A stretch of DNA of 64,000 nt, taken from assembly GCA_947259365.1 (NCBI GenBank), contig CAMYMC010000021.1, positions 59,034-123,033 on the forward strand, written 5' to 3'. Positions 1-64,000 of this stretch are shown one piece after another. A model generated the notes under the pieces. It did not search any database and had not been told where the DNA came from. It was given only the letters and a program-made list of their open reading frames with translations. Each line of letters starts with the position of its first letter. Positions within the stretch are counted from its first letter, which is position 1. The position numbers were made by a program, and so were the translations under genes. The DNA is from an uncultured Acidimicrobiaceae bacterium (GTDB lineage: Bacteria; Actinomycetota; Acidimicrobiia; Spongiisociales; UBA5794).

Positions 1-1503
1 GCTGTCGCAGTGCATCTCGTGGGCGCCGATGCCGGCCCCGTTCGGCCAGCGGATGACGAGGGGGAGGGTGGCGTGGCCCTGGGTGCGGAACCGGATCCTG
101 CCGACGTGGCTCATCATCTGGTCGAAGCCGGCATAGACGAACCCGTCGAACTGGATCTCGGCGATCGGGCGGGAACCTGCGATCGCCATCCCGATGGCGC
201 TCCCGACGATGCCGGCCTCGTTCAGCGGCGTGTCGATGACCCGCCCGGCGCCGTAGCGATCGAGAAGCCCCTCCGTGATACGGAACACGCCACCGGCGAC
301 GGCGACGTCCTCCCCGAGCACGATGGTCGAGTCGTCGCGCTCCATCGCCTCGTGCAACGTCGCGTTGATCGCCTCGGCCATGTTCCAGCGCTCGGTCGGC
401 CCCGCCACATCCGGATCGGGACCCGTCGGCCAGAGCTCGCCGGGCCCGAACGACGTGGGCGCTTCCCCGGAGCCGATCTCGAGCTGGTTCAGCTCGCGGA
501 CGAGGATGTCGGGGATCCGGCTGTAGACGTGGCGGACGATGCTCGCCCGCGGTGGTTCCGGTATGGCCTCCACCGCGCGGAGGGCGGCCTCGAAGGCGTC
601 GCCCGATGCGGCGACGAGTGCGGTTTCCCGGTCCTCGTCCCACAGCTCTCGCCCTTCGAGGAACGCGCGAAAGCGCGGGAGCGGATCCCGGGCTCGCCAC
701 TCCTGCTCTTCCTCCCGGTCTCGGTAGAGGTGAGGGTCGTCTGCGGTTCCGTGACCGCCGTAGCGGTAGCACATCGCCTCGATGAGGGTCGGTCCGTCGC
801 CGCGGCGCGCCCGATCCACCGCCTCACGGGTCACGTCGTAGGTGGCGAGGACGTCCATGCCGTCCACCCGGATGCCGGGTATGCCGTACGCCCGCGCCTT
901 GTCGGCGATCGTGTCTGCCGCAGTCTGGTTCGCGAACGGCATCGAGATCGCATAGAGGTTGTTCTCGCAGACGAACACGGTCGGTGTCTTCCACACGCCG
1001 GCGAAGTTGAGCCCGGCGTGGAAATCGTTCGCCGATGTCGCTCCGTCCCCGAAGTACGTTGCGGTGACGACGGGCTCGCCGCGCAGCCGGGCGGCGTAGG
1101 CGTGGCCCACCGCGTGGGTCACCTGGGATGCGATCGGCACCGCGATGCTCATCATGCCGAACCGGTGGACGTCCCAGTCCTCGCTGGGCAGCCCCCGCCA
1201 GTACGTGAGCATGACGTCGAGCGGCATCCCCCGGGTCAGCATGACGCCGTGCTCGCGGTATCCGGGGTAGACGAAGTCCTCGGCGCCGAGCGCGTAGGCA
1301 GAGCCGACCTGGGCAGCTTCCTGGCCTTCCAGCATCGGGTAGGTGCCGATCCGGCCCTGGCGCTGCGCGGCGAGCGCCCTCTGGTCGAAGTCGCGGCTGC
1401 GCACCATGAGCCCGTACAGCTCGATGAGCTGTTTGTCGTCGAGGTCGGGGAGGTCCCCGATGACGCTGCCGTCTGGGGCGAGCACTCGTCGCATGTCGGT
1501 CAT
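1..1503 (-). CDS. 2-oxoacid (pyruvate/branched-chain/acetoin-type) dehydrogenase E1 component; alpha (TPP-binding) and beta (transketolase-like) parts in a single frame; 3' end beyond the window start
   Basis: My reverse-complement translation from ATG at 1503 (MTDMRRVLAPDG...) gives E1-alpha hallmarks (DTIADKARAYGIPGIRVDGMDV, MCYRYGGH). It continues without a stop into E1-beta hallmarks (MAEAINATLHEAMERDD, PIAEIQFDGFVYAGFDQ, RWPNGAGIGAHEMHCDS). The ORF is absent from the track, presumably because it runs off the edge. The 10..1779 + ORF is its antisense. Confidence 0.6.
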   Translation of the reverse strand, partial: MTDMRRVLAPDGSVIGDLPDLDDKQLIELYGLMVRSRDFDQRALAAQRQGRIGTYPMLEGQEAAQVGSAYALGAEDFVYPGYREHGVMLTRGMPLDVMLTYWRGLPSEDWDVHRFGMMSIAVPIASQVTHAVGHAYAARLRGEPVVTATYFGDGATSANDFHAGLNFAGVWKTPTVFVCENNLYAISMPFANQTAADTIADKARAYGIPGIRVDGMDVLATYDVTREAVDRARRGDGPTLIEAMCYRYGGHGTADDPHLYRDREEEQEWRARDPLPRFRAFLEGRELWDEDRETALVAASGDAFEAALRAVEAIPEPPRASIVRHVYSRIPDILVRELNQLEIGSGEAPTSFGPGELWPTGPDPDVAGPTERWNMAEAINATLHEAMERDDSTIVLGEDVAVAGGVFRITEGLLDRYGAGRVIDTPLNEAGIVGSAIGMAIAGSRPIAEIQFDGFVYAGFDQMMSHVGRIRFRTQGHATLPLVIRWPNGAGIGAHEMHCDS

Positions 1504-2582
1504 CCTGTGGTGTCGGGGACGTTGTCGAGAGCGTGGAGGAATCGCCGGTTCTCCCGCTCGGTGCCGACCGAGACACGGATCCAGGGCCCCATCGGTCGGA
1601 CGATGACGCCTTCGTGGAGAAGGGCGGAGGCGGTGGCGGCGGGGTCTCCGGCGGGGCGCCACAGCACGAAGTTCGTCTGGCTGTCGATCACGGCGAGACC
1701 GCGTCCTCTGAGCTCGGTGGCGAGCAGCTCCCTGCCGATCGCGTTCTCCTTGACACGCTCCACGACACGGTCGGGATGACGGAGGGCCTCGATGGCGGCG
1801 ATCTGGGCGAGCGTCGAGGTCGCGAACGGCACCTGGGGTCGCCGCAGCGCCTGCAGGGTCTCCGGCTTGCCCATCGCGTAGCCGACGCGCAACCCGGCGA
1901 GCCCGTAGACCTTGGAGAAGGTTCTCGTCACGACGACGTTGTCGCGCTCGAGAGCCAGCGGGATCGCACTGGCGTAGTCGGGGGCGGTGACATATTCGGC
2001 GTAGGCCTCGTCGATGAGGATGAGCACACGCTCGGGGACGAGGCCGACGAGGCGATCGATGTCGCCCGCCGGCGAATACGTCCCGGTCGGGTTGTTGGGG
2101 TTGCAGTAGAAGAGGACGACCGTGTCGTCGCGGATCGCCGCCGCCATCGCCTCGGGATCGTGGCGGTGATCGGCGTCGATGGGCACGTCGATCACGTCGC
2201 CCCCGGCGATTGCCGCTGCGATCGAATACATGACGAACGACGGCCTGGCGACCACGACCGAAGTGTCCGCCCGCACCGTGGCGAGCGACGCGGAGAGGAG
2301 GAGGCTCGTGCTGCCGGGGCCGACCCACACCGAGTCGCGCTCGATGCCGTGATGGGCGGAGAGTGCCTCGGCGAGGTAGTACGCCGACGTCTCCGGATAG
2401 CGGTGGACGGTCCCGGCAGCGGCGGCGATGGCGCTCTGCACTTCAGGGAACGGCTCGGTCGGCGATTCGTTCGAGGCGAGCTTGACGATGTCCTCGATGC
2501 CGAGCTCGCGGGACACCTCTTCGATCGGCTTCCCCGGGTTGTAGGTGATGAGCCCGTCGAGGTCGGGGCGAAACGTCGGCAT
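1500..2582 (-). CDS. hisC: histidinol-phosphate aminotransferase
   Basis: Class I/II aminotransferase with PLP lysine context (TFSKVYGLAGLRVGY) and CNPNNPTG motif. Start taken at internal Met (MPTFRPDLDG). There is a 4-nt overlap with the upstream E1 gene on the same strand. Confidence 0.85.
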   Translation of the reverse strand: MPTFRPDLDGLITYNPGKPIEEVSRELGIEDIVKLASNESPTEPFPEVQSAIAAAAGTVHRYPETSAYYLAEALSAHHGIERDSVWVGPGSTSLLLSASLATVRADTSVVVARPSFVMYSIAAAIAGGDVIDVPIDADHRHDPEAMAAAIRDDTVVLFYCNPNNPTGTYSPAGDIDRLVGLVPERVLILIDEAYAEYVTAPDYASAIPLALERDNVVVTRTFSKVYGLAGLRVGYAMGKPETLQALRRPQVPFATSTLAQIAAIEALRHPDRVVERVKENAIGRELLATELRGRGLAVIDSQTNFVLWRPAGDPAATASALLHEGVIVRPMGPWIRVSVGTERENRRFLHALDNVPDTTG

Positions 2583-2650
2583 CGTCTCGTGTCCTCCCCG
2601 TCGGCTGCGGTCGCGCTCCGCCACCGCCGTCAGGCCCGGCGAAGCGCACT

Positions 2651-2712
2651 TTGTACAGCAAGCATCAGCGGTGTATCGTCCTCTGTCAACTGAGTGATAT
2701 CTTGCTATACAA
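2651..2712. promoter_or_regulatory. inverted repeat in the AT-rich hisC / lrp divergent intergenic region
   Basis: TTGTACAGCAAG (2651-2662) and CTTGCTATACAA (2701-2712) are reverse complements with one mismatch. The local GC is far below the window average. Confidence 0.4.
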
Positions 2713-2742
2713 TCTGTTCAAGATCAGACGAGACGATCTGGC

Positions 2743-3228
2743 ATGACTGCGCAGACTGGCCACCGGCTCGACGACCTCGACGTGCGGCTCATCCGAGACC
2801 TCGCGACGCACCCGAGATCGGGGATCCTCGAGACGGCGCGCCGGCTCGGCGTCGCGAGGAACACGGTGTACGCCCGTCTCGCCAGGCTCCAGGACCGCGG
2901 CGTGATCGTCGGGTTCGGGCCGGACGTCGACCTGGGCGCGATCGGCTACGGGGTGATGGCCTTCACGACGATCGAGGTGATCCAAGGCAGGTTCAACGAG
3001 GTCGTCGCCGAGCTGGTGAAGATCCCCGAGGTGATCGAGGCGCACACCGTCGCCGGCGAGGGGGACATGTTGTGCCGTATCGCCGCCGCGTCGAACGCGC
3101 AGATCATGTCGGTCGTCGAGCGCATCGTCCACATTCCGGGCGTCGACCGGACCCGGACCGCGATCTCGCTCGCCGAGCAGATCCGCTACCGGACGATGCC
3201 GCTCGTCGAGCGGGCTCGCTCGGGGTGA
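2743..3228 (+). CDS. Lrp/AsnC family transcriptional regulator
   Basis: 161 aa with an N-terminal HTH (LDDLDVRLIRDLATHPRSGILETARRLGVARNTVYARLARLQDRG) and a C-terminal RAM/AsnC_trans_reg domain. It sits divergent from hisC across an AT-rich intergenic region. Confidence 0.85.
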   Translation: MTAQTGHRLDDLDVRLIRDLATHPRSGILETARRLGVARNTVYARLARLQDRGVIVGFGPDVDLGAIGYGVMAFTTIEVIQGRFNEVVAELVKIPEVIEAHTVAGEGDMLCRIAAASNAQIMSVVERIVHIPGVDRTRTAISLAEQIRYRTMPLVERARSG

Positions 3229-4043
3229 GCGCCGCCGGCCTCCGGATGTGCTCCTCGGTCCGCCGAGGCCATCTCGGCGGCGAGCGCGAGGTGAATGGCG
3301 GCTGCGTCGGCGGAGTACACCGCATCGACGTGCCACTGCGACGCCCCGGTCGTCGCCACTCCGAGCACCCGGGTCGCCTCCGGGTGTGCGACTGCGATCC
3401 ACTCGGCAACGCGGGCCCACGCCTCGAGGTCCACGCTGCCGTGGCGGACGATGCCGGCGACCTCGGTGCCGACCATGACGCCGTGGAGGTGGCCCCTCTC
3501 CGCCGGTAGGCCCAGTCGTTCGAGGACGCCCCCGCTCGTCTCGTACGCGCAGGTGGCGAGGAGCGCCTTGGGTCCGCCGCCCCAGCTCTCGCAACCGGAG
3601 ATGCGGATCGATGAAGACAGCCCGGCGAGGTACGACACGAAGCCCTCGACCCGCTCCCGATCGAGCGCGCCGGCGGACCACAGGCCGGCGTCGGTCGGGA
3701 GCAGCGGCCACTCGGAGGTCCCGACCCCGTGGAGATCGGGGAGCACCGCAACGAGCCGTCCGGCGACCGCGGCGGCGTCGCCGGCATTGACGGACGCGAC
3801 GAAGTCCTCGAACGCGGCGAGGACCTCCGGAGTCGGGAACGAGGGGAGCAACGACACGCCGGGGGCCGCGTCGGCCACCGTCAGTGCCGGGATGCCGGAT
3901 GTCGTGGTGGGCCCACCCGGCGCAGCGGCGCGGGCGTCACCATCGGGCCCGACGTCCGCCGCGACGGTGGACCGACCCGGTCCCGCCCACACCGCGACCA
4001 TCGCCACGACCACGATCGCGCCCGCGACGAGGCGGGGCCGCAA
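3186..4043 (-). CDS. hypothetical secreted/membrane-anchored protein
   Basis: High GC3 throughout, including the 43-nt convergent overlap with the Lrp gene. Signal/TM-like N-terminus (RPRLVAGAIVVVAMVAVWA). Start uncertain: I placed it at a TTG at 4043, and ATG 4001 is the alternative. The 5' part of the 445-aa track ORF is Arg-rich junk. Confidence 0.4.
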   Translation of the reverse strand: MRPRLVAGAIVVVAMVAVWAGPGRSTVAADVGPDGDARAAAPGGPTTTSGIPALTVADAAPGVSLLPSFPTPEVLAAFEDFVASVNAGDAAAVAGRLVAVLPDLHGVGTSEWPLLPTDAGLWSAGALDRERVEGFVSYLAGLSSSIRISGCESWGGGPKALLATCAYETSGGVLERLGLPAERGHLHGVMVGTEVAGIVRHGSVDLEAWARVAEWIAVAHPEATRVLGVATTGASQWHVDAVYSADAAAIHLALAAEMASADRGAHPEAGGAHPERARSTSGIVR

Positions 4044-4283
4044 GGCTCCACCGGGAACCGGTGCCGGGCCGCCCCGATCCTCAATGGGGTCGAGGACTCT
4101 GATCGCGCTCGTGATGTCCGGCCTTCGCCGCTGCCGTGCCGGATTGTCGCCGTTCGCACCGGCCGGGGCGACCGCACGGAGTCGGGCGCCGCGAGTCCGA
4201 CGGCTGGAGCACGAGGCGACGATGTCGTGTTGGGTGCGGGCGGTACCTATGGTTGGCGCAGCCCCGGCGTTTGGAGTCCCCCG

Positions 4284-4901
4284 ATGGCAACGACGAGACG
4301 TCTCTTCGGTGTGCTCGCGGTTGCCCTCGCGATTGCGCTCGCCGGCTGCGGCGGAGACTCCGGGACGGGTGCAGGTTCCGACTCGCGCGTGCCCGCTCCG
4401 TCGACGAGCGAAGCTCCTTCGACCTCGGCGCCGTCGACCACCACGACCGCAGCGACCGTGACCGAGGCTCCACTGCCGGGAGCGAGCGCGGCCGTCAGCC
4501 AGGGCAACACGGTCTCGGTTCACTACGTCGGCACGCTCGACGACGGTGAGCAGTTCGACTCCTCCCGCGACCGGGGTCAGCCGCTCACGTTCGTCGTCGG
4601 CGCCGGTCAGATGATCTCGGGCTTCGACACGGCGGTGCAGGGAATGGAGCTCGGCGAGATCAAAGCCGTGCGGCTTCTACCCGCCGAGGCCTACGGGGAG
4701 CGCAGCGACGATCTCGTCGTCGAGGTCGGGCTCGACCAGGTTCCGCCGGACACATCGATCGGTGACACGCTCATCGCGCAGGACGGGCGGTCGGTGATGG
4801 TGCTCGCGGTCGAGGGAGACGTCGTGACGATCGACGCCAACCATCCGCTGGCGGGCGAAGTGTTGACCTTCGAGATCGAGATCGTCGACATCCAGCCCTG
4901 A
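4284..4901 (+). CDS. FKBP-type peptidyl-prolyl cis-trans isomerase, lipoprotein
   Basis: Lipobox (LAIALAGCGG) followed by an FKBP domain (VHYVGTLDDGEQFDSSRDRGQPLTFVVGAGQMISGFDTAVQGMELGE). ATG at 4284. The upstream part of the track ORF is rejected. Confidence 0.85.
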   Translation: MATTRRLFGVLAVALAIALAGCGGDSGTGAGSDSRVPAPSTSEAPSTSAPSTTTTAATVTEAPLPGASAAVSQGNTVSVHYVGTLDDGEQFDSSRDRGQPLTFVVGAGQMISGFDTAVQGMELGEIKAVRLLPAEAYGERSDDLVVEVGLDQVPPDTSIGDTLIAQDGRSVMVLAVEGDVVTIDANHPLAGEVLTFEIEIVDIQP

Positions 4902-4945
4902 CGGTCGGGCACGGCATCGGGACCGGGCCGCGCACGCGGTGGAGG

Positions 4946-5620
4946 TCACGCCCTCTCTGCGTCGACGATGCGGCGGGCGACGACCTCGAGGTCCGGACCC
5001 GTGACGTCCGGCGCTGGGTAGAGCGGGTTCGCCACGGTTCCGGGACGGGTGATGAGCGCGCCGGCACAGCCGGCTCTCATGGCGCCCGCGACGTCCCAGT
5101 CGTGGGCAGCGACCATGCGGAGATCGGCCGTCCCGACGCCGAGAGTGGCCGCGGCCATCTCGTACACCGCGGCCGCAGGCTTGAACTTGCCCGTCGGCTC
5201 GACCGACATGATCCGCTCGAAGAACGGGGCGAGGCCGGAGGCATCGAGCTGGGCATCCGCAGTGGCCTGGGGTGAGTTCGTCAGCGCCGCGAGCCTCAAG
5301 CCACCGTCGCGGAGGACGCGGAGACCCGGGACCGCGTCCGGGTGGGCGGGGAGGCTGCGGATGGCCGCCCCGATCTCCGTCATCGCGTCGGGACCGAGAT
5401 CGACCTCGCGGGCCTCGGCGATCATCCGCAACGAAGCCCCCGCCACCGTGAGGAAGTCGCTGCCGTCGTCGGTGATCGTGAGGCACATCGCGTTCCGCAG
5501 GACGAGGGAGAACCACGTCTCCCGCACCGCCGGATCCCCGAACATCGCCGTGAACCACTCGTCGAGTGCTCCGAGGTCGAGGAGGGTCTCGTTGACGTCG
5601 AAGACCTGGATGCGGGCCAT
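4946..5620 (-). CDS. haloacid dehalogenase type II (HAD superfamily hydrolase)
   Basis: N-terminal 'VFDVNETLLDL' HAD motif I and overall L-2-haloacid dehalogenase-like length and layout (224 aa). Confidence 0.8.
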   Translation of the reverse strand: MARIQVFDVNETLLDLGALDEWFTAMFGDPAVRETWFSLVLRNAMCLTITDDGSDFLTVAGASLRMIAEAREVDLGPDAMTEIGAAIRSLPAHPDAVPGLRVLRDGGLRLAALTNSPQATADAQLDASGLAPFFERIMSVEPTGKFKPAAAVYEMAAATLGVGTADLRMVAAHDWDVAGAMRAGCAGALITRPGTVANPLYPAPDVTGPDLEVVARRIVDAERA

Positions 5621-5745
5621 CGTCCACCTTCACCAGCCGGGGCGCGGAATCTAGTTCGCTGCGGGCGGTTGAACATCGACGGCCCGCGAACCGAGGGGCG
5701 ATCTGGGCCGTAGTGCTGTTGAGGCGAACTCGAGGGAGCGATGTG

Positions 5746-6366
5746 ATGATCCGCAGGATGCTCATCGTCGCCGGCGCGCTTGCGCTCGTGGCGGCGGCGT
5801 GTGGCGACGACGACGTAGGGGTGACGAGCGGCCCGCCGGCGACCACGGAGGCACCGGCGACGACGGTGACCCAGGCACCGACGACGACTCTGGGGACGAC
5901 GACGGCAGCGCCTTCGACAACCGCGGCGGCGACGACCGAGGCCCCGGCTCCGAGCGGACCCTCGCCGATCGTGATCGCGTCTGTTGATTTCGCTGCGGGG
6001 ACGGCGGTGTTGCGGAATGTGGGGACCACGGACTACGACCTCGCCGGGCACTTCCTGTGCAACCGACCGAGCTACGTGCCGTTGCCCGAGGAGACGGTGG
6101 CTGCGGGTGCGACGATGACGGTCGATCTCACCGGGCTGGGGGTGAGCGCCAGCGGTGGTGAGCTCGGCCTCTACACGAGCTCGTCGTTCGGGGACGCGTC
6201 GGCGATCATCCGCTATGTCGAGTGGGGGTCGGCGGGGCACGGCCGGACGTCGACTGCGGTCGAGGCCGGGGTGTGGGCCGACGGCGACTTCGTCGACAAC
6301 GGAGGCGCCGACATCGCCTCCACCGGCGACGATCCCACCGGAGCCGCAGACTGGTCGACCTCCTGA
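5746..6366 (+). CDS. hypothetical lipoprotein (Thr/Ala-rich linker)
   Basis: Lipobox LVAAACGDD and a low-complexity TTEAPATT linker followed by a globular domain. Start taken at ATG 5746 within the longer track ORF. Confidence 0.6.
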   Translation: MIRRMLIVAGALALVAAACGDDDVGVTSGPPATTEAPATTVTQAPTTTLGTTTAAPSTTAAATTEAPAPSGPSPIVIASVDFAAGTAVLRNVGTTDYDLAGHFLCNRPSYVPLPEETVAAGATMTVDLTGLGVSASGGELGLYTSSSFGDASAIIRYVEWGSAGHGRTSTAVEAGVWADGDFVDNGGADIASTGDDPTGAADWSTS

Positions 6367-6382
6367 CCGGTTCTGGGTCGAG

Positions 6383-6814
6383 TCAACCGTCGTCCTTGGC
6401 GGTGACGGTCACCACAGTGATCGGGACGGCGCGCTGGAGCCGGCTCGGGAGATCCATACGAAGCCACTGCGACAGTTTCGTCGGCAGCGTCGAGACGATG
6501 ATCTCGTCGTAGTGCTTCAGCTGCATCCGGTGCCTCGTCGCGTGCACCGGATCGTCCTCGGTCACCTCTCCGGCAGCGACGGCGCCTGTGGCGCGCAGCT
6601 CGGCCAGCACGCCCCGCAGCCGCTGCCACGCAGCCCGATGCGGGTCGTCCGGGCTCGCCGTGCCCCGCGGCCAGACCGGGACGTGCTGGCTGCGGGCGGC
6701 GTGCGGCACGAGGAAGTAGAACGCGGACGCACCGGTCTCCGCCCGCAGCAGGAGCTCCTGTTGCAGCATCTCGGTTCCGAGCGTCTGGTTCGCCACCACC
6801 AGGTAACGGCGCAT
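6383..6814 (-). CDS. conserved hypothetical protein
   Basis: 143 aa (MRRYLVVANQTLGTE...). Coding-like composition and a clean ORF. It sits immediately downstream of the MmyB-like regulator. Confidence 0.5.
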   Translation of the reverse strand: MRRYLVVANQTLGTEMLQQELLLRAETGASAFYFLVPHAARSQHVPVWPRGTASPDDPHRAAWQRLRGVLAELRATGAVAAGEVTEDDPVHATRHRMQLKHYDEIIVSTLPTKLSQWLRMDLPSRLQRAVPITVVTVTAKDDG

Positions 6815-6913
6815 CGGGCTCCTTTCCCGTGGGCGCTCTCTGCTGAGGCTACGCGCCGTGATCGGATTCCGGGATGTCCTCTTTTCGCGATCGGGGCGGC
6901 GCCGTGTCGGGCT

Positions 6914-7711
6914 TCAGCCCGCCAGCCGCCGCAACTCGGCCTCGGACGCGGCATCCGCGGGGAAGAACGTCTCGAGACGCAGCTCCTCCACCGTCACGTC
7001 GTAGGCGGCCCCCAGTGTCGCGATCGTCCCGAAGAGGCGTAGCTCGACCCCGTCGGTGCGATAGTGGATCGGCACGAGGAGGTCGTCGCCCGAGACCGCG
7101 AGCTTGCGGGGGAGCGTGGCGACGTCAGGGTACGACTCCGCCTCGGCGAGCATCGCTTGGAGGGCCTCGTCGGTCGGGCGTTCCGCCGCCTCGCGCCGGA
7201 GCCGGTCCATGATGGTCGTCGCCACCTCCGGCCAGTTGACGGTGACCCGCCGCAGGCCCTCCGGGTGGAGGGCGAGGCGCATCATGTTGACGGCGGAGCC
7301 CGCCGAATCCGTTGCCGCCACGACGAGGACGGCCGTGAGCCGCCCCGCGGCTTCGTTGGCCATCACGACGTCCCACCTGCGATCGACCACGATCGCCGGG
7401 TAGGGCTCGTGGGAGCGGAGGAGGAACTCGAGGACGTGGCGCACCTGGGCCATCGCCGGCTCGTCGAGCCCCGTTTCCGGGTAGAGGGGGGCGTACCCCG
7501 CGGAGACGAGCAAGGTGTTGCGCTCGCGCAGTGGCACGTCCAGGACGGTGGCCAGGTGGACGACCATCTCCCGGCTCGGCCGGGCCTTGCCGGTCTCGAG
7601 GAAGCTGAGGTGACGCTGGGAGACCCCTGCCTCCGCCGAGAGGCCCAGTTGGCTGAGGCGTCTCCGCTTTCGCCAGTTGCGCAATGCCCGCCCGAAGGCG
7701 CTCGCCGACAT
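6914..7711 (-). CDS. XRE-family HTH regulator with MmyB-like ligand-binding domain
   Basis: N-terminal HTH_XRE (FGRALRNWRKRRRLSQLGLSAEAGVSQRHLSFLETGKARPS) plus a C-terminal region typical of MmyB-like regulators. Confidence 0.8.
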   Translation of the reverse strand: MSASAFGRALRNWRKRRRLSQLGLSAEAGVSQRHLSFLETGKARPSREMVVHLATVLDVPLRERNTLLVSAGYAPLYPETGLDEPAMAQVRHVLEFLLRSHEPYPAIVVDRRWDVVMANEAAGRLTAVLVVAATDSAGSAVNMMRLALHPEGLRRVTVNWPEVATTIMDRLRREAAERPTDEALQAMLAEAESYPDVATLPRKLAVSGDDLLVPIHYRTDGVELRLFGTIATLGAAYDVTVEELRLETFFPADAASEAELRRLAG

Positions 7712-7825
7712 CCCCGACCTCCTGTCGGGTGCATTATGTCGCGTGTCCTGTCCGAAGATCGATGACCCGCGAGGTCATCGATCTCATGACGAACGATGCG
7801 GGCGCAGCCCGGTGTGCCGGCGATG

Positions 7826-8239
7826 TCAGTGCGGCGGGTCCTCCGGCACGGAGTCGGGCTCGCGACCGACGGTGAACTTCAGCTCCCCGACGTCCTTCAC
7901 GTTCCAGCACAGGGTCGTGCCCCCGGCGACGGTGAGCCGGAACGGCCCTCCCTGCTCCGCCGGCAGGGTCGAACCACCGAGCGATGTCGCCAGCCATCCA
8001 CCGTCGATGATCTCTGCGATCGGGATCGAGGCGCGATAGTCCCCCGAGCGGCTGATCGCGGTGCAGAAGGCGGCGTCGGGTGCCGGCTCCGCGGCTCCGA
8101 CGACGTCGGCGAGGTGAACGGCACCTCCGACGGTACCGTCGACGACGACCGAGACGTCGGCGACGAACGACGGCAGCGATTCGAGATCCTCGCGCGACAG
8201 TGTTCCGGGCCGGGCCACCTCACCGCTGACCACGAGCAT
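7826..8239 (-). CDS. small molybdopterin-binding (sulfite-oxidase/YedY-fold) oxidoreductase-like protein
   Basis: MLVVSGEVARPGTLSREDLESLP...GGPFRLTVAGGTTLCWNVKDVGELKF resembles the Mo-cofactor oxidoreductase domain. Start trimmed to Met49 of the track ORF because the 5' extension is Arg-rich. Confidence 0.5.
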   Translation of the reverse strand: MLVVSGEVARPGTLSREDLESLPSFVADVSVVVDGTVGGAVHLADVVGAAEPAPDAAFCTAISRSGDYRASIPIAEIIDGGWLATSLGGSTLPAEQGGPFRLTVAGGTTLCWNVKDVGELKFTVGREPDSVPEDPPH

Positions 8240-8661
8240 CACGTCCTGGTTCGTCACCGCTCTCCTCCCGGCGCCTCGCTCAACTGTACGACGGCGGCGC
8301 TGGGTCATCGGTCGCGCCGGCCGGGTGGCCCGTCTCGCACCGCCTCGAGCCAGGCTTCGGGGCCCATGCTCCCCGGGGTCCATCCCTCACGCCACCACGT
8401 CGCCCCCGCCGTCGCCATCGCCGCGTTCTCGTCCGAGGCGTCGGCTCGTCAGCATGCGATCCCCCCGAGGGCGATGTCCCGTGTCAGCCCGCCGCTTCCA
8501 CGTCGGCGGCCAGCCGGCCAACGCGCGCCGGGTCGGCCCACGGCCCGAAGTTCGCGATGTCGTCGCAGTACTTCACGGGCGGTGCGGCGACCCGGAAGCG
8601 TGGAGGACGATGGCTGCGCCGGGCGCTGAGATGCATCGGCGTGTCACACGGGCCAGAGTAG

Positions 8662-10572
8662 GTGAGGCGCCGCCGCGAGGCGGTAGCCTCACCCGCTGGG
8701 AGGTCGCAGCTGAGCCTGCCAGACGACGTCGTCTACTTGTTCCGCCAGGGGACGCTCTACCGCGCCTACGACCACCTCGGGGCTCACCTCGAAGATGGGG
8801 GCTGTCGCTTCGCGGTGTGGGCGCCACACGCCTCGCACGTCGCGGTGACCGGCGATTTCAACCACTGGGACCCGGGGGCGGCGCCGATGCGTCGCGGTGA
8901 GGGGGGGCTGTGGACGACACGGGTCACGGACGTGGTCGCCGGCCAGACGTACAAGTTCGCGATCTGGACGGAAGAGGGGGACTTCGTCGAGAAGGCGGAC
9001 CCGTTCGCGGTCGCCACGGAGGTGCCGCCGAAGAGTGCATCGGTGGTGTGGCCGCTCGACTACGACTGGGGGGACGGGGAGTGGATGACGACACGGGGCG
9101 ACCGCCACCGCCTCGACGCCCCGATGTCCATCTACGAGGTGCATGCCGGCTCGTGGCGCAAGGTGGCGGTCGACGAGTCCCTCTCGTACCGCGACCTCGC
9201 CGACCCGCTCGTGGCGTATGTCACCGACATGGGCTTCACCCACGTCGAATTCCTCCCCCTGACCGAGCACCCGTACTACCCGTCGTGGGGGTACCAGGCG
9301 ACGTCGTACTTCGCCCCCACCGCCCGCTACGGCACTCCTCAGGACCTCATGTACCTCGTCGACCGTCTCCACGACGCAGGCGTCGGCGTCATCCTCGACT
9401 GGGTCCCGTCGCACTTCGCCACCGACGGCCACGGGCTCGCCTGGTTCGACGGCGCTCCCTTGTACGAGCACCCCGACTGGAGGCGCGGCTGGCATCCGGA
9501 CTGGAACAGCGCCGTCTTCGACTACGGGCGTCCCGAAGTACGCAGCTTCCTCATTTCGAGTGCCGCGTTCTGGCTGGACCGCTACCACATCGACGGGATC
9601 CGGGTCGACGCGGTCGCCTCGATGCTGTACCTCGATTACTCCAGAGGGGAAGGCGAGTGGCTGCCCAACGAGTACGGCGGCAAAGAGCACCTCGAGGCGA
9701 TCGAGTTCCTCCGCGACCTCAACAGGGCCACCTACGGCACCCACCCGGGGACGTTCACCGTCGCAGAGGAGTCGACGGCGTGGCCCAACGTGTCCCACCC
9801 GACGGACGAGGGTGGGCTCGGCTTTGGACACAAGTGGGACATGGGGTGGATGCACGACACCCTCGACTATTTCACAAAGGACCCCGTCCACCGCCGGTAT
9901 CACCAGTCGCAGCTGACGTTTCGCGGGCTCTACGCCCTCAGTGAGCATTTCATCCTCCCGCTCTCCCACGACGAGGTCGTCCACGGCAAAGGGTCGCTCT
10001 TGGCCAAGATGTCGGGCGACCGGTGGCAGCAGTTCGCCAACCTCCGGGCCCTATTCGGCTACATGTACGCGACGACCGGCAACAAGCTGGTCTTCATGGG
10101 CTCCGAACTCGGACAGTGGCCGGAGTGGAGCGTCGACGGTGAGATCGATTGGGATTGCCTCGCCGACCCGCTGCACGAGGGGATGCAGCGGTGGATCCGC
10201 GACCTCAACCACGCGTACCGGTCCAACCCGGCGCTCCACGTCGCTGACTCGGACCCGCTCGGGTTCGCCTGGACCTCGATCGACGACGCCGCGGCGTCGG
10301 TGGTCGCGTTCGAGCGGTGGGATCCAGCCACCGGCGACGTGGTCGTCTGCGTTGCCCACTTCACCCCGGCCGTCCGCGATGGGTACCGGATCGGCGTCCC
10401 CCGTGGTGGAGCATGGCGGGTGCTCCTCGACTCCGACGACGAACGGTACGGCGGCTCGGGAAGATCGTCGCAGGCGGAGGTGACCGCCGATGCCGAGCAA
10501 GCCCACGGGCGGTCGCATTCGGTGTCCCTCGACCTCCCTCCGCTCGGCGTCCTCTATCTCGCGCCCGGGTAG
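8662..10572 (+). CDS. glgB: 1,4-alpha-glucan branching enzyme
   Basis: 636 aa with a CBM48 N-terminus (YRAYDHLGAHLEDGGCRFAVWAP) and GH13 catalytic motifs (GVILDWVPSHF, GIRVDAVASMLY, EESTAWP, FILPLSHDEVVHGK). GTG start is uncertain. Confidence 0.9.
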   Translation: MRRRREAVASPAGRSQLSLPDDVVYLFRQGTLYRAYDHLGAHLEDGGCRFAVWAPHASHVAVTGDFNHWDPGAAPMRRGEGGLWTTRVTDVVAGQTYKFAIWTEEGDFVEKADPFAVATEVPPKSASVVWPLDYDWGDGEWMTTRGDRHRLDAPMSIYEVHAGSWRKVAVDESLSYRDLADPLVAYVTDMGFTHVEFLPLTEHPYYPSWGYQATSYFAPTARYGTPQDLMYLVDRLHDAGVGVILDWVPSHFATDGHGLAWFDGAPLYEHPDWRRGWHPDWNSAVFDYGRPEVRSFLISSAAFWLDRYHIDGIRVDAVASMLYLDYSRGEGEWLPNEYGGKEHLEAIEFLRDLNRATYGTHPGTFTVAEESTAWPNVSHPTDEGGLGFGHKWDMGWMHDTLDYFTKDPVHRRYHQSQLTFRGLYALSEHFILPLSHDEVVHGKGSLLAKMSGDRWQQFANLRALFGYMYATTGNKLVFMGSELGQWPEWSVDGEIDWDCLADPLHEGMQRWIRDLNHAYRSNPALHVADSDPLGFAWTSIDDAAASVVAFERWDPATGDVVVCVAHFTPAVRDGYRIGVPRGGAWRVLLDSDDERYGGSGRSSQAEVTADAEQAHGRSHSVSLDLPPLGVLYLAPG

Positions 10573-10582
10573 GCATCGGTCA

Positions 10583-10612
10583 GACGCGGGGCCGTGCCGG
10601 CGGCGGCGCGTC
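10583..10612. terminator. GC-rich hairpin between convergent glgB and the acyltransferase gene
   Basis: GACGCG...CGCGTC stems flank a GC-rich loop in the 44-nt convergent gap. No clear U-tract. Confidence 0.3.
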
Positions 10613-10616
10613 GCGC

Positions 10617-11453
10617 TCAGCTGCGCGCCCGGTGCCGGGCAACCCGGGCGGCGAGGTGATCGAAGCCGGGGTCGATCTCGTAGTCGTAGCCGTCCCAGTA
10701 CCCGTCGCGGTCCGGCTCGAAGTGGCGCGCCGGGGCGTGGCCGTTGTCCAAGGCGCGCTCGCGCATGCGTCCGGCGGCGGCGGTGAGTTCGCCGGCGGCG
10801 ACGGGGGCGAGGACCTCGAGGTACACCGGCATCCGGTACCTCAGCATGGGGGAGAAGGGCCACTCCCACACGCGGTGCCCTCCGGCGAGGACGACCGGGA
10901 GGATCGGGACTCCGAGACGGCCGGCCAACCAGTCGACACCTTCCCGGAAGGCGGTCTCGATGCCGAGGATCGTGCCCTGGGGGAACATGACGATGCTCTC
11001 CCCCTCGTCGAGCGCGGTGCGAGCCCCGCGGAGGATGGCCCGCAGCGCCGCCCGGGGCCGCTCCGGGTCGACGGTGATCTGGCCGGTGTTGCGTAGGCAG
11101 GCACCGAGCAGCCGCCATTCGACGAGCTCGTCGCGGGCGACGAAGCGCAGGTCGAGGGGGAGGTGGAAGAGGGTGGGAACGTCGGCGAAGCTCTCGTGGA
11201 GCGGTGCGACGATGTACCCACGGGCCGGGTCGACGTGGGCGAGGCCCTCGATCCTGAGATCGATGCGGAGCCGCTCGACCACCCGCCGCGACCAGGCCCG
11301 TTCGAGGCGGTGGAGCTGCTCCCGATCGCTGCGGCGCCCCGCCGCCGACAGCCGGATGCCGGCGGCGCCGAGGAGCACGGCAGCGTCCCGGGCCGCTGCC
11401 GGCCATTCACCGGCGGACTCCACCGCGATCCGCCGCCCGAGCGGGTAGGGCAT
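10617..11453 (-). CDS. lysophospholipid/1-acyl-sn-glycerol-3-phosphate acyltransferase family protein
   Basis: HxxxxD acyltransferase motif (APLHESFADV) and a PlsC-like FPQGT motif. Confidence 0.8.
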   Translation of the reverse strand: MPYPLGRRIAVESAGEWPAAARDAAVLLGAAGIRLSAAGRRSDREQLHRLERAWSRRVVERLRIDLRIEGLAHVDPARGYIVAPLHESFADVPTLFHLPLDLRFVARDELVEWRLLGACLRNTGQITVDPERPRAALRAILRGARTALDEGESIVMFPQGTILGIETAFREGVDWLAGRLGVPILPVVLAGGHRVWEWPFSPMLRYRMPVYLEVLAPVAAGELTAAAGRMRERALDNGHAPARHFEPDRDGYWDGYDYEIDPGFDHLAARVARHRARS

Positions 11454-11591
11454 GGCTAGCGCCTCGTCTCTGGTCTGTGGCGACGGCCGGACGTGCCTGC
11501 GGTCACGGTCGCCGTCCCATTTCCATCTCGATCTCGCCCCACCGCCGTGCGGGCGACAGGGAGCGAGCAGTGTCGCCCGGGTGACGGACGG

Positions 11592-12386
11592 TCACGGGCG
11601 GCGGGCGACGATGAACAGGCGCGGGTACGCCAGCACCGTCGTCCCGTCGGGTCGCGGCGGGTAGGCCGCAGCGAGAGCGTCGCGGCACCGGGAGCTGAAC
11701 GCATCGAACTGCGTCGGGTCGAGCGCGGCGATGACGGGTCGTAGCGCCGCCCCCTTGATCCACTCGAACACGGGGTTGGGGCCGTCGAGAACCTGGTAGT
11801 AGCGAGTCGTCCAGACCTCGACGGCGGCGTCCTCGGCGCTGAGGAGGTCGTGGTACCACTCCGGCGCCCGAACCCACGGCCGTTCGAAGCGGGCGCGGAG
11901 TGACTCCGGGCCGAGCGGGCCGCCGCCGGGTCCGCCGGTCGCGAGCGCCAGCCGGATCGCGGCGAACGTCGGCTCGGTGGAGGTGAGCGGCATCTGGACG
12001 GCGAGGATTCCGCCGGGAGCGAGCGTGTGGTAGAGCCTGGGGAAGAGGTCTTCATGGTCGGCGAGCCAGTGGAGGACGGAGTTGGCGAGGATGAGATCGG
12101 GCGGCGGGTCCGGGTCCCAGTTGCGCACATCCAGCCGGACCCAGCGCACCCGGCTCGGTGTGGCTGCAGCCGCCTCGAGCATCTCGGATGAGGAATCCGA
12201 GCCGATCACGATTGCCTCAGGCCATCGCTCGGCCGCGATTCGAGCGAGGTCTCCGCGTCCGCAGCCGACATCGTGGACGACCGCCGGGTGCTCGAGGTCG
12301 ACCCGTGCGAGCAGGTCGAGGGCGGGGCGGAGCCGCTCGCCCTCGAAGCGGTGGTACTCGGCGGGATCCCAGATCGGGGCCGTCAC
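11592..12386 (-). CDS. tam: trans-aconitate 2-methyltransferase
   Basis: Class I SAM methyltransferase motif (VVHDVGCGRGDL) and Tam-like length (264 aa) and termini. Confidence 0.8.
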   Translation of the reverse strand: MTAPIWDPAEYHRFEGERLRPALDLLARVDLEHPAVVHDVGCGRGDLARIAAERWPEAIVIGSDSSSEMLEAAAATPSRVRWVRLDVRNWDPDPPPDLILANSVLHWLADHEDLFPRLYHTLAPGGILAVQMPLTSTEPTFAAIRLALATGGPGGGPLGPESLRARFERPWVRAPEWYHDLLSAEDAAVEVWTTRYYQVLDGPNPVFEWIKGAALRPVIAALDPTQFDAFSSRCRDALAAAYPPRPDGTTVLAYPRLFIVARRP

Positions 12387-12390
12387 GGGG

Positions 12391-13188
12391 TCAGTGGGGA
12401 TGGATGAGCTCGATGTCGTGGGATCCGCACGTCCGGCAGCGCAGCGACGCCGCCTCGGGCCGCGGCGCGGGCACGGGCTTGCCGGGTGGCGCCGGGCGTA
12501 TCGAGGTTCCCCGCGAGTCCAGTTTCGAGGGTGAGGGGATTCCGGGGCCGCCTTCAGGGGCGATCACGGAGAGCCGGGCGTGCAGATCCGCGCCGCACGA
12601 GGCGCAGAAGTTGGCGCGGGGATGATGGGTCGCGCCGCAGCGGGGGCAGTCCTTCCACTCGACCTGCTGCTGGCCCGGGTCCGACTCGGGGGGCGGCAAC
12701 TCGGGCGTTTCCGGCTGCGGGATGGGGTCCGCCGGCTTGGCAAACGCGGGCTCGAGCCGCTCGGGCGGTTCGAGCGCTCTGGCGTGGGTGTTGCGCGGCG
12801 CGACATCTCCGTTGGCCGTGAGGTCGAAGAGGGCGACGCCCTGGGTGTCGGCGAACACGAGCGCCCCCGTCGTGTAGCCCGTCGCCGAGAACAGGATGAG
12901 CCGCACCCGCGACGTGTCCTCGACGGCGCGGAGCAGCGCGAGCACGGCGCCCTGAGCCAGCGGCGCGGCGTCGATGCGGATGCGGGCGTGGAAGCCCTGT
13001 CCGATGAGCTCGACGACGCCATCGACCGGTTCCTCGATGGCGCGGGGCACTGCCCCGGCGTGGGTCAGCCAGCGGTTGGCGACGTGATACGCCTCGCTCA
13101 ATCCGAGGCGGGGCACGTTGGGCTGTTCGGGTACCACGGGCCGCCCCTTCCTGCCCGGCGGAGAAACAGGCCTGTAATCCTGCTCCAT
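12391..13188 (-). CDS. restriction-endonuclease-fold (Mrr_cat-like) protein with C-terminal double zinc ribbon
   Basis: VVELIGQGFHARIRID...RVRLILFSATGYTTGALVFADTQGVALFDL resembles an Mrr-type REase core. The C-terminus carries CPRCG...CASCG and CRTCG ribbons. Its stop lies 2 nt from the tam start. Start could be 13188 or 13251. Confidence 0.6.
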   Translation of the reverse strand: MEQDYRPVSPPGRKGRPVVPEQPNVPRLGLSEAYHVANRWLTHAGAVPRAIEEPVDGVVELIGQGFHARIRIDAAPLAQGAVLALLRAVEDTSRVRLILFSATGYTTGALVFADTQGVALFDLTANGDVAPRNTHARALEPPERLEPAFAKPADPIPQPETPELPPPESDPGQQQVEWKDCPRCGATHHPRANFCASCGADLHARLSVIAPEGGPGIPSPSKLDSRGTSIRPAPPGKPVPAPRPEAASLRCRTCGSHDIELIHPH

Positions 13189-13243
13189 GGTATATCGGAG
13201 CGGCCGGGGAATCCCCTGAGCGTCCGGCGCCGTTGCCCTGTCG

Positions 13244-13867
13244 ATGGGCACGCTGCTCGATCGGCTCCGGGTGACGCGTCGGGGGCGCGGGGAAGTGCTT
13301 GCTACGACCTCGTGGCCGGCAGCGGTGATGACCGTCGTCTTTGCGTACTTCGTCGCCGCAGCCTCCCGTTACTCGGTCTTCGCCGTCACCGACCCGCTCC
13401 TGTACCTCATGGTCATCGGAGTCCTGGGGTGGGGCTTCGTCACGGCGTCCATCCGCCTCACCTCGGGAGCCCGCGGCCGGGCCGTCGCCGGGTGGAGATC
13501 CAGCGCCCGCCTCGCCGCGCAGTCTCATCTTCAGCTGGGGACAGCTGCGGCGGCGGTCTGTGCTTCGCCCTCCGCGCGTTCACCGCTCGCTGCCGGAGCG
13601 CTCTGGTTCCCCGCCGCCGTCATCGGTGCGGCGGCGCACGCCTCCTCCACGACCTGGGTGCAAGCCGCCGTATCCGGCGTCGCCATCGCCACGCTGCAGG
13701 GGGCCACGACCGGGCTCGCCGTGGTGCGGCTCGTCGGGCACCTGATCGGAGCTACGAACTGGCGAGCTCGTCGGGGAGGGGGAACCAGCGGAGCGCTTCG
13801 AAGTCGGCGCTCACGTCCGGCTTTCCGAACGGCACCGGAGCCGGGCCGGCGGCGACGCCGCCGATGA
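13244..13867 (+). CDS. hypothetical integral membrane protein
   Basis: High-GC3 frame with several hydrophobic helices (VMTVVFAYFVAAAS, LLYLMVIGVLGWGFV, ALWFPAAVIGAAA). The 3' end overlaps the convergent aminotransferase gene, so the true stop or start is uncertain. Confidence 0.35.
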   Translation: MGTLLDRLRVTRRGRGEVLATTSWPAAVMTVVFAYFVAAASRYSVFAVTDPLLYLMVIGVLGWGFVTASIRLTSGARGRAVAGWRSSARLAAQSHLQLGTAAAAVCASPSARSPLAAGALWFPAAVIGAAAHASSTTWVQAAVSGVAIATLQGATTGLAVVRLVGHLIGATNWRARRGGGTSGALRSRRSRPAFRTAPEPGRRRRRR

Positions 13868-15449
13868 TCCTTCGTGCCTCGTCCAGGTAATCCCGCAACT
13901 TGGTGTCGCCGTCGCGGCGGCGGTCGGGTGTGTAGCGCATCTCCCCGGAGTCGTAGCTGACGTCGTGGAGGCTCATCGGCGGCCGCGCCGGGGGATCCCG
14001 GTGTCTCCACAGGCCGGTATCGGGCTCGAATCGGTAGTAGGGCATGAGGCGCCAACCCTCCTCGGCGACGAGGTGGACGGCCTCGAGTATGAACTCGAAC
14101 ACCTGCTCTGAGATGAAGTAGTTGAAGTTGACGCGAACCCAGCCGGGCTTGATGCCCTCGCAGCCTCCTGCGATCTCTCGCTCGAACTCGTGGGAGCGCT
14201 CGATGTCGATGCCGAGGAGACGATGACCGTAGGGTCCGGCGCACGAGCATCCGCCCCGGGACTGGATGCCGAAGAGGTCGTTGAGGAGGGCGACGACGTA
14301 GTTGTGGTGCAGGTAGCGGCCCTCATGGCGGACGACGAAGGACACGATGGAGAGCCGCTCCGCCCCGGCGTTGCCGAGGATCTCGATGTTCGGGTTCTCC
14401 GACCAGGACGCAATCGCCCGCCGGATGAACGACTCCTCCCTGTCGCGAATCGTATCGGTACCGACCGCCGCTTTGAGCTGGAACACGAGCCCGGTCCGGA
14501 TGGCGCCGATGATGGCCGGGGTCCCGCCCTCCTCGCGGTGCTCGACGTCCTCGAGGTAGCGGTGCTCGAGCGGGTTGACGTAGCTGACGGTGCCGCCCCC
14601 GGGCACGGCCGGCACCCGGTTGGTGAAGAGCTCCCTCCGGGCGACGAGGACGCCGGGCGTCCCGGGGCCCCCGATGAGTTTGTGCGGGGAGATGAAGATC
14701 GCATCCTTGTATGCGAGTTCGGCATCGGGTCCGTCGTCGGCGGGTGACATCGAGATGCCGACGTACGGAGCGGCCGCGGCAACGTCCCACAGCGAGAGTG
14801 CCCCATGCCGGTGGAGGAGCACCGAGAGGGCGCGTACGTCCGTGATGATCCCGGTGACGTTCGACGCCGCCGAGAACGACCCGATCTTGAGCGGCCGATC
14901 GGCGTGGCGCACGAGCTCGTCCTCGAGATGCCCGAGATCGACGCCGCCGTCGAGGTCTTCGTGGATCGTGACCACATCGGCGATCGACTCCCGCCACGGC
15001 AGCTCGTTCGAGTGGTGCTCGTACGGCCCGATGAACACCACCGGGCGCTCCGAGGCCGGAATGTGATCCGTGAGCCGGTAGCGGTCCTCGAGCACGCTGG
15101 GGACGCGCAGCCCGAGCACACGGATGAGACGGTCGATGGCACCGGTGGAGCCGGAGCCACAGAACAGCACGACGTGCTGGTCGCCGGCACCGACGCACCG
15201 CTTGACGATGGTGCGAGCTTCCTCGCGGAAGCGTGTCGTCTGCAGTCCCGTCCCGGAGGACTCGGTGTGTGTGTTCGCATAGAGGGGGAGCACCGTCTCC
15301 CGGATGTAGTCCTCGATGAACGAGAGGGCTCGCCCGGACGCGGTGTAGTCGGCGTACGTGACCCGGCGGGGACCGAAAGGCCCGTCGACGACCTCGTCCT
15401 CACCGATGACCGAAGTGCGGATGTGCTCGATGAGCGCGTTGTCCTCCAT
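13752..15449 (-). CDS. aminotransferase class V-fold PLP-dependent enzyme (cysteine desulfurase-like, long form)
   Basis: 565 aa with the PLP-lysine region (ISPHKLIGGPGTPGV) and a class-V fold signature. The C-terminal extension is typical of long cysteine-desulfurase-related proteins. Confidence 0.85.
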   Translation of the reverse strand: MEDNALIEHIRTSVIGEDEVVDGPFGPRRVTYADYTASGRALSFIEDYIRETVLPLYANTHTESSGTGLQTTRFREEARTIVKRCVGAGDQHVVLFCGSGSTGAIDRLIRVLGLRVPSVLEDRYRLTDHIPASERPVVFIGPYEHHSNELPWRESIADVVTIHEDLDGGVDLGHLEDELVRHADRPLKIGSFSAASNVTGIITDVRALSVLLHRHGALSLWDVAAAAPYVGISMSPADDGPDAELAYKDAIFISPHKLIGGPGTPGVLVARRELFTNRVPAVPGGGTVSYVNPLEHRYLEDVEHREEGGTPAIIGAIRTGLVFQLKAAVGTDTIRDREESFIRRAIASWSENPNIEILGNAGAERLSIVSFVVRHEGRYLHHNYVVALLNDLFGIQSRGGCSCAGPYGHRLLGIDIERSHEFEREIAGGCEGIKPGWVRVNFNYFISEQVFEFILEAVHLVAEEGWRLMPYYRFEPDTGLWRHRDPPARPPMSLHDVSYDSGEMRYTPDRRRDGDTKLRDYLDEARRIIGGVAAGPAPVPFGKPDVSADFEALRWFPLPDELASS

Positions 15450-15488
15450 GAGCAGGATGCTAGGTCGGGGCTCGCGTGCTCCGCCCGG

Positions 15489-16001
15489 TCAGTTGCGGGC
15501 CCGGGCCACGGCGCTCTCGAGTGATGAGAGGAAACCGTCGTAGCTGCCGTCCCGCACGCTGCTCCGTGGCAGGATGTACGCCAGGTCCCGCGCAACGAAG
15601 ATGAACGCGCGGTCGTCGCGCTGCACGATCGTGCGGATCGCGCCGAGCGCCGTGCTCGCCTCTCCTGTGACCGAGCGATCGACGAGGGCGTGATCGGTCA
15701 GCTCCAGTTCCCGGTCGCCGAGCATGCCCGACGGAGCCGCCCGGAGGCGCCGCCCGACCATCCCGGCGACGACGCCACGCAGGAGGCGGGGCGCGATCGC
15801 CGCGTACGCGACGCCTCCGGCGAGCGCGGTCGCGAGCCCGGCGAGGGTGTTGCCGGTCCCGGCCGACACGATCCAGTACAGGGTGGCGGCCACGGCGGTG
15901 GCCACGACGGCCAGGAGGGGGCGAAGGCGGATGCCGGTCTCGGTGACGTGAACATGAAGGGCGACGACGTCGGACTCGTCGAGGTGGTAGGCGATCTTCA
16001 T
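15489..16001 (-). CDS. hypothetical membrane protein (two TM helices, YcxB-like)
   Basis: ATG at 16001 (MKIAYHLDESDVV...). Hydrophobic segment LLAVVATAVAATLYWIVSAG. The upstream 150 aa of the track ORF are Arg/Pro-rich junk. Confidence 0.55.
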   Translation of the reverse strand: MKIAYHLDESDVVALHVHVTETGIRLRPLLAVVATAVAATLYWIVSAGTGNTLAGLATALAGGVAYAAIAPRLLRGVVAGMVGRRLRAAPSGMLGDRELELTDHALVDRSVTGEASTALGAIRTIVQRDDRAFIFVARDLAYILPRSSVRDGSYDGFLSSLESAVARARN

Positions 16002-16069
16002 CGGCTGCGAAACTACCACTGGGGGTCGTCGCGGCCACCACCCGGAGTCGCTGTCCGACCGATCCCGGG

Positions 16070-16855
16070 TCAGGCTGCAGCCACCGGCCGGCAGGTCTTG
16101 CAGGACCGGTACCCGGCAGCGGCCGCCGCCGGTGCGGAGCGGAACTCGACGCGGTGTGCCGCCGTGATCCGCCTGGCATGGCGGCAGGTCGGGTGGCAGT
16201 AGACGAGCGTCGTGTCGCTTCCGATGAAACGGATCCCCCGCCTCGCCAGCTCGTCGACGGTGTCGGGGTCGGTGCCCTCGGCGCGCAACAGATCGCGTTT
16301 CATGTGCCGACCGAAGGCGTAGTCCCCGACGGATCCGTCGCTGCGACCGACGCGATGGCAGGGGAGGACGACGGGCACCGGGTTGCGGTTGAGGGCGGAT
16401 CCGACGGCTCTCACCGCACCCGCATTCCCGATCTCCCGGGCGACCCATGCGTAGGGACGAAGCTCCCCTGGCGGGATCTCGGCGGTCTTGGCGAGCACCG
16501 CCCGCTGGAACCCGGTCAGACCGCGCAGGTCGATGCGGAGCGACCCCGGCCGTCCCGTTGCAAGCACCCGCCGTAGCGCGGTCGCCTGACGCGCAGCCAG
16601 TTCCTGCTCCACTCCGAGCCGCCTCCCGGTGCGTGAGGCGTGGACGTCGGCGAACTCGCCCAGGGACCCCACCGGGGCGACGCAGCTCACCCCCTCCGGG
16701 TTGTGGGCGATGAACAGGTCGCCGCCCGGGCCTCGCACGGTGGTCCAGGCGTCGACCAGACCGGTCTCCGTGAGCACACGACCGGCCAGCGACGGTGGAG
16801 CCTCGGTGCGAAGCCCGCGAAGCGCCCCCTCGGTCGTTTCCAGGTCCTGGCTCAT
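16070..16855 (-). CDS. ogt: methylated-DNA--protein-cysteine methyltransferase (Ogt) fused to a C-terminal Ada-type zinc-binding (methylphosphotriester) domain
   Basis: PCHRV active-site motif (VVLPCHRVGRSDGSVGDYAFG) and an MGMT DNA-binding domain. The C-terminal 60 aa (TTLVYCHPTCRHAR...AGYRSCKTCRP) match the Ada N-terminal Cys4 zinc domain. Its start overlaps the sigma factor stop by 4 nt. Confidence 0.85.
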   Translation of the reverse strand: MSQDLETTEGALRGLRTEAPPSLAGRVLTETGLVDAWTTVRGPGGDLFIAHNPEGVSCVAPVGSLGEFADVHASRTGRRLGVEQELAARQATALRRVLATGRPGSLRIDLRGLTGFQRAVLAKTAEIPPGELRPYAWVAREIGNAGAVRAVGSALNRNPVPVVLPCHRVGRSDGSVGDYAFGRHMKRDLLRAEGTDPDTVDELARRGIRFIGSDTTLVYCHPTCRHARRITAAHRVEFRSAPAAAAAGYRSCKTCRPVAAA

Positions 16856-17421
16856 CGAGTCTCCTCTCCCAAGATGGTGCGCAGCCTCGCCAGGCTGCGG
16901 TGGACGTGAGATTTCACGGTGCCGAGGGGGATCCCGAGTGTGTCGGACACCTCGTCGAGGGGGAGGTCGGCGACATAGCGGAGGACGAGGACCTCGCGTT
17001 CGACGGGGCGGAGAGCGCCGAGCGCGTTGGTCACCGCGACGACGGCGACGGCATCCCCGGCCGGATCGGCACCCGCCGCCGGCTCAACGCCGCCGAGGGC
17101 GGTGTCGTGGGGTCGGCGAGATCGGGTACGGGCTCGGTTGCGGACGAGGTTCACGAGGATCGTCCACAGCCACGCCCGGAGCTGCAGGCTGCGGATCCGG
17201 TCGGGGGCGTAGCCTCCCAGCGCCCGGTAGGCGCGGACGAGTGCCTCCTGGGTGACGTCCTCTGCATCGGACGGCGCCCGGGTGAGGCGAAGGGCGGTGG
17301 CGTACATGCGGTCCTGGTAGGTCGTGACGAGCTCGGGGAATGCCGCGTCGAGGTCGCGGGCCAGTGCCCCGGCGAGCCCGGCGGCGTCGGTCACGATGGT
17401 GCTGCTCCTTGGTCCCGGCAC
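16852..17421 (-). CDS. ECF (sigma-70 family) RNA polymerase sigma factor
   Basis: Region 2 (DAEDVTQEALVRAYRALGGY) and region 4 HTH (LPLDEVSDTLGIPLGTVKSHVHRSLARLR). 189 aa. Confidence 0.85.
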   Translation of the reverse strand: MPGPRSSTIVTDAAGLAGALARDLDAAFPELVTTYQDRMYATALRLTRAPSDAEDVTQEALVRAYRALGGYAPDRIRSLQLRAWLWTILVNLVRNRARTRSRRPHDTALGGVEPAAGADPAGDAVAVVAVTNALGALRPVEREVLVLRYVADLPLDEVSDTLGIPLGTVKSHVHRSLARLRTILGEETR

Positions 17422-17743
17422 GATATCTCACCCTTCAGAACACCACCGAGTCTCGGGAGGTTGCATGGCGCCGACCGTGCCGGGCGACGTGGAATCGACG
17501 AAACGCGACTTCCGTGGCGTCGCCGGGTCCGACTGCAAGGCCCCTCCAGTCGGGGAGGCTTCAGGCCTGTCGCGACTTCACCGTCGTCGCCGCCAGGCTT
17601 TCCGCCACGGGGCTCGGCGTGGGATGGCTCGGCGCCGCGAGCATGCTGCTCATCGCAGCGGGTTGGAGCATCATCGCAGGGACGCGGCCACAGCGCCGCG
17701 ACGACCACACCCTCGAGGCCCGCTGAGCGCCGCCGCCCGTTCC

Positions 17744-18154
17744 TCAGCCGAGTGCGTCGAGCCAGGCCGCGAACCCGTCTGGGGCCTGTGGCCCCCTGGA
17801 GCGGTAGCTACCGGTCACCCGTGCCCCCCGGGCTTCGAGCGCGGCCGCCATCTTGTCGAGCATCTTGCCGGGAGACGTCTTGTACGTGCAGAACACCGCA
17901 GCCGGGGTGGCGTCCAGGCTCAGACCGCCGATGAACTCCATGGTGGCCTTCGTGGCGTGCTGGAGGATGAAGAAGAGGCCCTCGGTCCAGCTGCCGATGC
18001 ACACGGCGTCCGCGGCGGCAACATCCACCGACGAAGCCGCCTGGACGGCGACCGCAGATGCCTGGTGCCCCCGCTCGACGGCGAGCTGCGCCATTGCCTC
18101 GGCAGCAGCCTTGGTCGTGCCCGTGCGGCTGTCGTACACGATTGCGATGTTCAC
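17744..18154 (-). CDS. flavodoxin-like protein
   Basis: GTG start at 18154 preceded by GGGGAGG. N-terminus VNIAIVYDSRTGTTKAAAEAMA matches the flavodoxin FMN-binding loop. The upstream part of the track ORF is junk. Confidence 0.7.
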   Translation of the reverse strand: MNIAIVYDSRTGTTKAAAEAMAQLAVERGHQASAVAVQAASSVDVAAADAVCIGSWTEGLFFILQHATKATMEFIGGLSLDATPAAVFCTYKTSPGKMLDKMAAALEARGARVTGSYRSRGPQAPDGFAAWLDALG

Positions 18155-18290
18155 TGCGCCTCCCCGCGTCGCGAATGCGGTATCACCCGCAGGTGGGTCT
18201 GCTGGCAACGGAAGGTTACGCCCCGGGCGATCCGGGTGCCCGGCGAGGCGCGCCGGGAAGTGACGAACGAGGACTGAGGTTGCACGTCGC

Positions 18291-19514
18291 ATGGGCGCCA
18301 CCAGGCTCGCCGTGTTGGTTGCATTGGTCGCTGCGGCATGCGGCGCCGGCGGCGAAGACGGCGGGGGCAATGCCGGCTCGGGAACCTCACCACCGGCGAG
18401 CAGCCTCGCGCCGCAGTCCACGGTGGGCGAGACGACCGCTCCACCCGGCTCGAATCCGTCGACGGAGCCGTCCGTGGTGCGGCCGCCCACGGATGTGGAC
18501 CTCTCCCTGAGCAGCGTTCCGCTCGGCGACGTCTACTTCGACACGTTCGATGGCGGCTCGGTGCGTCTCAGCGACTCGACACCGGCCCTGCGCGCCCGCC
18601 TCCTCGATGCCATTCCACCGATCGACGGTCCGGTCTACGAGTCGGCGGAGTCTGCCGACTCATGGCTCGGCGCGGACGACCTCGTGCTGGGCTACGTGGG
18701 AGGCGGTCGCGCCCACGCGTTTCCCTTCCGCATCCTCAACTTCCACGAGATCGTCAACGACGTCATCGGTGACGTACCGGTGCTCGTGAGCTACTGCCCG
18801 CTGTGCCGGTCGGCGATCGTCTACGAACGTGTCGTCGGGGAAAGGGAGTTGTCGTTCGGCAACACGAGCGCGCTCTACGAGTCGGATCTCGTCATGGTCG
18901 ACCGCGAGACCTTCTCGTACTGGTGGCAGGTTGCGGGCGAAGCGATCGTTGGCGAGCTCACCAGGACGCGGCTCGAACCGCTCCCATCGACTGTGGCGAC
19001 CTGGGCGCAATGGAAACAGTCACATCCCGGCACGATCGTGCTCTCCCGGGACACCGGGTTCGAGCGGCCGTACGACCGCGACCCCTTCCTCGGCTACGAG
19101 GAGATCATCGACGAGGGTCGGTTCGCCTTCCCCGTCGGCGACGCGGCACGGGACCCGCGACTCGCCGCGTCCGCGCTCGTCGTTGCCGTCGAGGTGGGGT
19201 CGGTCGTCAGGTCCTATCCGGTCGAGCGCGTCGCTGGCCCGGTCAACGACACGGTCGACGGCGTGCCGGTGGTCGTTCTGCCGGTGACAGGCGGAGCGGC
19301 GGTCTTCTTTCCCGTGGTCGGCGGTGACGTGCTCGAATTCGTCGAATCGGGCGGGGTCTGGTCGGACACCTCCACCGGCTCGACATGGGACGGGACCGGC
19401 GCCGCGGTGGCCGGCCCGCTCGCCGGGTCCCGGTTGGAGCCGGCTCCCTCCCGCACGTCATTCTGGTTCGCCATCGTCGGTGCCTTTCCCGACACCGAGG
19501 TGTGGGCCGGGTGA
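18291..19514 (+). CDS. DUF3179 domain lipoprotein
   Basis: Lipobox LVAAACGAGG. Conserved FPFRILNFHEIVNDVIGDVPVLVSYCPLCRSA core, paralogous to the 61128..62561 gene. Confidence 0.8.
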   Translation: MGATRLAVLVALVAAACGAGGEDGGGNAGSGTSPPASSLAPQSTVGETTAPPGSNPSTEPSVVRPPTDVDLSLSSVPLGDVYFDTFDGGSVRLSDSTPALRARLLDAIPPIDGPVYESAESADSWLGADDLVLGYVGGGRAHAFPFRILNFHEIVNDVIGDVPVLVSYCPLCRSAIVYERVVGERELSFGNTSALYESDLVMVDRETFSYWWQVAGEAIVGELTRTRLEPLPSTVATWAQWKQSHPGTIVLSRDTGFERPYDRDPFLGYEEIIDEGRFAFPVGDAARDPRLAASALVVAVEVGSVVRSYPVERVAGPVNDTVDGVPVVVLPVTGGAAVFFPVVGGDVLEFVESGGVWSDTSTGSTWDGTGAAVAGPLAGSRLEPAPSRTSFWFAIVGAFPDTEVWAG

Positions 19515-19755
19515 CGGGTCTCAGACCGCGGCGCGACGGCGCCGGCGGTCGCGGCGACGAACCCAGGCCCGGCCTTCCCGGCGCCAGACCAGCTCCAGCG
19601 GGGGATGGGGCCCGTCGTGTTCGAGCAGGTCTGAGACGAGGACACCGGCAGCAAGGTCGTGATGGCACCCCATGGCGCAGGTGCGGAACGGATCGCGAGG
19701 GGCCGCAGTCATCGCGCCGTCCCCGTGGACTCGATGGTCCGGAGGGCGGCGCCCA

Positions 19756-19998
19756 TCAGCCGGCGATGGGCTCCCGCGAACGGCGGGTGCTCGGGTGCCT
19801 GCGGCTGAGACCCGTCGGTACGACGCGCCGCGCCACGGCGGTCCCCACGGCTCCGCCGATGGCGAAGACAGCCGCGGTGAGCAACCCGTCGACGATTCGG
19901 GGAGCAAAAGGATCGGTGAGGCCGGTGTACGCGGCTGCTGCGGCGACCGCGAGGGCGAACCCGGCCAGGAGTTGGGGGACGGTGCGGAGGATGGGCAT
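19756..19998 (-). CDS. small hydrophobic protein (about 80 aa)
   Basis: ATG at 19998 preceded by GAGGAG. One or two TM helices (LLAGFALAVAAAAAYTG, LLTAAVFAIGGAVGTAV). Confidence 0.35.
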   Translation of the reverse strand: MPILRTVPQLLAGFALAVAAAAAYTGLTDPFAPRIVDGLLTAAVFAIGGAVGTAVARRVVPTGLSRRHPSTRRSREPIAG

Positions 19999-20190
19999 TC
20001 TTGACTCCTCGATGCGCTCACTGCCTATATCGGCGTTATGCGGGCACATCCTGGGGAGGGTTCTGGCCGCCGTCGGTCGGACTAGCCCCCGTCGAGGGTG
20101 CGAGGCACACCCCGTCTCTGGCGGCAGCAAGGCGGAGGAGGGCGAGGGACGCCGCACCAGGGCTCGCGACACGAAGGAGTCAGGGGCCGG

Positions 20191-20379
20191 TCAGCGCCGG
20201 CTGAACCTCCGGTGGGGCACCTCCCGGTAGCGGGCGAGGAGGCCGCTGACGAGCCAGATGCCGATGACGATGACGAGACCGAGCATGAAGTCGTACACGC
20301 CGGCGGGCCGGCCGAGGACGAGGACGACACCGGCCACCCCGAGGAGGCCGACGAGGAGCTCCTCGGCGTTCCTGGTCAC
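20191..20379 (-). CDS. small hydrophobic protein (about 62 aa)
   Basis: GTG at 20379 preceded by GAGGGA. LLVGLLGVAGVVLVLG...MLGLVIVIGIWLVSGLLA. In tandem with the preceding small membrane ORF. Confidence 0.3.
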   Translation of the reverse strand: MTRNAEELLVGLLGVAGVVLVLGRPAGVYDFMLGLVIVIGIWLVSGLLARYREVPHRRFSRR

Positions 20380-20578
20380 GAGCGAGCTCCCTCGATGGAC
20401 GGATCCGCCGTATGGCGCTGTGTGCCGTACCGGTCCTCCAGTGATGCCCGGGAACGACTCCCGGGATGAAGGAGCGAACGCCCGAAACGCCACGGCGACG
20501 GTGCGCGGCGGTGCTTGACCCATACCGCAATCGCACCTCGATCAGTACGCTTCGAGGACGACAAGGAGGGAGTCCATC

Positions 20579-21541
20579 ATGCAAGCGGTTTGCCGCGTCC
20601 TTCGCGCCGTGCGCTCTCGAAGAGCGCTCTGGCTCGCCGTCGGCGGCCTCGTCGCGGCCGGGTTGATGGTGCCGACGGCCGTCTGGGCGTCACACCGGTT
20701 CACCGATGTGCCGACGTCGGACGTGTTCCACAACGACATCACGTGGCTGGCCGACACCGGCGTCACCAAGGGCTGCAACCCGCCGGCGAACGATCAGTTC
20801 TGTCCGAACGACGCCGTCACCCGGGCTCAGATGTCGGCGTTCCTGCACCGGCTCGCCGTCAACCGCGTCGTCGACGCCGCATCGGTCGAGGGACTGGATG
20901 CCGCCGACCTGCTGGACAAGGCGACGTACGACCCGGACGACGACGGCGCCGTGACGAGCGCAACGAACGCTGAGCAATTCGCCGGCAAGTTCCCGAGCGA
21001 CTTCTGGCAGCGCACCGACGCCGTCGACGCCGATACCCTCGACGGTCTGGACGCGACGGCATTCCTGGGAGCGTCGGCGAAGGCGGCGGATGCCGACCTT
21101 CTCGATGGTCTCGACTCGACCCATTTCGAGGTTCGCGTCTCCGGTGCCCAGGGAACCGACCAGTCCGGCGCCGTGGTGGGATCGGCCTACAGCGCGATCC
21201 TCAACGAATCCGTCACGGTTCCGGAGTCGGGAACCGTCCTCATCACCTACCACTTCTCCGGGTTCGTCACCGGTGGCGACGCCCCGACGTCGTTCCGGGC
21301 GGGCATCGCCATCGACGACGACGCGTGTGGGACCGTGATCGCCGACACCCACGTCTACGGATCGGTCGGGCCCTTCGTCGGCAGCGACATGGGAACCGCG
21401 TCTGGTTCCTACGTTGCAGCTATGACGGCGGGGACCCACGATGTCACGTTGTGCGTGCAGACGTTCCCGACGGTGTTCATCGGCGCCGGGGTCGTGAGGC
21501 ACGCTGCGTCGGGGCTGCAGGTCGTCTTCACCGGGGTCTGA
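20579..21541 (+). CDS. secreted S-layer-homology (SLH) domain protein
   Basis: Signal peptide followed by an SLH motif (FTDVPTSDVFHNDITWLADTGVTKGC...AVTRAQMSAFLHRL). The C-terminal domain is of unknown function. Confidence 0.75.
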   Translation: MQAVCRVLRAVRSRRALWLAVGGLVAAGLMVPTAVWASHRFTDVPTSDVFHNDITWLADTGVTKGCNPPANDQFCPNDAVTRAQMSAFLHRLAVNRVVDAASVEGLDAADLLDKATYDPDDDGAVTSATNAEQFAGKFPSDFWQRTDAVDADTLDGLDATAFLGASAKAADADLLDGLDSTHFEVRVSGAQGTDQSGAVVGSAYSAILNESVTVPESGTVLITYHFSGFVTGGDAPTSFRAGIAIDDDACGTVIADTHVYGSVGPFVGSDMGTASGSYVAAMTAGTHDVTLCVQTFPTVFIGAGVVRHAASGLQVVFTGV

Positions 21542-21577
21542 CGCAGCCGGTACGATCGGGCGCCGTCGATCCCCGGG

Positions 21578-22549
21578 GTGCGCATGCGCGCCAGCGTGAA
21601 CCTGTTGCCGGACGCGGAGCCGGCGCGCATCGTCGCGCTCGCCGTCGAGGCGGAGCGGCTCGGGTACGCCCGCTGCTGGGTGTACGACGAGGGCCTCACT
21701 GCGCGCGACGTCTACGTGACGCTCGCCGCCATCGCCTGCAACACCGAACGGGTGATGGTGGGCACCGGCATCACGAACCCGTTCACCCGCCATCCAGGGT
21801 CGACGGCGGCTGCGATCGCCACCCTCGACGAGCTGTCCGGTGGGCGGGCGTTCCTCGGCCTCGGCGCCGGTGGCGGTCTCACCCTGGGGCCGATGAGGAT
21901 CGAGCGGCACCGGCCTATCACCGCGGTCCGGGAGATGGTCGAGTCGCTGCGCGGCCTCTTCGCCGGCGAGACGGTGGATCGGGACGGCGAGCCTGTGCGC
22001 TTTCGCAACGCCACGCTCGGCTTCGCGAGGCCCGACATCGAGATCTGGCTGGCCGGGAGGGGACCGAGGATGCTGCGGCTCGGGGGAGAGGTGGCCGACG
22101 GGTTCGTCCTCAGCTACGTCCACAAGGACACGATCGGCGACAGCATCGCCCTCCTCGGCGCCGGCGCCCGGGGCCGCGCCCAGCCGCCCCGGGTCGCGTA
22201 CTCGACGATGGTGTGCACGACAGACCGGGATCTCGAGGCCGCGAAATCTCATCTCACCTTTCGCCTCGTCGACTCGCCACAACCGGTGAAGGAGATGCTC
22301 GGTGTGTCCCCCGCCGACGTCGCCGCCTTGCGCGCCGCCCTCGGCGAGGGCGGGCCTCGAGGGGCCGCCCATCTCGTCCGCGAGGAGTGGTTGCACCCCT
22401 TCGTGATCGTGGGCACCCCGGCGCAGTGCCGGAGCGAGCTCGCCGCGCTCATGGACGAGCACGGCATCGACGAGTTCCTCCTGCCGGTTCAGGAGGCGGA
22501 CACCGGCGGCGAGCTGATGGAGGCTGCGGCCGCGATCGTCCCGGGTTGA
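21578..22549 (+). CDS. LLM-class flavin/F420-dependent oxidoreductase
   Basis: Luciferase-like monooxygenase TIM-barrel signatures (ERLGYARCWVYDE, AFLGLGAGG) similar to F420-dependent methylene-H4MPT-reductase-like proteins. Confidence 0.8.
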   Translation: MRMRASVNLLPDAEPARIVALAVEAERLGYARCWVYDEGLTARDVYVTLAAIACNTERVMVGTGITNPFTRHPGSTAAAIATLDELSGGRAFLGLGAGGGLTLGPMRIERHRPITAVREMVESLRGLFAGETVDRDGEPVRFRNATLGFARPDIEIWLAGRGPRMLRLGGEVADGFVLSYVHKDTIGDSIALLGAGARGRAQPPRVAYSTMVCTTDRDLEAAKSHLTFRLVDSPQPVKEMLGVSPADVAALRAALGEGGPRGAAHLVREEWLHPFVIVGTPAQCRSELAALMDEHGIDEFLLPVQEADTGGELMEAAAAIVPG

Positions 22550-22555
22550 ACGCCG

Positions 22556-23128
22556 CTAGCGCTCCGGCGAACCGGTCCAGCGGTCGATGGCGTCGACCTC
22601 GACGCCGAGATGGCCGAGCGCCCTGGCCGCTGAATGGGTGACGATGTCGTCGAGTGAGACCGGCCGGGTGTAGAACGCCGGCACCGGTGGGAACATCACC
22701 GCGCCCATCTCGACCACTCGTTCTGCGAGCCGGAGGTGGCCGAGATGCAGCGGTGTCTCGCGGACCATGAGGACGAGGGGCCGCCGCTCCTTCAACACGA
22801 CGTCGGCGGCCCTCGTCAACAAGTCGGCGGCGAACGAGTTGGCGATGGCCGACAGCGTCTTGATCGAGCACGGGGCAACGATCATCCCCTCGGTGCGGAA
22901 CGAGCCGCTGGCGATCGACGCTCCGATGTTCTTCACGCTGTGGGTCACCGCGGCGAGCGCCTCGAGGTCGTCCATCGTGAGGTCGGTCTCGATCCCGAGC
23001 GTGGTGCGGGCGGCGGGGGTCACGACGAGGTGGGTCTCGACGTCATCGACGCCGGCCAGCAGCTCGAGCGTCCTGATGCCGTATACGATCCCGCTCGCCC
23101 CGGAGATCCCGACGATGACCCGTCTCAT
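22556..23128 (-). CDS. ubiX: flavin prenyltransferase (UbiX/Pad1 family)
   Basis: 190 aa beginning RRVIVGISGASGIVYGIRTLELL, the flavoprotein fold of UbiX. Immediately downstream of ubiD. Confidence 0.85.
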   Translation of the reverse strand: MRRVIVGISGASGIVYGIRTLELLAGVDDVETHLVVTPAARTTLGIETDLTMDDLEALAAVTHSVKNIGASIASGSFRTEGMIVAPCSIKTLSAIANSFAADLLTRAADVVLKERRPLVLMVRETPLHLGHLRLAERVVEMGAVMFPPVPAFYTRPVSLDDIVTHSAARALGHLGVEVDAIDRWTGSPER

Positions 23129-23135
23129 CCCGACC

Positions 23136-24479
23136 TCACTTCAGGTACCGGCCGAGGTCGACCGGTGGATATACGACCCGCTCGCCGTAGTCGCGACGCT
23201 CCGGCTTGTAGGTGGCGTCGATGCCGAGTTTCGTCGCCACTCCCCGCGTGTCGGCGACCGGGTCCATCTCGTGGCCCTGGGCGCCGGGGGCGGTGAAGAC
23301 GTCCCGCTGCCAGTCGACCCGGTTGGTGATCGCCCACAGCACCTCGGCGGGGTCGTAGATGTCGACGTCGCGATCGACGACGACGACGTTGCGGATGTTG
23401 ATGTGAGCCGTCATCGCCGCCATCGCGAGGTTCTTCGGTTGCCCGGGGTTGTCGCGCTCGATCTGGATGACGGCGAGGAACCCGTTCCCGTACGGGGGAA
23501 TGTGGACGACGGCCGCGGGTTCGATGTGGCGGATGAAGCGCCGCAGCAGCGGCTCGCGGGGCAGGACGTTGCCGATGTAGACGTGTTCGTACCACCCGGG
23601 GATGATCGTCTGGAAGACAGGGTCGTTGCGCCACGAGATCGCGGCGACTTCGACGGTCGGGCTGTTCCACAGCTCCCCGTGGTACCCGTGGAACTCGGCG
23701 AGGGGGCCCTCCGGAGCCCGCTCCTCGGGCCGGATGACACCCTCGATGACGATCTCGGCGTCGGCCGGGATGTCGACGTCCGCGGTCACACCGGGGCACA
23801 CGGGAATGCCGCGGCCCCGGATGGCGCCGGCGATGAGCAGCTCGTCGAGCTCCGTCCGCACCCCCGCCGCGATCGTGATCGCCGGGTCGAGCCCGATGGC
23901 GAGGGCCACGGGGAACGGAGCTGCGGGGTCGTCGCGGCGCTTCATGAACGTGCCGACGTCCCGCCACTCGTTGACGTTGAACCCGAGGAGGTTGCGGCCC
24001 ATGCGGAGCATGCGGTTGTAGGACAGATTCCCTCGCCCGCTCACCGGGTCCTTCGTCACCGTCACCGCACCGGTGATGAACGCGCCGCCGTCGCCCCTGG
24101 AGTGCGTCGGAATGGGGAGGACGCCCAGGTCGACGTCGTCTCCCTTCAGTGTGTTGTCGTGCCAGGCCGCGGCGCCGCCCCGTACCGGTTCGAGCCCACG
24201 TGCCGGGTCGAGGACGCGCTCCATCTCGTCGACGACGTCGTCGACGGTGCATCCCAGGGCGAGGGCGGCTCGATCCCGACTTGCCACCGCTCCGGCGAAG
24301 ATGGGCCACGGGCTGTCGACGACGTTGTCGAACAACGGCGCCCCGCCGCCGGTGCGGGCGAGCGTGGCCGCGACGTCTGCGAGCTCGTGGTCGAGCGACA
24401 CCGGTGTCGAGATGCGGGCGAGGCGTCCTGCGGCCTCGAGTGCGCCGATGTAGGTTCGCAGGTCGGTGATGTCGCTCAT
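23136..24479 (-). CDS. ubiD: UbiD-family (prFMN-dependent) decarboxylase
   Basis: 447 aa from ATG 24479 (MSDITDLRTYIGALEAAGRLARI...). UbiD signatures include ITGAVTVTKDP, AEFHGYHGEL and IVVVDRDVDIYDPAEVLWAI. The N-terminal extension of the 950-aa track ORF is rejected. Confidence 0.85.
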   Translation of the reverse strand: MSDITDLRTYIGALEAAGRLARISTPVSLDHELADVAATLARTGGGAPLFDNVVDSPWPIFAGAVASRDRAALALGCTVDDVVDEMERVLDPARGLEPVRGGAAAWHDNTLKGDDVDLGVLPIPTHSRGDGGAFITGAVTVTKDPVSGRGNLSYNRMLRMGRNLLGFNVNEWRDVGTFMKRRDDPAAPFPVALAIGLDPAITIAAGVRTELDELLIAGAIRGRGIPVCPGVTADVDIPADAEIVIEGVIRPEERAPEGPLAEFHGYHGELWNSPTVEVAAISWRNDPVFQTIIPGWYEHVYIGNVLPREPLLRRFIRHIEPAAVVHIPPYGNGFLAVIQIERDNPGQPKNLAMAAMTAHINIRNVVVVDRDVDIYDPAEVLWAITNRVDWQRDVFTAPGAQGHEMDPVADTRGVATKLGIDATYKPERRDYGERVVYPPVDLGRYLK

Positions 24480-24602
24480 GGGGATGGCCCAAGGACGGTA
24501 GCGGGTCGTAGCGTGCGCGGCCCGGCGGACGTGTCGCCGGAGCCGCGGAACCTCCGGCAGGGCCGACGGCGTCGGACCGGGAGGCGCCCAAGGAGGAGGG
24601 GT

Positions 24603-25073
24603 ATGAGGACCGCGATGGTGGCCCCGACGCTGGCCGGGCTTCTCTTTGTCGCGTCGTGCGGCGCGAGTGATCCCCCGGCGGCGGAACGTGAGGCGGACCC
24701 CCCACCGGCTTCGGTCACGGCCGCCCCGGAGCCGCCGGCCGCCGGTGAGATTCGCGGCGGCATCGAGGCGCTGCAGATCGACGGGGTGTGGGTGTTCCGC
24801 CACGATCCCGATGCCGGCGATGACGCACTCCACTCCGGCACGCCCGAGATCGTCGGCGGATGTCTCTACGTCGACGACACGATCGTCGTCTGGCACGCCG
24901 ACCGGATGGGCGACGCCGCCGCCGCCGTAGCTGCCGCGAACGCCGGCGCGGATCCCCCGCTCCTCATCGGCGGGGGAGGCGTGAGCCTCGACGAAGGCGG
25001 CGACGCGACGCAGATCCCGGCCGTCATCACGCAGCGGTGCCGGACGACCGCCGTGTGGTTCGGGTCGCCGTGA
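24603..25073 (+). CDS. hypothetical lipoprotein
   Basis: AAGGAGGAGGGG RBS then ATG 24603. Lipobox LLFVASCGAS. It lies in the tail of a long antisense ORF but has its own strong RBS. Confidence 0.55.
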   Translation: MRTAMVAPTLAGLLFVASCGASDPPAAEREADPPPASVTAAPEPPAAGEIRGGIEALQIDGVWVFRHDPDAGDDALHSGTPEIVGGCLYVDDTIVVWHADRMGDAAAAVAAANAGADPPLLIGGGGVSLDEGGDATQIPAVITQRCRTTAVWFGSP

Positions 25074-25128
25074 ACCCGGCCACCTCCTCCAGTTAGGCTC
25101 CGGCCACTCCCGGCGGGAAGGAGCATCG

Positions 25129-26151
25129 GTGGAGGCGTTTCTGCGAGGGCTGCCGAAGGCCGAGCTCCATGTGCACATCGAGGGCACGCTCGAGCCCGAG
25201 CTGCTCTTCGAGATGGCGGCCCGCAACTCGGTTCCGCTGCGGTACGACGACGTCGACGAGCTGCGCGCCGCGTACCGGTTCTCCGGGCTCCAGGACTTCC
25301 TCGATGTGTACAACGAAGGAGCCACCGTGCTCCAGACGAGTCGCGACTTCACCGAGCTCGCGATCGCGTATCTGGAGCGGGCGGCGGCCGACGGGGTGCG
25401 CCGCGCCGAGATCTTCTTCGACCCCCAGACCCACACCGAGCGCGGCATCGCGATGGGCGCGGTGGTCGAAGGGCTCGCCGCGGGATGCGCCGAAGCCGGG
25501 GCCCGGCTCGGCGTCTCCACAGGGCTCATCCCCTGTTTCGTGAGACATCTCCCCCAGGAGTCGGCGATGGAAGCGCTCGAAGCGGCGCTCGCGCACCGTG
25601 AGCATCTCCTCGGCGTCGGGCTCGATTCCACGGAGCTGGGCCATCCGCCGTCCGAGTTCGCCGACGTCTTTGCCAGGGCGCGCAGCGAGGGGCTCCATGC
25701 CGTGGCCCACGCCGGGGAGGAGGGGCCGCCCGAGTACATCAGCGGCGCCCTCGACCTGCTCGGTGCGGAGCGGATCGACCACGGGGTGAGGTGCCTGGAG
25801 CACCCTGCCCTCGTCGCGCGGCTACGCGACGATGCAGTCCCGCTCACCGTGTGCCCGCTCTCCAACGTGAAGCTCGCGGTGGTGGCGCGCCTCGAGGACC
25901 ACCCCCTCCCGAAGATGATCGATGCCGGCCTCGTCGTGACGATCAACTCCGACGACCCCGCGTACTTCGGCGGATACGTCGGCGACAACTACGTCGCGGT
26001 CCACGAAGAGCTGGGGCTGGACCTGGCGGCGATGGTGGCCCTGGCCCGGGCATCGATCGAGGCGAGCTTCGCGGCCGTCGAGGTCAAGCACCGTCTCCTC
26101 ACCGATCTCGAGACGTACATCGCGGCGACGGGTGGCCAAGCCGCAGGCTGA
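25129..26151 (+). CDS. add: adenosine deaminase
   Basis: LPKAELHVHIEGTL zinc-binding motif, SLGLDSTELG, HAGE and TINSDDPAYFG, all hallmarks of adenosine/adenine deaminase. Confidence 0.85.
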   Translation: MEAFLRGLPKAELHVHIEGTLEPELLFEMAARNSVPLRYDDVDELRAAYRFSGLQDFLDVYNEGATVLQTSRDFTELAIAYLERAAADGVRRAEIFFDPQTHTERGIAMGAVVEGLAAGCAEAGARLGVSTGLIPCFVRHLPQESAMEALEAALAHREHLLGVGLDSTELGHPPSEFADVFARARSEGLHAVAHAGEEGPPEYISGALDLLGAERIDHGVRCLEHPALVARLRDDAVPLTVCPLSNVKLAVVARLEDHPLPKMIDAGLVVTINSDDPAYFGGYVGDNYVAVHEELGLDLAAMVALARASIEASFAAVEVKHRLLTDLETYIAATGGQAAG

Positions 26152-26175
26152 CGCGCTGCCGCCGGCCGTCCCCGC

Positions 26176-27570
26176 TCAGGCGGCCGAAGGGTCGGTGACC
26201 TGGCCGAGGAAGAGGATCTCGCCGGTCGACGTGCTCTCGATCCAGAAGAGGAACGGGCGGTCGACGGTGAGCGCCGCCGGCTGGGGGAGCGACGTGATCC
26301 CGAAGACGAGCGCCGTGGCGGCCGCAGCCTCGGTCCCGTCTTCGTCGAGGGCGATGAACGTCTTGTGGAGCGCATCCTGGACGTAGAGGTCCCTCGGCTC
26401 GGTGATCCCGGTGAGGTCGGCGGTGCCGTCGTCGCCGGGCACCGGCACCACGAATGCGGTGTTCATCCCCAGCGCCTGGAGGGCGGCCTTGAGTCCCACG
26501 TCGGACTCGAACTCGAATCGGGGCATCGCCAGCTCGACCTGGAAGTCACCCCAGGCGACGGCGAGGTCGTCTGCGGTGATTCGGGCCGCCAGCTCGGCGG
26601 GGGACCCGGCCCGGGGCACGGCGACGACCATCGCCGCGTCTCCGGCGTAGCGGAGGCGCACCGCTTCGAAGAGATCGGTGGCGGCGTAGCCGGTGCGCAT
26701 GTCGGCGTGCATCATCGGCACCTCGACCGTGGTCCCGTCGAGGCGGGTGAACGGCGCCGGTGCGGTGCGCTCCGGGTCGAAGGGGACCTCCCAGTTCGCC
26801 CTGAACCAGATGGCATTCACGAGGACGAGACGCGTCAACGTGGTGATGACGCCGTCGGGGATGAGGTCCTCGATCCGGCCCTCGGTGGCGTCTTCGACCC
26901 AGCCGTTGATGATGTCAGCCGATGCGTCCGGAGCGGAGGCGAAGTCGACGAGGCGGAGCCCGGCGCCGTAGCTCGTCGCCAGCCGCTCGAGGTAGGGCTC
27001 GAGAAACGGGTAGCCGCCCTGCCCCCACGCCGAGTTGGCCGGCCGGACGACGAAGGGCTCGCGGGTGTCCTCCTCGCCGGCGGGGGCGGCCTTCGACGCG
27101 AGAGCCCCCTCGATGTGCGTCCGCACCCTGTGCATGGCCTCCTCGTCGCCGGTGAGGTGAAGAACGGCCGCAATCTCGGCGGCGGTGGTGTTGCGTGCTC
27201 CCGGCAACAGCATCGAGAGCGCCGTCGCCACCGAGTACGGCGAGATCATGACGTTGTCGTCTCCGGCGACGACGCCGAGCAGGTCGAGGCCGAAAGCGGC
27301 ATCGGCCCGGGCGACGGCGGCCAGCTCGGATTCAGTGACGGCGACGTCCGCGATCGGTGCGTCGAAGCGGACGACCTCGCCCGGTACGAAGGGGACGGCA
27401 CCGGGTGTGGGGTCCGGCGCGGGCGGCGAGCCGGGAGGTGTCGAGCCGGGAGACGTCGAGTCGGGGGTGCGGCCCGGCGGCGTCGCCGCGTCGTCTGCCC
27501 CGGCGCAGGCTGCGGCGATCAGCGAGATGACGGCGAACGCGGCTGCGACCCTGCTCCGGTCCATACCCAT
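26176..27570 (-). CDS. serpin (serine protease inhibitor) family lipoprotein
   Basis: 464 aa from ATG 27570. Lipobox LIAAACAG. Serpin core motifs (NAIWFRANWEVPFD, TEAAAATA hinge region, reactive centre loop before PFLFWIE). Confidence 0.8.
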   Translation of the reverse strand: MGMDRSRVAAAFAVISLIAAACAGADDAATPPGRTPDSTSPGSTPPGSPPAPDPTPGAVPFVPGEVVRFDAPIADVAVTESELAAVARADAAFGLDLLGVVAGDDNVMISPYSVATALSMLLPGARNTTAAEIAAVLHLTGDEEAMHRVRTHIEGALASKAAPAGEEDTREPFVVRPANSAWGQGGYPFLEPYLERLATSYGAGLRLVDFASAPDASADIINGWVEDATEGRIEDLIPDGVITTLTRLVLVNAIWFRANWEVPFDPERTAPAPFTRLDGTTVEVPMMHADMRTGYAATDLFEAVRLRYAGDAAMVVAVPRAGSPAELAARITADDLAVAWGDFQVELAMPRFEFESDVGLKAALQALGMNTAFVVPVPGDDGTADLTGITEPRDLYVQDALHKTFIALDEDGTEAAAATALVFGITSLPQPAALTVDRPFLFWIESTSTGEILFLGQVTDPSAA

Positions 27571-27625
27571 CAGACGCTGGGACCGGCCGATCCGGTTCCC
27601 GACCCGTGCCGCAACGCCCGCCGCC

Positions 27626-28405
27626 TCACGAGAAGACGGTGTTGGGCCTGTCCTCTTTGACGCCGTCGAGGCGGATGTCGACCTTCTCGTTGTAGAACGA
27701 CAGATACCCGGCGATCCGGGAGGTCTCCTCGACCGGGGACGGGTACCACCACACGATGTTCTCGTACCGGGCGCCGTCGACATCGACGTGGTAGTAGCTC
27801 GCCGTGCCCTTGTACGGGCACGAGGTGTGCAGGTCCGACGGCTCGAGGAGGTCCATCCGCACGTCGGTCTTCGGGATGTAGTAGCGGGTCGGGAGGCCGG
27901 TTTCGAACACGAACCTGGCATTCGTCGAGTCGGCCACCTTCGTGCCGCCGACGAAGACCTCCACACGGCGGGAGCTGGGGAGCACGTCGACGCGGGTATA
28001 CGGGTCGCGGGGATGGACGTACACCTGCTCGTCCTCCTCGAACCACGCGTCCATCGCCCCCCAGGAGAAGGTGAGGTGGCCTTCGAGGCCCTCGATCTTG
28101 CTCTCGGTGTACCAGCGTGCGGCTCCGGGGGCCTCTTTGCCCCCGGCCTTGACGGTGTGGAGCTCGGCATCGCCGCGGCTCGGCGAGTGGTGCGTCTCAC
28201 CGGTGGGGATGAGCAGATCGGTGTCGACATCGTCCGCGAGGAAGTAGTACGTGGGGTAGAACGGCTTCTCCCAGACGAGCTTCACCCGGATCGTGTCGGC
28301 GACGAGCTCGCCGCCGAGATAGACCCGAACCCGCTTGCCCCCGTTCTCGACGCGCACCCGTCCCCGGGCTGCGGTGGCGTCCATGTCGTGCTCCCTCGTC
28401 GTCAT
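27626..28405 (-). CDS. DUF427 domain protein (two tandem repeats)
   Basis: Duplicated RVRVYLGGELVADT / RVEVFVGGTKVADS modules typical of DUF427. ATG 28405 preceded by GGGGAA. Confidence 0.7.
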   Translation of the reverse strand: MTTREHDMDATAARGRVRVENGGKRVRVYLGGELVADTIRVKLVWEKPFYPTYYFLADDVDTDLLIPTGETHHSPSRGDAELHTVKAGGKEAPGAARWYTESKIEGLEGHLTFSWGAMDAWFEEDEQVYVHPRDPYTRVDVLPSSRRVEVFVGGTKVADSTNARFVFETGLPTRYYIPKTDVRMDLLEPSDLHTSCPYKGTASYYHVDVDGARYENIVWWYPSPVEETSRIAGYLSFYNEKVDIRLDGVKEDRPNTVFS

Positions 28406-28509
28406 GTCGTTCCCCATCCGAACGCGTTCCGGCAGCGAACGATTCCCGGGACCGGGCATCTCGCCCCGGCGGAGTGGCAAACTGAGGTGACCCGACCCGA
28501 GAGAGCCGC

Positions 28510-30957
28510 GTGCGAATCCTCATCGCAGACTCCTTCCCCGGGCCTCAGATCGAGCGTCTCGAGGCCATGGGCCACGACGTCACCGTCGATCCGGGCCGGG
28601 ATGCCGGCGCGCTGGCGGAGGTCGTCGCCGGCTACGAAGCCCTCGTCGTGCGCAGTACCAAGGTGACGGCGGAGACGATCGAGGCTGCCGACCGCCTCGC
28701 CCTCATCGTCCGGGCCGGCGCCGGGGTGAACACGATCGACACGAGGGCGGCTGCGGACCACGGCGTCATCGTGGCCAACACGCCTGGCAAGAACGCCGTC
28801 GCCGTCGCCGAGTTGACGATGGGTCTCATCATGGCGATCGACCGCAGCATCCCTGACAACGTGGCGGAGCTCCGGGCGGGGGTGTGGAACAAGAAGCGCT
28901 GGTCGGAGGCCGACGGACTCCACGGCAAGCGCCTCGGCATCGTCGGCATGGGTGCCATCGGGGCCGAGGTCGCTCGCCGGGCGCATGCGTTCGGGATGGA
29001 GATCGTCGTCGTCGACCGCCCGGGCCGGCGACCGGAAGTCGGCGCCCTCATCGAGGATCTCCGTTGCCGGCTCGTGCCCGATCTCCCCAGGCTGCTGGGG
29101 ACGTCCGACATCGTGACGTTTCACATCCCGGCATCCGGCAACACCGCCGGCATGATCAACCGAGAGATGCTCGGCCATCTGCGGCTGGGCACCGTCCTCA
29201 TCAACACGTCCCGGGGCGACATCATCGACGAGGAGGCGCTTCTCGAGGCGATCGAGGCCAAGGGCCTGCGCGTCGGCCTCGACGTGTACGCCGACGAACC
29301 CGGGGAGGGCTCGGGCACCTTCACCTCGGCGCTCGCCGCCCATCCCAACGTGTACGGGACCCACCACATCGGGGCGTCGACGAAGCAGGCGCAGCGGTCC
29401 ATCGCCGACGAAGTCGTCGCCATCATCGAGAGCTTCGGGCGCGGTGCGGTGAGAAACGCGGTGAACGTCGCTGCCGAGCCGGTCGGAGCGTCAGTCATCA
29501 CGGTGCGCCACTACGACAGGGTCGGCGTGCTCGCTGGGGTCCTCGAGGTGCTGCGTCGCGCCAATCTCAACGTGGAGCAGATGGAGAACACCGTATTCGC
29601 CGGGGCCAATGCGGCGAGCGCGTCGATCCACCTCTCTGCGCTTCCCGACTCGGCAACCGTCGAGGCCATCTCCGGGCTCGAGCACGTCATCGCGGTCTCC
29701 GTCGGCGCGGTCGGCGCCTCGAGCGCCCTCGTGCGGCCCTTCCCCGGGTTCCTGCCCCGGCCGGACATCGCCGACGAGGTAGCGGCGCCTCCGCTGTCGG
29801 TCATCACCGCGGATCGATACGACCGCCTCGTCGCCGACCACCCGCTGTCGATTCTCCACGTTCTCCGCACCGCGATCGACACCGCCGACGGGGTGCCGGA
29901 TCCGGCACTCGCCGACGCCCACGGCGCCGCGCACCTCGCCCGGCTCATCGACGATGGCGCCCTCTTGCCCCAGCCTGCTCCTGCCTACTACCTGTACCGG
30001 GTCGGCACGCAGCAGGGTTCCCACATCGGCGTCATCGCCGAGGTCGCCACGTCGGGGATCGGTGAAGGGACGGTGCGCCGACACGAGGGCACCAGGCGTG
30101 AAACCGAGGACCTCGTCCTGCGCCACCTCACGACCGTGCGTGCCCACACCGACCCGGTGGCGATGACGTATCGCACCGACCCGGGTCTCGCCGACGTCCT
30201 CACCGCCCGCTGCGCCGCCGAGACCCCCGTCCTCGACTTCGAGTCGGACGACGGGGTCCGTCACCAACTGTGGGTTGTCGCAGATGCGGCCGGTGTCAAC
30301 GAAATCGGGACCCGCCTCGCCATGGTCGAGACGCTGTACATCATCGACGGGCACCACCGTTCGGTGGCGGCGCGGAGGCTGGCTGCCACCGAGGCCTCCG
30401 AGAACCGGGGCCACACGGGAGCGGAGCCGTACAACTACTTCCCGGCGGTGCTCTTCGCCGAGGACCAGCTCGTGCTCGAGGGCTACCACCGGGCCCTCAC
30501 CGATCTCGGATCGATGACACCGCGCGAGTTCCTCGCTTCGATGCGAGACAGGTTCGACGTCGAGGACCTCGCCATACCGTGGGCCGAGGAGGCGCGGCCC
30601 CGCGAGCCGGGAGCGGTCGCCATGGTCGTCGACGGCGAGTGGTACCGGGTCACGCTGCCGAAGCCGCCCGCAGACGGCGACGTCTACGCCCGACTCGACG
30701 CCGTCGTGCTCCAGGAGCACATCCTCGGACCGCTGCTCGGCATCACCGAGCCCGCCACCGATCCGAGACTCCAGTACGTCCCCGGCCCCGCCGGCCTCGG
30801 CGAGTTCAGCCGACTCAGTGCGATCGTCGGATTCGCCCTCCACCCGCCGTCGACCGCCGAGGTGATGGCGGTCGCGGATGAGGGCCTCGTCATGCCGCCG
30901 AAGTCCACCTGGTTCGAGCCCAAGGTCCGCGCCGGGCTCGTCGTCCGGAAGTTCTGA
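28510..30957 (+). CDS. serA: D-3-phosphoglycerate dehydrogenase (SerA, with ACT domain) fused in-frame to a DUF1015 domain
   Basis: The first ~395 aa carry the Rossmann motif GIVGMGAIGAEVARRA, catalytic NTSRGDIIDEEAL / HIGASTKQAQ and an ACT domain. A DUF1015 module (LVRPFPGFLPRPD...YIIDGHHR...LQEHILGPLLGI) follows with no stop codon. The whole is one 815-aa ORF. Confidence 0.75.
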   Translation: MRILIADSFPGPQIERLEAMGHDVTVDPGRDAGALAEVVAGYEALVVRSTKVTAETIEAADRLALIVRAGAGVNTIDTRAAADHGVIVANTPGKNAVAVAELTMGLIMAIDRSIPDNVAELRAGVWNKKRWSEADGLHGKRLGIVGMGAIGAEVARRAHAFGMEIVVVDRPGRRPEVGALIEDLRCRLVPDLPRLLGTSDIVTFHIPASGNTAGMINREMLGHLRLGTVLINTSRGDIIDEEALLEAIEAKGLRVGLDVYADEPGEGSGTFTSALAAHPNVYGTHHIGASTKQAQRSIADEVVAIIESFGRGAVRNAVNVAAEPVGASVITVRHYDRVGVLAGVLEVLRRANLNVEQMENTVFAGANAASASIHLSALPDSATVEAISGLEHVIAVSVGAVGASSALVRPFPGFLPRPDIADEVAAPPLSVITADRYDRLVADHPLSILHVLRTAIDTADGVPDPALADAHGAAHLARLIDDGALLPQPAPAYYLYRVGTQQGSHIGVIAEVATSGIGEGTVRRHEGTRRETEDLVLRHLTTVRAHTDPVAMTYRTDPGLADVLTARCAAETPVLDFESDDGVRHQLWVVADAAGVNEIGTRLAMVETLYIIDGHHRSVAARRLAATEASENRGHTGAEPYNYFPAVLFAEDQLVLEGYHRALTDLGSMTPREFLASMRDRFDVEDLAIPWAEEARPREPGAVAMVVDGEWYRVTLPKPPADGDVYARLDAVVLQEHILGPLLGITEPATDPRLQYVPGPAGLGEFSRLSAIVGFALHPPSTAEVMAVADEGLVMPPKSTWFEPKVRAGLVVRKF

Positions 30958-30968
30958 GCCGGCCGGGA

Positions 30969-31820
30969 ATGGCCACAGACGTCGTCCTGCTCGGAACCGG
31001 CACGCCCCGCACCGTCCCGGGGAGCAGCGGCCCGGCGACGGCCGTGATCGCCGACGGCACGCCGTATGTCTTCGATTGCGGGCCGGGGGTCGCGATCCAG
31101 CTCTCCTCCGGATTCCATCACGGGATCGAGGGGCTCGCGTTGGCGGGTGTCGAGCACGTCTTCATCACCCACCTCCACTCGGACCACACCCTCGGCCTGG
31201 CGTCGCTGATGCTGACGCCGTGGATGTTCGGACGGGCGGTTCCGCTCGTGGTGCGGGGCCCGCTCGGCACGGCGGCGATGGCACGCCACGTCGCCGCGGC
31301 ATACGAGGCCGACGTCGCCAAGCGGATCCACAGTGAGCCGCTCGAACCCGGAGGTCACGCAGTGGTAGCAACCGACATCGGGCCCGGGGTCGTCCACGAG
31401 GACGATCGCGTCAGCGTCGAGGCGTTTGCCGTCGAGCACGGCGACTGGGTGGCGGCGGTGCACGGGCCGACGCCGGCCCTCGGCTACCGGGTGCGCTCCG
31501 CCGACCGCACCGTCGTCATCTCGGGAGACACCGGTCCGTTCCCCTCCATGGAGGCGACGTACGGAGGCTGTGACGTGCTCGTCCACGAGGTCTACTCGAG
31601 CGCCGGCCTCGTCTCCCGTCCCCCTCGATGGCGGGCCTATCACGAGCGAGCGCACACCTCGGGCGAGACGTTGGGCCGGCTGGCGGCGCGGCTCCAGCCC
31701 GGGATCCTCGTGCTCACGCATCAGTTGCTGTGGAACACCCCCGAGGGCGACCTCGTCGACGAGGTCGCCGGCGTCTACGACGGCGTCGTGCGCTACGGCC
31801 GCGACCTCGACGTGATCTGA
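30969..31820 (+). CDS. MBL-fold metallo-hydrolase (RNase Z/ElaC-like)
   Basis: HxHxDH motif (ITHLHSDHTLG) and overall beta-lactamase fold. Confidence 0.8.
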   Translation: MATDVVLLGTGTPRTVPGSSGPATAVIADGTPYVFDCGPGVAIQLSSGFHHGIEGLALAGVEHVFITHLHSDHTLGLASLMLTPWMFGRAVPLVVRGPLGTAAMARHVAAAYEADVAKRIHSEPLEPGGHAVVATDIGPGVVHEDDRVSVEAFAVEHGDWVAAVHGPTPALGYRVRSADRTVVISGDTGPFPSMEATYGGCDVLVHEVYSSAGLVSRPPRWRAYHERAHTSGETLGRLAARLQPGILVLTHQLLWNTPEGDLVDEVAGVYDGVVRYGRDLDVI

Positions 31821-31848
31821 GGCGGCGCCGCCTCCCTAACCTCGCGTC

Positions 31849-32643
31849 GTGGATCTGTTCACCGATCGCCGCATCGAACGAGTCACGACCGACGGGCGCA
31901 GCGGCGCCGACGACGCCCTCGTCACGGAAGCGCCCATCGAGTACCGCCTCGGGGACGTCCCGATCGCAGTGCTGATGCGGACTCCGGGTGACGACGCCGC
32001 CCTCGGCCTCGGGTTCGCGATCACCGAGGGCATCGTCCTCGGCCCCGACGAGGTGAGCGACGTCCGCCTCCGCACCGCCGGTGCCGACGGGGATCGATGG
32101 GACCTCGTGCTGGCGCCCGGCGTCGACGTGGATCCGGAGCAGTTCCGCCGGAGCACCTACACGACGTCGTCGTGCGGCGTGTGCGGGAAAGCGTCGATCG
32201 ACGCGGTGCGGATCGCGGCTCCGGCGCCTCCCACCGGCCCCGTCGTCGACCGGAGCCTCCTGTTGTCTTTGCCGGAGCGGATGCTCGAAGCGCAGACCGG
32301 CTTCGCCGCCACCGGCGGCATCCACGCCGCGGCGCTCTTCGCCCCGGACGGCTCGCTGCTCGCTCTCCGCGAGGACGTCGGCAGGCACAACGCCGTCGAC
32401 AAGCTCGTCGGCCTCGTGGCACGTCGGCGCTGGCCTCTGGGCGAGGTGATTCTCGTCGTCAGCGGCCGGGTGAGCTTCGAGATGGTGCAGAAGGCCGCCG
32501 TCGCCGGGATTGCCATGGTGTGCGGGGTCTCGGCGGCGTCGTCGCTCGCCGCCGAGCTGGGGAGCGAGCTGGGGCTGACGGTCGTGGGATTCCTCCGTGC
32601 CGGCGGCTTCAACGTCTACGCCGGCTCACACCGCGTCCTCTGA
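31849..32643 (+). CDS. fdhD: formate dehydrogenase accessory sulfurtransferase
   Basis: Conserved SSCGVCGK cysteine motif and FdhD-like length. GTG start. Confidence 0.85.
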   Translation: MDLFTDRRIERVTTDGRSGADDALVTEAPIEYRLGDVPIAVLMRTPGDDAALGLGFAITEGIVLGPDEVSDVRLRTAGADGDRWDLVLAPGVDVDPEQFRRSTYTTSSCGVCGKASIDAVRIAAPAPPTGPVVDRSLLLSLPERMLEAQTGFAATGGIHAAALFAPDGSLLALREDVGRHNAVDKLVGLVARRRWPLGEVILVVSGRVSFEMVQKAAVAGIAMVCGVSAASSLAAELGSELGLTVVGFLRAGGFNVYAGSHRVL

Positions 32644-32686
32644 GATGCCGCGAATACGCGACGGGGGGCTCCGGTAGCATCGGCCC

Positions 32687-33262
32687 GTGGCCATCGACAT
32701 CGCCGGATTCATCACCTACCTCAAAGACCACGCGGTCGAGCACGGATTCCACGTCCACGACGAGCGTCATTTCATCGAGACGTACTCGCTGCGCCAGGCG
32801 TTCGAGGTCGACATGCACCCGGAGGTCGCCTGCAACGGGCCCCTCGACCTCAATCTCGCCCTCGACGTCGATCCGAGGACGTTGCTCGACCTCGACGACC
32901 GCATGGCGGAGATGGACGACGACTTCGCCGAGCCGGAAGGGGACTGGCGCCAGCAGGTGCTCTTCAACTGGGGGCTTCCCGCCCTCCAGTCGCCACCGGA
33001 CGTCGTGATCCTCGCCACCGAGCTCGCCGGGATCGCCGGGCCCACGATCCCGATCGAGGTGTCCGCCGTCGACTCGTTCGGGCCGCTGTCCGAGTCGCCG
33101 GAGCGGAGGTTGTCTCTCGTCGGTCGCTTCGAGGTCTCGCTCGTCGACGTCATGTTGGGGCGGGAGAAGCTCTGCGATGTGCTCGACCGCTGCCGTGAGG
33201 TCAGCGAGTACCTCGTCAGCGCCGCCGAGGACTGGAAGCCCGTGTACCCCGAAGGGGACTGA
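32687..33262 (+). CDS. acidic hypothetical protein
   Basis: 191-aa clean ORF with coding-like composition. No recognisable motif. Confidence 0.5.
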   Translation: MAIDIAGFITYLKDHAVEHGFHVHDERHFIETYSLRQAFEVDMHPEVACNGPLDLNLALDVDPRTLLDLDDRMAEMDDDFAEPEGDWRQQVLFNWGLPALQSPPDVVILATELAGIAGPTIPIEVSAVDSFGPLSESPERRLSLVGRFEVSLVDVMLGREKLCDVLDRCREVSEYLVSAAEDWKPVYPEGD

Positions 33263-33298
33263 GCGACGGGTTCGCCATGCCGTCCCTAACCTCGGTGC

Positions 33299-34045
33299 AT
33301 GGACGTCACCGGCAAGGTCGCGATCGTCACCGGAGCCGCCTCCGGGATGGGGGCGGCGACCGCACGTGCCCTCGCCCGGCGCGGGGCCACCGTTGTCATC
33401 GTCGATCGCAACGCCGAGGGAGCCGGGGCGATCGCCCACGAGATCGAGACGGCGACCCCCGTCGTCGGTGATGTCGCATCGTCCGCGTTCTGCGACGGGG
33501 TCGTTGCCGACACGATGGAGACCCACGGCCGCCTCGACGTGCTCGTCAACGCCGCCGGCGTGATCGTCCGGGCGCCGGCCCACGTGACGAGCGACGACGA
33601 GTGGCGCCGGATCTTTTCGGTCAACGTCGACGGCGTCTTCTACATGAGCCGGGCCGCCGTCCCGGCGATGCTCGAGGGCGGCGGGGGCGCCATCGTCAAC
33701 TTCGGTTCGATCTGGGGCGATGTCGGCAGCGGCGGCCACGCCGCCTACGCGGCGACGAAGGGCGCCGTCCACCAGCTGACGAGGTCGATGGCGCTCCAGC
33801 ACGCGAGGGAGGGGATCCGGGTCAACGCGGTGTGCCCCGGTGAGATCGACACGCCGATGCTCGTCTCGGAGCGCCCCGCACCGCCGACGCCCGATGAGCT
33901 CGAGGCTATCGCCGAGTCCGTCCCGATGGGAAGGCTCGGCCGTCCCGACGAGGTCGCCGCCGTCGTGGCGTTCCTCGCCTCCGACGAGGCCAGCTACATG
34001 ACGGGCGCTCTCGTCGCCGTCGACGCCGGGTACCTGGCCCGGTGA
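33299..34045 (+). CDS. SDR-family NAD(P)-dependent oxidoreductase
   Basis: TGAASGMG glycine motif, NAAG, and a YxxxK catalytic pair (YAATK). Confidence 0.85.
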   Translation: MDVTGKVAIVTGAASGMGAATARALARRGATVVIVDRNAEGAGAIAHEIETATPVVGDVASSAFCDGVVADTMETHGRLDVLVNAAGVIVRAPAHVTSDDEWRRIFSVNVDGVFYMSRAAVPAMLEGGGGAIVNFGSIWGDVGSGGHAAYAATKGAVHQLTRSMALQHAREGIRVNAVCPGEIDTPMLVSERPAPPTPDELEAIAESVPMGRLGRPDEVAAVVAFLASDEASYMTGALVAVDAGYLAR

Positions 34046-34809
34046 GCCGGTTCGAGGGCATCCGGGTGCTCGTCACCGGCGGCAATTCGGGGATCGGTCG
34101 TGCCACGGCGCAGGCGTTTGCCGCCGAAGGCGCCGCCGTCGCCGTCGCCGCCAGGGACGAGGCCCGCAGCGACATCGTGGCCGCGGAGATCGAGTCGGCC
34201 GGCGGCCGGGCCGTCGCCGTGCGGTGCGACGTCACCGACGAAGCGTCGTGTCGGAGCGCCGTGGACGCCGTGGTGGCGACACTCGGAGGCCTCGATGTGC
34301 TGTTCAACAACGCCGGTGTCATCTACCGGGAACGGACCGCACCGGAGACGACGCCCGAGGAGTGGGACCACACGTTCGCCGTCAACGTCCGGGGGACGTT
34401 CCTCATGTCGCGGCTGGTGGTGCCGGTGATGATCGAGGGCGGGGGCGGTGTGATCGTCAACAACGCCTCCTACTTCGGGCTCGTTGGCGGCAAGGGGACG
34501 GCCGCGTACAGCGCCGCGAAGGGCGCCGTCGTGCTCCTGACGAAGGCGATGGCGCTCGACCACGCCCGTGACGGCATCCGGGTCAACTGCGTGTGCCCCG
34601 GCTCGGTCGATACTCCGATGCTGCGCGGCGAGATGGAGGAGATGGGTGGTGCGGATGCGGTCCGGCACCGTTTCGAGGACAAGCACCCCGTCGGCCGGAT
34701 CGCCACCCCGGAGGAGGTCGCCGCGGCCGTCCTGTATCTGGCCTCGGCAGAGGCTGCGTTCGTGACCGGTGTCGCGCTGCCGATCGACGGCGGGCTGACG
34801 GCGCAGTAG
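34042..34809 (+). CDS. SDR-family NAD(P)-dependent oxidoreductase
   Basis: TGGNSGIG, NNAG and YSAAK motifs. There is a 4-nt overlap with the preceding SDR gene. Confidence 0.85.
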   Translation: MSRFEGIRVLVTGGNSGIGRATAQAFAAEGAAVAVAARDEARSDIVAAEIESAGGRAVAVRCDVTDEASCRSAVDAVVATLGGLDVLFNNAGVIYRERTAPETTPEEWDHTFAVNVRGTFLMSRLVVPVMIEGGGGVIVNNASYFGLVGGKGTAAYSAAKGAVVLLTKAMALDHARDGIRVNCVCPGSVDTPMLRGEMEEMGGADAVRHRFEDKHPVGRIATPEEVAAAVLYLASAEAAFVTGVALPIDGGLTAQ

Positions 34810-35214
34810 GGCTTTGGCCGAGGAGTTCGCGGGGCGAGTCCGCTGGGTGGCTCAGCTCGTTGGGCACGGGCAACCGCGGCCCAGGTGGGCTCGGCCCAAG
34901 GGGAACCCCGTTCGATCTCGGGCCAGGTAGCAGCGGTGGGCGCTCCCGTGATGAGCGCGATCTCCGCTACGTGAATCGCGACCGGCAGGTGCCGGGCAAC
35001 GTCGTCGGAGGCCTGCCGGAGCTCCGTCTCTGTCCCACGATCGCCCACCGTGAGCCGCGGTACGGGATTCGGCGTGGCTCGCCCCGTGCGGCGGTACTCC
35101 AGCCACCTGCCAAACGCGGCGTCCATCAGCCTGTGGAACCGTCGCCCGGCTGCGGTGCCACATGCACCACCTCGTCGCCGAGCGAGCCGGAAACGCCCGC
35201 GATAGCATCGCATC

Positions 35215-35475
35215 ATGGACGAGAAGGAGATCCTCAGGGAACTGAGCGCCGTCATGGATGAGCTCAGCGCTCTCCCGGTAGACGCGTTCTCCGAGCGCTT
35301 TCCGCTGGTCGAACGACGGGACGAACTGCGGCGTCTGCTTGCCGAAGCTCAGGTGGAGGCGGGTCGGGACGCGAGTGAGGCCTGGGCCAACCAGGCAGCC
35401 CGCAAGGGACCCGATGACGCGGAGACGTTCATCGAGGCACACCTCCCGGAGGCGGGCGCGAGCGGCCTCGGGTAG
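35215..35475 (+). CDS. small acidic helical hypothetical protein
   Basis: 86 aa in a high-GC3 frame. Preferred over the overlapping 239-aa minus-strand ORF, whose wobble positions coincide with first codon positions of this frame. Confidence 0.35.
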   Translation: MDEKEILRELSAVMDELSALPVDAFSERFPLVERRDELRRLLAEAQVEAGRDASEAWANQAARKGPDDAETFIEAHLPEAGASGLG

Positions 35476-35618
35476 CGGCCGACGCGGCGCACGTCGGCGG
35501 TCCGGGATCGGAGATCGAGTCGTCGCGAACAGGTCGTAGGCGTCCGCGTCCCAGGCGTGTGTGAAGTCCATCGGGACGTCATGGTCCCGGCGTCACCCGC
35601 CGCGCCGGGAGCGCCCCC

Positions 35619-36416
35619 CTACCCGCCGCCGAGGAACCCCGCCATGGCGTCGATGACCGCGTCGGGCCGTTCGACGTAGAGGTGGTGACCGGCATGGGGC
35701 ACGACGACCGTCACGGAATCGGAGATGGCTTCGGCGAGCGGAGCGGCGGAGGCGGGGCGCAGCATGCGGTCCTCCTCTCCGAGGATGAGAAGCGTCGGGC
35801 ATCGCACTCCGGCCGCGGCGTCGAGCGCCCCGGTGTACGCGGCGCTGGCCGTGAGGTCGACGTACAGCGCCTCGGGTGGCTCTGAGGCGAGGACCCGGGC
35901 ACCGCCGCCGTGGAGCCACAGTCCGGGCGTCTTGTGGCCTCCGAGCAGCGAGCGGCGCGAGAGGCTCCATTGCATCACCATCTCGTGCGCCCGCGCCGGG
36001 TCGTCCCGCGCCGCGGCGAGGAGGTCCGGGTTGACCGGCATCGCCGCTGCGGTGGCGACGAGCACGAGGTGGCTGACCGCCGCGGCGTGGGCGGCGGCGC
36101 AATGGAGGGCCACGGCAGAGCCGAGGCTGTGACCGACGAGGGCGGCGCGCTCCCAACCGGCGGCCGGTACCAGCTCTGCCGTCCAGCCGGCGATGTCCTC
36201 GACCGAAGCGAGGAGCGGGCCTTCGCTGCCGCCGTGACCGGGCAGGTCGACGGCGAGGACCGACCAGCCGTGGGAGGCGAAGTATCGCGTCTGGAGGGCC
36301 CACACCGTTCGGTTTGCCCCCGAGCCGTGGAGGAACACGAGCAGCGGCCGATTGGGGTCGAGCGGCCTTCCACCGGTGGTAGCCCGGACCCGCCTGCCGT
36401 CGACCTTCAGCTCCAT
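35619..36416 (-). CDS. alpha/beta-fold hydrolase
   Basis: GxSxG nucleophile elbow (VGHSLGS) and HGSGAN oxyanion region. ATG 36416 lies 1 nt from the metY stop. Track ORF trimmed by 14 codons. Confidence 0.75.
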   Translation of the reverse strand: MELKVDGRRVRATTGGRPLDPNRPLLVFLHGSGANRTVWALQTRYFASHGWSVLAVDLPGHGGSEGPLLASVEDIAGWTAELVPAAGWERAALVGHSLGSAVALHCAAAHAAAVSHLVLVATAAAMPVNPDLLAAARDDPARAHEMVMQWSLSRRSLLGGHKTPGLWLHGGGARVLASEPPEALYVDLTASAAYTGALDAAAGVRCPTLLILGEEDRMLRPASAAPLAEAISDSVTVVVPHAGHHLYVERPDAVIDAMAGFLGGG

Positions 36417-36417
36417 C

Positions 36418-37698
36418 TCACGACCTCTGTGATGCCCGCAGCGCCCTGCGGAGATCATCGACGAGATCGTCCACCGACTCGAGCCCGACGGAGAGGCGGA
36501 CGAGGTCTTCGCTGATGCCGGCGGCTTCGAGCTGGTCGACGCTCATCGTCGCATGCGTCGTCGAGGCGGGGTGGATGACGAGGGATTTGGCATCGCCGAC
36601 GTTGGCGAGGTGCGAGAAGACGGTGAGGGCCTCGATGAAGCGCCGGCCCGCCTCGCGGCCACCCTCGATGCCGAACGAGAAGATCGCCCCTGCTCCCTTC
36701 GGCAGGAGCTTGCGGGCAAGCTCGTGGTCGGGGTGAGCCGAGAGCTCCGGGTAGCTCACCCACGCCACCTCGTCTGCGGCATCGAGGAACGTCACGACGG
36801 CGCGCGTGTTGGCGACGTGGCGCTCCATCCGCACGGCGAGCGTCTCGATCCCCTGGAGGAGGTAGAAGGCGTTCGCCGGGCTCATCGACGCGCCGAAGTC
36901 ACGCAACCCCTCGACGCGGGCCCGGGTGATGAACGCCTGAGGGCCGAACTCCTCGGTGAAGGAGAGGCCGTGATACGACGGGTACGGCTCGGTGAGGGTG
37001 GGGAACCGGCCCGATGCTTCCCAATCGAACCGCCCGCCGTCGACGAGCACCCCACCGATGGCGACGCCGTGACCGCCGAGGAACTTCGTCGCCGAGTGGT
37101 ACACGAGATCAGCCCCCCAGTCGAACGGCCTGAAGAGGTACGGCGTGGCGAACGTGTTGTCGATGAGCAGCGGGACCCCGGCGTCATGTGAGATCGCGGC
37201 GACCTCGGGGATGTTCATGATCTCGAGCCCGGGGTTGCCGAGCGTCTCACCGACGACGAGGCGGGTCGCCGGCCCGATCGCATCCCGGATGGCGCCGAGG
37301 TCCCGGGCGGGGACGAGTGTCGTCTCGATGCCGAAGCGTGGCAGCGTCTGGACGAACAGGTTGTTGGTGCCGCCGTAGACGTTGCGCGACAGCACGACGT
37401 GGTCGCCCGCGTTGACGATCGTGGCAACGGCCAGCCAGAGCGCAGCCTGGCCCGATGCGGTCCCGACCGCCCCTACTCCGCCCTCGAGCGCGGCAACCCG
37501 CTCCTCGAGCACGGCGACGGTGGGATTCGAGATCCGTGTGTAGATGTGGCCCTGCCGCTCCAGGTTGAAGAGCCCTGCCGCGTGCTCGACGTCGTCGAAC
37601 AGGTACGACGTCGTCTGGTAGATGGGCACCGCTCTCGCCCCGAAGTCGGTGTCCGGGTGGTGCCCGGCGTGCAGGCTCAGCGTCTCGAAGTCGTACAC
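36418..37698 (-). CDS. metY: O-acetylhomoserine aminocarboxypropyltransferase (sulfhydrylase)
   Basis: Cys/Met-metabolism PLP enzyme motifs (IYTRISNPTV, HSATKFLGGHG). 426 aa. Confidence 0.9.
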   Translation of the reverse strand: MYDFETLSLHAGHHPDTDFGARAVPIYQTTSYLFDDVEHAAGLFNLERQGHIYTRISNPTVAVLEERVAALEGGVGAVGTASGQAALWLAVATIVNAGDHVVLSRNVYGGTNNLFVQTLPRFGIETTLVPARDLGAIRDAIGPATRLVVGETLGNPGLEIMNIPEVAAISHDAGVPLLIDNTFATPYLFRPFDWGADLVYHSATKFLGGHGVAIGGVLVDGGRFDWEASGRFPTLTEPYPSYHGLSFTEEFGPQAFITRARVEGLRDFGASMSPANAFYLLQGIETLAVRMERHVANTRAVVTFLDAADEVAWVSYPELSAHPDHELARKLLPKGAGAIFSFGIEGGREAGRRFIEALTVFSHLANVGDAKSLVIHPASTTHATMSVDQLEAAGISEDLVRLSVGLESVDDLVDDLRRALRASQRS

Positions 37699-37805
37699 CC
37701 GCTCCTCCCGGTCGTGGCGGCGCCGACCTTACCGGGGCCGTCGCGGCTTCGGCAGGTCCGGGCGTGCACCGGAGCCGCCGCAGCGGTGGCCCCGGTGCGT
37801 CGTCG

Positions 37806-40358
37806 TCACTCGTAGCCGATGGCCTCGAGAATGTTGAGTCTCGCCGCCTTCCTCGCCGGCCAGATCGCAGCGATCACGCCGGCAACCCCGGCGAGCACGA
37901 GGGCGATGAAGACCTGTCCGTAGGGGATGGCGAACTCGCCGAGACCCTGGTCCTTGAGGGCCTGGATGACGGCCCAGCCGAAGAAGATGCCGATGGCGAC
38001 GCCGAGGATGGCGCCGAAGAGGGCGATGATGACCGCCTCCCATCGCACCATGCGTCGCACCTGGCGCCGCACCATCCCGACCGCCCGCAGCAGTCCGATC
38101 TCGCGGGTGCGCTCGTAGATGGAGAGCGCCAGGGTGTTCGTGATGCCGAGGACGGCGATCATGACCGCGAAGAACAGCAGCCCGTTGAAGAGGGTGAGGG
38201 CGAGGTCGATCTGATCCTCAGCCTCGCCGACGATCTCCGACTTCGTCTGTACCTTGACGTTGCCGTAGGGCTCGGCGATCCCGTCGACGGCCTGCTGGGC
38301 GGCGGCGAGGGTGACTCCCTCGGCGGCATTGGCGAAGACGACGCCGTCACCGAGCACGGTGAAGTTGTCCTCGTACGTCTGGCTCGAGAAGTAGAAGTTG
38401 GCGAAGTCGTTTGCCTCGAACGCTCCTGCGATCGTGATCGGCACCACGCCGGTGGCGGAGAACTCGACGTCGATCGCGTCCCCCACCACCCAGCCCTCGT
38501 CCTCGAGCCGGGCCGTGGACACGAGCATCGAGTTCGCGGCATCGAGCGCGATGAGCGCATCGCCGACGGGTTCGAGGGCGAACACCTCGCCGATCGTCTG
38601 CGGCTCGATGGCGCCGATCAACTGGGTGGCGCCTTCGATCTCGACCCGGCCGAACTGGAGCGCAGAGACCGCCCCGAGCTCGTCGAGCTCACGCATCTCC
38701 GCGGTGAACGCAGGGCTGAACGGGGCGGGGAGCTCCGGGTCGGTCTGGCTCGTCGACTGGACGGTGAGATCGGCTGGGAACAGCTCGAAGATCGTCTCCT
38801 CGACTGATGCCTTCGTCGACGCAGCGAAGATCGTGAAGAAGGCGACGAGGGCGACTCCGATCATGAGCGCCGACGCCGTCGACGCGGTACGACGCGGCTG
38901 GCGCTTCGTGTTCTCACGGGCCAGCGTTCCGCTCACCCCGTAGAGCCTGGCGACGGGGCGGCCGATGAGATCGGCTACGGGTTGCGCGGCGAGCGGCGCC
39001 AGGATCGAGACGCCGATGAACATGACCGCGGCACCGGCGCCGACGAGGGCGATGGCGTTGTCGATGCCGCCGAAGAGCCCGATGAGAAGGCCGATGACGC
39101 CGAGTGACGTGATGGCCACTCCCCAGATGGTGCGGGTGCGGAATGACTTGCGCTTCGGTGTCAACAGGTCCTCGCGCATTGCCGCCACCGGCGGCACCCG
39201 CGACGCCCGGCGTGCCGGCAGCACCGCGGAGGCGACGGTGAGGACAACGCCGACGAGCAGGCCGACGACGATCGTCCTCGGCAGGAGGAGGAGCGAAGCT
39301 GCGGGGAGCCCGAAACCCACCGCGTTCATGAGTCCTCTGATGGCGAGCGCCATGCCGAACCCGAACGCGATGCCGACGACGGAGGCGAACACGCCGACGA
39401 GGACCGCCTCGAGCACGACGAGCCACGTGACCTGGCGCGCCGTGGCACCGACGGCCCGCATGAGGGCCAGCTCCCTCGTCCGCTGGGCCACGATGATGCG
39501 GAATGTGTTCTGGATGATGAACCCGCCGACGAAGATCGCAACGCCGGCGAACGCGAGCAGTCCGATGCTGATGAAACTGAGGCCCTCGTTGATCTGGTCG
39601 GCCTGCTCGTTCTGTTGGGTCTCGCCGGTGACGGCCTCCAACCCGGCGGGCAGCGCCGCTTCGATCCGGGTGGTGAGCTCGTCGCCGGACACGCCTTCGT
39701 CGGCGATGATCGAGATCGACGTGAACTCGTCCATGTAGCCGAACAGCCTTCGCGCCTCGTCGAGCTCGAACGCCGTCAGGGTTGCTCCAAGCAGACTGTC
39801 GGAGTCGCCGAAACTCATGATGCCGACCAGCTCGAACTGTTCCGGGCCGGCACCGGTGACGACCGTCACGAGGTCGCCGAGGGCGAAGTCGTTGTGACTC
39901 ACGGTGTTGGCGTCGATGCCGACCTCACCGGGCGCGGCCGGCGCCCGGCCGTTGCCCTCCTTGATCTTCAGCGGGTTCAGCGCGGCGGTCTCACCCCAGG
40001 AGAACCCGAGGGTGGGGGGCCCGTTGCCGCCGATGGGGCTGCCGTCCTTGCCGAGGATCTGGGCGGTGATGCTGCTCACGCCCCCCTCGGCATACTGGAC
40101 GCCCTCGACGGCGACCACGTCGTCGAGGACTCCGGCGGCGAATGGCTCCTCGAAGCCGGAGAAGTCGGCCTGGGTCTTGCGAACCGAGACGTCGATGCCC
40201 GAGAAGATGTCGTCGAGGAGCGTGTTGAACTGGCTGTTGATCGTGTCGGTGAAGATGAACGTCCCAGACACGAGGCTCACGCCGAGCACGATGGCCAGCG
40301 CCGTGAGCCCGAGCCGGACCTTGTGGGCGAGCACGCCCTTGATGGCGGCGCGGACCAT
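37806..40358 (-). CDS. ABC transporter permease, FtsX/MacB-type with large extracytoplasmic domains
   Basis: ATG at 40358, 2 nt after the ATPase stop. Two FtsX-like 4-TM bundles separated by periplasmic domains. The N-terminal 120 aa of the track ORF are Arg-rich junk. Confidence 0.85.
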   Translation of the reverse strand: MVRAAIKGVLAHKVRLGLTALAIVLGVSLVSGTFIFTDTINSQFNTLLDDIFSGIDVSVRKTQADFSGFEEPFAAGVLDDVVAVEGVQYAEGGVSSITAQILGKDGSPIGGNGPPTLGFSWGETAALNPLKIKEGNGRAPAAPGEVGIDANTVSHNDFALGDLVTVVTGAGPEQFELVGIMSFGDSDSLLGATLTAFELDEARRLFGYMDEFTSISIIADEGVSGDELTTRIEAALPAGLEAVTGETQQNEQADQINEGLSFISIGLLAFAGVAIFVGGFIIQNTFRIIVAQRTRELALMRAVGATARQVTWLVVLEAVLVGVFASVVGIAFGFGMALAIRGLMNAVGFGLPAASLLLLPRTIVVGLLVGVVLTVASAVLPARRASRVPPVAAMREDLLTPKRKSFRTRTIWGVAITSLGVIGLLIGLFGGIDNAIALVGAGAAVMFIGVSILAPLAAQPVADLIGRPVARLYGVSGTLARENTKRQPRRTASTASALMIGVALVAFFTIFAASTKASVEETIFELFPADLTVQSTSQTDPELPAPFSPAFTAEMRELDELGAVSALQFGRVEIEGATQLIGAIEPQTIGEVFALEPVGDALIALDAANSMLVSTARLEDEGWVVGDAIDVEFSATGVVPITIAGAFEANDFANFYFSSQTYEDNFTVLGDGVVFANAAEGVTLAAAQQAVDGIAEPYGNVKVQTKSEIVGEAEDQIDLALTLFNGLLFFAVMIAVLGITNTLALSIYERTREIGLLRAVGMVRRQVRRMVRWEAVIIALFGAILGVAIGIFFGWAVIQALKDQGLGEFAIPYGQVFIALVLAGVAGVIAAIWPARKAARLNILEAIGYE

Positions 40359-40360
40359 GG

Positions 40361-41113
40361 TCAGCTCCCCAGCTTCTTCATCTCGTCGAGCACCGTCTCC
40401 GGGGTCGGGTTGAAGATCTCGTGGACGATGGCGCCGTCGTCGAGGAAGACGATGCGGTCGGCGTAGCTGGCGGCGACCGGGTCGTGGGTGACCATCACGA
40501 TCGTCTGGCCGAACTCCCTGACCGCGGAGCGCATGAAGTCGAGCAGCTCGGCACCCGAGGTGGAGTCGAGGTTGCCGCTCGGCTCGTCGGCGAAGACGAT
40601 GTCGGGGCGCGACACGAGGGCGCGAGCAGCGGCCACCCGCTGCTGCTGGCCTCCGGAGAGCTCTGAGGGGCGATGGGTGAGGCGGTCGTCGACGCCGATC
40701 GTCGTGACGACCTGGCGGAACCACTCACCGTCCGGCTTCTGCCCCGCGATCGACAATGGCAGGAGGATGTTCTCCTCCGCGGAGAGCGTCGGGATGAGGT
40801 TGAAGGCCTGGAAGACGAACCCCACGCGGCTGCGCCGCAGCATCGTGAGGTCGCGGTCGTTGAGCGTGCCCAGCTCGGTGTCACCGATGAAGACGTGGCC
40901 TTCGGTGAGATCGTCGAGCCCGGCGAGACAATGCAGGAGCGTGGACTTGCCGGAGCCGGACGGCCCCATGATCGCCGTGAACTGGCCGCGATCGAAGGCG
41001 ACGGTCACGTCGTCGAGGGCGCGAACGGCCGCTTCGCCCTCGCCGAAGATCTTCGTCCCGTTCTCGATCCGGGCTGCGGTCACACCCAAGCCCGTCGCGG
41101 GTGATGCGGTCAC
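40361..41113 (-). CDS. ABC transporter ATP-binding protein (MacB/LolD-type)
   Basis: Walker A GPSGSGKST, signature LSGGQQQRV and Walker B IVFADEPSGNLD. GTG 41113 preceded by GAGGGAGG. Confidence 0.85.
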   Translation of the reverse strand: MTASPATGLGVTAARIENGTKIFGEGEAAVRALDDVTVAFDRGQFTAIMGPSGSGKSTLLHCLAGLDDLTEGHVFIGDTELGTLNDRDLTMLRRSRVGFVFQAFNLIPTLSAEENILLPLSIAGQKPDGEWFRQVVTTIGVDDRLTHRPSELSGGQQQRVAAARALVSRPDIVFADEPSGNLDSTSGAELLDFMRSAVREFGQTIVMVTHDPVAASYADRIVFLDDGAIVHEIFNPTPETVLDEMKKLGS

Positions 41114-41239
41114 GATGCCTCCCTCGACGATACGTCTGCAGTTGTCGGGTTGATCGTCCCGAACGCTACGCAGCGGCGGGGCCGTTGTCGTCGGTCGGGT
41201 GGCGGATTCGAGCCTCATCCGCAGGGATGACGGCCTCCG

Positions 41240-41914
41240 TCAGGGTGAGCCGGCTCCGGGGACGACGAGGCCGCTCTCGTAGGCGACGACGACCGCCTGG
41301 ACCCGGTCGCGCAGGTCGAGCTTGGTGAGGATGTGCGAGACGTGGGTCTTGATCGTCGTCTCACTCACGTAGAGCGCCGTGGCCATCTCGGCGTTGGACA
41401 TACCCTTGGCGAGGTGGCGCAGCACCTCCGTCTCCCTCTCGGTGAGGTCGGCGAAACCGGCGTGGGGCCGGGCGGCGCCGGGCCGTCTGGCAAACTCCTC
41501 GATGAGCCGCCTCGTCACCGACGGCGCCAGCAACGCATCGCCGCCGGCCACGATCCTCACCGCGTTCACGAGGTCGTCGGGCGGGGTGTCCTTGAGGAGG
41601 AACCCGCTCGCGCCGGCCCGGAGCGCGTCGTAGACGTAGTCGTCGAGGTCGAACGTCGTGAGAATGATCACGCGCGGCTGAGGGTCGAGGTCGGTCCGGC
41701 AGATCTCCTCGGTGGCGGCGAGCCCGTCCATCTCGGGCATCCGCACGTCCATGAGGACGACGTCGGGCCGTTCCCGCTTCGCCGCGGAGACCGCCTGCAC
41801 GCCGTTGTCGGCCTCGGCGACGACCTCGAGATCGGGTTCGGCCTCGAGGATCATCTTGAAGCCCGTCCGCACCAGCGCCTGGTCGTCGGCGACGACGACC
41901 CGGATGGTGTTCAT
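41240..41914 (-). CDS. NarL/LuxR-family response regulator
   Basis: Receiver domain (VVADDQALVR...VVLMDVRMPEMDG) and LuxR HTH (LTERETEVLRHLAKGMSNAEMA). ATG 41914 overlaps the kinase stop. Confidence 0.9.
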   Translation of the reverse strand: MNTIRVVVADDQALVRTGFKMILEAEPDLEVVAEADNGVQAVSAAKRERPDVVLMDVRMPEMDGLAATEEICRTDLDPQPRVIILTTFDLDDYVYDALRAGASGFLLKDTPPDDLVNAVRIVAGGDALLAPSVTRRLIEEFARRPGAARPHAGFADLTERETEVLRHLAKGMSNAEMATALYVSETTIKTHVSHILTKLDLRDRVQAVVVAYESGLVVPGAGSP

Positions 41915-43113
41915 GTGCCGATCGGGATGACGGCCCGGACCCGGTACCCGCCGCCGGCGCGAGGTCCGGTGGAGATGTCCCCTTCGAGCATGGAGACTCG
42001 CTCGCGCATGCCGACGATGCCGTGCCCCTCCCCGTTGCCGCCGCCGAGACCTCGTGCTGCTCCCCTCCCGTCGTCGATGACCTCGATCTCGAGGTCGGCC
42101 TCGCCGAAGGTGAGCCGGACGCTGGCTCGGACGGTCGGGCCGCCGTGCTTGAGCGTGTTGGTGAGGGACTCCTGGATGATCCTGTAGGCGTTGAGGTCGA
42201 CACCCGCAGGCAGCGGGCGGGGATCGCCGGCGATGGCGACTGAGACGGCGAGGCCGGCCTCTTCCATCTGGTCGACCAGGCCGCCGAGTCTGCCGAGGCC
42301 GGGCTGCGGAGCGAGCTCCGCCGGGTTGTCCTCGTCGCGGAGCAGCCCGAGCAACCGGCGCATCTCCTGGAGCGCCTCGTGACCGGACGTCTCGATGGTC
42401 GCGAGAGCGTCCTCGGCCTGGTCCGGGTCGCGGTGGACGGTCTTGCGTGCCGCCGCCGCCTGGATCGTCATCACCGTCATCTCGTGGGCGACCACGTCGT
42501 GGAGCTCGCGGGCGATCCTCCCCCGCTCGGCACGAACCGCCTCCGAGGCGCGGGCCTCCCGCTCGTGCTCGGCCCGCTCGGCCCGCATCGAGGCCGCCGA
42601 CTCGGCTCTCCGGCTCTCGTGGATGTCGCGCCCGAGGAGGAACGGCAGTCCGGTGAGAGCCGCGAGCGACACCGCCGACTCCCAGCCCACGCCCTCCTGA
42701 ACCGCAACTCCGAGCAGCGTGAAGCCGACGACGACGATGAAGCCGACGATGCCGGTGACGAGCGATGCCCGCCGTTCGAGGTCGCTCCCGGCGGCGTGGA
42801 AGGCGAAGCCGAGCGCGAAGAGGGCGAGGGTCGCCGGGTACTCGGCGAGGCGGTCGACCATGAAGGCGAGGATCGTCGTCGTCACCACCGTCGCCGGCAG
42901 CCGTCGCCGCAGCGCCAGCGGCAGGGTCATCGCCAGGGTGAGGGCGACGGCCCATCCGTCGGGCTCGCGGTGAGGCCCGATCGGCTCGGTCCCGACGAGG
43001 AGCTGGGCGATCCCGATCCCGGCGAGGACGACGGCGAACATCGCGTCGATCCAGTAGTTCGGGCCGCGTCTCTCCACGTCCTCATCGTACGGCCGGCCGC
43101 CGAGACGCCGCAT
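41911..43113 (-). CDS. sensor histidine kinase (HisKA_3 / NarX-DesK type)
   Basis: N-terminal TM helices. H-box ERGRIARELHDVVAHEMT. HATPase_c G-boxes (VIDDGRG, GHGIVGMRER). Confidence 0.85.
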   Translation of the reverse strand: MRRLGGRPYDEDVERRGPNYWIDAMFAVVLAGIGIAQLLVGTEPIGPHREPDGWAVALTLAMTLPLALRRRLPATVVTTTILAFMVDRLAEYPATLALFALGFAFHAAGSDLERRASLVTGIVGFIVVVGFTLLGVAVQEGVGWESAVSLAALTGLPFLLGRDIHESRRAESAASMRAERAEHEREARASEAVRAERGRIARELHDVVAHEMTVMTIQAAAARKTVHRDPDQAEDALATIETSGHEALQEMRRLLGLLRDEDNPAELAPQPGLGRLGGLVDQMEEAGLAVSVAIAGDPRPLPAGVDLNAYRIIQESLTNTLKHGGPTVRASVRLTFGEADLEIEVIDDGRGAARGLGGGNGEGHGIVGMRERVSMLEGDISTGPRAGGGYRVRAVIPIGT

Positions 43114-43161
43114 CCTGCGGGGGAACGATCCGCGTCTCGTTCGGGGGGAGGACGAGCGGAT

Positions 43162-43815
43162 TCAGCCGCTCTCGACGACGACGCCGTAGCGATGGCGCAG
43201 CTGGCGCCCCACCTCGCCCCTCCACTCGGCGTAGGGCCGGCCCGCCGCCGCATCCACCCATCGCGTTCGGTACCCGTGGCGGTCGGTGACGACGGCCCGC
43301 GGTCTGGGAGCTCTCGTCACGAACCTGGTGCCGAGGGGCATGCGACCGGGCAGGACGGTGAGCGGGCCGACGACCCTCGCATGCTGGGCCCGGTGGGCAC
43401 GATCCGTCTCGAGGATGTGTCCGGTCAGCTCGACGAACCCGGTGGCGATCGGCACGCCCCGGGGCACGAGGTCCAGCTGGGGCTCGACGAGCGCTCCCCT
43501 CGATGCGTAGATCCCACACGTGCAGTCCGGATCGGGGATGAGGCGGTGGTGACGGTCGACGGTGGGCCGCCCGGGGTGGCCGGTGCGATCCCAGTCCTGG
43601 ATCGTGCACTTGGCGTCGAGCTCGGCGCTGCGCCACGGGAAGCCGAAGAGCCCCGTGAGCAGGGGGACCGTGTCCCCGCCGGGGCGTCGCTCCGGGACGA
43701 TCAGCCACGTCCGCCACACGACGAGGGGTTCCCGGCTCGTCCGGACCGTCGGCAGCTCGGGCTCCGGCAACAGCACGTCGGAGCGCCGGTCGGGTCGGCC
43801 GATCATTCGCAGCAT
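43162..43815 (-). CDS. hypothetical protein
   Basis: High-GC3 frame. GGGAAG RBS before ATG 43815. Conserved-looking Cys/His cluster (CTIQDWDRTGHP...DCTCGIYA). No family assigned. Confidence 0.5.
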   Translation of the reverse strand: MLRMIGRPDRRSDVLLPEPELPTVRTSREPLVVWRTWLIVPERRPGGDTVPLLTGLFGFPWRSAELDAKCTIQDWDRTGHPGRPTVDRHHRLIPDPDCTCGIYASRGALVEPQLDLVPRGVPIATGFVELTGHILETDRAHRAQHARVVGPLTVLPGRMPLGTRFVTRAPRPRAVVTDRHGYRTRWVDAAAGRPYAEWRGEVGRQLRHRYGVVVESG

Positions 43816-43864
43816 CGTTCGCTTCCCGAGTCGTCCCGGGGCTGAGGGTATCAACCCGCAGCGG

Positions 43865-44533
43865 CTAGCGCGACGGGTCGACGACGGCGAAGGCGCGGAC
43901 GGGGAACGTTGCCAGGCCCTGGATGCGGGGCGGAACGGCGAAGAACCGGAACCCCTCGTCGGGGAGGGCGTCGAGCCGGGTCAGATGCTCGACGATGGGG
44001 ATGCCGGCGCCGAGCAGGTCGGTGTGAGCGGGCCGGGTCCCGTCGGCGGTGCCGTCGATGTTGAGCGAGTCGATGCCGACGATGGCTGGCCCGGCGGCGA
44101 CGAGGATGTCGACGGTGTCGGGGTGGAGGTGAGGATGGTCGGTGAGGTACGCCTCGGTTCCCCACCGTTCAGACCAGCCCGTGTCGAAGAGGACGGCGCG
44201 CCCGCCGAGGCCGTGCCCGGCGACGGCCTCGGGTCCGACGGCTCGCGCCTTCAGGCTGCGGCAGCGGATGACGACGCCGGGGACGTCGGCGACCGACGCC
44301 AGGTCGAGCCCGGTGAGATCCCAGCCACCCCGGTGGCGATGAGCAGGGGTGTCGAGGTAGGTGCCGGTGTTGGCGGCGAGCTCGATCCGGCCGATCTGGA
44401 ATTCCGTGCCGGGTGCATAGTGGGGCCGGGACTCGTCGAAGGAGAGGAACGTGGAGACGCTGGGCGGCGGGATGCCGGGGTACGTCGTCATCCCGTCGAC
44501 GATCGCGTGGCTGAGGTCGACGAAGCCTCCCAC
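43865..44533 (-). CDS. cyclase-family protein (kynurenine formamidase-like)
   Basis: Cyclase-family signature GTYLDTPAHR and overall length. Confidence 0.75.
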   Translation of the reverse strand: MGGFVDLSHAIVDGMTTYPGIPPPSVSTFLSFDESRPHYAPGTEFQIGRIELAANTGTYLDTPAHRHRGGWDLTGLDLASVADVPGVVIRCRSLKARAVGPEAVAGHGLGGRAVLFDTGWSERWGTEAYLTDHPHLHPDTVDILVAAGPAIVGIDSLNIDGTADGTRPAHTDLLGAGIPIVEHLTRLDALPDEGFRFFAVPPRIQGLATFPVRAFAVVDPSR

Positions 44534-44566
44534 TGCGCTCCTCCCGGCGGGTTCCTCGCACGATAG

Positions 44567-45820
44567 GTGGCTCGACCGGCCAGATTCCTACACCATCGGC
44601 CCGGAACCGTCGATGATGGGTCGGTGAGGTCTGCATCGCTCGCCGGGCCGGCCGGAGTCCTCGCCGGCGCCTTGCTCGTCGCCGCGGCGTGCTCGGGGGG
44701 CTCCACCGAGCCGACGGAACCGACCGCGATCGTCCCACCCCAGGAGGCGGCGCCGTCCTCGACGGCTCCACTCGCTGCGGAGCCGACGACGTCCGCCCCG
44801 ACGACGTCGGAGCCTCCGCCGCCGACCGAGCCACCACCGGTCCGACCGTCGCCCCTCGATGCCGCCCTCGACGACGTGTCCCTGCTGACGCTGGGGACTC
44901 GCCCGTCTGACCCGCCATCGGGCCGGTTCCGTATCGAACCCGGCCCCGGTACGTCCTACCTCATGCCGGTCGAGGGCCATTACTGGGCAACCGAGGCGGG
45001 CAACGTCTACACCAGCCTCGACGTCGACACGGGCGCTGTAGCTGCGGGAGTGACCCGCCTCGTGGGTCATCTCGAGCGCATCGGGGGCCAGCCGGGCGAC
45101 AGCGCCTACCTCGAGTCGCTCCGCAGCCACTATCGGGGCAACGAGTTCCAGATCGGCCTCGCCGCCGTCGTCCGCTGGATCGGGGCGGGGCCGCCACCGT
45201 TCGAGTGGATGGAGCAGTACGCCGGCTTCTCGGAACGGCCCGATACGCAGCCGCCGGAGATGACGGCGTGCCTCGACGGCATCGGCGCGTACGACGTCGC
45301 GCTCGGTGAGTTCGTCCGCGGGCTCGACAGAGTTCCGGTGCCGGCTGGCGATGGGTCCCGGTCGTGGCGTTTCCCGATGGAGCTGCTCGCCGACGAGCTG
45401 GCCGGGGAGATGGCGGCTGCGGCCGTGTGCGATGTCTTCGTCGAGACCGAGAACGGCGACATCGAGCTTCGCGTTGCCGTCTTCGAAGAGGCCGACCAGA
45501 TTCGGATCGAGGTGTTCGCCGATCGCGGCATCTACACCGATCGCGGCGAGGAGCTGGAGCTCAGGGTCGTCATGTCACCGGACGCGGCGGTGGACGACCC
45601 CCCCGAGGATCCCGACCCGGCGCCGTTGCTGACGTTGCGCAGCACCTATCTCGTTGCGGTCGCCGTCTGCGGCGAGCTGCCGTGGTCGTACTCGAACTTC
45701 GCCGCCGCCGACACGTACTACTCGCCCGAGAGCGGCTTCTACACGGGCCCGACGATCTTCGAGTCCGACTGGTTGTGCGCCGACGAGGTCCCCGAAGGGC
45801 GACGCGACGACGGGGAATGA
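44567..45820 (+). CDS. hypothetical lipoprotein
   Basis: Lipobox LLVAAACSGG and a Pro/Thr-rich linker. No recognisable catalytic motif. Start uncertain. Confidence 0.6.
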   Translation: MARPARFLHHRPGTVDDGSVRSASLAGPAGVLAGALLVAAACSGGSTEPTEPTAIVPPQEAAPSSTAPLAAEPTTSAPTTSEPPPPTEPPPVRPSPLDAALDDVSLLTLGTRPSDPPSGRFRIEPGPGTSYLMPVEGHYWATEAGNVYTSLDVDTGAVAAGVTRLVGHLERIGGQPGDSAYLESLRSHYRGNEFQIGLAAVVRWIGAGPPPFEWMEQYAGFSERPDTQPPEMTACLDGIGAYDVALGEFVRGLDRVPVPAGDGSRSWRFPMELLADELAGEMAAAAVCDVFVETENGDIELRVAVFEEADQIRIEVFADRGIYTDRGEELELRVVMSPDAAVDDPPEDPDPAPLLTLRSTYLVAVAVCGELPWSYSNFAAADTYYSPESGFYTGPTIFESDWLCADEVPEGRRDDGE

Positions 45821-45844
45821 CCCTGCGGTCTCAGCGGGCGGGCG

Positions 45845-46321
45845 TCACACCTCCCTCGGCACCTTGCCGGCGACCGTGAAGACGACCCGCATCGCCTTGT
45901 GACCGAAGTCCGACGTCGGGCCGAACATGAGCGGGCAGCCGCCGTCGATGACGGTGATGCCGTGCTCCCGCCCGTATGCGGTGGCTGCGTCCGACACGCT
46001 CCCGGCCCCGAAGGAGCGGTGCATCCAGACGTGGGCGATGCCGAGGTCGGCGCATTCCCTCATCGTTGCCTCGGCGTGGTCCGGGCTCGTTGCGATGACG
46101 ACGGCGTCGACGCCGCCGGGGATGGACGCCACGTCCGGGTGGCAGGGGTCGCCCTCGACCTCTCCGGCGTTCGGGTTGACGGGGAACACCTCGTAACCAC
46201 GGCTGCGGAGCCGCTGATACACGATGTTGCCCCCGTGGCCCTGGGGGTTCCGGGACACGCCGGTCACCGCGATGCGTCGGTTGGCGAGGAATGCAGCGGC
46301 GGCTTCCTTGACACTGGCCAT
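45845..46321 (-). CDS. CoA-binding domain protein (YccU-like)
   Basis: AVTGVSRNPQGHGGNIVYQRL...VDAVVIATSP matches the CoA_binding_2 fold. Start at internal Met. Confidence 0.7.
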   Translation of the reverse strand: MASVKEAAAAFLANRRIAVTGVSRNPQGHGGNIVYQRLRSRGYEVFPVNPNAGEVEGDPCHPDVASIPGGVDAVVIATSPDHAEATMRECADLGIAHVWMHRSFGAGSVSDAATAYGREHGITVIDGGCPLMFGPTSDFGHKAMRVVFTVAGKVPREV

Positions 46322-46541
46322 GGTGGGGTCCCTTCTCGGCGGCCGATGCGGGCGGGGGAGGCCCGACAGCCCAGCATCGGGCACCGCGAGGTTCCGTGCC
46401 AGGGCCGAACGTCACCGGAGGGCCCGGCAGCGCCGACGCAGACTATTTGTATGATAAAGATGACAAATATCGGGTTGCGAGATCTCTGCAATTGTCATTA
46501 CGGTGAGCAATGGACAGTGCCCGAGCGATGGAGGAGGAGCG

Positions 46542-47723
<1,182 letters not shown>

Positions 47724-47764
47724 GGCGCCTATCTCCGCTGCCGGATCGGCGGGCGCGGGGCCGG

Positions 47765-48253
47765 TTGCGAGCGCCGGCCTACCATGGCCATACTCGCCCG
47801 GTGCGCTCCGACGCCGCGACGGTTGATGAGTACCTCGACGAGCTGCCCGATGATCGAAGGGGAGCCATCGAGAAGGTGCGCACTGTCGTGTTGGAGAACC
47901 TTCCTCCGGGTTACGAGGAGGCCATGGAGTGGGGGATGATCACGTATCAGGTCCCCCTCGAGACGCACCCCGACACCTACAACGGCAAGCCGCTGATGTA
48001 TGCGGGGCTCGCGTCGCAGAAGAACCACATGGCGCTGTACCTCACGGGGGTCTACGCCATGGAAGGAGAACGTATCCGTTTCGAGGAGGCGTTCGCCGCA
48101 TCGGGGAAGCGCCTCGACATGGGCAAGTCGTGCGTGCGGTTCAAGAGGCTCGACGACCTCCCTCTCGAAGTGATCGCAAGCACGATCGCAGCGGTGAGCG
48201 TGGAGTCCTTCGTCGCCCACGTCGAGTCGGTGCGGCGCTCTCGCCTGCGTTGA
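47765..48253 (+). CDS. DUF1801 (YdhG-like) domain protein
   Basis: TVDEYLDELPDDRRGAIEKVRTVV...KSCVRFKRLDDLPLEVI is a typical DUF1801 layout. Confidence 0.65.
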   Translation: MRAPAYHGHTRPVRSDAATVDEYLDELPDDRRGAIEKVRTVVLENLPPGYEEAMEWGMITYQVPLETHPDTYNGKPLMYAGLASQKNHMALYLTGVYAMEGERIRFEEAFAASGKRLDMGKSCVRFKRLDDLPLEVIASTIAAVSVESFVAHVESVRRSRLR

Positions 48254-48606
48254 AGGGAGGAATCGGCGTCGTTTCGTCGAGCTGAGCTACCCGCACACGG
48301 GGCCCGCACCGTCCACACAACAGCGCCTGTGCCCGCCTGCCGCGTCGCGTGGCAGATTCGTGAACGAGGGTGCGTCGTGGACGTGAGCCGAACGACCCGA
48401 GTGCCGTGTCGTGGCTGGGCGCTACCACCATGTGTGCCTCGACATCGGCGACCTCTCAGTGGGTAGAGTCCGGAATGTGAGTGAGGCGGACGAAGCATTT
48501 GCGACACGTGGATCGTATGCAGCTCGGGCCTCCCCAGTCAGTCGGCCTATCACCGAGGAGTGACTGGGCCAAACGCAACGAGACCGCGAATCATGGAGGG
48601 GAGCAC

Positions 48607-49983
48607 ATGAAGAGAACGAAGTGGCTGATCGCACTCACCGCGCTGGTGTTGGTGGCAGCTGCCTGCGGCGATGATGAGGGCACAACAGCGGATACGGTCG
48701 TGGTGACTTCAATCGTCACTGAAGTCGTGACAGAAACCTCGATCGTCACCGAGACCTCAGTCGTCACCGAGACGATGGACCGAGAGCCCATCACGATCAT
48801 GGCCTCCTGGGGTGGAGATGAGCAGGCCGGATTCTTCGAGGTGCTCAACGCTTTCACCGCTGAAACAGGGCTGCCGTGGGTTTACGAAGGTCAGCGTGAG
48901 CTGGTCACGGTGCTGCAGACCCGCATCGCCGGTGGCAACGCGCCTGATCTGGCGATGATTCCTCGCCCCGGTTTCCTGGCATCGTTCGTGGCAGACGGCG
49001 TCGTTACACCGCTGTGTTGCGGCGGCGACGACATCATCGACGAAGACACCCTGACCGCGAACTACGGTTCCGGTGCGCTCGGGTTCGGCACGATCGACGG
49101 CACCGTGTACGGGCTCCTCGCAAAGGCCAACTCGAAGAGCACTTTCTGGTACAAGCCGGCTTCGTTTGCTGAACTCGGAGTCGAGCCCCCCGAGACGTGG
49201 ACTGAACTCCTGGCGATCGTTGACGCCTACGTCGCGGCTGGCAAGACGCCGCTGTCCCTGGGCGGTCAGGACGGTTGGACGCTGACTGACTGGTTCGAGA
49301 ACATATACATTCGAACCGCAGGGCCGGAAGCGTACGGCCAGCTCTTCGAGACGGGTGAGATCCAGTGGACCGATGCCTCGGTCGTGGAGGCCATGGAACG
49401 CTTCCAGGAGATCATCGCTCCGACCGCGGACAAGCTCGCAGGCGGAGCCGCAGGTGCCCTCTCAACAGGCTTCATCGACGCTTTCGACGTCGTGCTCAAC
49501 GGAGATGCCGAGATGTACTACGAGGGTGGGTTCATGGGCTCATTCGCAGCGCAGAACTTCCCCGACCTCGTACCGGGTGAGGACTACGCGTTCTTCACCT
49601 TCCCGGAGATCAACCCGCAGTACGGCAAGCCGATCGTAGGCGGGGGTGACCTTGCGGCGGTCTTCAACGACACCCCAGAGGTCAGAGAACTCATGAAGTT
49701 TCTTGCCGGCAAGGAAGCCAACGAGGTTTGGGCTTCCGCCGACAAGGGGGCTGTGATTTCGCCGAACAATCAAGTCTCGCTCGATATCTACGCGCCGCTC
49801 ACCCGTCTCGAAGCTGAAGGAGTCCTCGGTGCCTCCATCTTCGTGTTCGACGGGTCCGACCTGGCAGACCCGGCAGTCGGCGGAGACGCCATGTTCACCG
49901 GCCTTCAGGACTTCATCGACAACCCAGATGACATCGACGGCGTCCTTGGATTCATCGAATCGGTAGCCGCTGGGGTCAGATAG
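48607..49983 (+). CDS. carbohydrate ABC transporter substrate-binding lipoprotein
   Basis: GGAGGGGAG RBS before ATG 48607. Lipobox LVAAACGDD. Type-1 SBP fold features. Unusual VVTSIVTEVVTETSIVTETSVVTET repeat linker. Lower GC3 than neighbouring genes. Confidence 0.85.
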   Translation: MKRTKWLIALTALVLVAAACGDDEGTTADTVVVTSIVTEVVTETSIVTETSVVTETMDREPITIMASWGGDEQAGFFEVLNAFTAETGLPWVYEGQRELVTVLQTRIAGGNAPDLAMIPRPGFLASFVADGVVTPLCCGGDDIIDEDTLTANYGSGALGFGTIDGTVYGLLAKANSKSTFWYKPASFAELGVEPPETWTELLAIVDAYVAAGKTPLSLGGQDGWTLTDWFENIYIRTAGPEAYGQLFETGEIQWTDASVVEAMERFQEIIAPTADKLAGGAAGALSTGFIDAFDVVLNGDAEMYYEGGFMGSFAAQNFPDLVPGEDYAFFTFPEINPQYGKPIVGGGDLAAVFNDTPEVRELMKFLAGKEANEVWASADKGAVISPNNQVSLDIYAPLTRLEAEGVLGASIFVFDGSDLADPAVGGDAMFTGLQDFIDNPDDIDGVLGFIESVAAGVR

Positions 49984-49999
49984 CGAAGCTTGCTGGATT

Positions 50000-50029
50000 G
50001 GTGGGGCCGCCGATACCGGCGGCCCCACC
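50000..50029 (+). other. perfect 12-bp stem-loop between the SBP and first permease genes
   Basis: GGTGGGGCCGCC-gatacc-GGCGGCCCCACC, with no U-tract. Typical of intercistronic mRNA-stabilising hairpins after ABC binding-protein genes. Confidence 0.5.
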
Positions 50030-50038
50030 TGCATACGA

Positions 50039-51019
50039 GTGGAGAGGGGAGGCGCGGAGCTGGCTGACAAGGCGATCGAAGAGTCTGTGGGACCAGTCGC
50101 GCCTCTGACGCCCTTGGCGAGCGGCAGGGGGGCTTTCAACTGGCGCCCATGGGCGTGGGCGTTCCCGGCTCTGTTCCTGCTGGGTGTGTTCCTGCTGTGG
50201 CCGGTGATACGCACGATCCAGATCAGCTTCTACGACGGCACCGTCATCAATCCCACACAGGAATTCGTCGGACTCGACAACTACGACCGATTGCTCACCG
50301 ATGACCCGTTCTTCATCCGCCGGGAGCTGCCGCCATGGTCGGCGCTGTTCAACAGTGCCCTATGGGTGGTGCTGTTCACGTCCGGCGTCGTGGGAATGGG
50401 GCTGCTGGTCGCGGTTCTAGCCGACAGGGTCCGCTACGAGAAGTTGGCCAAGGCCATCATCTTCTTGCCGTTGGTGATCTCGTTCACCGCTGCGTCTGTT
50501 GTGTTCCGTCTGGTCTATGCCAGCAATCCCGACATCGGGCTGATCAATGCAGTGGTCGATGGAGTCGGTTTGGAGCCAATCGCCTTCCTCGGGGAGGCCA
50601 ATTGGGTGAACTTTGCCATCATTGCCGCGGGCATCTGGGTGTGGACCTCTCTCGCGATGACCATCCTGGCCGCCGCCTACAAATCGCTTCCCTCCACCGT
50701 CTTGGAAGCAGCTGCGATCGACGGCAGCAACGCCTGGCAGACCTTTTGGCGGGTTTCGGTGCCCATGATGATGGGCCCGATCATCGTCGTCTCCGTCACC
50801 ATGATCATCAACGCCCTCAAGGCCATCGATCTCGTGCTGGTGATGACGGCTGGCGGACCCCGAGGGAGCAGCCGGATAGTGGGTTACACGGTCTTCTTGG
50901 AGATCTTCAACAACAACAAGGCGGGGTACGGCAGTGCGGCCGCTGTTCTGCTGCTCGTGTTGATGATCCCAATGATGTGGTACCAGCTGCGGCAGATTCG
51001 CCAAGGGGCGGAACGATGA
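50039..51019 (+). CDS. carbohydrate ABC transporter permease (MalF/UgpA-type)
   Basis: Six TM segments and an EAA-like loop (LEAAAIDGSNAWQTFWRVSVPM). Confidence 0.85.
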   Translation: MERGGAELADKAIEESVGPVAPLTPLASGRGAFNWRPWAWAFPALFLLGVFLLWPVIRTIQISFYDGTVINPTQEFVGLDNYDRLLTDDPFFIRRELPPWSALFNSALWVVLFTSGVVGMGLLVAVLADRVRYEKLAKAIIFLPLVISFTAASVVFRLVYASNPDIGLINAVVDGVGLEPIAFLGEANWVNFAIIAAGIWVWTSLAMTILAAAYKSLPSTVLEAAAIDGSNAWQTFWRVSVPMMMGPIIVVSVTMIINALKAIDLVLVMTAGGPRGSSRIVGYTVFLEIFNNNKAGYGSAAAVLLLVLMIPMMWYQLRQIRQGAER

Positions 51020-51906
51020 CCACCCAGGAATCGCCCCCTAGAACGCTCGGCGCCCAGCTTACGAGGGTGGTTAGCAAGGGAGGCATCCACTTCGTTCTCG
51101 TCGGTGTGGCGCTGTTGTGGCTGGTGCCGTCCCTCGGCCTTTTCGTGACGTCGCTCCGGACAAGGGCAGCCAGCTCGCAGTCGGGATGGTGGACGGCCAT
51201 CACCGACTTCGACTTCACACTCGAGAACTACGACACTGTCCTCCAGTCGGGTGACCTTCCTCCCCCCGGGTTCGCCGACAACTTCATCAACACCTTCATC
51301 ATTGCTATCCCGTCGACCCTTCTCCCGATCATCATTGCGGCGGTAGCGGCCTACGCCTTTGCCTGGATGGAGTTCAAGGGACGTGACTGGATCTTCCTGG
51401 GCGTAGTGACGCTACTGGTGGTGCCGCTGCAGGTGACCTGGGTGCCGGTTCTGAAGATCTTCAATCAGTTCAACTTGACTGGGGAGTTCTGGGGTCTGTG
51501 GCTGGCTCACACGGCCTACGGACTGCCGTTCGCCATCTTCCTGTTACGGAACTTCTTCGCTGATCTACCCAAGGAGCTCTTCGAATCGGCCCGCATGGAC
51601 GGAGCCTCCGAGACAAAGGTCTTCCTCCGCATAGTCGTGCCGCTGTCGATTCCCGCGCTCGCTTCGCTGGCGATCTTCCAGTTCGTGTGGGTGTGGAACG
51701 ATCTGATGAACGCCCTGATCTTCCTTCAGGACGTGGACAAGTTCCCACTCACAGTCGGGATCAACAATCTGCTCGGCCAGTACGGCAACGAGTGGCACCT
51801 CCTTGCTTCGGGAGCATTCATCAGCATGGTGGTGCCGTTGGTAGTGTTCTTTGCCTTGCAGCGCTTCTTCGTGCGGGGCATCACCGCGGGAGCGGTGAAG
51901 GGTTAG
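51016..51906 (+). CDS. carbohydrate ABC transporter permease (MalG/UgpE-type)
   Basis: ATGA overlap with the upstream permease. EAA loop (ESARMDGASETKVFLRIVVPL). Confidence 0.85.
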   Translation: MTTQESPPRTLGAQLTRVVSKGGIHFVLVGVALLWLVPSLGLFVTSLRTRAASSQSGWWTAITDFDFTLENYDTVLQSGDLPPPGFADNFINTFIIAIPSTLLPIIIAAVAAYAFAWMEFKGRDWIFLGVVTLLVVPLQVTWVPVLKIFNQFNLTGEFWGLWLAHTAYGLPFAIFLLRNFFADLPKELFESARMDGASETKVFLRIVVPLSIPALASLAIFQFVWVWNDLMNALIFLQDVDKFPLTVGINNLLGQYGNEWHLLASGAFISMVVPLVVFFALQRFFVRGITAGAVKG

Positions 51907-51909
51907 GCG

Positions 51910-52848
51910 GTGGCTGCGGCCCCCCTCAAGGCCCTCCTCGGATGGCTGGTCGTGGTTCTCGTGGGTGTGATAGCCGCTCTCGTGTGGGTGCGACCAGGCA
52001 GTGCATCCGTGATCGAAGTGCCCCGTGACCATCCGACGATTTCCCAGGCCCTGTCTGCAGCGGCGGATGGGGCCACGATCCGGCTGGACCAGGGGGTGTA
52101 CGAGGAGTCACTCCTCATCGACAAGCCCGTGACCCTGGAGAGCAAGCGGGACGGAGCCGCGGAGGTGCGAGGCTTCGCTGGCGCACCGACGATCAGCGTA
52201 CTGAACACCTCCGACGTCACAATCCGACTTCTCACGATCAGTGGAGGCGAAGTCGGCGTGCTGGTCCGCAACAGCAAGGACGTGACGATCACCGAGAACA
52301 CGATCTCTGACAACCACATGCGAGGTGTCCGAGTCGTCTTCGGTTCCGCTCGGATATCCGAGAACCTGATTGCCGATACCTCGGGCCGCGGAGCGAAAGG
52401 GATTCACATCGCAAACGCAACGAGCTGGCCGGAGTCCACGATCTCGGGCAACGTCGTAGAACGCAGCGGTGCCGAGGGGATCCTCACGAACCTCGCTCAC
52501 GTGACTATCGAGGACAACGTGGTGCGAGACAACGACGGAGGGGGCATCGCCATCAGCGAGATGTCGGTTGCGTCAGTTCTGGGTAACACCGTGACCGGGA
52601 ACGCTGAGACAGGCATTCTCGTTCTGGACATGTCGACAGCGAGCGTCGACGACAACGATATCGAAGTGGCGGTGGGCGACGGTATTCGGCTCGAGTTCCA
52701 CTCGGAAGCTCAGCTCTATGGCAACCACATTCTTAGCGAGAGCGGATGTGGCATCGTCGTCGGTGGGGCAAGTTTCATCGCCGGTGGCAGGAACAGACTT
52801 CTCGGCGCAACTCAGGTGTGTGGTCAGTTTCCCGACCTCGTCCGCTGA
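51910..52848 (+). CDS. right-handed parallel beta-helix repeat protein with N-terminal signal anchor
   Basis: N-terminal TM helix (LLGWLVVVLVGVIAALVWV). Repeated NTISDN / ENLIAD / ISGNVV / EDNVVRDN / GNTVTGN turns are typical of pectin-lyase-fold / NosD-like beta-helices. Confidence 0.7.
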   Translation: MAAAPLKALLGWLVVVLVGVIAALVWVRPGSASVIEVPRDHPTISQALSAAADGATIRLDQGVYEESLLIDKPVTLESKRDGAAEVRGFAGAPTISVLNTSDVTIRLLTISGGEVGVLVRNSKDVTITENTISDNHMRGVRVVFGSARISENLIADTSGRGAKGIHIANATSWPESTISGNVVERSGAEGILTNLAHVTIEDNVVRDNDGGGIAISEMSVASVLGNTVTGNAETGILVLDMSTASVDDNDIEVAVGDGIRLEFHSEAQLYGNHILSESGCGIVVGGASFIAGGRNRLLGATQVCGQFPDLVR

Positions 52849-52972
52849 CGGGCGGCCCACGGCTCGTTGAGTCGGTGCTTGGATCATCGGTCTGTGTGCC
52901 AGTCGGCGGTCAGCAACGGCGCCAAGGGCTGCCGGGAACGCTTTCGGTACGAGCGATCCGCTCTCACACTGG

Positions 52973-53992
52973 TCAATGGGCGGGCGGACCAGTCGATTCC
53001 CGGACAATGAGATCAACCGGGACCGTGTGATGCGCGACCGGCGTTGTTGGCTCGGCGATGGAGGCTAGGAGCAGCTCGGCTGCCTCTTCACCGATGCGTC
53101 TCGCGGGCTGGCACATCGTGGTCAGCCCGAAGGACTCCGACAGGTCATGGCCGTCGAAGCCGATGATGGAGACGTCGTTGGGAACAGACACTCCCAGCGC
53201 TCGGGCCCTTCCCATGGCCCCCATCGCCGTCTCGTCCGACAAACAGAACATCGCGGTGGGGTGGCCGGGGAGGTCGAGGAGACGGTCGAAACCCTCAGCG
53301 CCACCCTCGACCGAGAGCTCGCAGTCGATGTCGAGCGCAGGGTCCGGGTCGATCCCGGCGTCGCGGAGCGCGGCGCTGTATCCCGCCTGCCGCGCTGTCA
53401 ACGCCGGGGACTCGATGAGGTGAATGTCCTGTGTGCCCAATAGCCCTATCCGGCGGTGTCCCAGCGCGAGGAGGTGCCGGACGCTCTCGATCGCTGCGGT
53501 CACGTTGTCGATCGCCAGCGAGTTCACCGAGTCGACGTGCTCTCCGATGGCGACGAGGGTGATCCTCGACTCGAGGAGGCGCGCGAGCTGGGACTCCTCC
53601 GGCGAGAAGTCGACGAGCAGCATCCCGTCGACCCTGGTCTGCAGCGAGGCGGATCGCGCCGCGAACCGGTCGCGCTGCTCCGCTGTTTCGGCTGCATAGA
53701 CCGTGAGGTCGTAGCCGGCATCGGAGAGCACTCGCTCCACGCCGGCGAGGACCCGGCCGGTGTACCACACGTCGAAATACGGCGCGGCGACGCCGACCGT
53801 CATCGTCTTGCCCGACGCCAGCCACGAGGCGGCGGTGTGCGGTTGGTAGCCGAGGCGATCGGCGACCGTGACGACCTTCGCCCGCGTCTCCTCGGCGACA
53901 TTCGCCTTTCCCCGCAGGGCTCTGCTCACGGTGGCGACCGACACGCCCGACTGGCGCGCCACGTCTTGGATCGTCGCCCGATGGCCGCTCAC
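52973..53992 (-). CDS. LacI-family transcriptional regulator
   Basis: N-terminal HTH (ATIQDVARQSGVSVATVSRALRG) and a periplasmic-binding-protein-like sugar-binding core. Confidence 0.85.
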   Translation of the reverse strand: MSGHRATIQDVARQSGVSVATVSRALRGKANVAEETRAKVVTVADRLGYQPHTAASWLASGKTMTVGVAAPYFDVWYTGRVLAGVERVLSDAGYDLTVYAAETAEQRDRFAARSASLQTRVDGMLLVDFSPEESQLARLLESRITLVAIGEHVDSVNSLAIDNVTAAIESVRHLLALGHRRIGLLGTQDIHLIESPALTARQAGYSAALRDAGIDPDPALDIDCELSVEGGAEGFDRLLDLPGHPTAMFCLSDETAMGAMGRARALGVSVPNDVSIIGFDGHDLSESFGLTTMCQPARRIGEEAAELLLASIAEPTTPVAHHTVPVDLIVRESTGPPAH

Positions 53993-54078
53993 GATTTCGC
54001 CCGGGCCGTCGAAGCGGTCTCGAGGCCGGTGACGACCGGCCGCGGCTCGTCCTCGCTCACGATCCTCCCCGCCCCCCC

Positions 54079-54092
54079 GGTAAACGCTTACA
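54079..54092. promoter_or_regulatory. cre-like LacI-family operator candidate
   Basis: GGTAAACGCTTACA has 2 mismatches from the palindromic cre core TGTAAGCGCTTACA. It is centred about 95 nt upstream of the LacI regulator start in a divergent promoter region. Confidence 0.35.
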
Positions 54093-54187
54093 GCAGCGTA
54101 GCAACCGGTGCGGACCCGACAGCATGTTGGGCGGGAACTCCTCCGCCCCCGCCGGGTCGTAGCCGGAGCGACGCCAAAGGAGGCACC

Positions 54188-54610
54188 ATGGCATCTGTCG
54201 AAGCGATCGAAGGCATCGGACCCGCATACGCGGCCCGGCTCACGGCTCAGGGTGTGCGGACGACCGGGGCGCTGCTGGCCCGGGGCTCGACAAAGCGCGG
54301 GCGCGAGGATCTCGCCGCTGTCGCGGGGCTCTCCGAGAGCCTGATCCTCGAGTGGGTCAATCGGGCAGACCTCATGCGGATCAAAGGCGTCGGTTCCCAG
54401 TTCTCAGACCTCCTCGAGGCGGCCGGCGTCGACTCCGTTCCCGAGCTCGCCAACCGCAACCCGGCGAACCTCGCCGACAAGATGGAAGGGGTCAACGACG
54501 CGAGCATCGAACGGAGCGGTCGGTCGATCGTCCGCAGGGTGCCCAGCGCCAAGGAGGTCACCGGCTGGGTCGCCCAGGCGCGCATCCTCCCGCGTGTCGT
54601 CACCCACTGA
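54188..54610 (+). CDS. DUF4332-like helix-hairpin-helix domain protein
   Basis: AAGGAGG RBS before ATG 54188. IEGIGPAYAARLTAQGVRTTGALL and IKGVGSQFSDLLEAAGVDSVPELA HhH-like repeats. Confidence 0.55.
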   Translation: MASVEAIEGIGPAYAARLTAQGVRTTGALLARGSTKRGREDLAAVAGLSESLILEWVNRADLMRIKGVGSQFSDLLEAAGVDSVPELANRNPANLADKMEGVNDASIERSGRSIVRRVPSAKEVTGWVAQARILPRVVTH

Positions 54611-54660
54611 GCATCGCGGCCGGCTGCGGGGTCGGTCTGCCTGTGGCGGGGCCGGCACGC

Positions 54661-55506
54661 TCACGCCGGCGTTCGGGCGACGACCTCGCCGTGGAGGAAG
54701 GCGAACCAGCCCGAGCGATGACTCGCCCAGCGATCCCAGTCCGCCGCCATTGCGGCGAGGTCATCCCTGGTGGCGAGTTCCAGCTCGATGGCGAGTTCCC
54801 CGAGCCGGCCGTCGAGGAGTCTTGACGTCCACGAGTCTGCCCACCACCGGCGGCGGGCCGGCTCGGCGAACGTCCAGGTCGAGCTCGATGTGGTGACGGG
54901 GTCCGTGAGGCCGGCGGCGAAGAACCACTGCGGGAGAAGCCGCCCGGCGTCGGCGCACACTCCGGTCCGGCGCGCCACCTCTCGATACAGCTCTCGCCAC
55001 CGCTCGATGCCCTCGAACTGCGGCGAGTGGACCATGGTGCCGTAGTCGGCGTCGCGGGCTGCAACGAGGCCGCCGGGGACGACGACACGACGCATCTCGG
55101 CGAGGGCGGCGACGGGCTCCCGAAGGTGCTGGAGGAGCTGGTGGGCATGCGCGGCGTCGAAGGTGGCGTCGCCGTGGGGGAGCGCGTACGCGTTCGCCTG
55201 CTCGAAGATGACGGTGCCGAGGTGCAATGCGGCGGCCCGCTCCGCGGCCGTGCGCAGCACGCCGGCGTCGGCGTCGACCCCGACGACCGTGCCGGGAGCA
55301 ACGGCCGCCGCCAGCTCGCAGGTGATGCTGCCGGGCCCGCACCCGACGTCGACGAGCCGCATGCCGCGGTTCAGATGGGGGGAGAAGTACTCGGCCGAGT
55401 CGGCGATCGTGCGCTGGCCGTGGGCGAACACGACGGCCACGTCGTGACCGTGGCCGTAGGTCTCGGCGCCCGGCATGACCGGGAGTGTACGCGCCTCGGG
55501 GGCCAT
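54661..55506 (-). CDS. class I SAM-dependent methyltransferase
   Basis: Motif I VDVGCGPGS and motif post-I VGVDAD. Confidence 0.75.
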   Translation of the reverse strand: MAPEARTLPVMPGAETYGHGHDVAVVFAHGQRTIADSAEYFSPHLNRGMRLVDVGCGPGSITCELAAAVAPGTVVGVDADAGVLRTAAERAAALHLGTVIFEQANAYALPHGDATFDAAHAHQLLQHLREPVAALAEMRRVVVPGGLVAARDADYGTMVHSPQFEGIERWRELYREVARRTGVCADAGRLLPQWFFAAGLTDPVTTSSSTWTFAEPARRRWWADSWTSRLLDGRLGELAIELELATRDDLAAMAADWDRWASHRSGWFAFLHGEVVARTPA

Positions 55507-55631
55507 GGATCGGGCCGGGCTCCCTCACGGGCCGAGCACCTCGATCTCCCGCGGTGTGCTCGCGGTGCGGGGCGGCCGCTCGGCCATCCACGGGCGTCAA
55601 GCGCCGCCGGCTGCGTACCGATGATGTTCAG

Positions 55632-55659
55632 GGGAGGGAACGCAGCAGTGTTCCCTCCC
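55632..55659 (+). other. perfect 10-bp stem / 8-nt loop hairpin upstream of the glycosylglycerate cluster
   Basis: GGGAGGGAAC-gcagcagt-GTTCCCTCCC lies ~90 nt upstream of the GpgS-like start. No U-tract. Confidence 0.45.
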
Positions 55660-55750
55660 GATGGTACGGAAACAGCGGACAAGCAGGTAGCCTGAGGCTG
55701 CTCATTTGGCCAGGAAGCGTGGGTAACCCGACAAACCACCCATCATCGTT

Positions 55751-56896
55751 GTGAGCCTCGTCATCTTCCCCTTCAAACAGGAACGCCCCGACGTCCTCAT
55801 CGCGAACGTGCGGAAGGCGTCCCGGCACGCTCGCGTGTCGGAGGTACTCGGCATCGGCTACGAGAACGAGGAGACCTACCGCGCCCTCGAGACGGCGGCG
55901 CCCGCGATCGCGGGCGAGACCGGCGCCGAGATCAACCTCGCACTCCAGCGGCGCATCGGCAGCCTGCGGCCGGGGAAGGGCGATGCGATGAACACGGGAC
56001 TCGACTACTTCCTCGCGTCGTCCCACGACCGCCTCCACTTCTACGACGCCGACATCGTCAGCTTCGGTGAGGGCTGGATCGACAAGGCGGAGACCGCGGC
56101 AGACCGCGGCTACGACGTCGTCCGCCACTACTTCCCCCGGGCCCGGACCGACGCAATGATCACCTGGATGATCACGAGGACGGGGTTCTCTCTCCTGTGG
56201 CCGGACTCCGAACTCGTCCACATCGAGCAGCCCCTCGGGGGCGAACTGTTGCTCACCCGAGCGGCGGCGAAGGTCCTCGTCGACGAACCCCGGGTGCGGG
56301 CGCAGAGCGACTGGGGCATCGACACCGTCTACACGTTCGTCCTGACGAGAGCCGGGCTCCCGCTGGCCGAGGTCTACATCCCGGAGGGCAAGATCCACAA
56401 GCTCTACGGGGCGCTCTCCGACCTGAGGACGATGCTGAGGGAGTGCTTCGCCGCGGTGCAGAGCCTCCGTGGGCTCGACATCGGCTCCGGCTACGGCCAC
56501 GAGATCGAGCGCCCCGGCCCGGTGCCGGCAGCGGTGGCGAGCCAGAACGGCTACAACCTCGAGACCACGCTGCGGCTTCTCACCGAGAACTGGACCCAAG
56601 GCCAGGAGGAGTTGCTCGAGCTGTTTCCCGGCCACGTCCGGGACGGGTTGCTCGAAGCCCGGACCTACCCCCGCTTCGGGTACATGGACGACGAGACGTG
56701 GTACGAGTCCTATCGCATCCTGCTCGACCATTTCGATCCGGCCGGCGAAGACTGGGCCGAGCTCCTCTTCAAGCTCTGGGTCGCCCGGGTGCTGCATTAC
56801 ACCGCGAACGTCGCCCTGCGCGGATTCGACTTCTCCTCCCGCTACCTCCACGACATGGTGGTGGCCTACGCCAAGCGATCGGCACGGGCCGGCTGA
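55751..56896 (+). CDS. glucosyl-3-phosphoglycerate synthase-like retaining glycosyltransferase (GT81-like)
   Basis: RPGKGDAMNTGL and FYDADIVSF (DxD) correspond to the GpgS motifs RPGKGEALWRSL / FIDSDLI as I remember them. GT-A fold with C-terminal extension. Confidence 0.7.
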   Translation: MSLVIFPFKQERPDVLIANVRKASRHARVSEVLGIGYENEETYRALETAAPAIAGETGAEINLALQRRIGSLRPGKGDAMNTGLDYFLASSHDRLHFYDADIVSFGEGWIDKAETAADRGYDVVRHYFPRARTDAMITWMITRTGFSLLWPDSELVHIEQPLGGELLLTRAAAKVLVDEPRVRAQSDWGIDTVYTFVLTRAGLPLAEVYIPEGKIHKLYGALSDLRTMLRECFAAVQSLRGLDIGSGYGHEIERPGPVPAAVASQNGYNLETTLRLLTENWTQGQEELLELFPGHVRDGLLEARTYPRFGYMDDETWYESYRILLDHFDPAGEDWAELLFKLWVARVLHYTANVALRGFDFSSRYLHDMVVAYAKRSARAG

Positions 56897-56969
56897 GCAC
56901 GCCGGGCGAGCGCGCGACCTCACACGTCCGGCGGATCTTCGATATCCTCAAAGGACCTCCCCGCCCGGC

Positions 56970-58271
56970 GTGACGGAGGCGAGTGTGCGTATCGAGGTAC
57001 CGATCAACTCGGAGCGGTTGGGCGCCGTCCACCTCTTCGACACCGTCGATGTCTACGAGCTCGATTCCGGTCTCGAGAAGAGCGTGAGCGAGGTCGATCT
57101 CGGCTGGCACCAGGTCCGACACGTCCCGTTCGACGAGATCAACGAGATCGAGCGGCGGATGGCCATCGTCGTGCCCTGCAAGGACGAGCGGCTCAAGCTC
57201 CTCAAGGGCGTGCTCTCGGGCATCCCGCACGACTGTCTCGTCATCCTCGTCTCCAACAGCGCAGGGGTCCCGGTCGATCGTTTCGAGATGGAGCGGGAGG
57301 CGCTCGAGGCGTTCTGCCGTCTTCTCGACCGGAGCGCCATCATCGTCCACCAGCGTGACTCGGGTCTCGGTGCGGCGTTCGTCGAGGCGGGCATGCCCGA
57401 GCTCGTCGACGACGAGGGCAGGGTCCGTCACGGCAAGGGCGAGGGAATGATGGTGGGTGTGGCCCTCGCCAAGCTCACGGGCCGGGACATCGTCGGGTTC
57501 ATCGATGCCGACAACTACGTGCCCGGAGCCGTCCACGAGTACGTCAAGTCCTACGCCGCGGGATTCGCCGTCAGCCCGTCGCCTCACACCATGGTGCGGA
57601 TCTCCTGGAGCTCGAAGCCGAAGATCCAGGGCGGCGAGCTGTTCTTCAACCGCTGGGGCCGCACCTCACAGGTCACGAACCGGTTCCTCAACCTGCTGCT
57701 CTCCGAGATCACCGGGTTCGGGACCGAGATCATCACGACCGGCAACTCCGGCGAGCATGCGATCTGTCTCGACCTCGCCCTCCTCATGAACTTCGGGAGC
57801 GGCTTCTCGGTAGAGCCCTACGAGTACCTGAACCTCTTCGAGCTCTTCGGGGGGCTTGCGGAGTCGCCGCACCCAGAGGTCATGCGACAGGGGGTGCGGG
57901 TGTACCAGATCGAGACGCGCAACCCCCACTTCCACGAGGACAAGGGTGCCGATCACCTCCAGGAAATGCGGCTCCAGGCCCTCAATGCTCTCTACCAGTC
58001 GCCGATCTGCGGTCCGCGGACCCAAGAGGAGATCAGCGCATTCTTGGGAGGACAGGGGACGTCGCCGGCGGATGATGCGACCGCGGTCACCAGCTACCCG
58101 GCGCTCGCCAACCTCGATTGGAACCGGTTCCTGGAGCGCCTCGCCTCGGTACCGACGTTCGAGCAGTTCGAGTTCATCGAGTCGGCGCACGTCGTCACGC
58201 GCGCCCCGATCTCATTCCCCTCGGTGGAGGGGGATGATGAGGGCCATCGCCGGGAGGCGCGACCCGCTTGA
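56970..58271 (+). CDS. mpgS: mannosyl-3-phosphoglycerate synthase (GT55 family)
   Basis: VVPCKDERLKLLKGVLSGIPHDCLVILVSNS, RHGKGEGMMVGVALAKL, GFIDADNYVPGAVHEYVKSYAAGF and RNPHFHEDKG match archaeal/Thermus MpgS blocks as I recall them. GTG start could be 56970 or 56982. Confidence 0.8.
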   Translation: MTEASVRIEVPINSERLGAVHLFDTVDVYELDSGLEKSVSEVDLGWHQVRHVPFDEINEIERRMAIVVPCKDERLKLLKGVLSGIPHDCLVILVSNSAGVPVDRFEMEREALEAFCRLLDRSAIIVHQRDSGLGAAFVEAGMPELVDDEGRVRHGKGEGMMVGVALAKLTGRDIVGFIDADNYVPGAVHEYVKSYAAGFAVSPSPHTMVRISWSSKPKIQGGELFFNRWGRTSQVTNRFLNLLLSEITGFGTEIITTGNSGEHAICLDLALLMNFGSGFSVEPYEYLNLFELFGGLAESPHPEVMRQGVRVYQIETRNPHFHEDKGADHLQEMRLQALNALYQSPICGPRTQEEISAFLGGQGTSPADDATAVTSYPALANLDWNRFLERLASVPTFEQFEFIESAHVVTRAPISFPSVEGDDEGHRREARPA

Positions 58272-59071
58272 GCAGCGGCCGACCCGTACTCCTGTTCACC
58301 GACCTCGACGGGAGCCTGCTCGGGGAGCACGACTACCAGCCGGCAGAGGCCGCGTCCGCGGTCGCGGCACTGCGATCGAGCGGCGTCGGCGTCGTCTTCT
58401 GCTCGGCGAAGACGGAGACCGAACAACTGGCGATCCGCCACCGACTGGGGGTGACGGGGCCCTACATCGTCGAGAACGGGGGAGCCCTGCACGTCGATGG
58501 GAACACGACCCGCTTTGGCGTGTCGTATGCCCGGGTGTGCGCCGGCCTGGAGGACGCTGCACGGGCTGCGGGCGTCGTCGTGCGCGGGTACGCGTCGATG
58601 ACCGCGGATGAGGTGTCGGCCGTCACCGGGCTCGACCCGGATGCGGCGGGGAGGGCGAAAGACCGCCGCTATAGCGAGACGTTCGTCATCGAGGAGGGCT
58701 CGTCGTTCTCTCCTGCCGCCCTCGCTGCGGAGCTGCAGGCGCGAGGCCTCCGGCTCGTGCGGGGCTCCAGGTTCTGGACGGCCCAGGGCGACCACGACAA
58801 AGGAACCGCGGTGCGGGCCCTGCTCGATCTCTCCAGGGGCCAGGACGCTCCACGTACGTACGCAATCGGCGACGGGCCCAACGACGCCGCGATGCTGGCT
58901 GCGGTCGACGTGCCGATGCTCGTGAAGCGCCGAGACGGGACGTGGACCGACGTCGACGTCCCCGGCGTCGTGAAGATCGACGGGGTGGGACCGGCGGGCT
59001 GGGCCAAGGGTGCGGCCACCATCGTGCGTGCTCTCGGCCTCGTGAGCGGACCCCGTCAGATCCCCCGGTAG
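58268..59071 (+). CDS. mpgP: mannosyl-3-phosphoglycerate phosphatase (HAD-IIB, YedP family)
   Basis: HAD motif I (LLFTDLDGSLL), motif II (FCSAKT) and motif IV (IGDGPNDAAML). There is a 4-nt overlap with mpgS. Confidence 0.8.
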   Translation: MSSGRPVLLFTDLDGSLLGEHDYQPAEAASAVAALRSSGVGVVFCSAKTETEQLAIRHRLGVTGPYIVENGGALHVDGNTTRFGVSYARVCAGLEDAARAAGVVVRGYASMTADEVSAVTGLDPDAAGRAKDRRYSETFVIEEGSSFSPAALAAELQARGLRLVRGSRFWTAQGDHDKGTAVRALLDLSRGQDAPRTYAIGDGPNDAAMLAAVDVPMLVKRRDGTWTDVDVPGVVKIDGVGPAGWAKGAATIVRALGLVSGPRQIPR

Positions 59072-59224
59072 CGGCCACATCTCTGGCCCGGTCCGACGGT
59101 CGAGTCGCCGGATCGGGCGACGACGGACGCTCGTGCCGGCCCGTCCGGGCGCCGCGGCTGAACGCGTGCTCTGAGGCGGGGCGTTGTCCGGGACCGGCAG
59201 ATTCGCAGGCCTGTCCGGCCTCGA

Positions 59225-60028
59225 TCAGACGGCGCGTCGATACGCCCGCACCGCCAGCGGGACGAACACGAGGAGGAGGACGAGGATCCACAGGCCGGCC
59301 TGCCACAGGCGTGGCGTGAGCGTGGTTCCGAGGATGAGCGCCCGGATGGCGTCGACGATGATGGTGATGGGGTTGACCTTGGCGAACGCCTGTAGCCAAC
59401 CGGGAAAGCCGGAGATCGGCACGAACGCGGAGCTGGCGAACGTGAGCGGGAAGACCCAGACGAACGTCGCCGCCTGGGCGCTCTCGACGTCGCGCACGGA
59501 CAGCCCGATGGCAGCTGAGATCCAGCTGAACGCAAAGCCGAACGCGACCGCGAGCAGCAAGGCACCGAGCGCATTGATCGGCCCGGCCTGGAAGCGAAAG
59601 CCGACGATGTACCCGACGACGGTCATGAGCACGACGACGAAGGCATTGCGGGCGCCGTCGGAGAGCGTCCTCCCGACGAGCACCGCAGACCGGCTCATCG
59701 GCAACGAGCGGAATCGGTCGACGAGGCCCTTGTTCATGTCCTCGGCGAGGCCCACCCCCGTCTGGGTGGAGCCGAAGACGGCTGTCTGGGCGAAGATCCC
59801 CGCCATGAGGAAGTTCGTGTAGTTGACGCCCGGGACGTTGATCGCGCCGCCGAAGACGTAGACGAACAACAGGACGAACATCACGGGCTGGATCGTCGAG
59901 AAGACGAGCAGCGTGGGAACCCTCGTGTATTTGAGCAGGTTTCGCCTCGTCATCACGAAGGCATCCGATGCCAGCCGGCCCCTCGGGCGCAGAGCCGGCT
60001 GCGTCGTCGTTTCCGTGCCTGCCGTCAT
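59225..60028 (-). CDS. ABC-2 type transporter permease
   Basis: Six TM helices and an ABC2_membrane-like layout. Overlaps the ATPase stop. Confidence 0.85.
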   Translation of the reverse strand: MTAGTETTTQPALRPRGRLASDAFVMTRRNLLKYTRVPTLLVFSTIQPVMFVLLFVYVFGGAINVPGVNYTNFLMAGIFAQTAVFGSTQTGVGLAEDMNKGLVDRFRSLPMSRSAVLVGRTLSDGARNAFVVVLMTVVGYIVGFRFQAGPINALGALLLAVAFGFAFSWISAAIGLSVRDVESAQAATFVWVFPLTFASSAFVPISGFPGWLQAFAKVNPITIIVDAIRALILGTTLTPRLWQAGLWILVLLLVFVPLAVRAYRRAV

Positions 60029-61014
60029 GTCGTCCTCCGTCCTGGTCGGCCACGGTCGGGTACCGGCGGCTCCTCCGTGTCGACGCTGGTGCCGGTGAGG
60101 GTGAGGAACACGTCGTCGAGCGTGGGTCTGCGGATCGCGAGATCGCGAAGCCGGATCCCGGCCGAGTCGAGCCGGCGCACCGTCTCGGTGATGACACCGA
60201 CGGGGCTGGAGACGGGGATCCGCACTCGGCCCTCGACCTCGTCGATGCGGGGTGGTTCGGTTCCAACACCGCTCACAGCGTCGGCCGCCGCACCGACCTG
60301 GGCATGATCGGCGACCTCGAGTTCGATGACGTCGCCGCCGATCCGCTCCTTGAGTTCATCTGCGGTCCCTTCTGCGATCACCCGGCCTCTGTCGATCACG
60401 CCGATGCGATCGGCGAGCCGGTCGGCTTCCTCGAGGTACTGGGTCGTCAGCAGCAGCGTGGTACCGCCGTCCACGAGGCCTTCGATGAACTCCCACAGGC
60501 CGATGCGGCTCCGGATGTCGAGACCGGTTGTGGGTTCGTCGAGGAAGAGCACCTCGGGCTCGGCGACGAGGCTGGCGGCGAGGTCGAGGCGTCTTCGCAT
60601 CCCTCCGGAGTAGGTGCGGACTTGGCGGTTGGCGGCGTCGCTGAGCCCGAAACGATCGAGAATGTCCCCGGCGCGACGTCTCGCCTGGGCGGCGCGCAAC
60701 CCGTAGAGCCGGCCGACCATCTCGAGGTTCTCGAATCCGGTGAGGATGTCGTCGACGGCTGCGTACTGGCCGGCAAGGCCGATGGCCGCGCGGAGCTGAG
60801 CGGCGTCGCGTACCACGTCGAAGCCGGCCACGCGTGCTCGTCCACGGTCCGGTTTCAGCAGCGTGGTGAGGATGCGCACCGCCGTGGTCTTGCCGGCCCC
60901 GTTTGGCCCGAGCAGCCCGTAGACGGTGCCGGCTTCGACCTCGAGATCGATGCCGTCGAGGGCGCAGACGTCGCCGAATTGCTTGGCCAGGCGCGACACT
61001 TCGATGATGGGCAC
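60025..61014 (-). CDS. ABC transporter ATP-binding protein (DrrA-like)
   Basis: Walker [10 protein letters not shown], signature YSGGMRRRL and Walker [12 protein letters not shown], plus a C-terminal extension. Confidence 0.85.
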
Positions 61015-61127
61015 GAGTTGCTCCGGGGAGACGAGGGCGGCAGGTTAGGGCAGTCGTGAGGCGCGGCGGGCGGTGGGCCCATCGCCGAACCCGACGTATG
61101 CTCGGGCCGACCCGACGGAGCGCAATC

Positions 61128-62561
61128 ATGTCTCGCTGGTACGTTGCTGCGGCATTCGCCCTCGTCGCCGGCGCTTGCGCCGGGGACGAGCTTCCGGCGC
61201 TCGACCCCGACGCCGACGGGGCGCTCGTCCCGCCACCGGTCGCAGCTCCGGCGCGCAATCAGGTGGGGTTCGCGTTCCCCGATCCTCCGCCGGCACCGGA
61301 AGGCCCGCTCGAACCCTCGCTCGCCGCCGACCTCGACACGTTCTTTTCGCAGGTGGCGGTGAACCTGGACATCGCGGCGCTGCGGCGGATCGGAGCGTCC
61401 GGTGACCCCCGGGTGGCGTGGCTGTTGTCGGATCTCCTCCGGTTTCTCGCCCCCGGACCGGTCCGCGAGCTCGCCATCGAAGGCTTCGAGCAGCTCACCG
61501 GAGCCGACCTCGCGGAAGACCCGGTGGCGGCGCGCAGCACGTGGCAGTCCCTCACCGACCACCTCATCGCATGGGACCTCCCCGAGCCGCCCGGCTACCT
61601 GAGGTGGAAGGCCATGCTCTTCACGGTCGTCGAGCCGCGCTGGGCGCCGTTCTTCGAGGATGAGAGCGCAGCCATCGACTGGCGCCACCTCTCCTGGGGC
61701 GGGGTCCTCATCGACGACCGGCCTCTCGGCGACACCGAACCGTGCGAGCGCGGCTGCATCCCCGCGCTCGACGACCCGGTGGTGACGCCGGCGGCGGACG
61801 GAGGGTGGTATCCGGACGACGCCGTCGTTTTCGGGGTCACCGTCGGTGATGAGTCGAGGGCGTATCCGAAGAACATCATGGAGGTCCACGAGATGGTGAA
61901 CGACACGCTGGGGAACCGCCGTCTCGGGATCCCCTACTGCACCCTGTGCGGCTCGGCCCAGGCGTACTTCACCGATTCGGTCTCCGGGGCGCCGGAGCCG
62001 TCGGTGTTGCGGACCTCCGGTTTGCTGTCGCGTTCGAACAAGGTGATGTTCGACCTCGCGACGTTCTCGGTGTTCGACACCTTCACTGGCCGGGCGCTGT
62101 CGGGCCCGCTCCACGACGCTGAGGCCGTACTCGACCAGACGACGGTCGTCACCTCCACCTGGGGTGAGTGGAAACTCGCCCATCCGGAGACGACGATCGT
62201 TGCGGAGGACGGCGGGATCGGCAGGAGCTACTCACCCGACCCGCTGCGCGGGCGTGACGACGACGGACCGATCTTCCCCATCGGCGACGTCGACGACCGC
62301 CTTCCTGTCCAAGAGCAGGTGCTCGGCGTCGCCGCGGCCGATGGGACGCCGGTTGCGTTCCCGGTTGCGGCCGCGGTTGCCGAGCTCGAGGCGGGGGGCA
62401 CGGTCCAGCTCCTCGGGGTCAGGGTGGTCGCCGATGGCTCCGGGATCCGGGCAGAGTCGGCTGACGGGACCGAGGTCGTCGCCCACCAGGCCTTCTGGTT
62501 CGCGTGGAGCCAGTTCCACCCCGACACCGTCGTGTGGGCCGCCGCCCCGGGAGGCGGCTGA
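61128..62561 (+). CDS. DUF3179 domain lipoprotein
   Basis: Lipobox LVAGACAGD. Core YPKNIMEVHEMVNDTLGNRRLGIPYCTLCGSA parallels the 18291..19514 paralogue. Confidence 0.75.
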   Translation: MSRWYVAAAFALVAGACAGDELPALDPDADGALVPPPVAAPARNQVGFAFPDPPPAPEGPLEPSLAADLDTFFSQVAVNLDIAALRRIGASGDPRVAWLLSDLLRFLAPGPVRELAIEGFEQLTGADLAEDPVAARSTWQSLTDHLIAWDLPEPPGYLRWKAMLFTVVEPRWAPFFEDESAAIDWRHLSWGGVLIDDRPLGDTEPCERGCIPALDDPVVTPAADGGWYPDDAVVFGVTVGDESRAYPKNIMEVHEMVNDTLGNRRLGIPYCTLCGSAQAYFTDSVSGAPEPSVLRTSGLLSRSNKVMFDLATFSVFDTFTGRALSGPLHDAEAVLDQTTVVTSTWGEWKLAHPETTIVAEDGGIGRSYSPDPLRGRDDDGPIFPIGDVDDRLPVQEQVLGVAAADGTPVAFPVAAAVAELEAGGTVQLLGVRVVADGSGIRAESADGTEVVAHQAFWFAWSQFHPDTVVWAAAPGGG

Positions 62562-62625
62562 CGCGCTGCGGCCAGTTACCGGGTGGAAGACCTGTCGGTG
62601 CCCGCCGCCCGTCGCGACGCCCGGA

Positions 62626-63234
62626 TCAAGGCACGTACTGCTCGTGGAGTTCCACGACGGCGCCGCCGTCGATCGTCAGCCACACCCCGGGCTGGTAACC
62701 CCGGGTGTCCCGCACGTCGAGCCAGTCTCCGTAGGTGATGGTCTGCTCCGTCGCCGGATCACCCGGATTGGGAAGCCACGTGACGCTGGCTCCCGGCGCC
62801 ACACCGAGGCTGCGGGCGGCGTCGTTGACGTTGCGCACGTAGAAGTCGTTCGGCGGCGGGGACTCCTCGCCGTCGTCCGTGGCGGCGCGGGCTGCAGCCT
62901 CACCGGTGAACCAGCAGGCGAGGTCGAACCTCACCTCGCCGGCTGCTGCAGCGTCGACGTAGCCGAACCACTCGCCTGCGGGGAGGGCGGCCGCCGTGCC
63001 GGGGGTGCACCCGGAACCGGCGGCGAGGGAGCTGACGTCGGGGCTCGTCGTCGCACGGGCGGTGGTGACGGGTGTCGTGGTCACGGTGGCTGCTGTGGTG
63101 CCGGTGGTGTCGGGCGCGGCCGTCGTGGGGGTGGGGGAGGTGTCGTCCGATCCGCATGCCGAGGCGGCAAGCGTCAGGACCGCCACGAGGACTGCGGCGG
63201 TTGCCGTCCGGCGCCCCGGTGGGTTCGTGGTCAT
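62626..63234 (-). CDS. hypothetical lipoprotein
   Basis: ATG 63234. Lipobox LTLAASACGS. Thr/Pro-rich linker then a globular domain. Confidence 0.55.
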   Translation of the reverse strand: MTTNPPGRRTATAAVLVAVLTLAASACGSDDTSPTPTTAAPDTTGTTAATVTTTPVTTARATTSPDVSSLAAGSGCTPGTAAALPAGEWFGYVDAAAAGEVRFDLACWFTGEAAARAATDDGEESPPPNDFYVRNVNDAARSLGVAPGASVTWLPNPGDPATEQTITYGDWLDVRDTRGYQPGVWLTIDGGAVVELHEQYVP

Positions 63235-63433
63235 CGATGGTCTCCTCGATCGTGCCGGAGGCTCCTGCGCCCGGCTGTGCGGGCATGGCGACGTGGTGGG
63301 TGCTCCGGCTGTGGTCCCGTCCACCGTATCGCCGCGTAGTTATCGCGTCGTCGGCCTCGAGGGTGATCGCGGCGTCATCCTGAAGGACGAATCGCGCCCC
63401 GGCGTCGCCGACGCGCAGAGGACGCCGACCGGC

Positions 63434-64000
63434 TCAGCAGTCGCCGTCGACGGCGCAGACGAGGCCCTCGATCGCGGTCGGGTAGGCGTCGGTGAGCCAG
63501 CGGGTGAGCGCCGGCTCGAGGTCGGCGTAGGGGAGGAACCCCCGGGTCACCATGACGAATCCGTCCTCGGTGCGCAAGACGAGGGCGGGGAAGCCTTCGA
63601 TGCCGAGGCGCCGCGCCTCGCCGAAGTCGCGCCAGGCGGCGTCGCGAGACGCGTCGGTCTCGAGCCGGTCCATGAAGGTGCCGGCGTCGACGGGGAAGCC
63701 CTCGACAAGGGGCGGGTACGCCGAGGGATCGGTGACGTCGACCCGCTCGGCGTAGAACGCCCGCTGGAGCCGGGTGAAGAACGGCAGCGTCTCGTCGGGC
63801 GACACCTCCCGCATCGTGACGACGGCCCGTGCCGGCAGCTCGGTGTCGTACACCCAGTCGTCGCGATCGAGGCCGGCCTGATCGAACGGCTGGCCGGAGC
63901 GGGCCGCAACCTGCTCCCAGTGGTGGATGAGGTAGCGCCGCATGCGGGCGGTGAGCGGTTCGGCGCTCGGCCCGGGACGGAGCCCTCCGACGACGGTGCG
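63434..64000 (-). CDS. DsbA-like thioredoxin-fold protein (N-terminus beyond the window end)
   Basis: The frame stays open upstream of the listed Met to the window edge. The C-terminal part resembles DsbA/FrnE-family oxidoreductases. No CxxC is seen in the window, which is consistent with truncation. Confidence 0.45.
   Translation of the reverse strand, partial: RTVVGGLRPGPSAEPLTARMRRYLIHHWEQVAARSGQPFDQAGLDRDDWVYDTELPARAVVTMREVSPDETLPFFTRLQRAFYAERVDVTDPSAYPPLVEGFPVDAGTFMDRLETDASRDAAWRDFGEARRLGIEGFPALVLRTEDGFVMVTRGFLPYADLEPALTRWLTDAYPTAIEGLVCAVDGDC

Follow-up and report, generated by a model that had tools for sequence, protein, structure and literature searches.

Predicted coexistence of both known mannosylglycerate routes in a three-gene cluster of an uncultured Acidimicrobiia bacterium

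The analysed stretch of DNA (64,000 nucleotides, hereafter the window) belongs to contig CAMYMC010000021.1 of assembly GCA_947259365.1, which originates from an uncultured Acidimicrobiaceae bacterium (Acidimicrobiia) with a GC content of about 70%. The GC content at 56–58 kb is a little below the window mean (0.658 vs. ~0.70). ORF calling on the window revealed three ORFs on the plus strand (55751–56896, 56469/56985–58271 and 58268–59071), all located inside 3.3 kb. They were attributed to mgs (gene 1, GT78 mannosylglycerate synthase, 381 aa), mpgS (gene 2, GT55 mannosyl-3-phosphoglycerate synthase, 428 aa) and mpgP (gene 3, HAD-IIB mannosyl-3-phosphoglycerate phosphatase family, 267 aa). The initial annotation had placed a three-gene glycosylglycerate (compatible-solute) cluster here, and the family matches, which are far beyond chance, bear this out; the motifs that it quoted were all found in the translations of genes 1, 2 and 3. 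A divergent intergenic region (55507–55750) lies between mgs and a SAM-methyltransferase gene on the minus strand (start 55506). On the other side of mgs there is a spacer of 88 nt (56897–56984, plus strand), so that mgs and mpgS are adjacent rather than abutting. The GC3 values of the trio (0.82–0.92; 0.92 for mgs) are like those of the host genes, which indicates that the cluster is not a fresh import. A source of D-glycerate was not found near the cluster.

The mgs product contains two Pfam domains, MGS_GT (PF21969; 364 bits, 4e-109) and the C-terminal helical domain MGS_C (PF21967; 125 bits, 2.5e-36), the cut-off being 27 for both. Its residues 1–377 were aligned end to end with the mannosylglycerate synthase (MGS) of Rhodothermus marinus (PDB 2bo4/2y4k; E = 1e-145), and the full-length identity with this crystallised enzyme was 58%. 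According to PMC2581804, D102 and H217 of the R. marinus enzyme are metal ligands, D100, K76 and D192 form a network, Q66 contacts guanine and E11 contacts ribose, while the glycerate carboxylate is held by the main chain of I138 and the side chain of T139. All MgS residues named in that paper are present in the mgs product, and the alignment showed that E11, Q66, K76, D100, D102, I138, T139, L163, W189, D192, H217 and Y220 are all kept. In this alignment D100/D102, H217, K76 and D192 correspond to D99/D101, H216, K76 and D191 of the window enzyme, and Q66, E11, I138 and T139 to its Q66, E11, I137 and T138. Among 84 MGS homologues, the DXD, H217 and D100-K76-D192 positions (R. marinus numbering) are invariant, and the positions named in PMC2581804 are invariant or deviate in at most three sequences. 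Position 218, next to the metal-binding histidine, is variable across the family and is occupied by Lys in the window enzyme and Arg in R. marinus. In an NJ tree, the window MGS was located within the R. marinus-like clade. Judging by these features, gene 1 encodes a mannosylglycerate synthase of family GT78 in its full length. In the MGS reaction, GDP-mannose is joined directly to D-glycerate that carries no phosphate (PMC1224877), and the predicted reaction of gene 1 is the formation of mannosylglycerate (MG) from these two substrates.

Gene 1 had been described in the initial annotation as GT81-like, with a placement outside GT81 named as evidence against that reading; the family assignment obtained here is GT78. 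The RPGKGDA and YDADI motifs of its translation do look superficially like those of GpgS, the GT81 glucosyl-3-phosphoglycerate synthase, and GpgS and MgS are close structural neighbours (rmsd 2.2 Å, 23% identity; PMC2581804). The NCBIfam GpgS equivalog NF010496 also gave a weak partial match (residues 53–174, E = 0.0014), but its score was 17.8 bits, the cut-off being 262. Both MGS-specific domains and the full-length similarity to the R. marinus enzyme speak against GpgS as well, and so does the guanine-binding Q66, at whose place GpgS has Arg101 (PMC2581804). Since the acceptor of MGS is D-glycerate (PMC1224877), the notion of two distinct glycosyltransferases of the 3-phosphoglycerate type fails, and with it both proposals derived from it, namely the parallel synthesis of mannosylglycerate and glucosylglycerate and a sequential, Petrotoga-type synthesis of mannosylglucosylglycerate. 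The better reading is a single product with two alternative routes leading to it, as in R. marinus.

The attribution of gene 2 to GT55, proposed earlier, was upheld. The mpgS product matched Pfam Osmo_MPGsynth (PF09488; 481 bits, 3e-144) over model positions 2–379 of 381 and passed the TIGR02460 equivalog (444.7 bits, cut-off 351.2). The solved MpgS structures of Pyrococcus horikoshii and Thermus thermophilus matched it with E = 1e-100, and the motifs HGKGEGM, GFIDADNYVPGAV..YAAGF and NPHFHEDKG were found in its translation. The long ORF (56469–58271) was rejected in favour of a GTG start at 56985 because this codon is preceded by a GGAGG ribosome-binding site and the resulting protein is 100% identical to a 428-aa database protein (P0001). 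In the 600-aa ORF the match to the family model stops at residue 556, and about 44 aa remain as a C-terminal tail. On this evidence gene 2 is a GT55 MpgS, which would catalyse the first step of a two-step route; its predicted reaction is the conversion of GDP-mannose and 3-phosphoglycerate to mannosyl-3-phosphoglycerate. Passing the MpgS equivalog cut-off also counts against an MggA-type enzyme.

The mpgP gene overlaps mpgS by 4 nt (TTG start at 58268, TGA stop of mpgS at 58269–58271) and is preceded, 10 nt upstream, by a GGGAGG ribosome-binding site; the same overlap was called in a related contig, L081. Its product passed TIGR01486 (202.6 bits, 6.5e-60, cut-off 164.75), so the earlier description of a HAD-IIB MpgP-type phosphatase with a 4-nt overlap holds. 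It scored below the strict osmo_MPG_phos equivalog TIGR02461 (179.1 bits vs. 244.35). T. thermophilus MpgP (3ztw) was found with E = 1e-25, with the DxD (DLDG), AKT, DKG and GDxxND motifs aligned, and FTDLDGS is present in the gene 3 translation. Gene 3 probably encodes the MpgP that acts on the MpgS product in the second step, even though the strict equivalog score is missed; evidence for this function comes from the 4-nt overlap between the two genes and from their adjacency in every linked locus described below.

The intergenic region 55507–55750 is presumed to be the promoter/operator region of mgs. A perfect 10-bp inverted repeat, GGGAGGGAAC-N8-GTTCCCTCCC, was found in it at 55632–55659, upstream of mgs. 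Consensus scans, which are poorly suited to an actinobacterium with 70% GC, revealed no sigma-70 match in this region and no promoters or terminators across the cluster, and a consensus scan found no terminator-like site in the 88-nt spacer. A TATCCT hexamer (-10-like) and the mpgS GGAGG site lie in the spacer, whose 3' half hardly differs between the window and L081 (identity at ~48 of the final 51 positions); substitutions are numerous in the first half. Comparison of two sequences makes this conservation weak evidence; the spacer may hold an internal promoter or a 5' leader. An 11-nt long-range inverted repeat flanking the spacer was discarded, as its first arm is not kept in L081. Rfam found no RNA family in 55507–55750, and a structured RNA or riboswitch near the cluster was rejected: the sole Rfam match, IRES_Bip inside mgs, is at chance level (17 bits, threshold 40).

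The MpgS of L081 is 90% identical to that of the window, and the order mgs-mpgS-mpgP is kept. The dN/dS values relative to L081 (mgs 0.30, mpgS 0.12, mpgP 0.30) indicate purifying selection on all three genes. Adjacent mgs, mpgS and mpgP genes were found in 11 distinct other contigs fetched (L081, counted once because L082 is the same contig, and 10 further ones), which makes 12 linked loci with the window. The titles of the 10 name Pirellulaceae, Desulfohalobiaceae (3), Sumerlaeota and Elusimicrobia, while the remaining 4 are high-GC metagenome contigs; the named contigs represent several phyla. Four architectures were observed, namely co-directional in two orders, divergent and convergent. 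The phosphatase gene adjoins mpgS in every linked locus, and no genes other than mgs, mpgS and mpgP are shared by all 12. Most linked mgs copies belong to the same R. marinus-like clade as the window MGS. The neighbours of the window cluster did not recur in the other loci. In Bipolaricaulota loci, an ABC transporter operon ends in MGS; the sugar ABC transporter upstream of the window cluster was rejected as part of the system, as its substrate-binding protein is unrelated to the Bipolaricaulota one (E = 0.21). Within the stretches fetched, 73 of the 80 MGS genome loci had no partner route, and the same is true of most MpgS loci. In two Rhodothermus MAG loci, mpgS and mpgP were not found within 8 kb upstream and 3.4–3.6 kb downstream of mgs, so the linkage is not shared by the organism used for analogy.

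We estimate a probability of roughly 80% that the locus encodes both known MG routes, side by side on one strand, most likely serving different conditions or signals. In the first route, MGS (GT78) would transfer mannose from GDP-mannose straight onto D-glycerate. In the second, MpgS (GT55) would transfer it from GDP-mannose onto 3-phosphoglycerate, and MpgP would strip the phosphate, with mpgS and mpgP presumably translationally coupled. One product, alpha-mannosylglycerate, would be obtained from two three-carbon acceptors. By analogy with R. marinus, where the distinction is heat vs. salt, the two routes most likely allow MG to be made under different conditions or signals. The 88-nt spacer may permit expression of mpgS-mpgP apart from mgs; the trio could be either co-transcribed or differentially regulated.

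An improbable alternative is that gene 1 does encode a GT78 enzyme, but one with another product, such as glucosylglycerate, mannosyl-lactate or the like, so that the cluster would yield two solutes. R. marinus MGS is said to have proved promiscuous in vitro in the hands of Flint in 2005 and Nielsen in 2011, taking other GDP- and UDP-sugars as well as lactate or glycolate, and a plant GT78 homologue yields MG as well as glucosylglycerate. For this reason MG itself is only the putative in vivo product of gene 1. The Lys at position 218, where R. marinus has Arg and the family varies, also leaves room for such a difference. However, R. marinus MGS has the same residues at all reported contacts with GDP, the metal and the glycerate carboxylate, and these are invariant or nearly so in the family, so no specificity switch is visible, and the repeated linkage to mpgS-mpgP fits a shared product better.

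It is still less probable that the genes lie together without functional significance, one of the routes being recently acquired or a decaying redundant copy. On paper one route duplicates the other, a partner route is absent from the stretch fetched in most MGS loci (73/80) and in most MpgS loci, and the GC content at 56–58 kb is 0.658 against ~0.70. Against this, the three ORFs are intact with their catalytic residues kept, dN/dS is 0.12–0.30 relative to a contig of the same gene order, and GC3 (0.82–0.92) is host-like. Moreover, linkage of the trio in four architectures and distant taxa, as the sole shared genes, is hard to obtain by chance. Finally, a GpgS at gene 1, making glucosylglycerate beside MG or leading sequentially to mannosylglucosylglycerate as in Petrotoga and Rhodopirellula, has hardly any probability left and is already refuted at the sequence level by the scores, domains and Q66 given above.

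Beyond the presence of both MG routes at this locus, a broader reading can be put forward tentatively, although we consider it rather unlikely: the trio could represent a "dual-entry" module that is conserved, horizontally shuffled and present in many phyla that are uncultured and mostly non-thermophilic; its routes would be functionally coupled and not merely redundant. For example, MGS may use free D-glycerate salvaged from MG turnover or another pathway, and MpgS may use 3-phosphoglycerate from glycolysis. In that case the supply of solute would be buffered against carbon status, and the spacer or divergent promoters would provide separate control of the routes. If this were true, MG producers in general would follow a dual-pathway design, which would be no peculiarity of R. 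marinus.

To our knowledge, R. marinus is the only organism in which both MG routes have been studied, and the possession of both has so far been treated as its special feature. The window and the 11 linked contigs indicate that the pairing is recurrent and physically clustered, occurring in uncultured Acidimicrobiia and in contigs titled Pirellulaceae (Planctomycetes-type), Desulfohalobiaceae, Sumerlaeota and Elusimicrobia. The enzymes themselves are ordinary and dual routes are already known from R. marinus; the locus reveals no new enzyme, solute or mechanism. The physical linkage appears to be modestly new, as our literature search did not find a description of mgs linked with mpgS/mpgP. 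MG, a solute that stabilises proteins, has been studied well and is of use in biotechnology (PMC8490865, PMC6240254). Heterologous production of MG from glycerate or 3-phosphoglycerate could make use of the cluster as a compact cassette of three genes, and the cluster offers a natural system to ask why cells retain two routes to one solute.

The cluster was compared with the closest known systems. The GpgS/GpgP pathway and the GpgS + MggA + MggB pathway, which leads to mannosylglucosylglycerate in Petrotoga mobilis and Rhodopirellula baltica (PMC3736172), share with the window the use of a retaining GT-A glycosyltransferase and a phosphatase to form a glycosylglycerate, and GT81 and GT78 enzymes have a common fold (PMC2581804). 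However, the window has no GT81 enzyme at gene 1, whose predicted acceptor is glycerate rather than 3-phosphoglycerate. Genes 1 and 2 do not represent the combination of GpgS with an MggA-type synthase, gene 1 being no GpgS and gene 2 passing the MpgS equivalog. In Dehalococcoides mccartyi, the bifunctional MgsD is a fused MpgS-MpgP (PMC8490865). Its two-step chemistry is the same, but in the window the synthase and phosphatase are separate, with a 4-nt overlap and no fusion; the bifunctional NCBIfam model PRK14502 matched genes 2 and 3 separately, both far below its cut-off of 762 bits. Genes 2 and 3 match the canonical two-gene mpgS-mpgP operon of P. horikoshii and T. thermophilus (2zu7, 2wvk, 3ztw, 1wzc) with aligned motif blocks, and the phosphatase gene directly follows the synthase gene in both cases; the window differs in the upstream mgs, the MpgS tail of ~44 aa and a phosphatase below the TIGR02461 cut-off.

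Another of these systems is that of R. marinus. In PMC3736172, PMC1224877 and PMC11730185 (Martins 1999 and Borges 2004 as cited there), a single-step MGS route and a two-step MpgS/MpgP route are described for this organism, and the two pathways are said to be differently regulated, under thermal vs. osmotic stress (PMC3736172 citing Borges 2004; PMC1224877; PMC11730185). This regulation is known in R. marinus and assumed for the window cluster. R. marinus is a thermophilic member of Rhodothermota, whereas the window host is a member of Acidimicrobiia with 70% GC, and the window trio is contiguous on one strand, unlike mgs of the Rhodothermus MAGs, which had no mpgS/mpgP in the stretch analysed. 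Nevertheless, the window MGS is 58% identical to the R. marinus enzyme, has an identical active site and belongs to the same clade. The same two routes and the same families (GT78 MGS, GT55 MpgS and HAD-IIB phosphatase) are represented, and MGS, MpgS and MpgP occur together in one genome, as in R. marinus.

ORF calling revealed three genes, all on the plus strand, at positions 55751-59071 of the window, whose GC content is about 70% according to its base composition. Gene 1 (mgs, 55751-56896) starts with GTG and encodes a protein of 381 aa. Gene 2 (mpgS, 56985-58271) also has a GTG start codon, with a GGAGG sequence upstream at the proper distance, and gene 3 (mpgP, 58268-59071; 267 aa) starts with TTG and has a GGGAGG sequence 10 nt upstream. 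An ORF opening at 56469 was considered as gene 2 and rejected, because its family match begins only at residue ~175, and both the ribosome-binding site and a 428-aa database protein that is 100% identical to gene 2 and begins exactly at the codon at 56985 place the start there. With this start, the spacer between mgs and mpgS is 88 nt long. The TTG of gene 3 lies on the TGA of gene 2, which gives the 4-nt overlap described in the initial annotation.

In the initial annotation, gene 1 was taken for a GT81-like enzyme of the GpgS type. However, its score against the NCBIfam equivalog of GT81 glucosyl-3-phosphoglycerate synthase was only 17.8 bits, with a cut-off of 262. The protein matched instead the Pfam families MGS_GT (4e-109, with the full model covered) and MGS_C (2.5e-36), both built on mannosylglycerate synthase (MGS), and aligned end to end with the crystal-structure sequences of Rhodothermus marinus MGS, 2bo4 and 2y4k (E = 1e-145); global alignment gave 58% identity with the R. 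marinus enzyme. The roles of individual residues of the latter were described in a comparison of GT81 GpgS with GT78 MgS (PMC2581804): E11 contacts the ribose and Q66 the guanine; K76, D100 and D192 are joined in an ion-pair network; D102 and H217 are metal ligands; I138 and T139 are in contact with the glycerate carboxylate; the carbonyl of L163 is turned towards the anomeric carbon; and W189 and Y220 line the site. The alignment showed that gene 1 keeps all of these residues, which are invariant, or deviate in no more than three sequences, across the 84 collected family members. Taken together, the MGS domains, the match to the R. marinus protein, the conserved residues and the failed GT81 model allow us to classify the predicted product of gene 1 as a GT78 MGS and not a GT81 enzyme; its predicted acceptor is free D-glycerate, as in the reaction described in PMC1224877. 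A weak Rfam match to IRES_Bip inside the mgs coding region (56131-56278; 17.4 bits, gathering score 40, E = 0.04) was regarded as a chance one.

The identity of the other two genes agreed with the earlier description of a GT55 mannosyl-3-phosphoglycerate synthase (MpgS) followed by an MpgP-type phosphatase. Gene 2 exceeded the cut-off of the MpgS equivalog TIGR02460 (444.7 bits against 351.2), covered positions 2-379 of the 381 in the Pfam model Osmo_MPGsynth and matched the solved MpgS structures of Pyrococcus and Thermus at 1e-100. Gene 3 passed the MpgP subfamily model TIGR01486 (202.6 bits, cut-off 164.75) and did not pass the stricter equivalog TIGR02461 (179 bits, cut-off 244); its HAD motifs align with those of Thermus thermophilus MpgP. 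All motifs quoted in the initial annotation were found in the translations of the three genes, and the family identities bear out a compatible-solute cluster. The further suggestion that two 3-phosphoglycerate-dependent synthases lead to glucosylglycerate or mannosylglucosylglycerate falls, since it depended on the wrong family for gene 1.

The best-supported reading of these family assignments is that the locus would encode two alternative routes to one product, alpha-mannosylglycerate. In the first route, MGS would join GDP-mannose with D-glycerate, giving alpha-mannosylglycerate directly. In the second, MpgS would join GDP-mannose and 3-phosphoglycerate, and MpgP would then dephosphorylate the product to the same compound. 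The chemistry of the two pathways is that described in PMC1224877 and PMC8490865. According to PMC3736172 (citing Borges 2004) and PMC11730185, both routes coexist in R. marinus under different regulation, which fits roles in thermal and osmotic adaptation.

A SAM-methyltransferase gene and mgs are divergent, and the 244-nt intergenic region that separates them contains a perfect inverted repeat of 10 bp around an 8-nt loop (55632-55659; GGGAGGGAAC-GCAGCAGT-GTTCCCTCCC). No T-run follows this repeat on either strand; it might serve as an operator or form a leader hairpin. A scan of the 88-nt spacer between mgs and mpgS found no terminator-like site. The 3' half of the spacer (window 56935-56984) is identical at ~48 of 51 positions to the corresponding segment (250-298) of L081, a related contig with the same gene order, while the 5' half has diverged, the comparison comprising two sequences only. 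This 3' half contains both the GGAGG sequence and a TATCCT hexamer that, judging from these two sequences only, could be a candidate -10 element; it may act as an internal promoter or leader of mpgS-mpgP. The three genes may form one transcript or two.

Upstream of the three genes, a block at 46503-53992 encodes a MalK-like ATPase, a DUF1801 protein, a substrate-binding protein, two permeases, a secreted beta-helix (NosD-like) protein and a LacI regulator; the ABC transporter is a CUT1-type sugar transporter, and the best model match, a weak one, was to the NgcE chitobiose binding protein. The GC content of this block (0.61-0.66) is clearly below that of the rest of the window (~0.70), and the block may represent a sugar-uptake island that was acquired. 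A DUF4332 gene follows this block and precedes the SAM-methyltransferase gene, which lies just upstream of mgs and is divergent from it. Downstream, mpgP is followed by an ABC-2 exporter pair in convergent orientation and by genes for a DUF3179 protein, a lipoprotein and a DsbA-like protein. Apart from the close relative L081, no other fetched locus has any of these neighbours beside MGS or MpgS, and they are not counted as part of the putative system. The exporter pair (an ABC-2 permease and a DrrA-like ATPase, 59225-61014) is missing at 2412-2441 of L081, where the DUF3179 gene directly follows mpgP and synteny is otherwise kept; here the two contigs differ by an insertion or a deletion. Farther away, a single open frame at 28486-30957 carries both a DUF1015 domain and a D-2-hydroxyacid dehydrogenase of the phosphoglycerate-dehydrogenase type, which scored 265 bits, short of the 454-bit cut-off; the frame may represent two genes or a fusion, and at 25 kb from the cluster it is too far to be called a glycerate source. 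The best named relatives of the housekeeping protein MetY (36418-37728) were solely from Acidimicrobiia MAGs (89%, 77% and 76% identity), and a 100% identical MetY lay on the contig that also carries the 428-aa protein identical to gene 2. These matches place the host among the uncultured Acidimicrobiia.

A scan centred on MGS that took one genome for each species yielded 80 loci whose MGS proteins were 41-61% identical. Homologues were common in Acidimicrobiia MAGs; further ones came, among others, from Bipolaricaulota, Caldisericota, Rhodothermus, Desulfohalobiaceae and Pirellulaceae. Seven of the 80 loci have mpgS and mpgP beside mgs on the opposite strand; the arrangement is divergent in a Pirellulaceae locus (L008) and three Desulfohalobiaceae loci (L013, L017, L018) and convergent in loci from Sumerlaeota (L026) and Elusimicrobia (L039). 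A second scan, centred on MpgS in metagenome contigs, also returned 80 loci, and in five the three genes lie on one strand: L082, which is the same contig as L081, has the gene order of the window and an MpgS 90% identical, whereas the order is mpgS-mpgP-mgs in L083, L086, L087 and L089. Including the window, 12 distinct linked loci were obtained, with four architectures and GC contents from 0.36 to 0.71, and an all-against-all ORF comparison showed that only mgs, mpgS and mpgP are common to all 12. The divergent and convergent architectures of other phyla show that the linkage does not depend on mgs being co-transcribed with mpgS-mpgP.

No mpgS was found within the stretches fetched around mgs in two Rhodothermus MAGs (L011 and L016). 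Among 59 metagenome MpgS loci with at least 1.5 kb downstream, searched by tblastn with the window MpgP (E <= 1e-3), six had a homologue within 600 nt downstream of MpgS, and mgs was also present in five of these six; in the remaining loci the phosphatase either lies elsewhere or has diverged too far to be detected. Some of the metagenome MpgS loci have a low GC content and may be archaeal. In several Bipolaricaulota/Acetothermia-type MAGs (L001, 3883-14670, and likewise L003, L004, L005, L007 and L009), MGS ends an apparent ABC transporter operon, after a binding protein, two permeases and a MalK-like ATPase. The genes after it in L001 encode a GH130-like protein, a relative of beta-1,2-mannobiose phosphorylase that scored below the cut-off, and a GT4 protein; this context hints at mannoside uptake or phosphorolysis tied to mannosylglycerate synthesis.

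In the neighbour-joining tree, the MGS of the window grouped with those of R. marinus, Desulfohalobiaceae, Pirellulaceae and four metagenome loci containing all three genes. A big clade, less than 50% identical, comprised unlinked MGS from MAGs titled Acidimicrobiia, Acidobacteriota or Actinomycetota. The large clade within L030-L080 is 41-48% identical to the MGS of the window, with all catalytic residues invariant or nearly so, and neither mpgS nor mpgP was found within 8 kb of its mgs genes. GT78 MGS seems far commoner among uncultured mesophilic bacteria than a literature centred on thermophiles would imply. In the comparison with L081, the MGS C-terminus and MpgP each had a dN/dS value of 0.30 and MpgS one of 0.12; selection maintains all three genes. 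Their GC3 values (0.92, 0.82 and 0.86, respectively) are within the host range, which makes a recent import unlikely.

The enzymes, both pathways and their coexistence in one organism are already known. Among the papers covered by a literature search, none describes the linkage of mgs with mpgS and mpgP; an earlier description is possible. To this knowledge the present analysis adds an example from Acidimicrobiia, the contiguity of mgs, mpgS and mpgP, and the recurrence of these three genes together in several phyla with differing gene orders.
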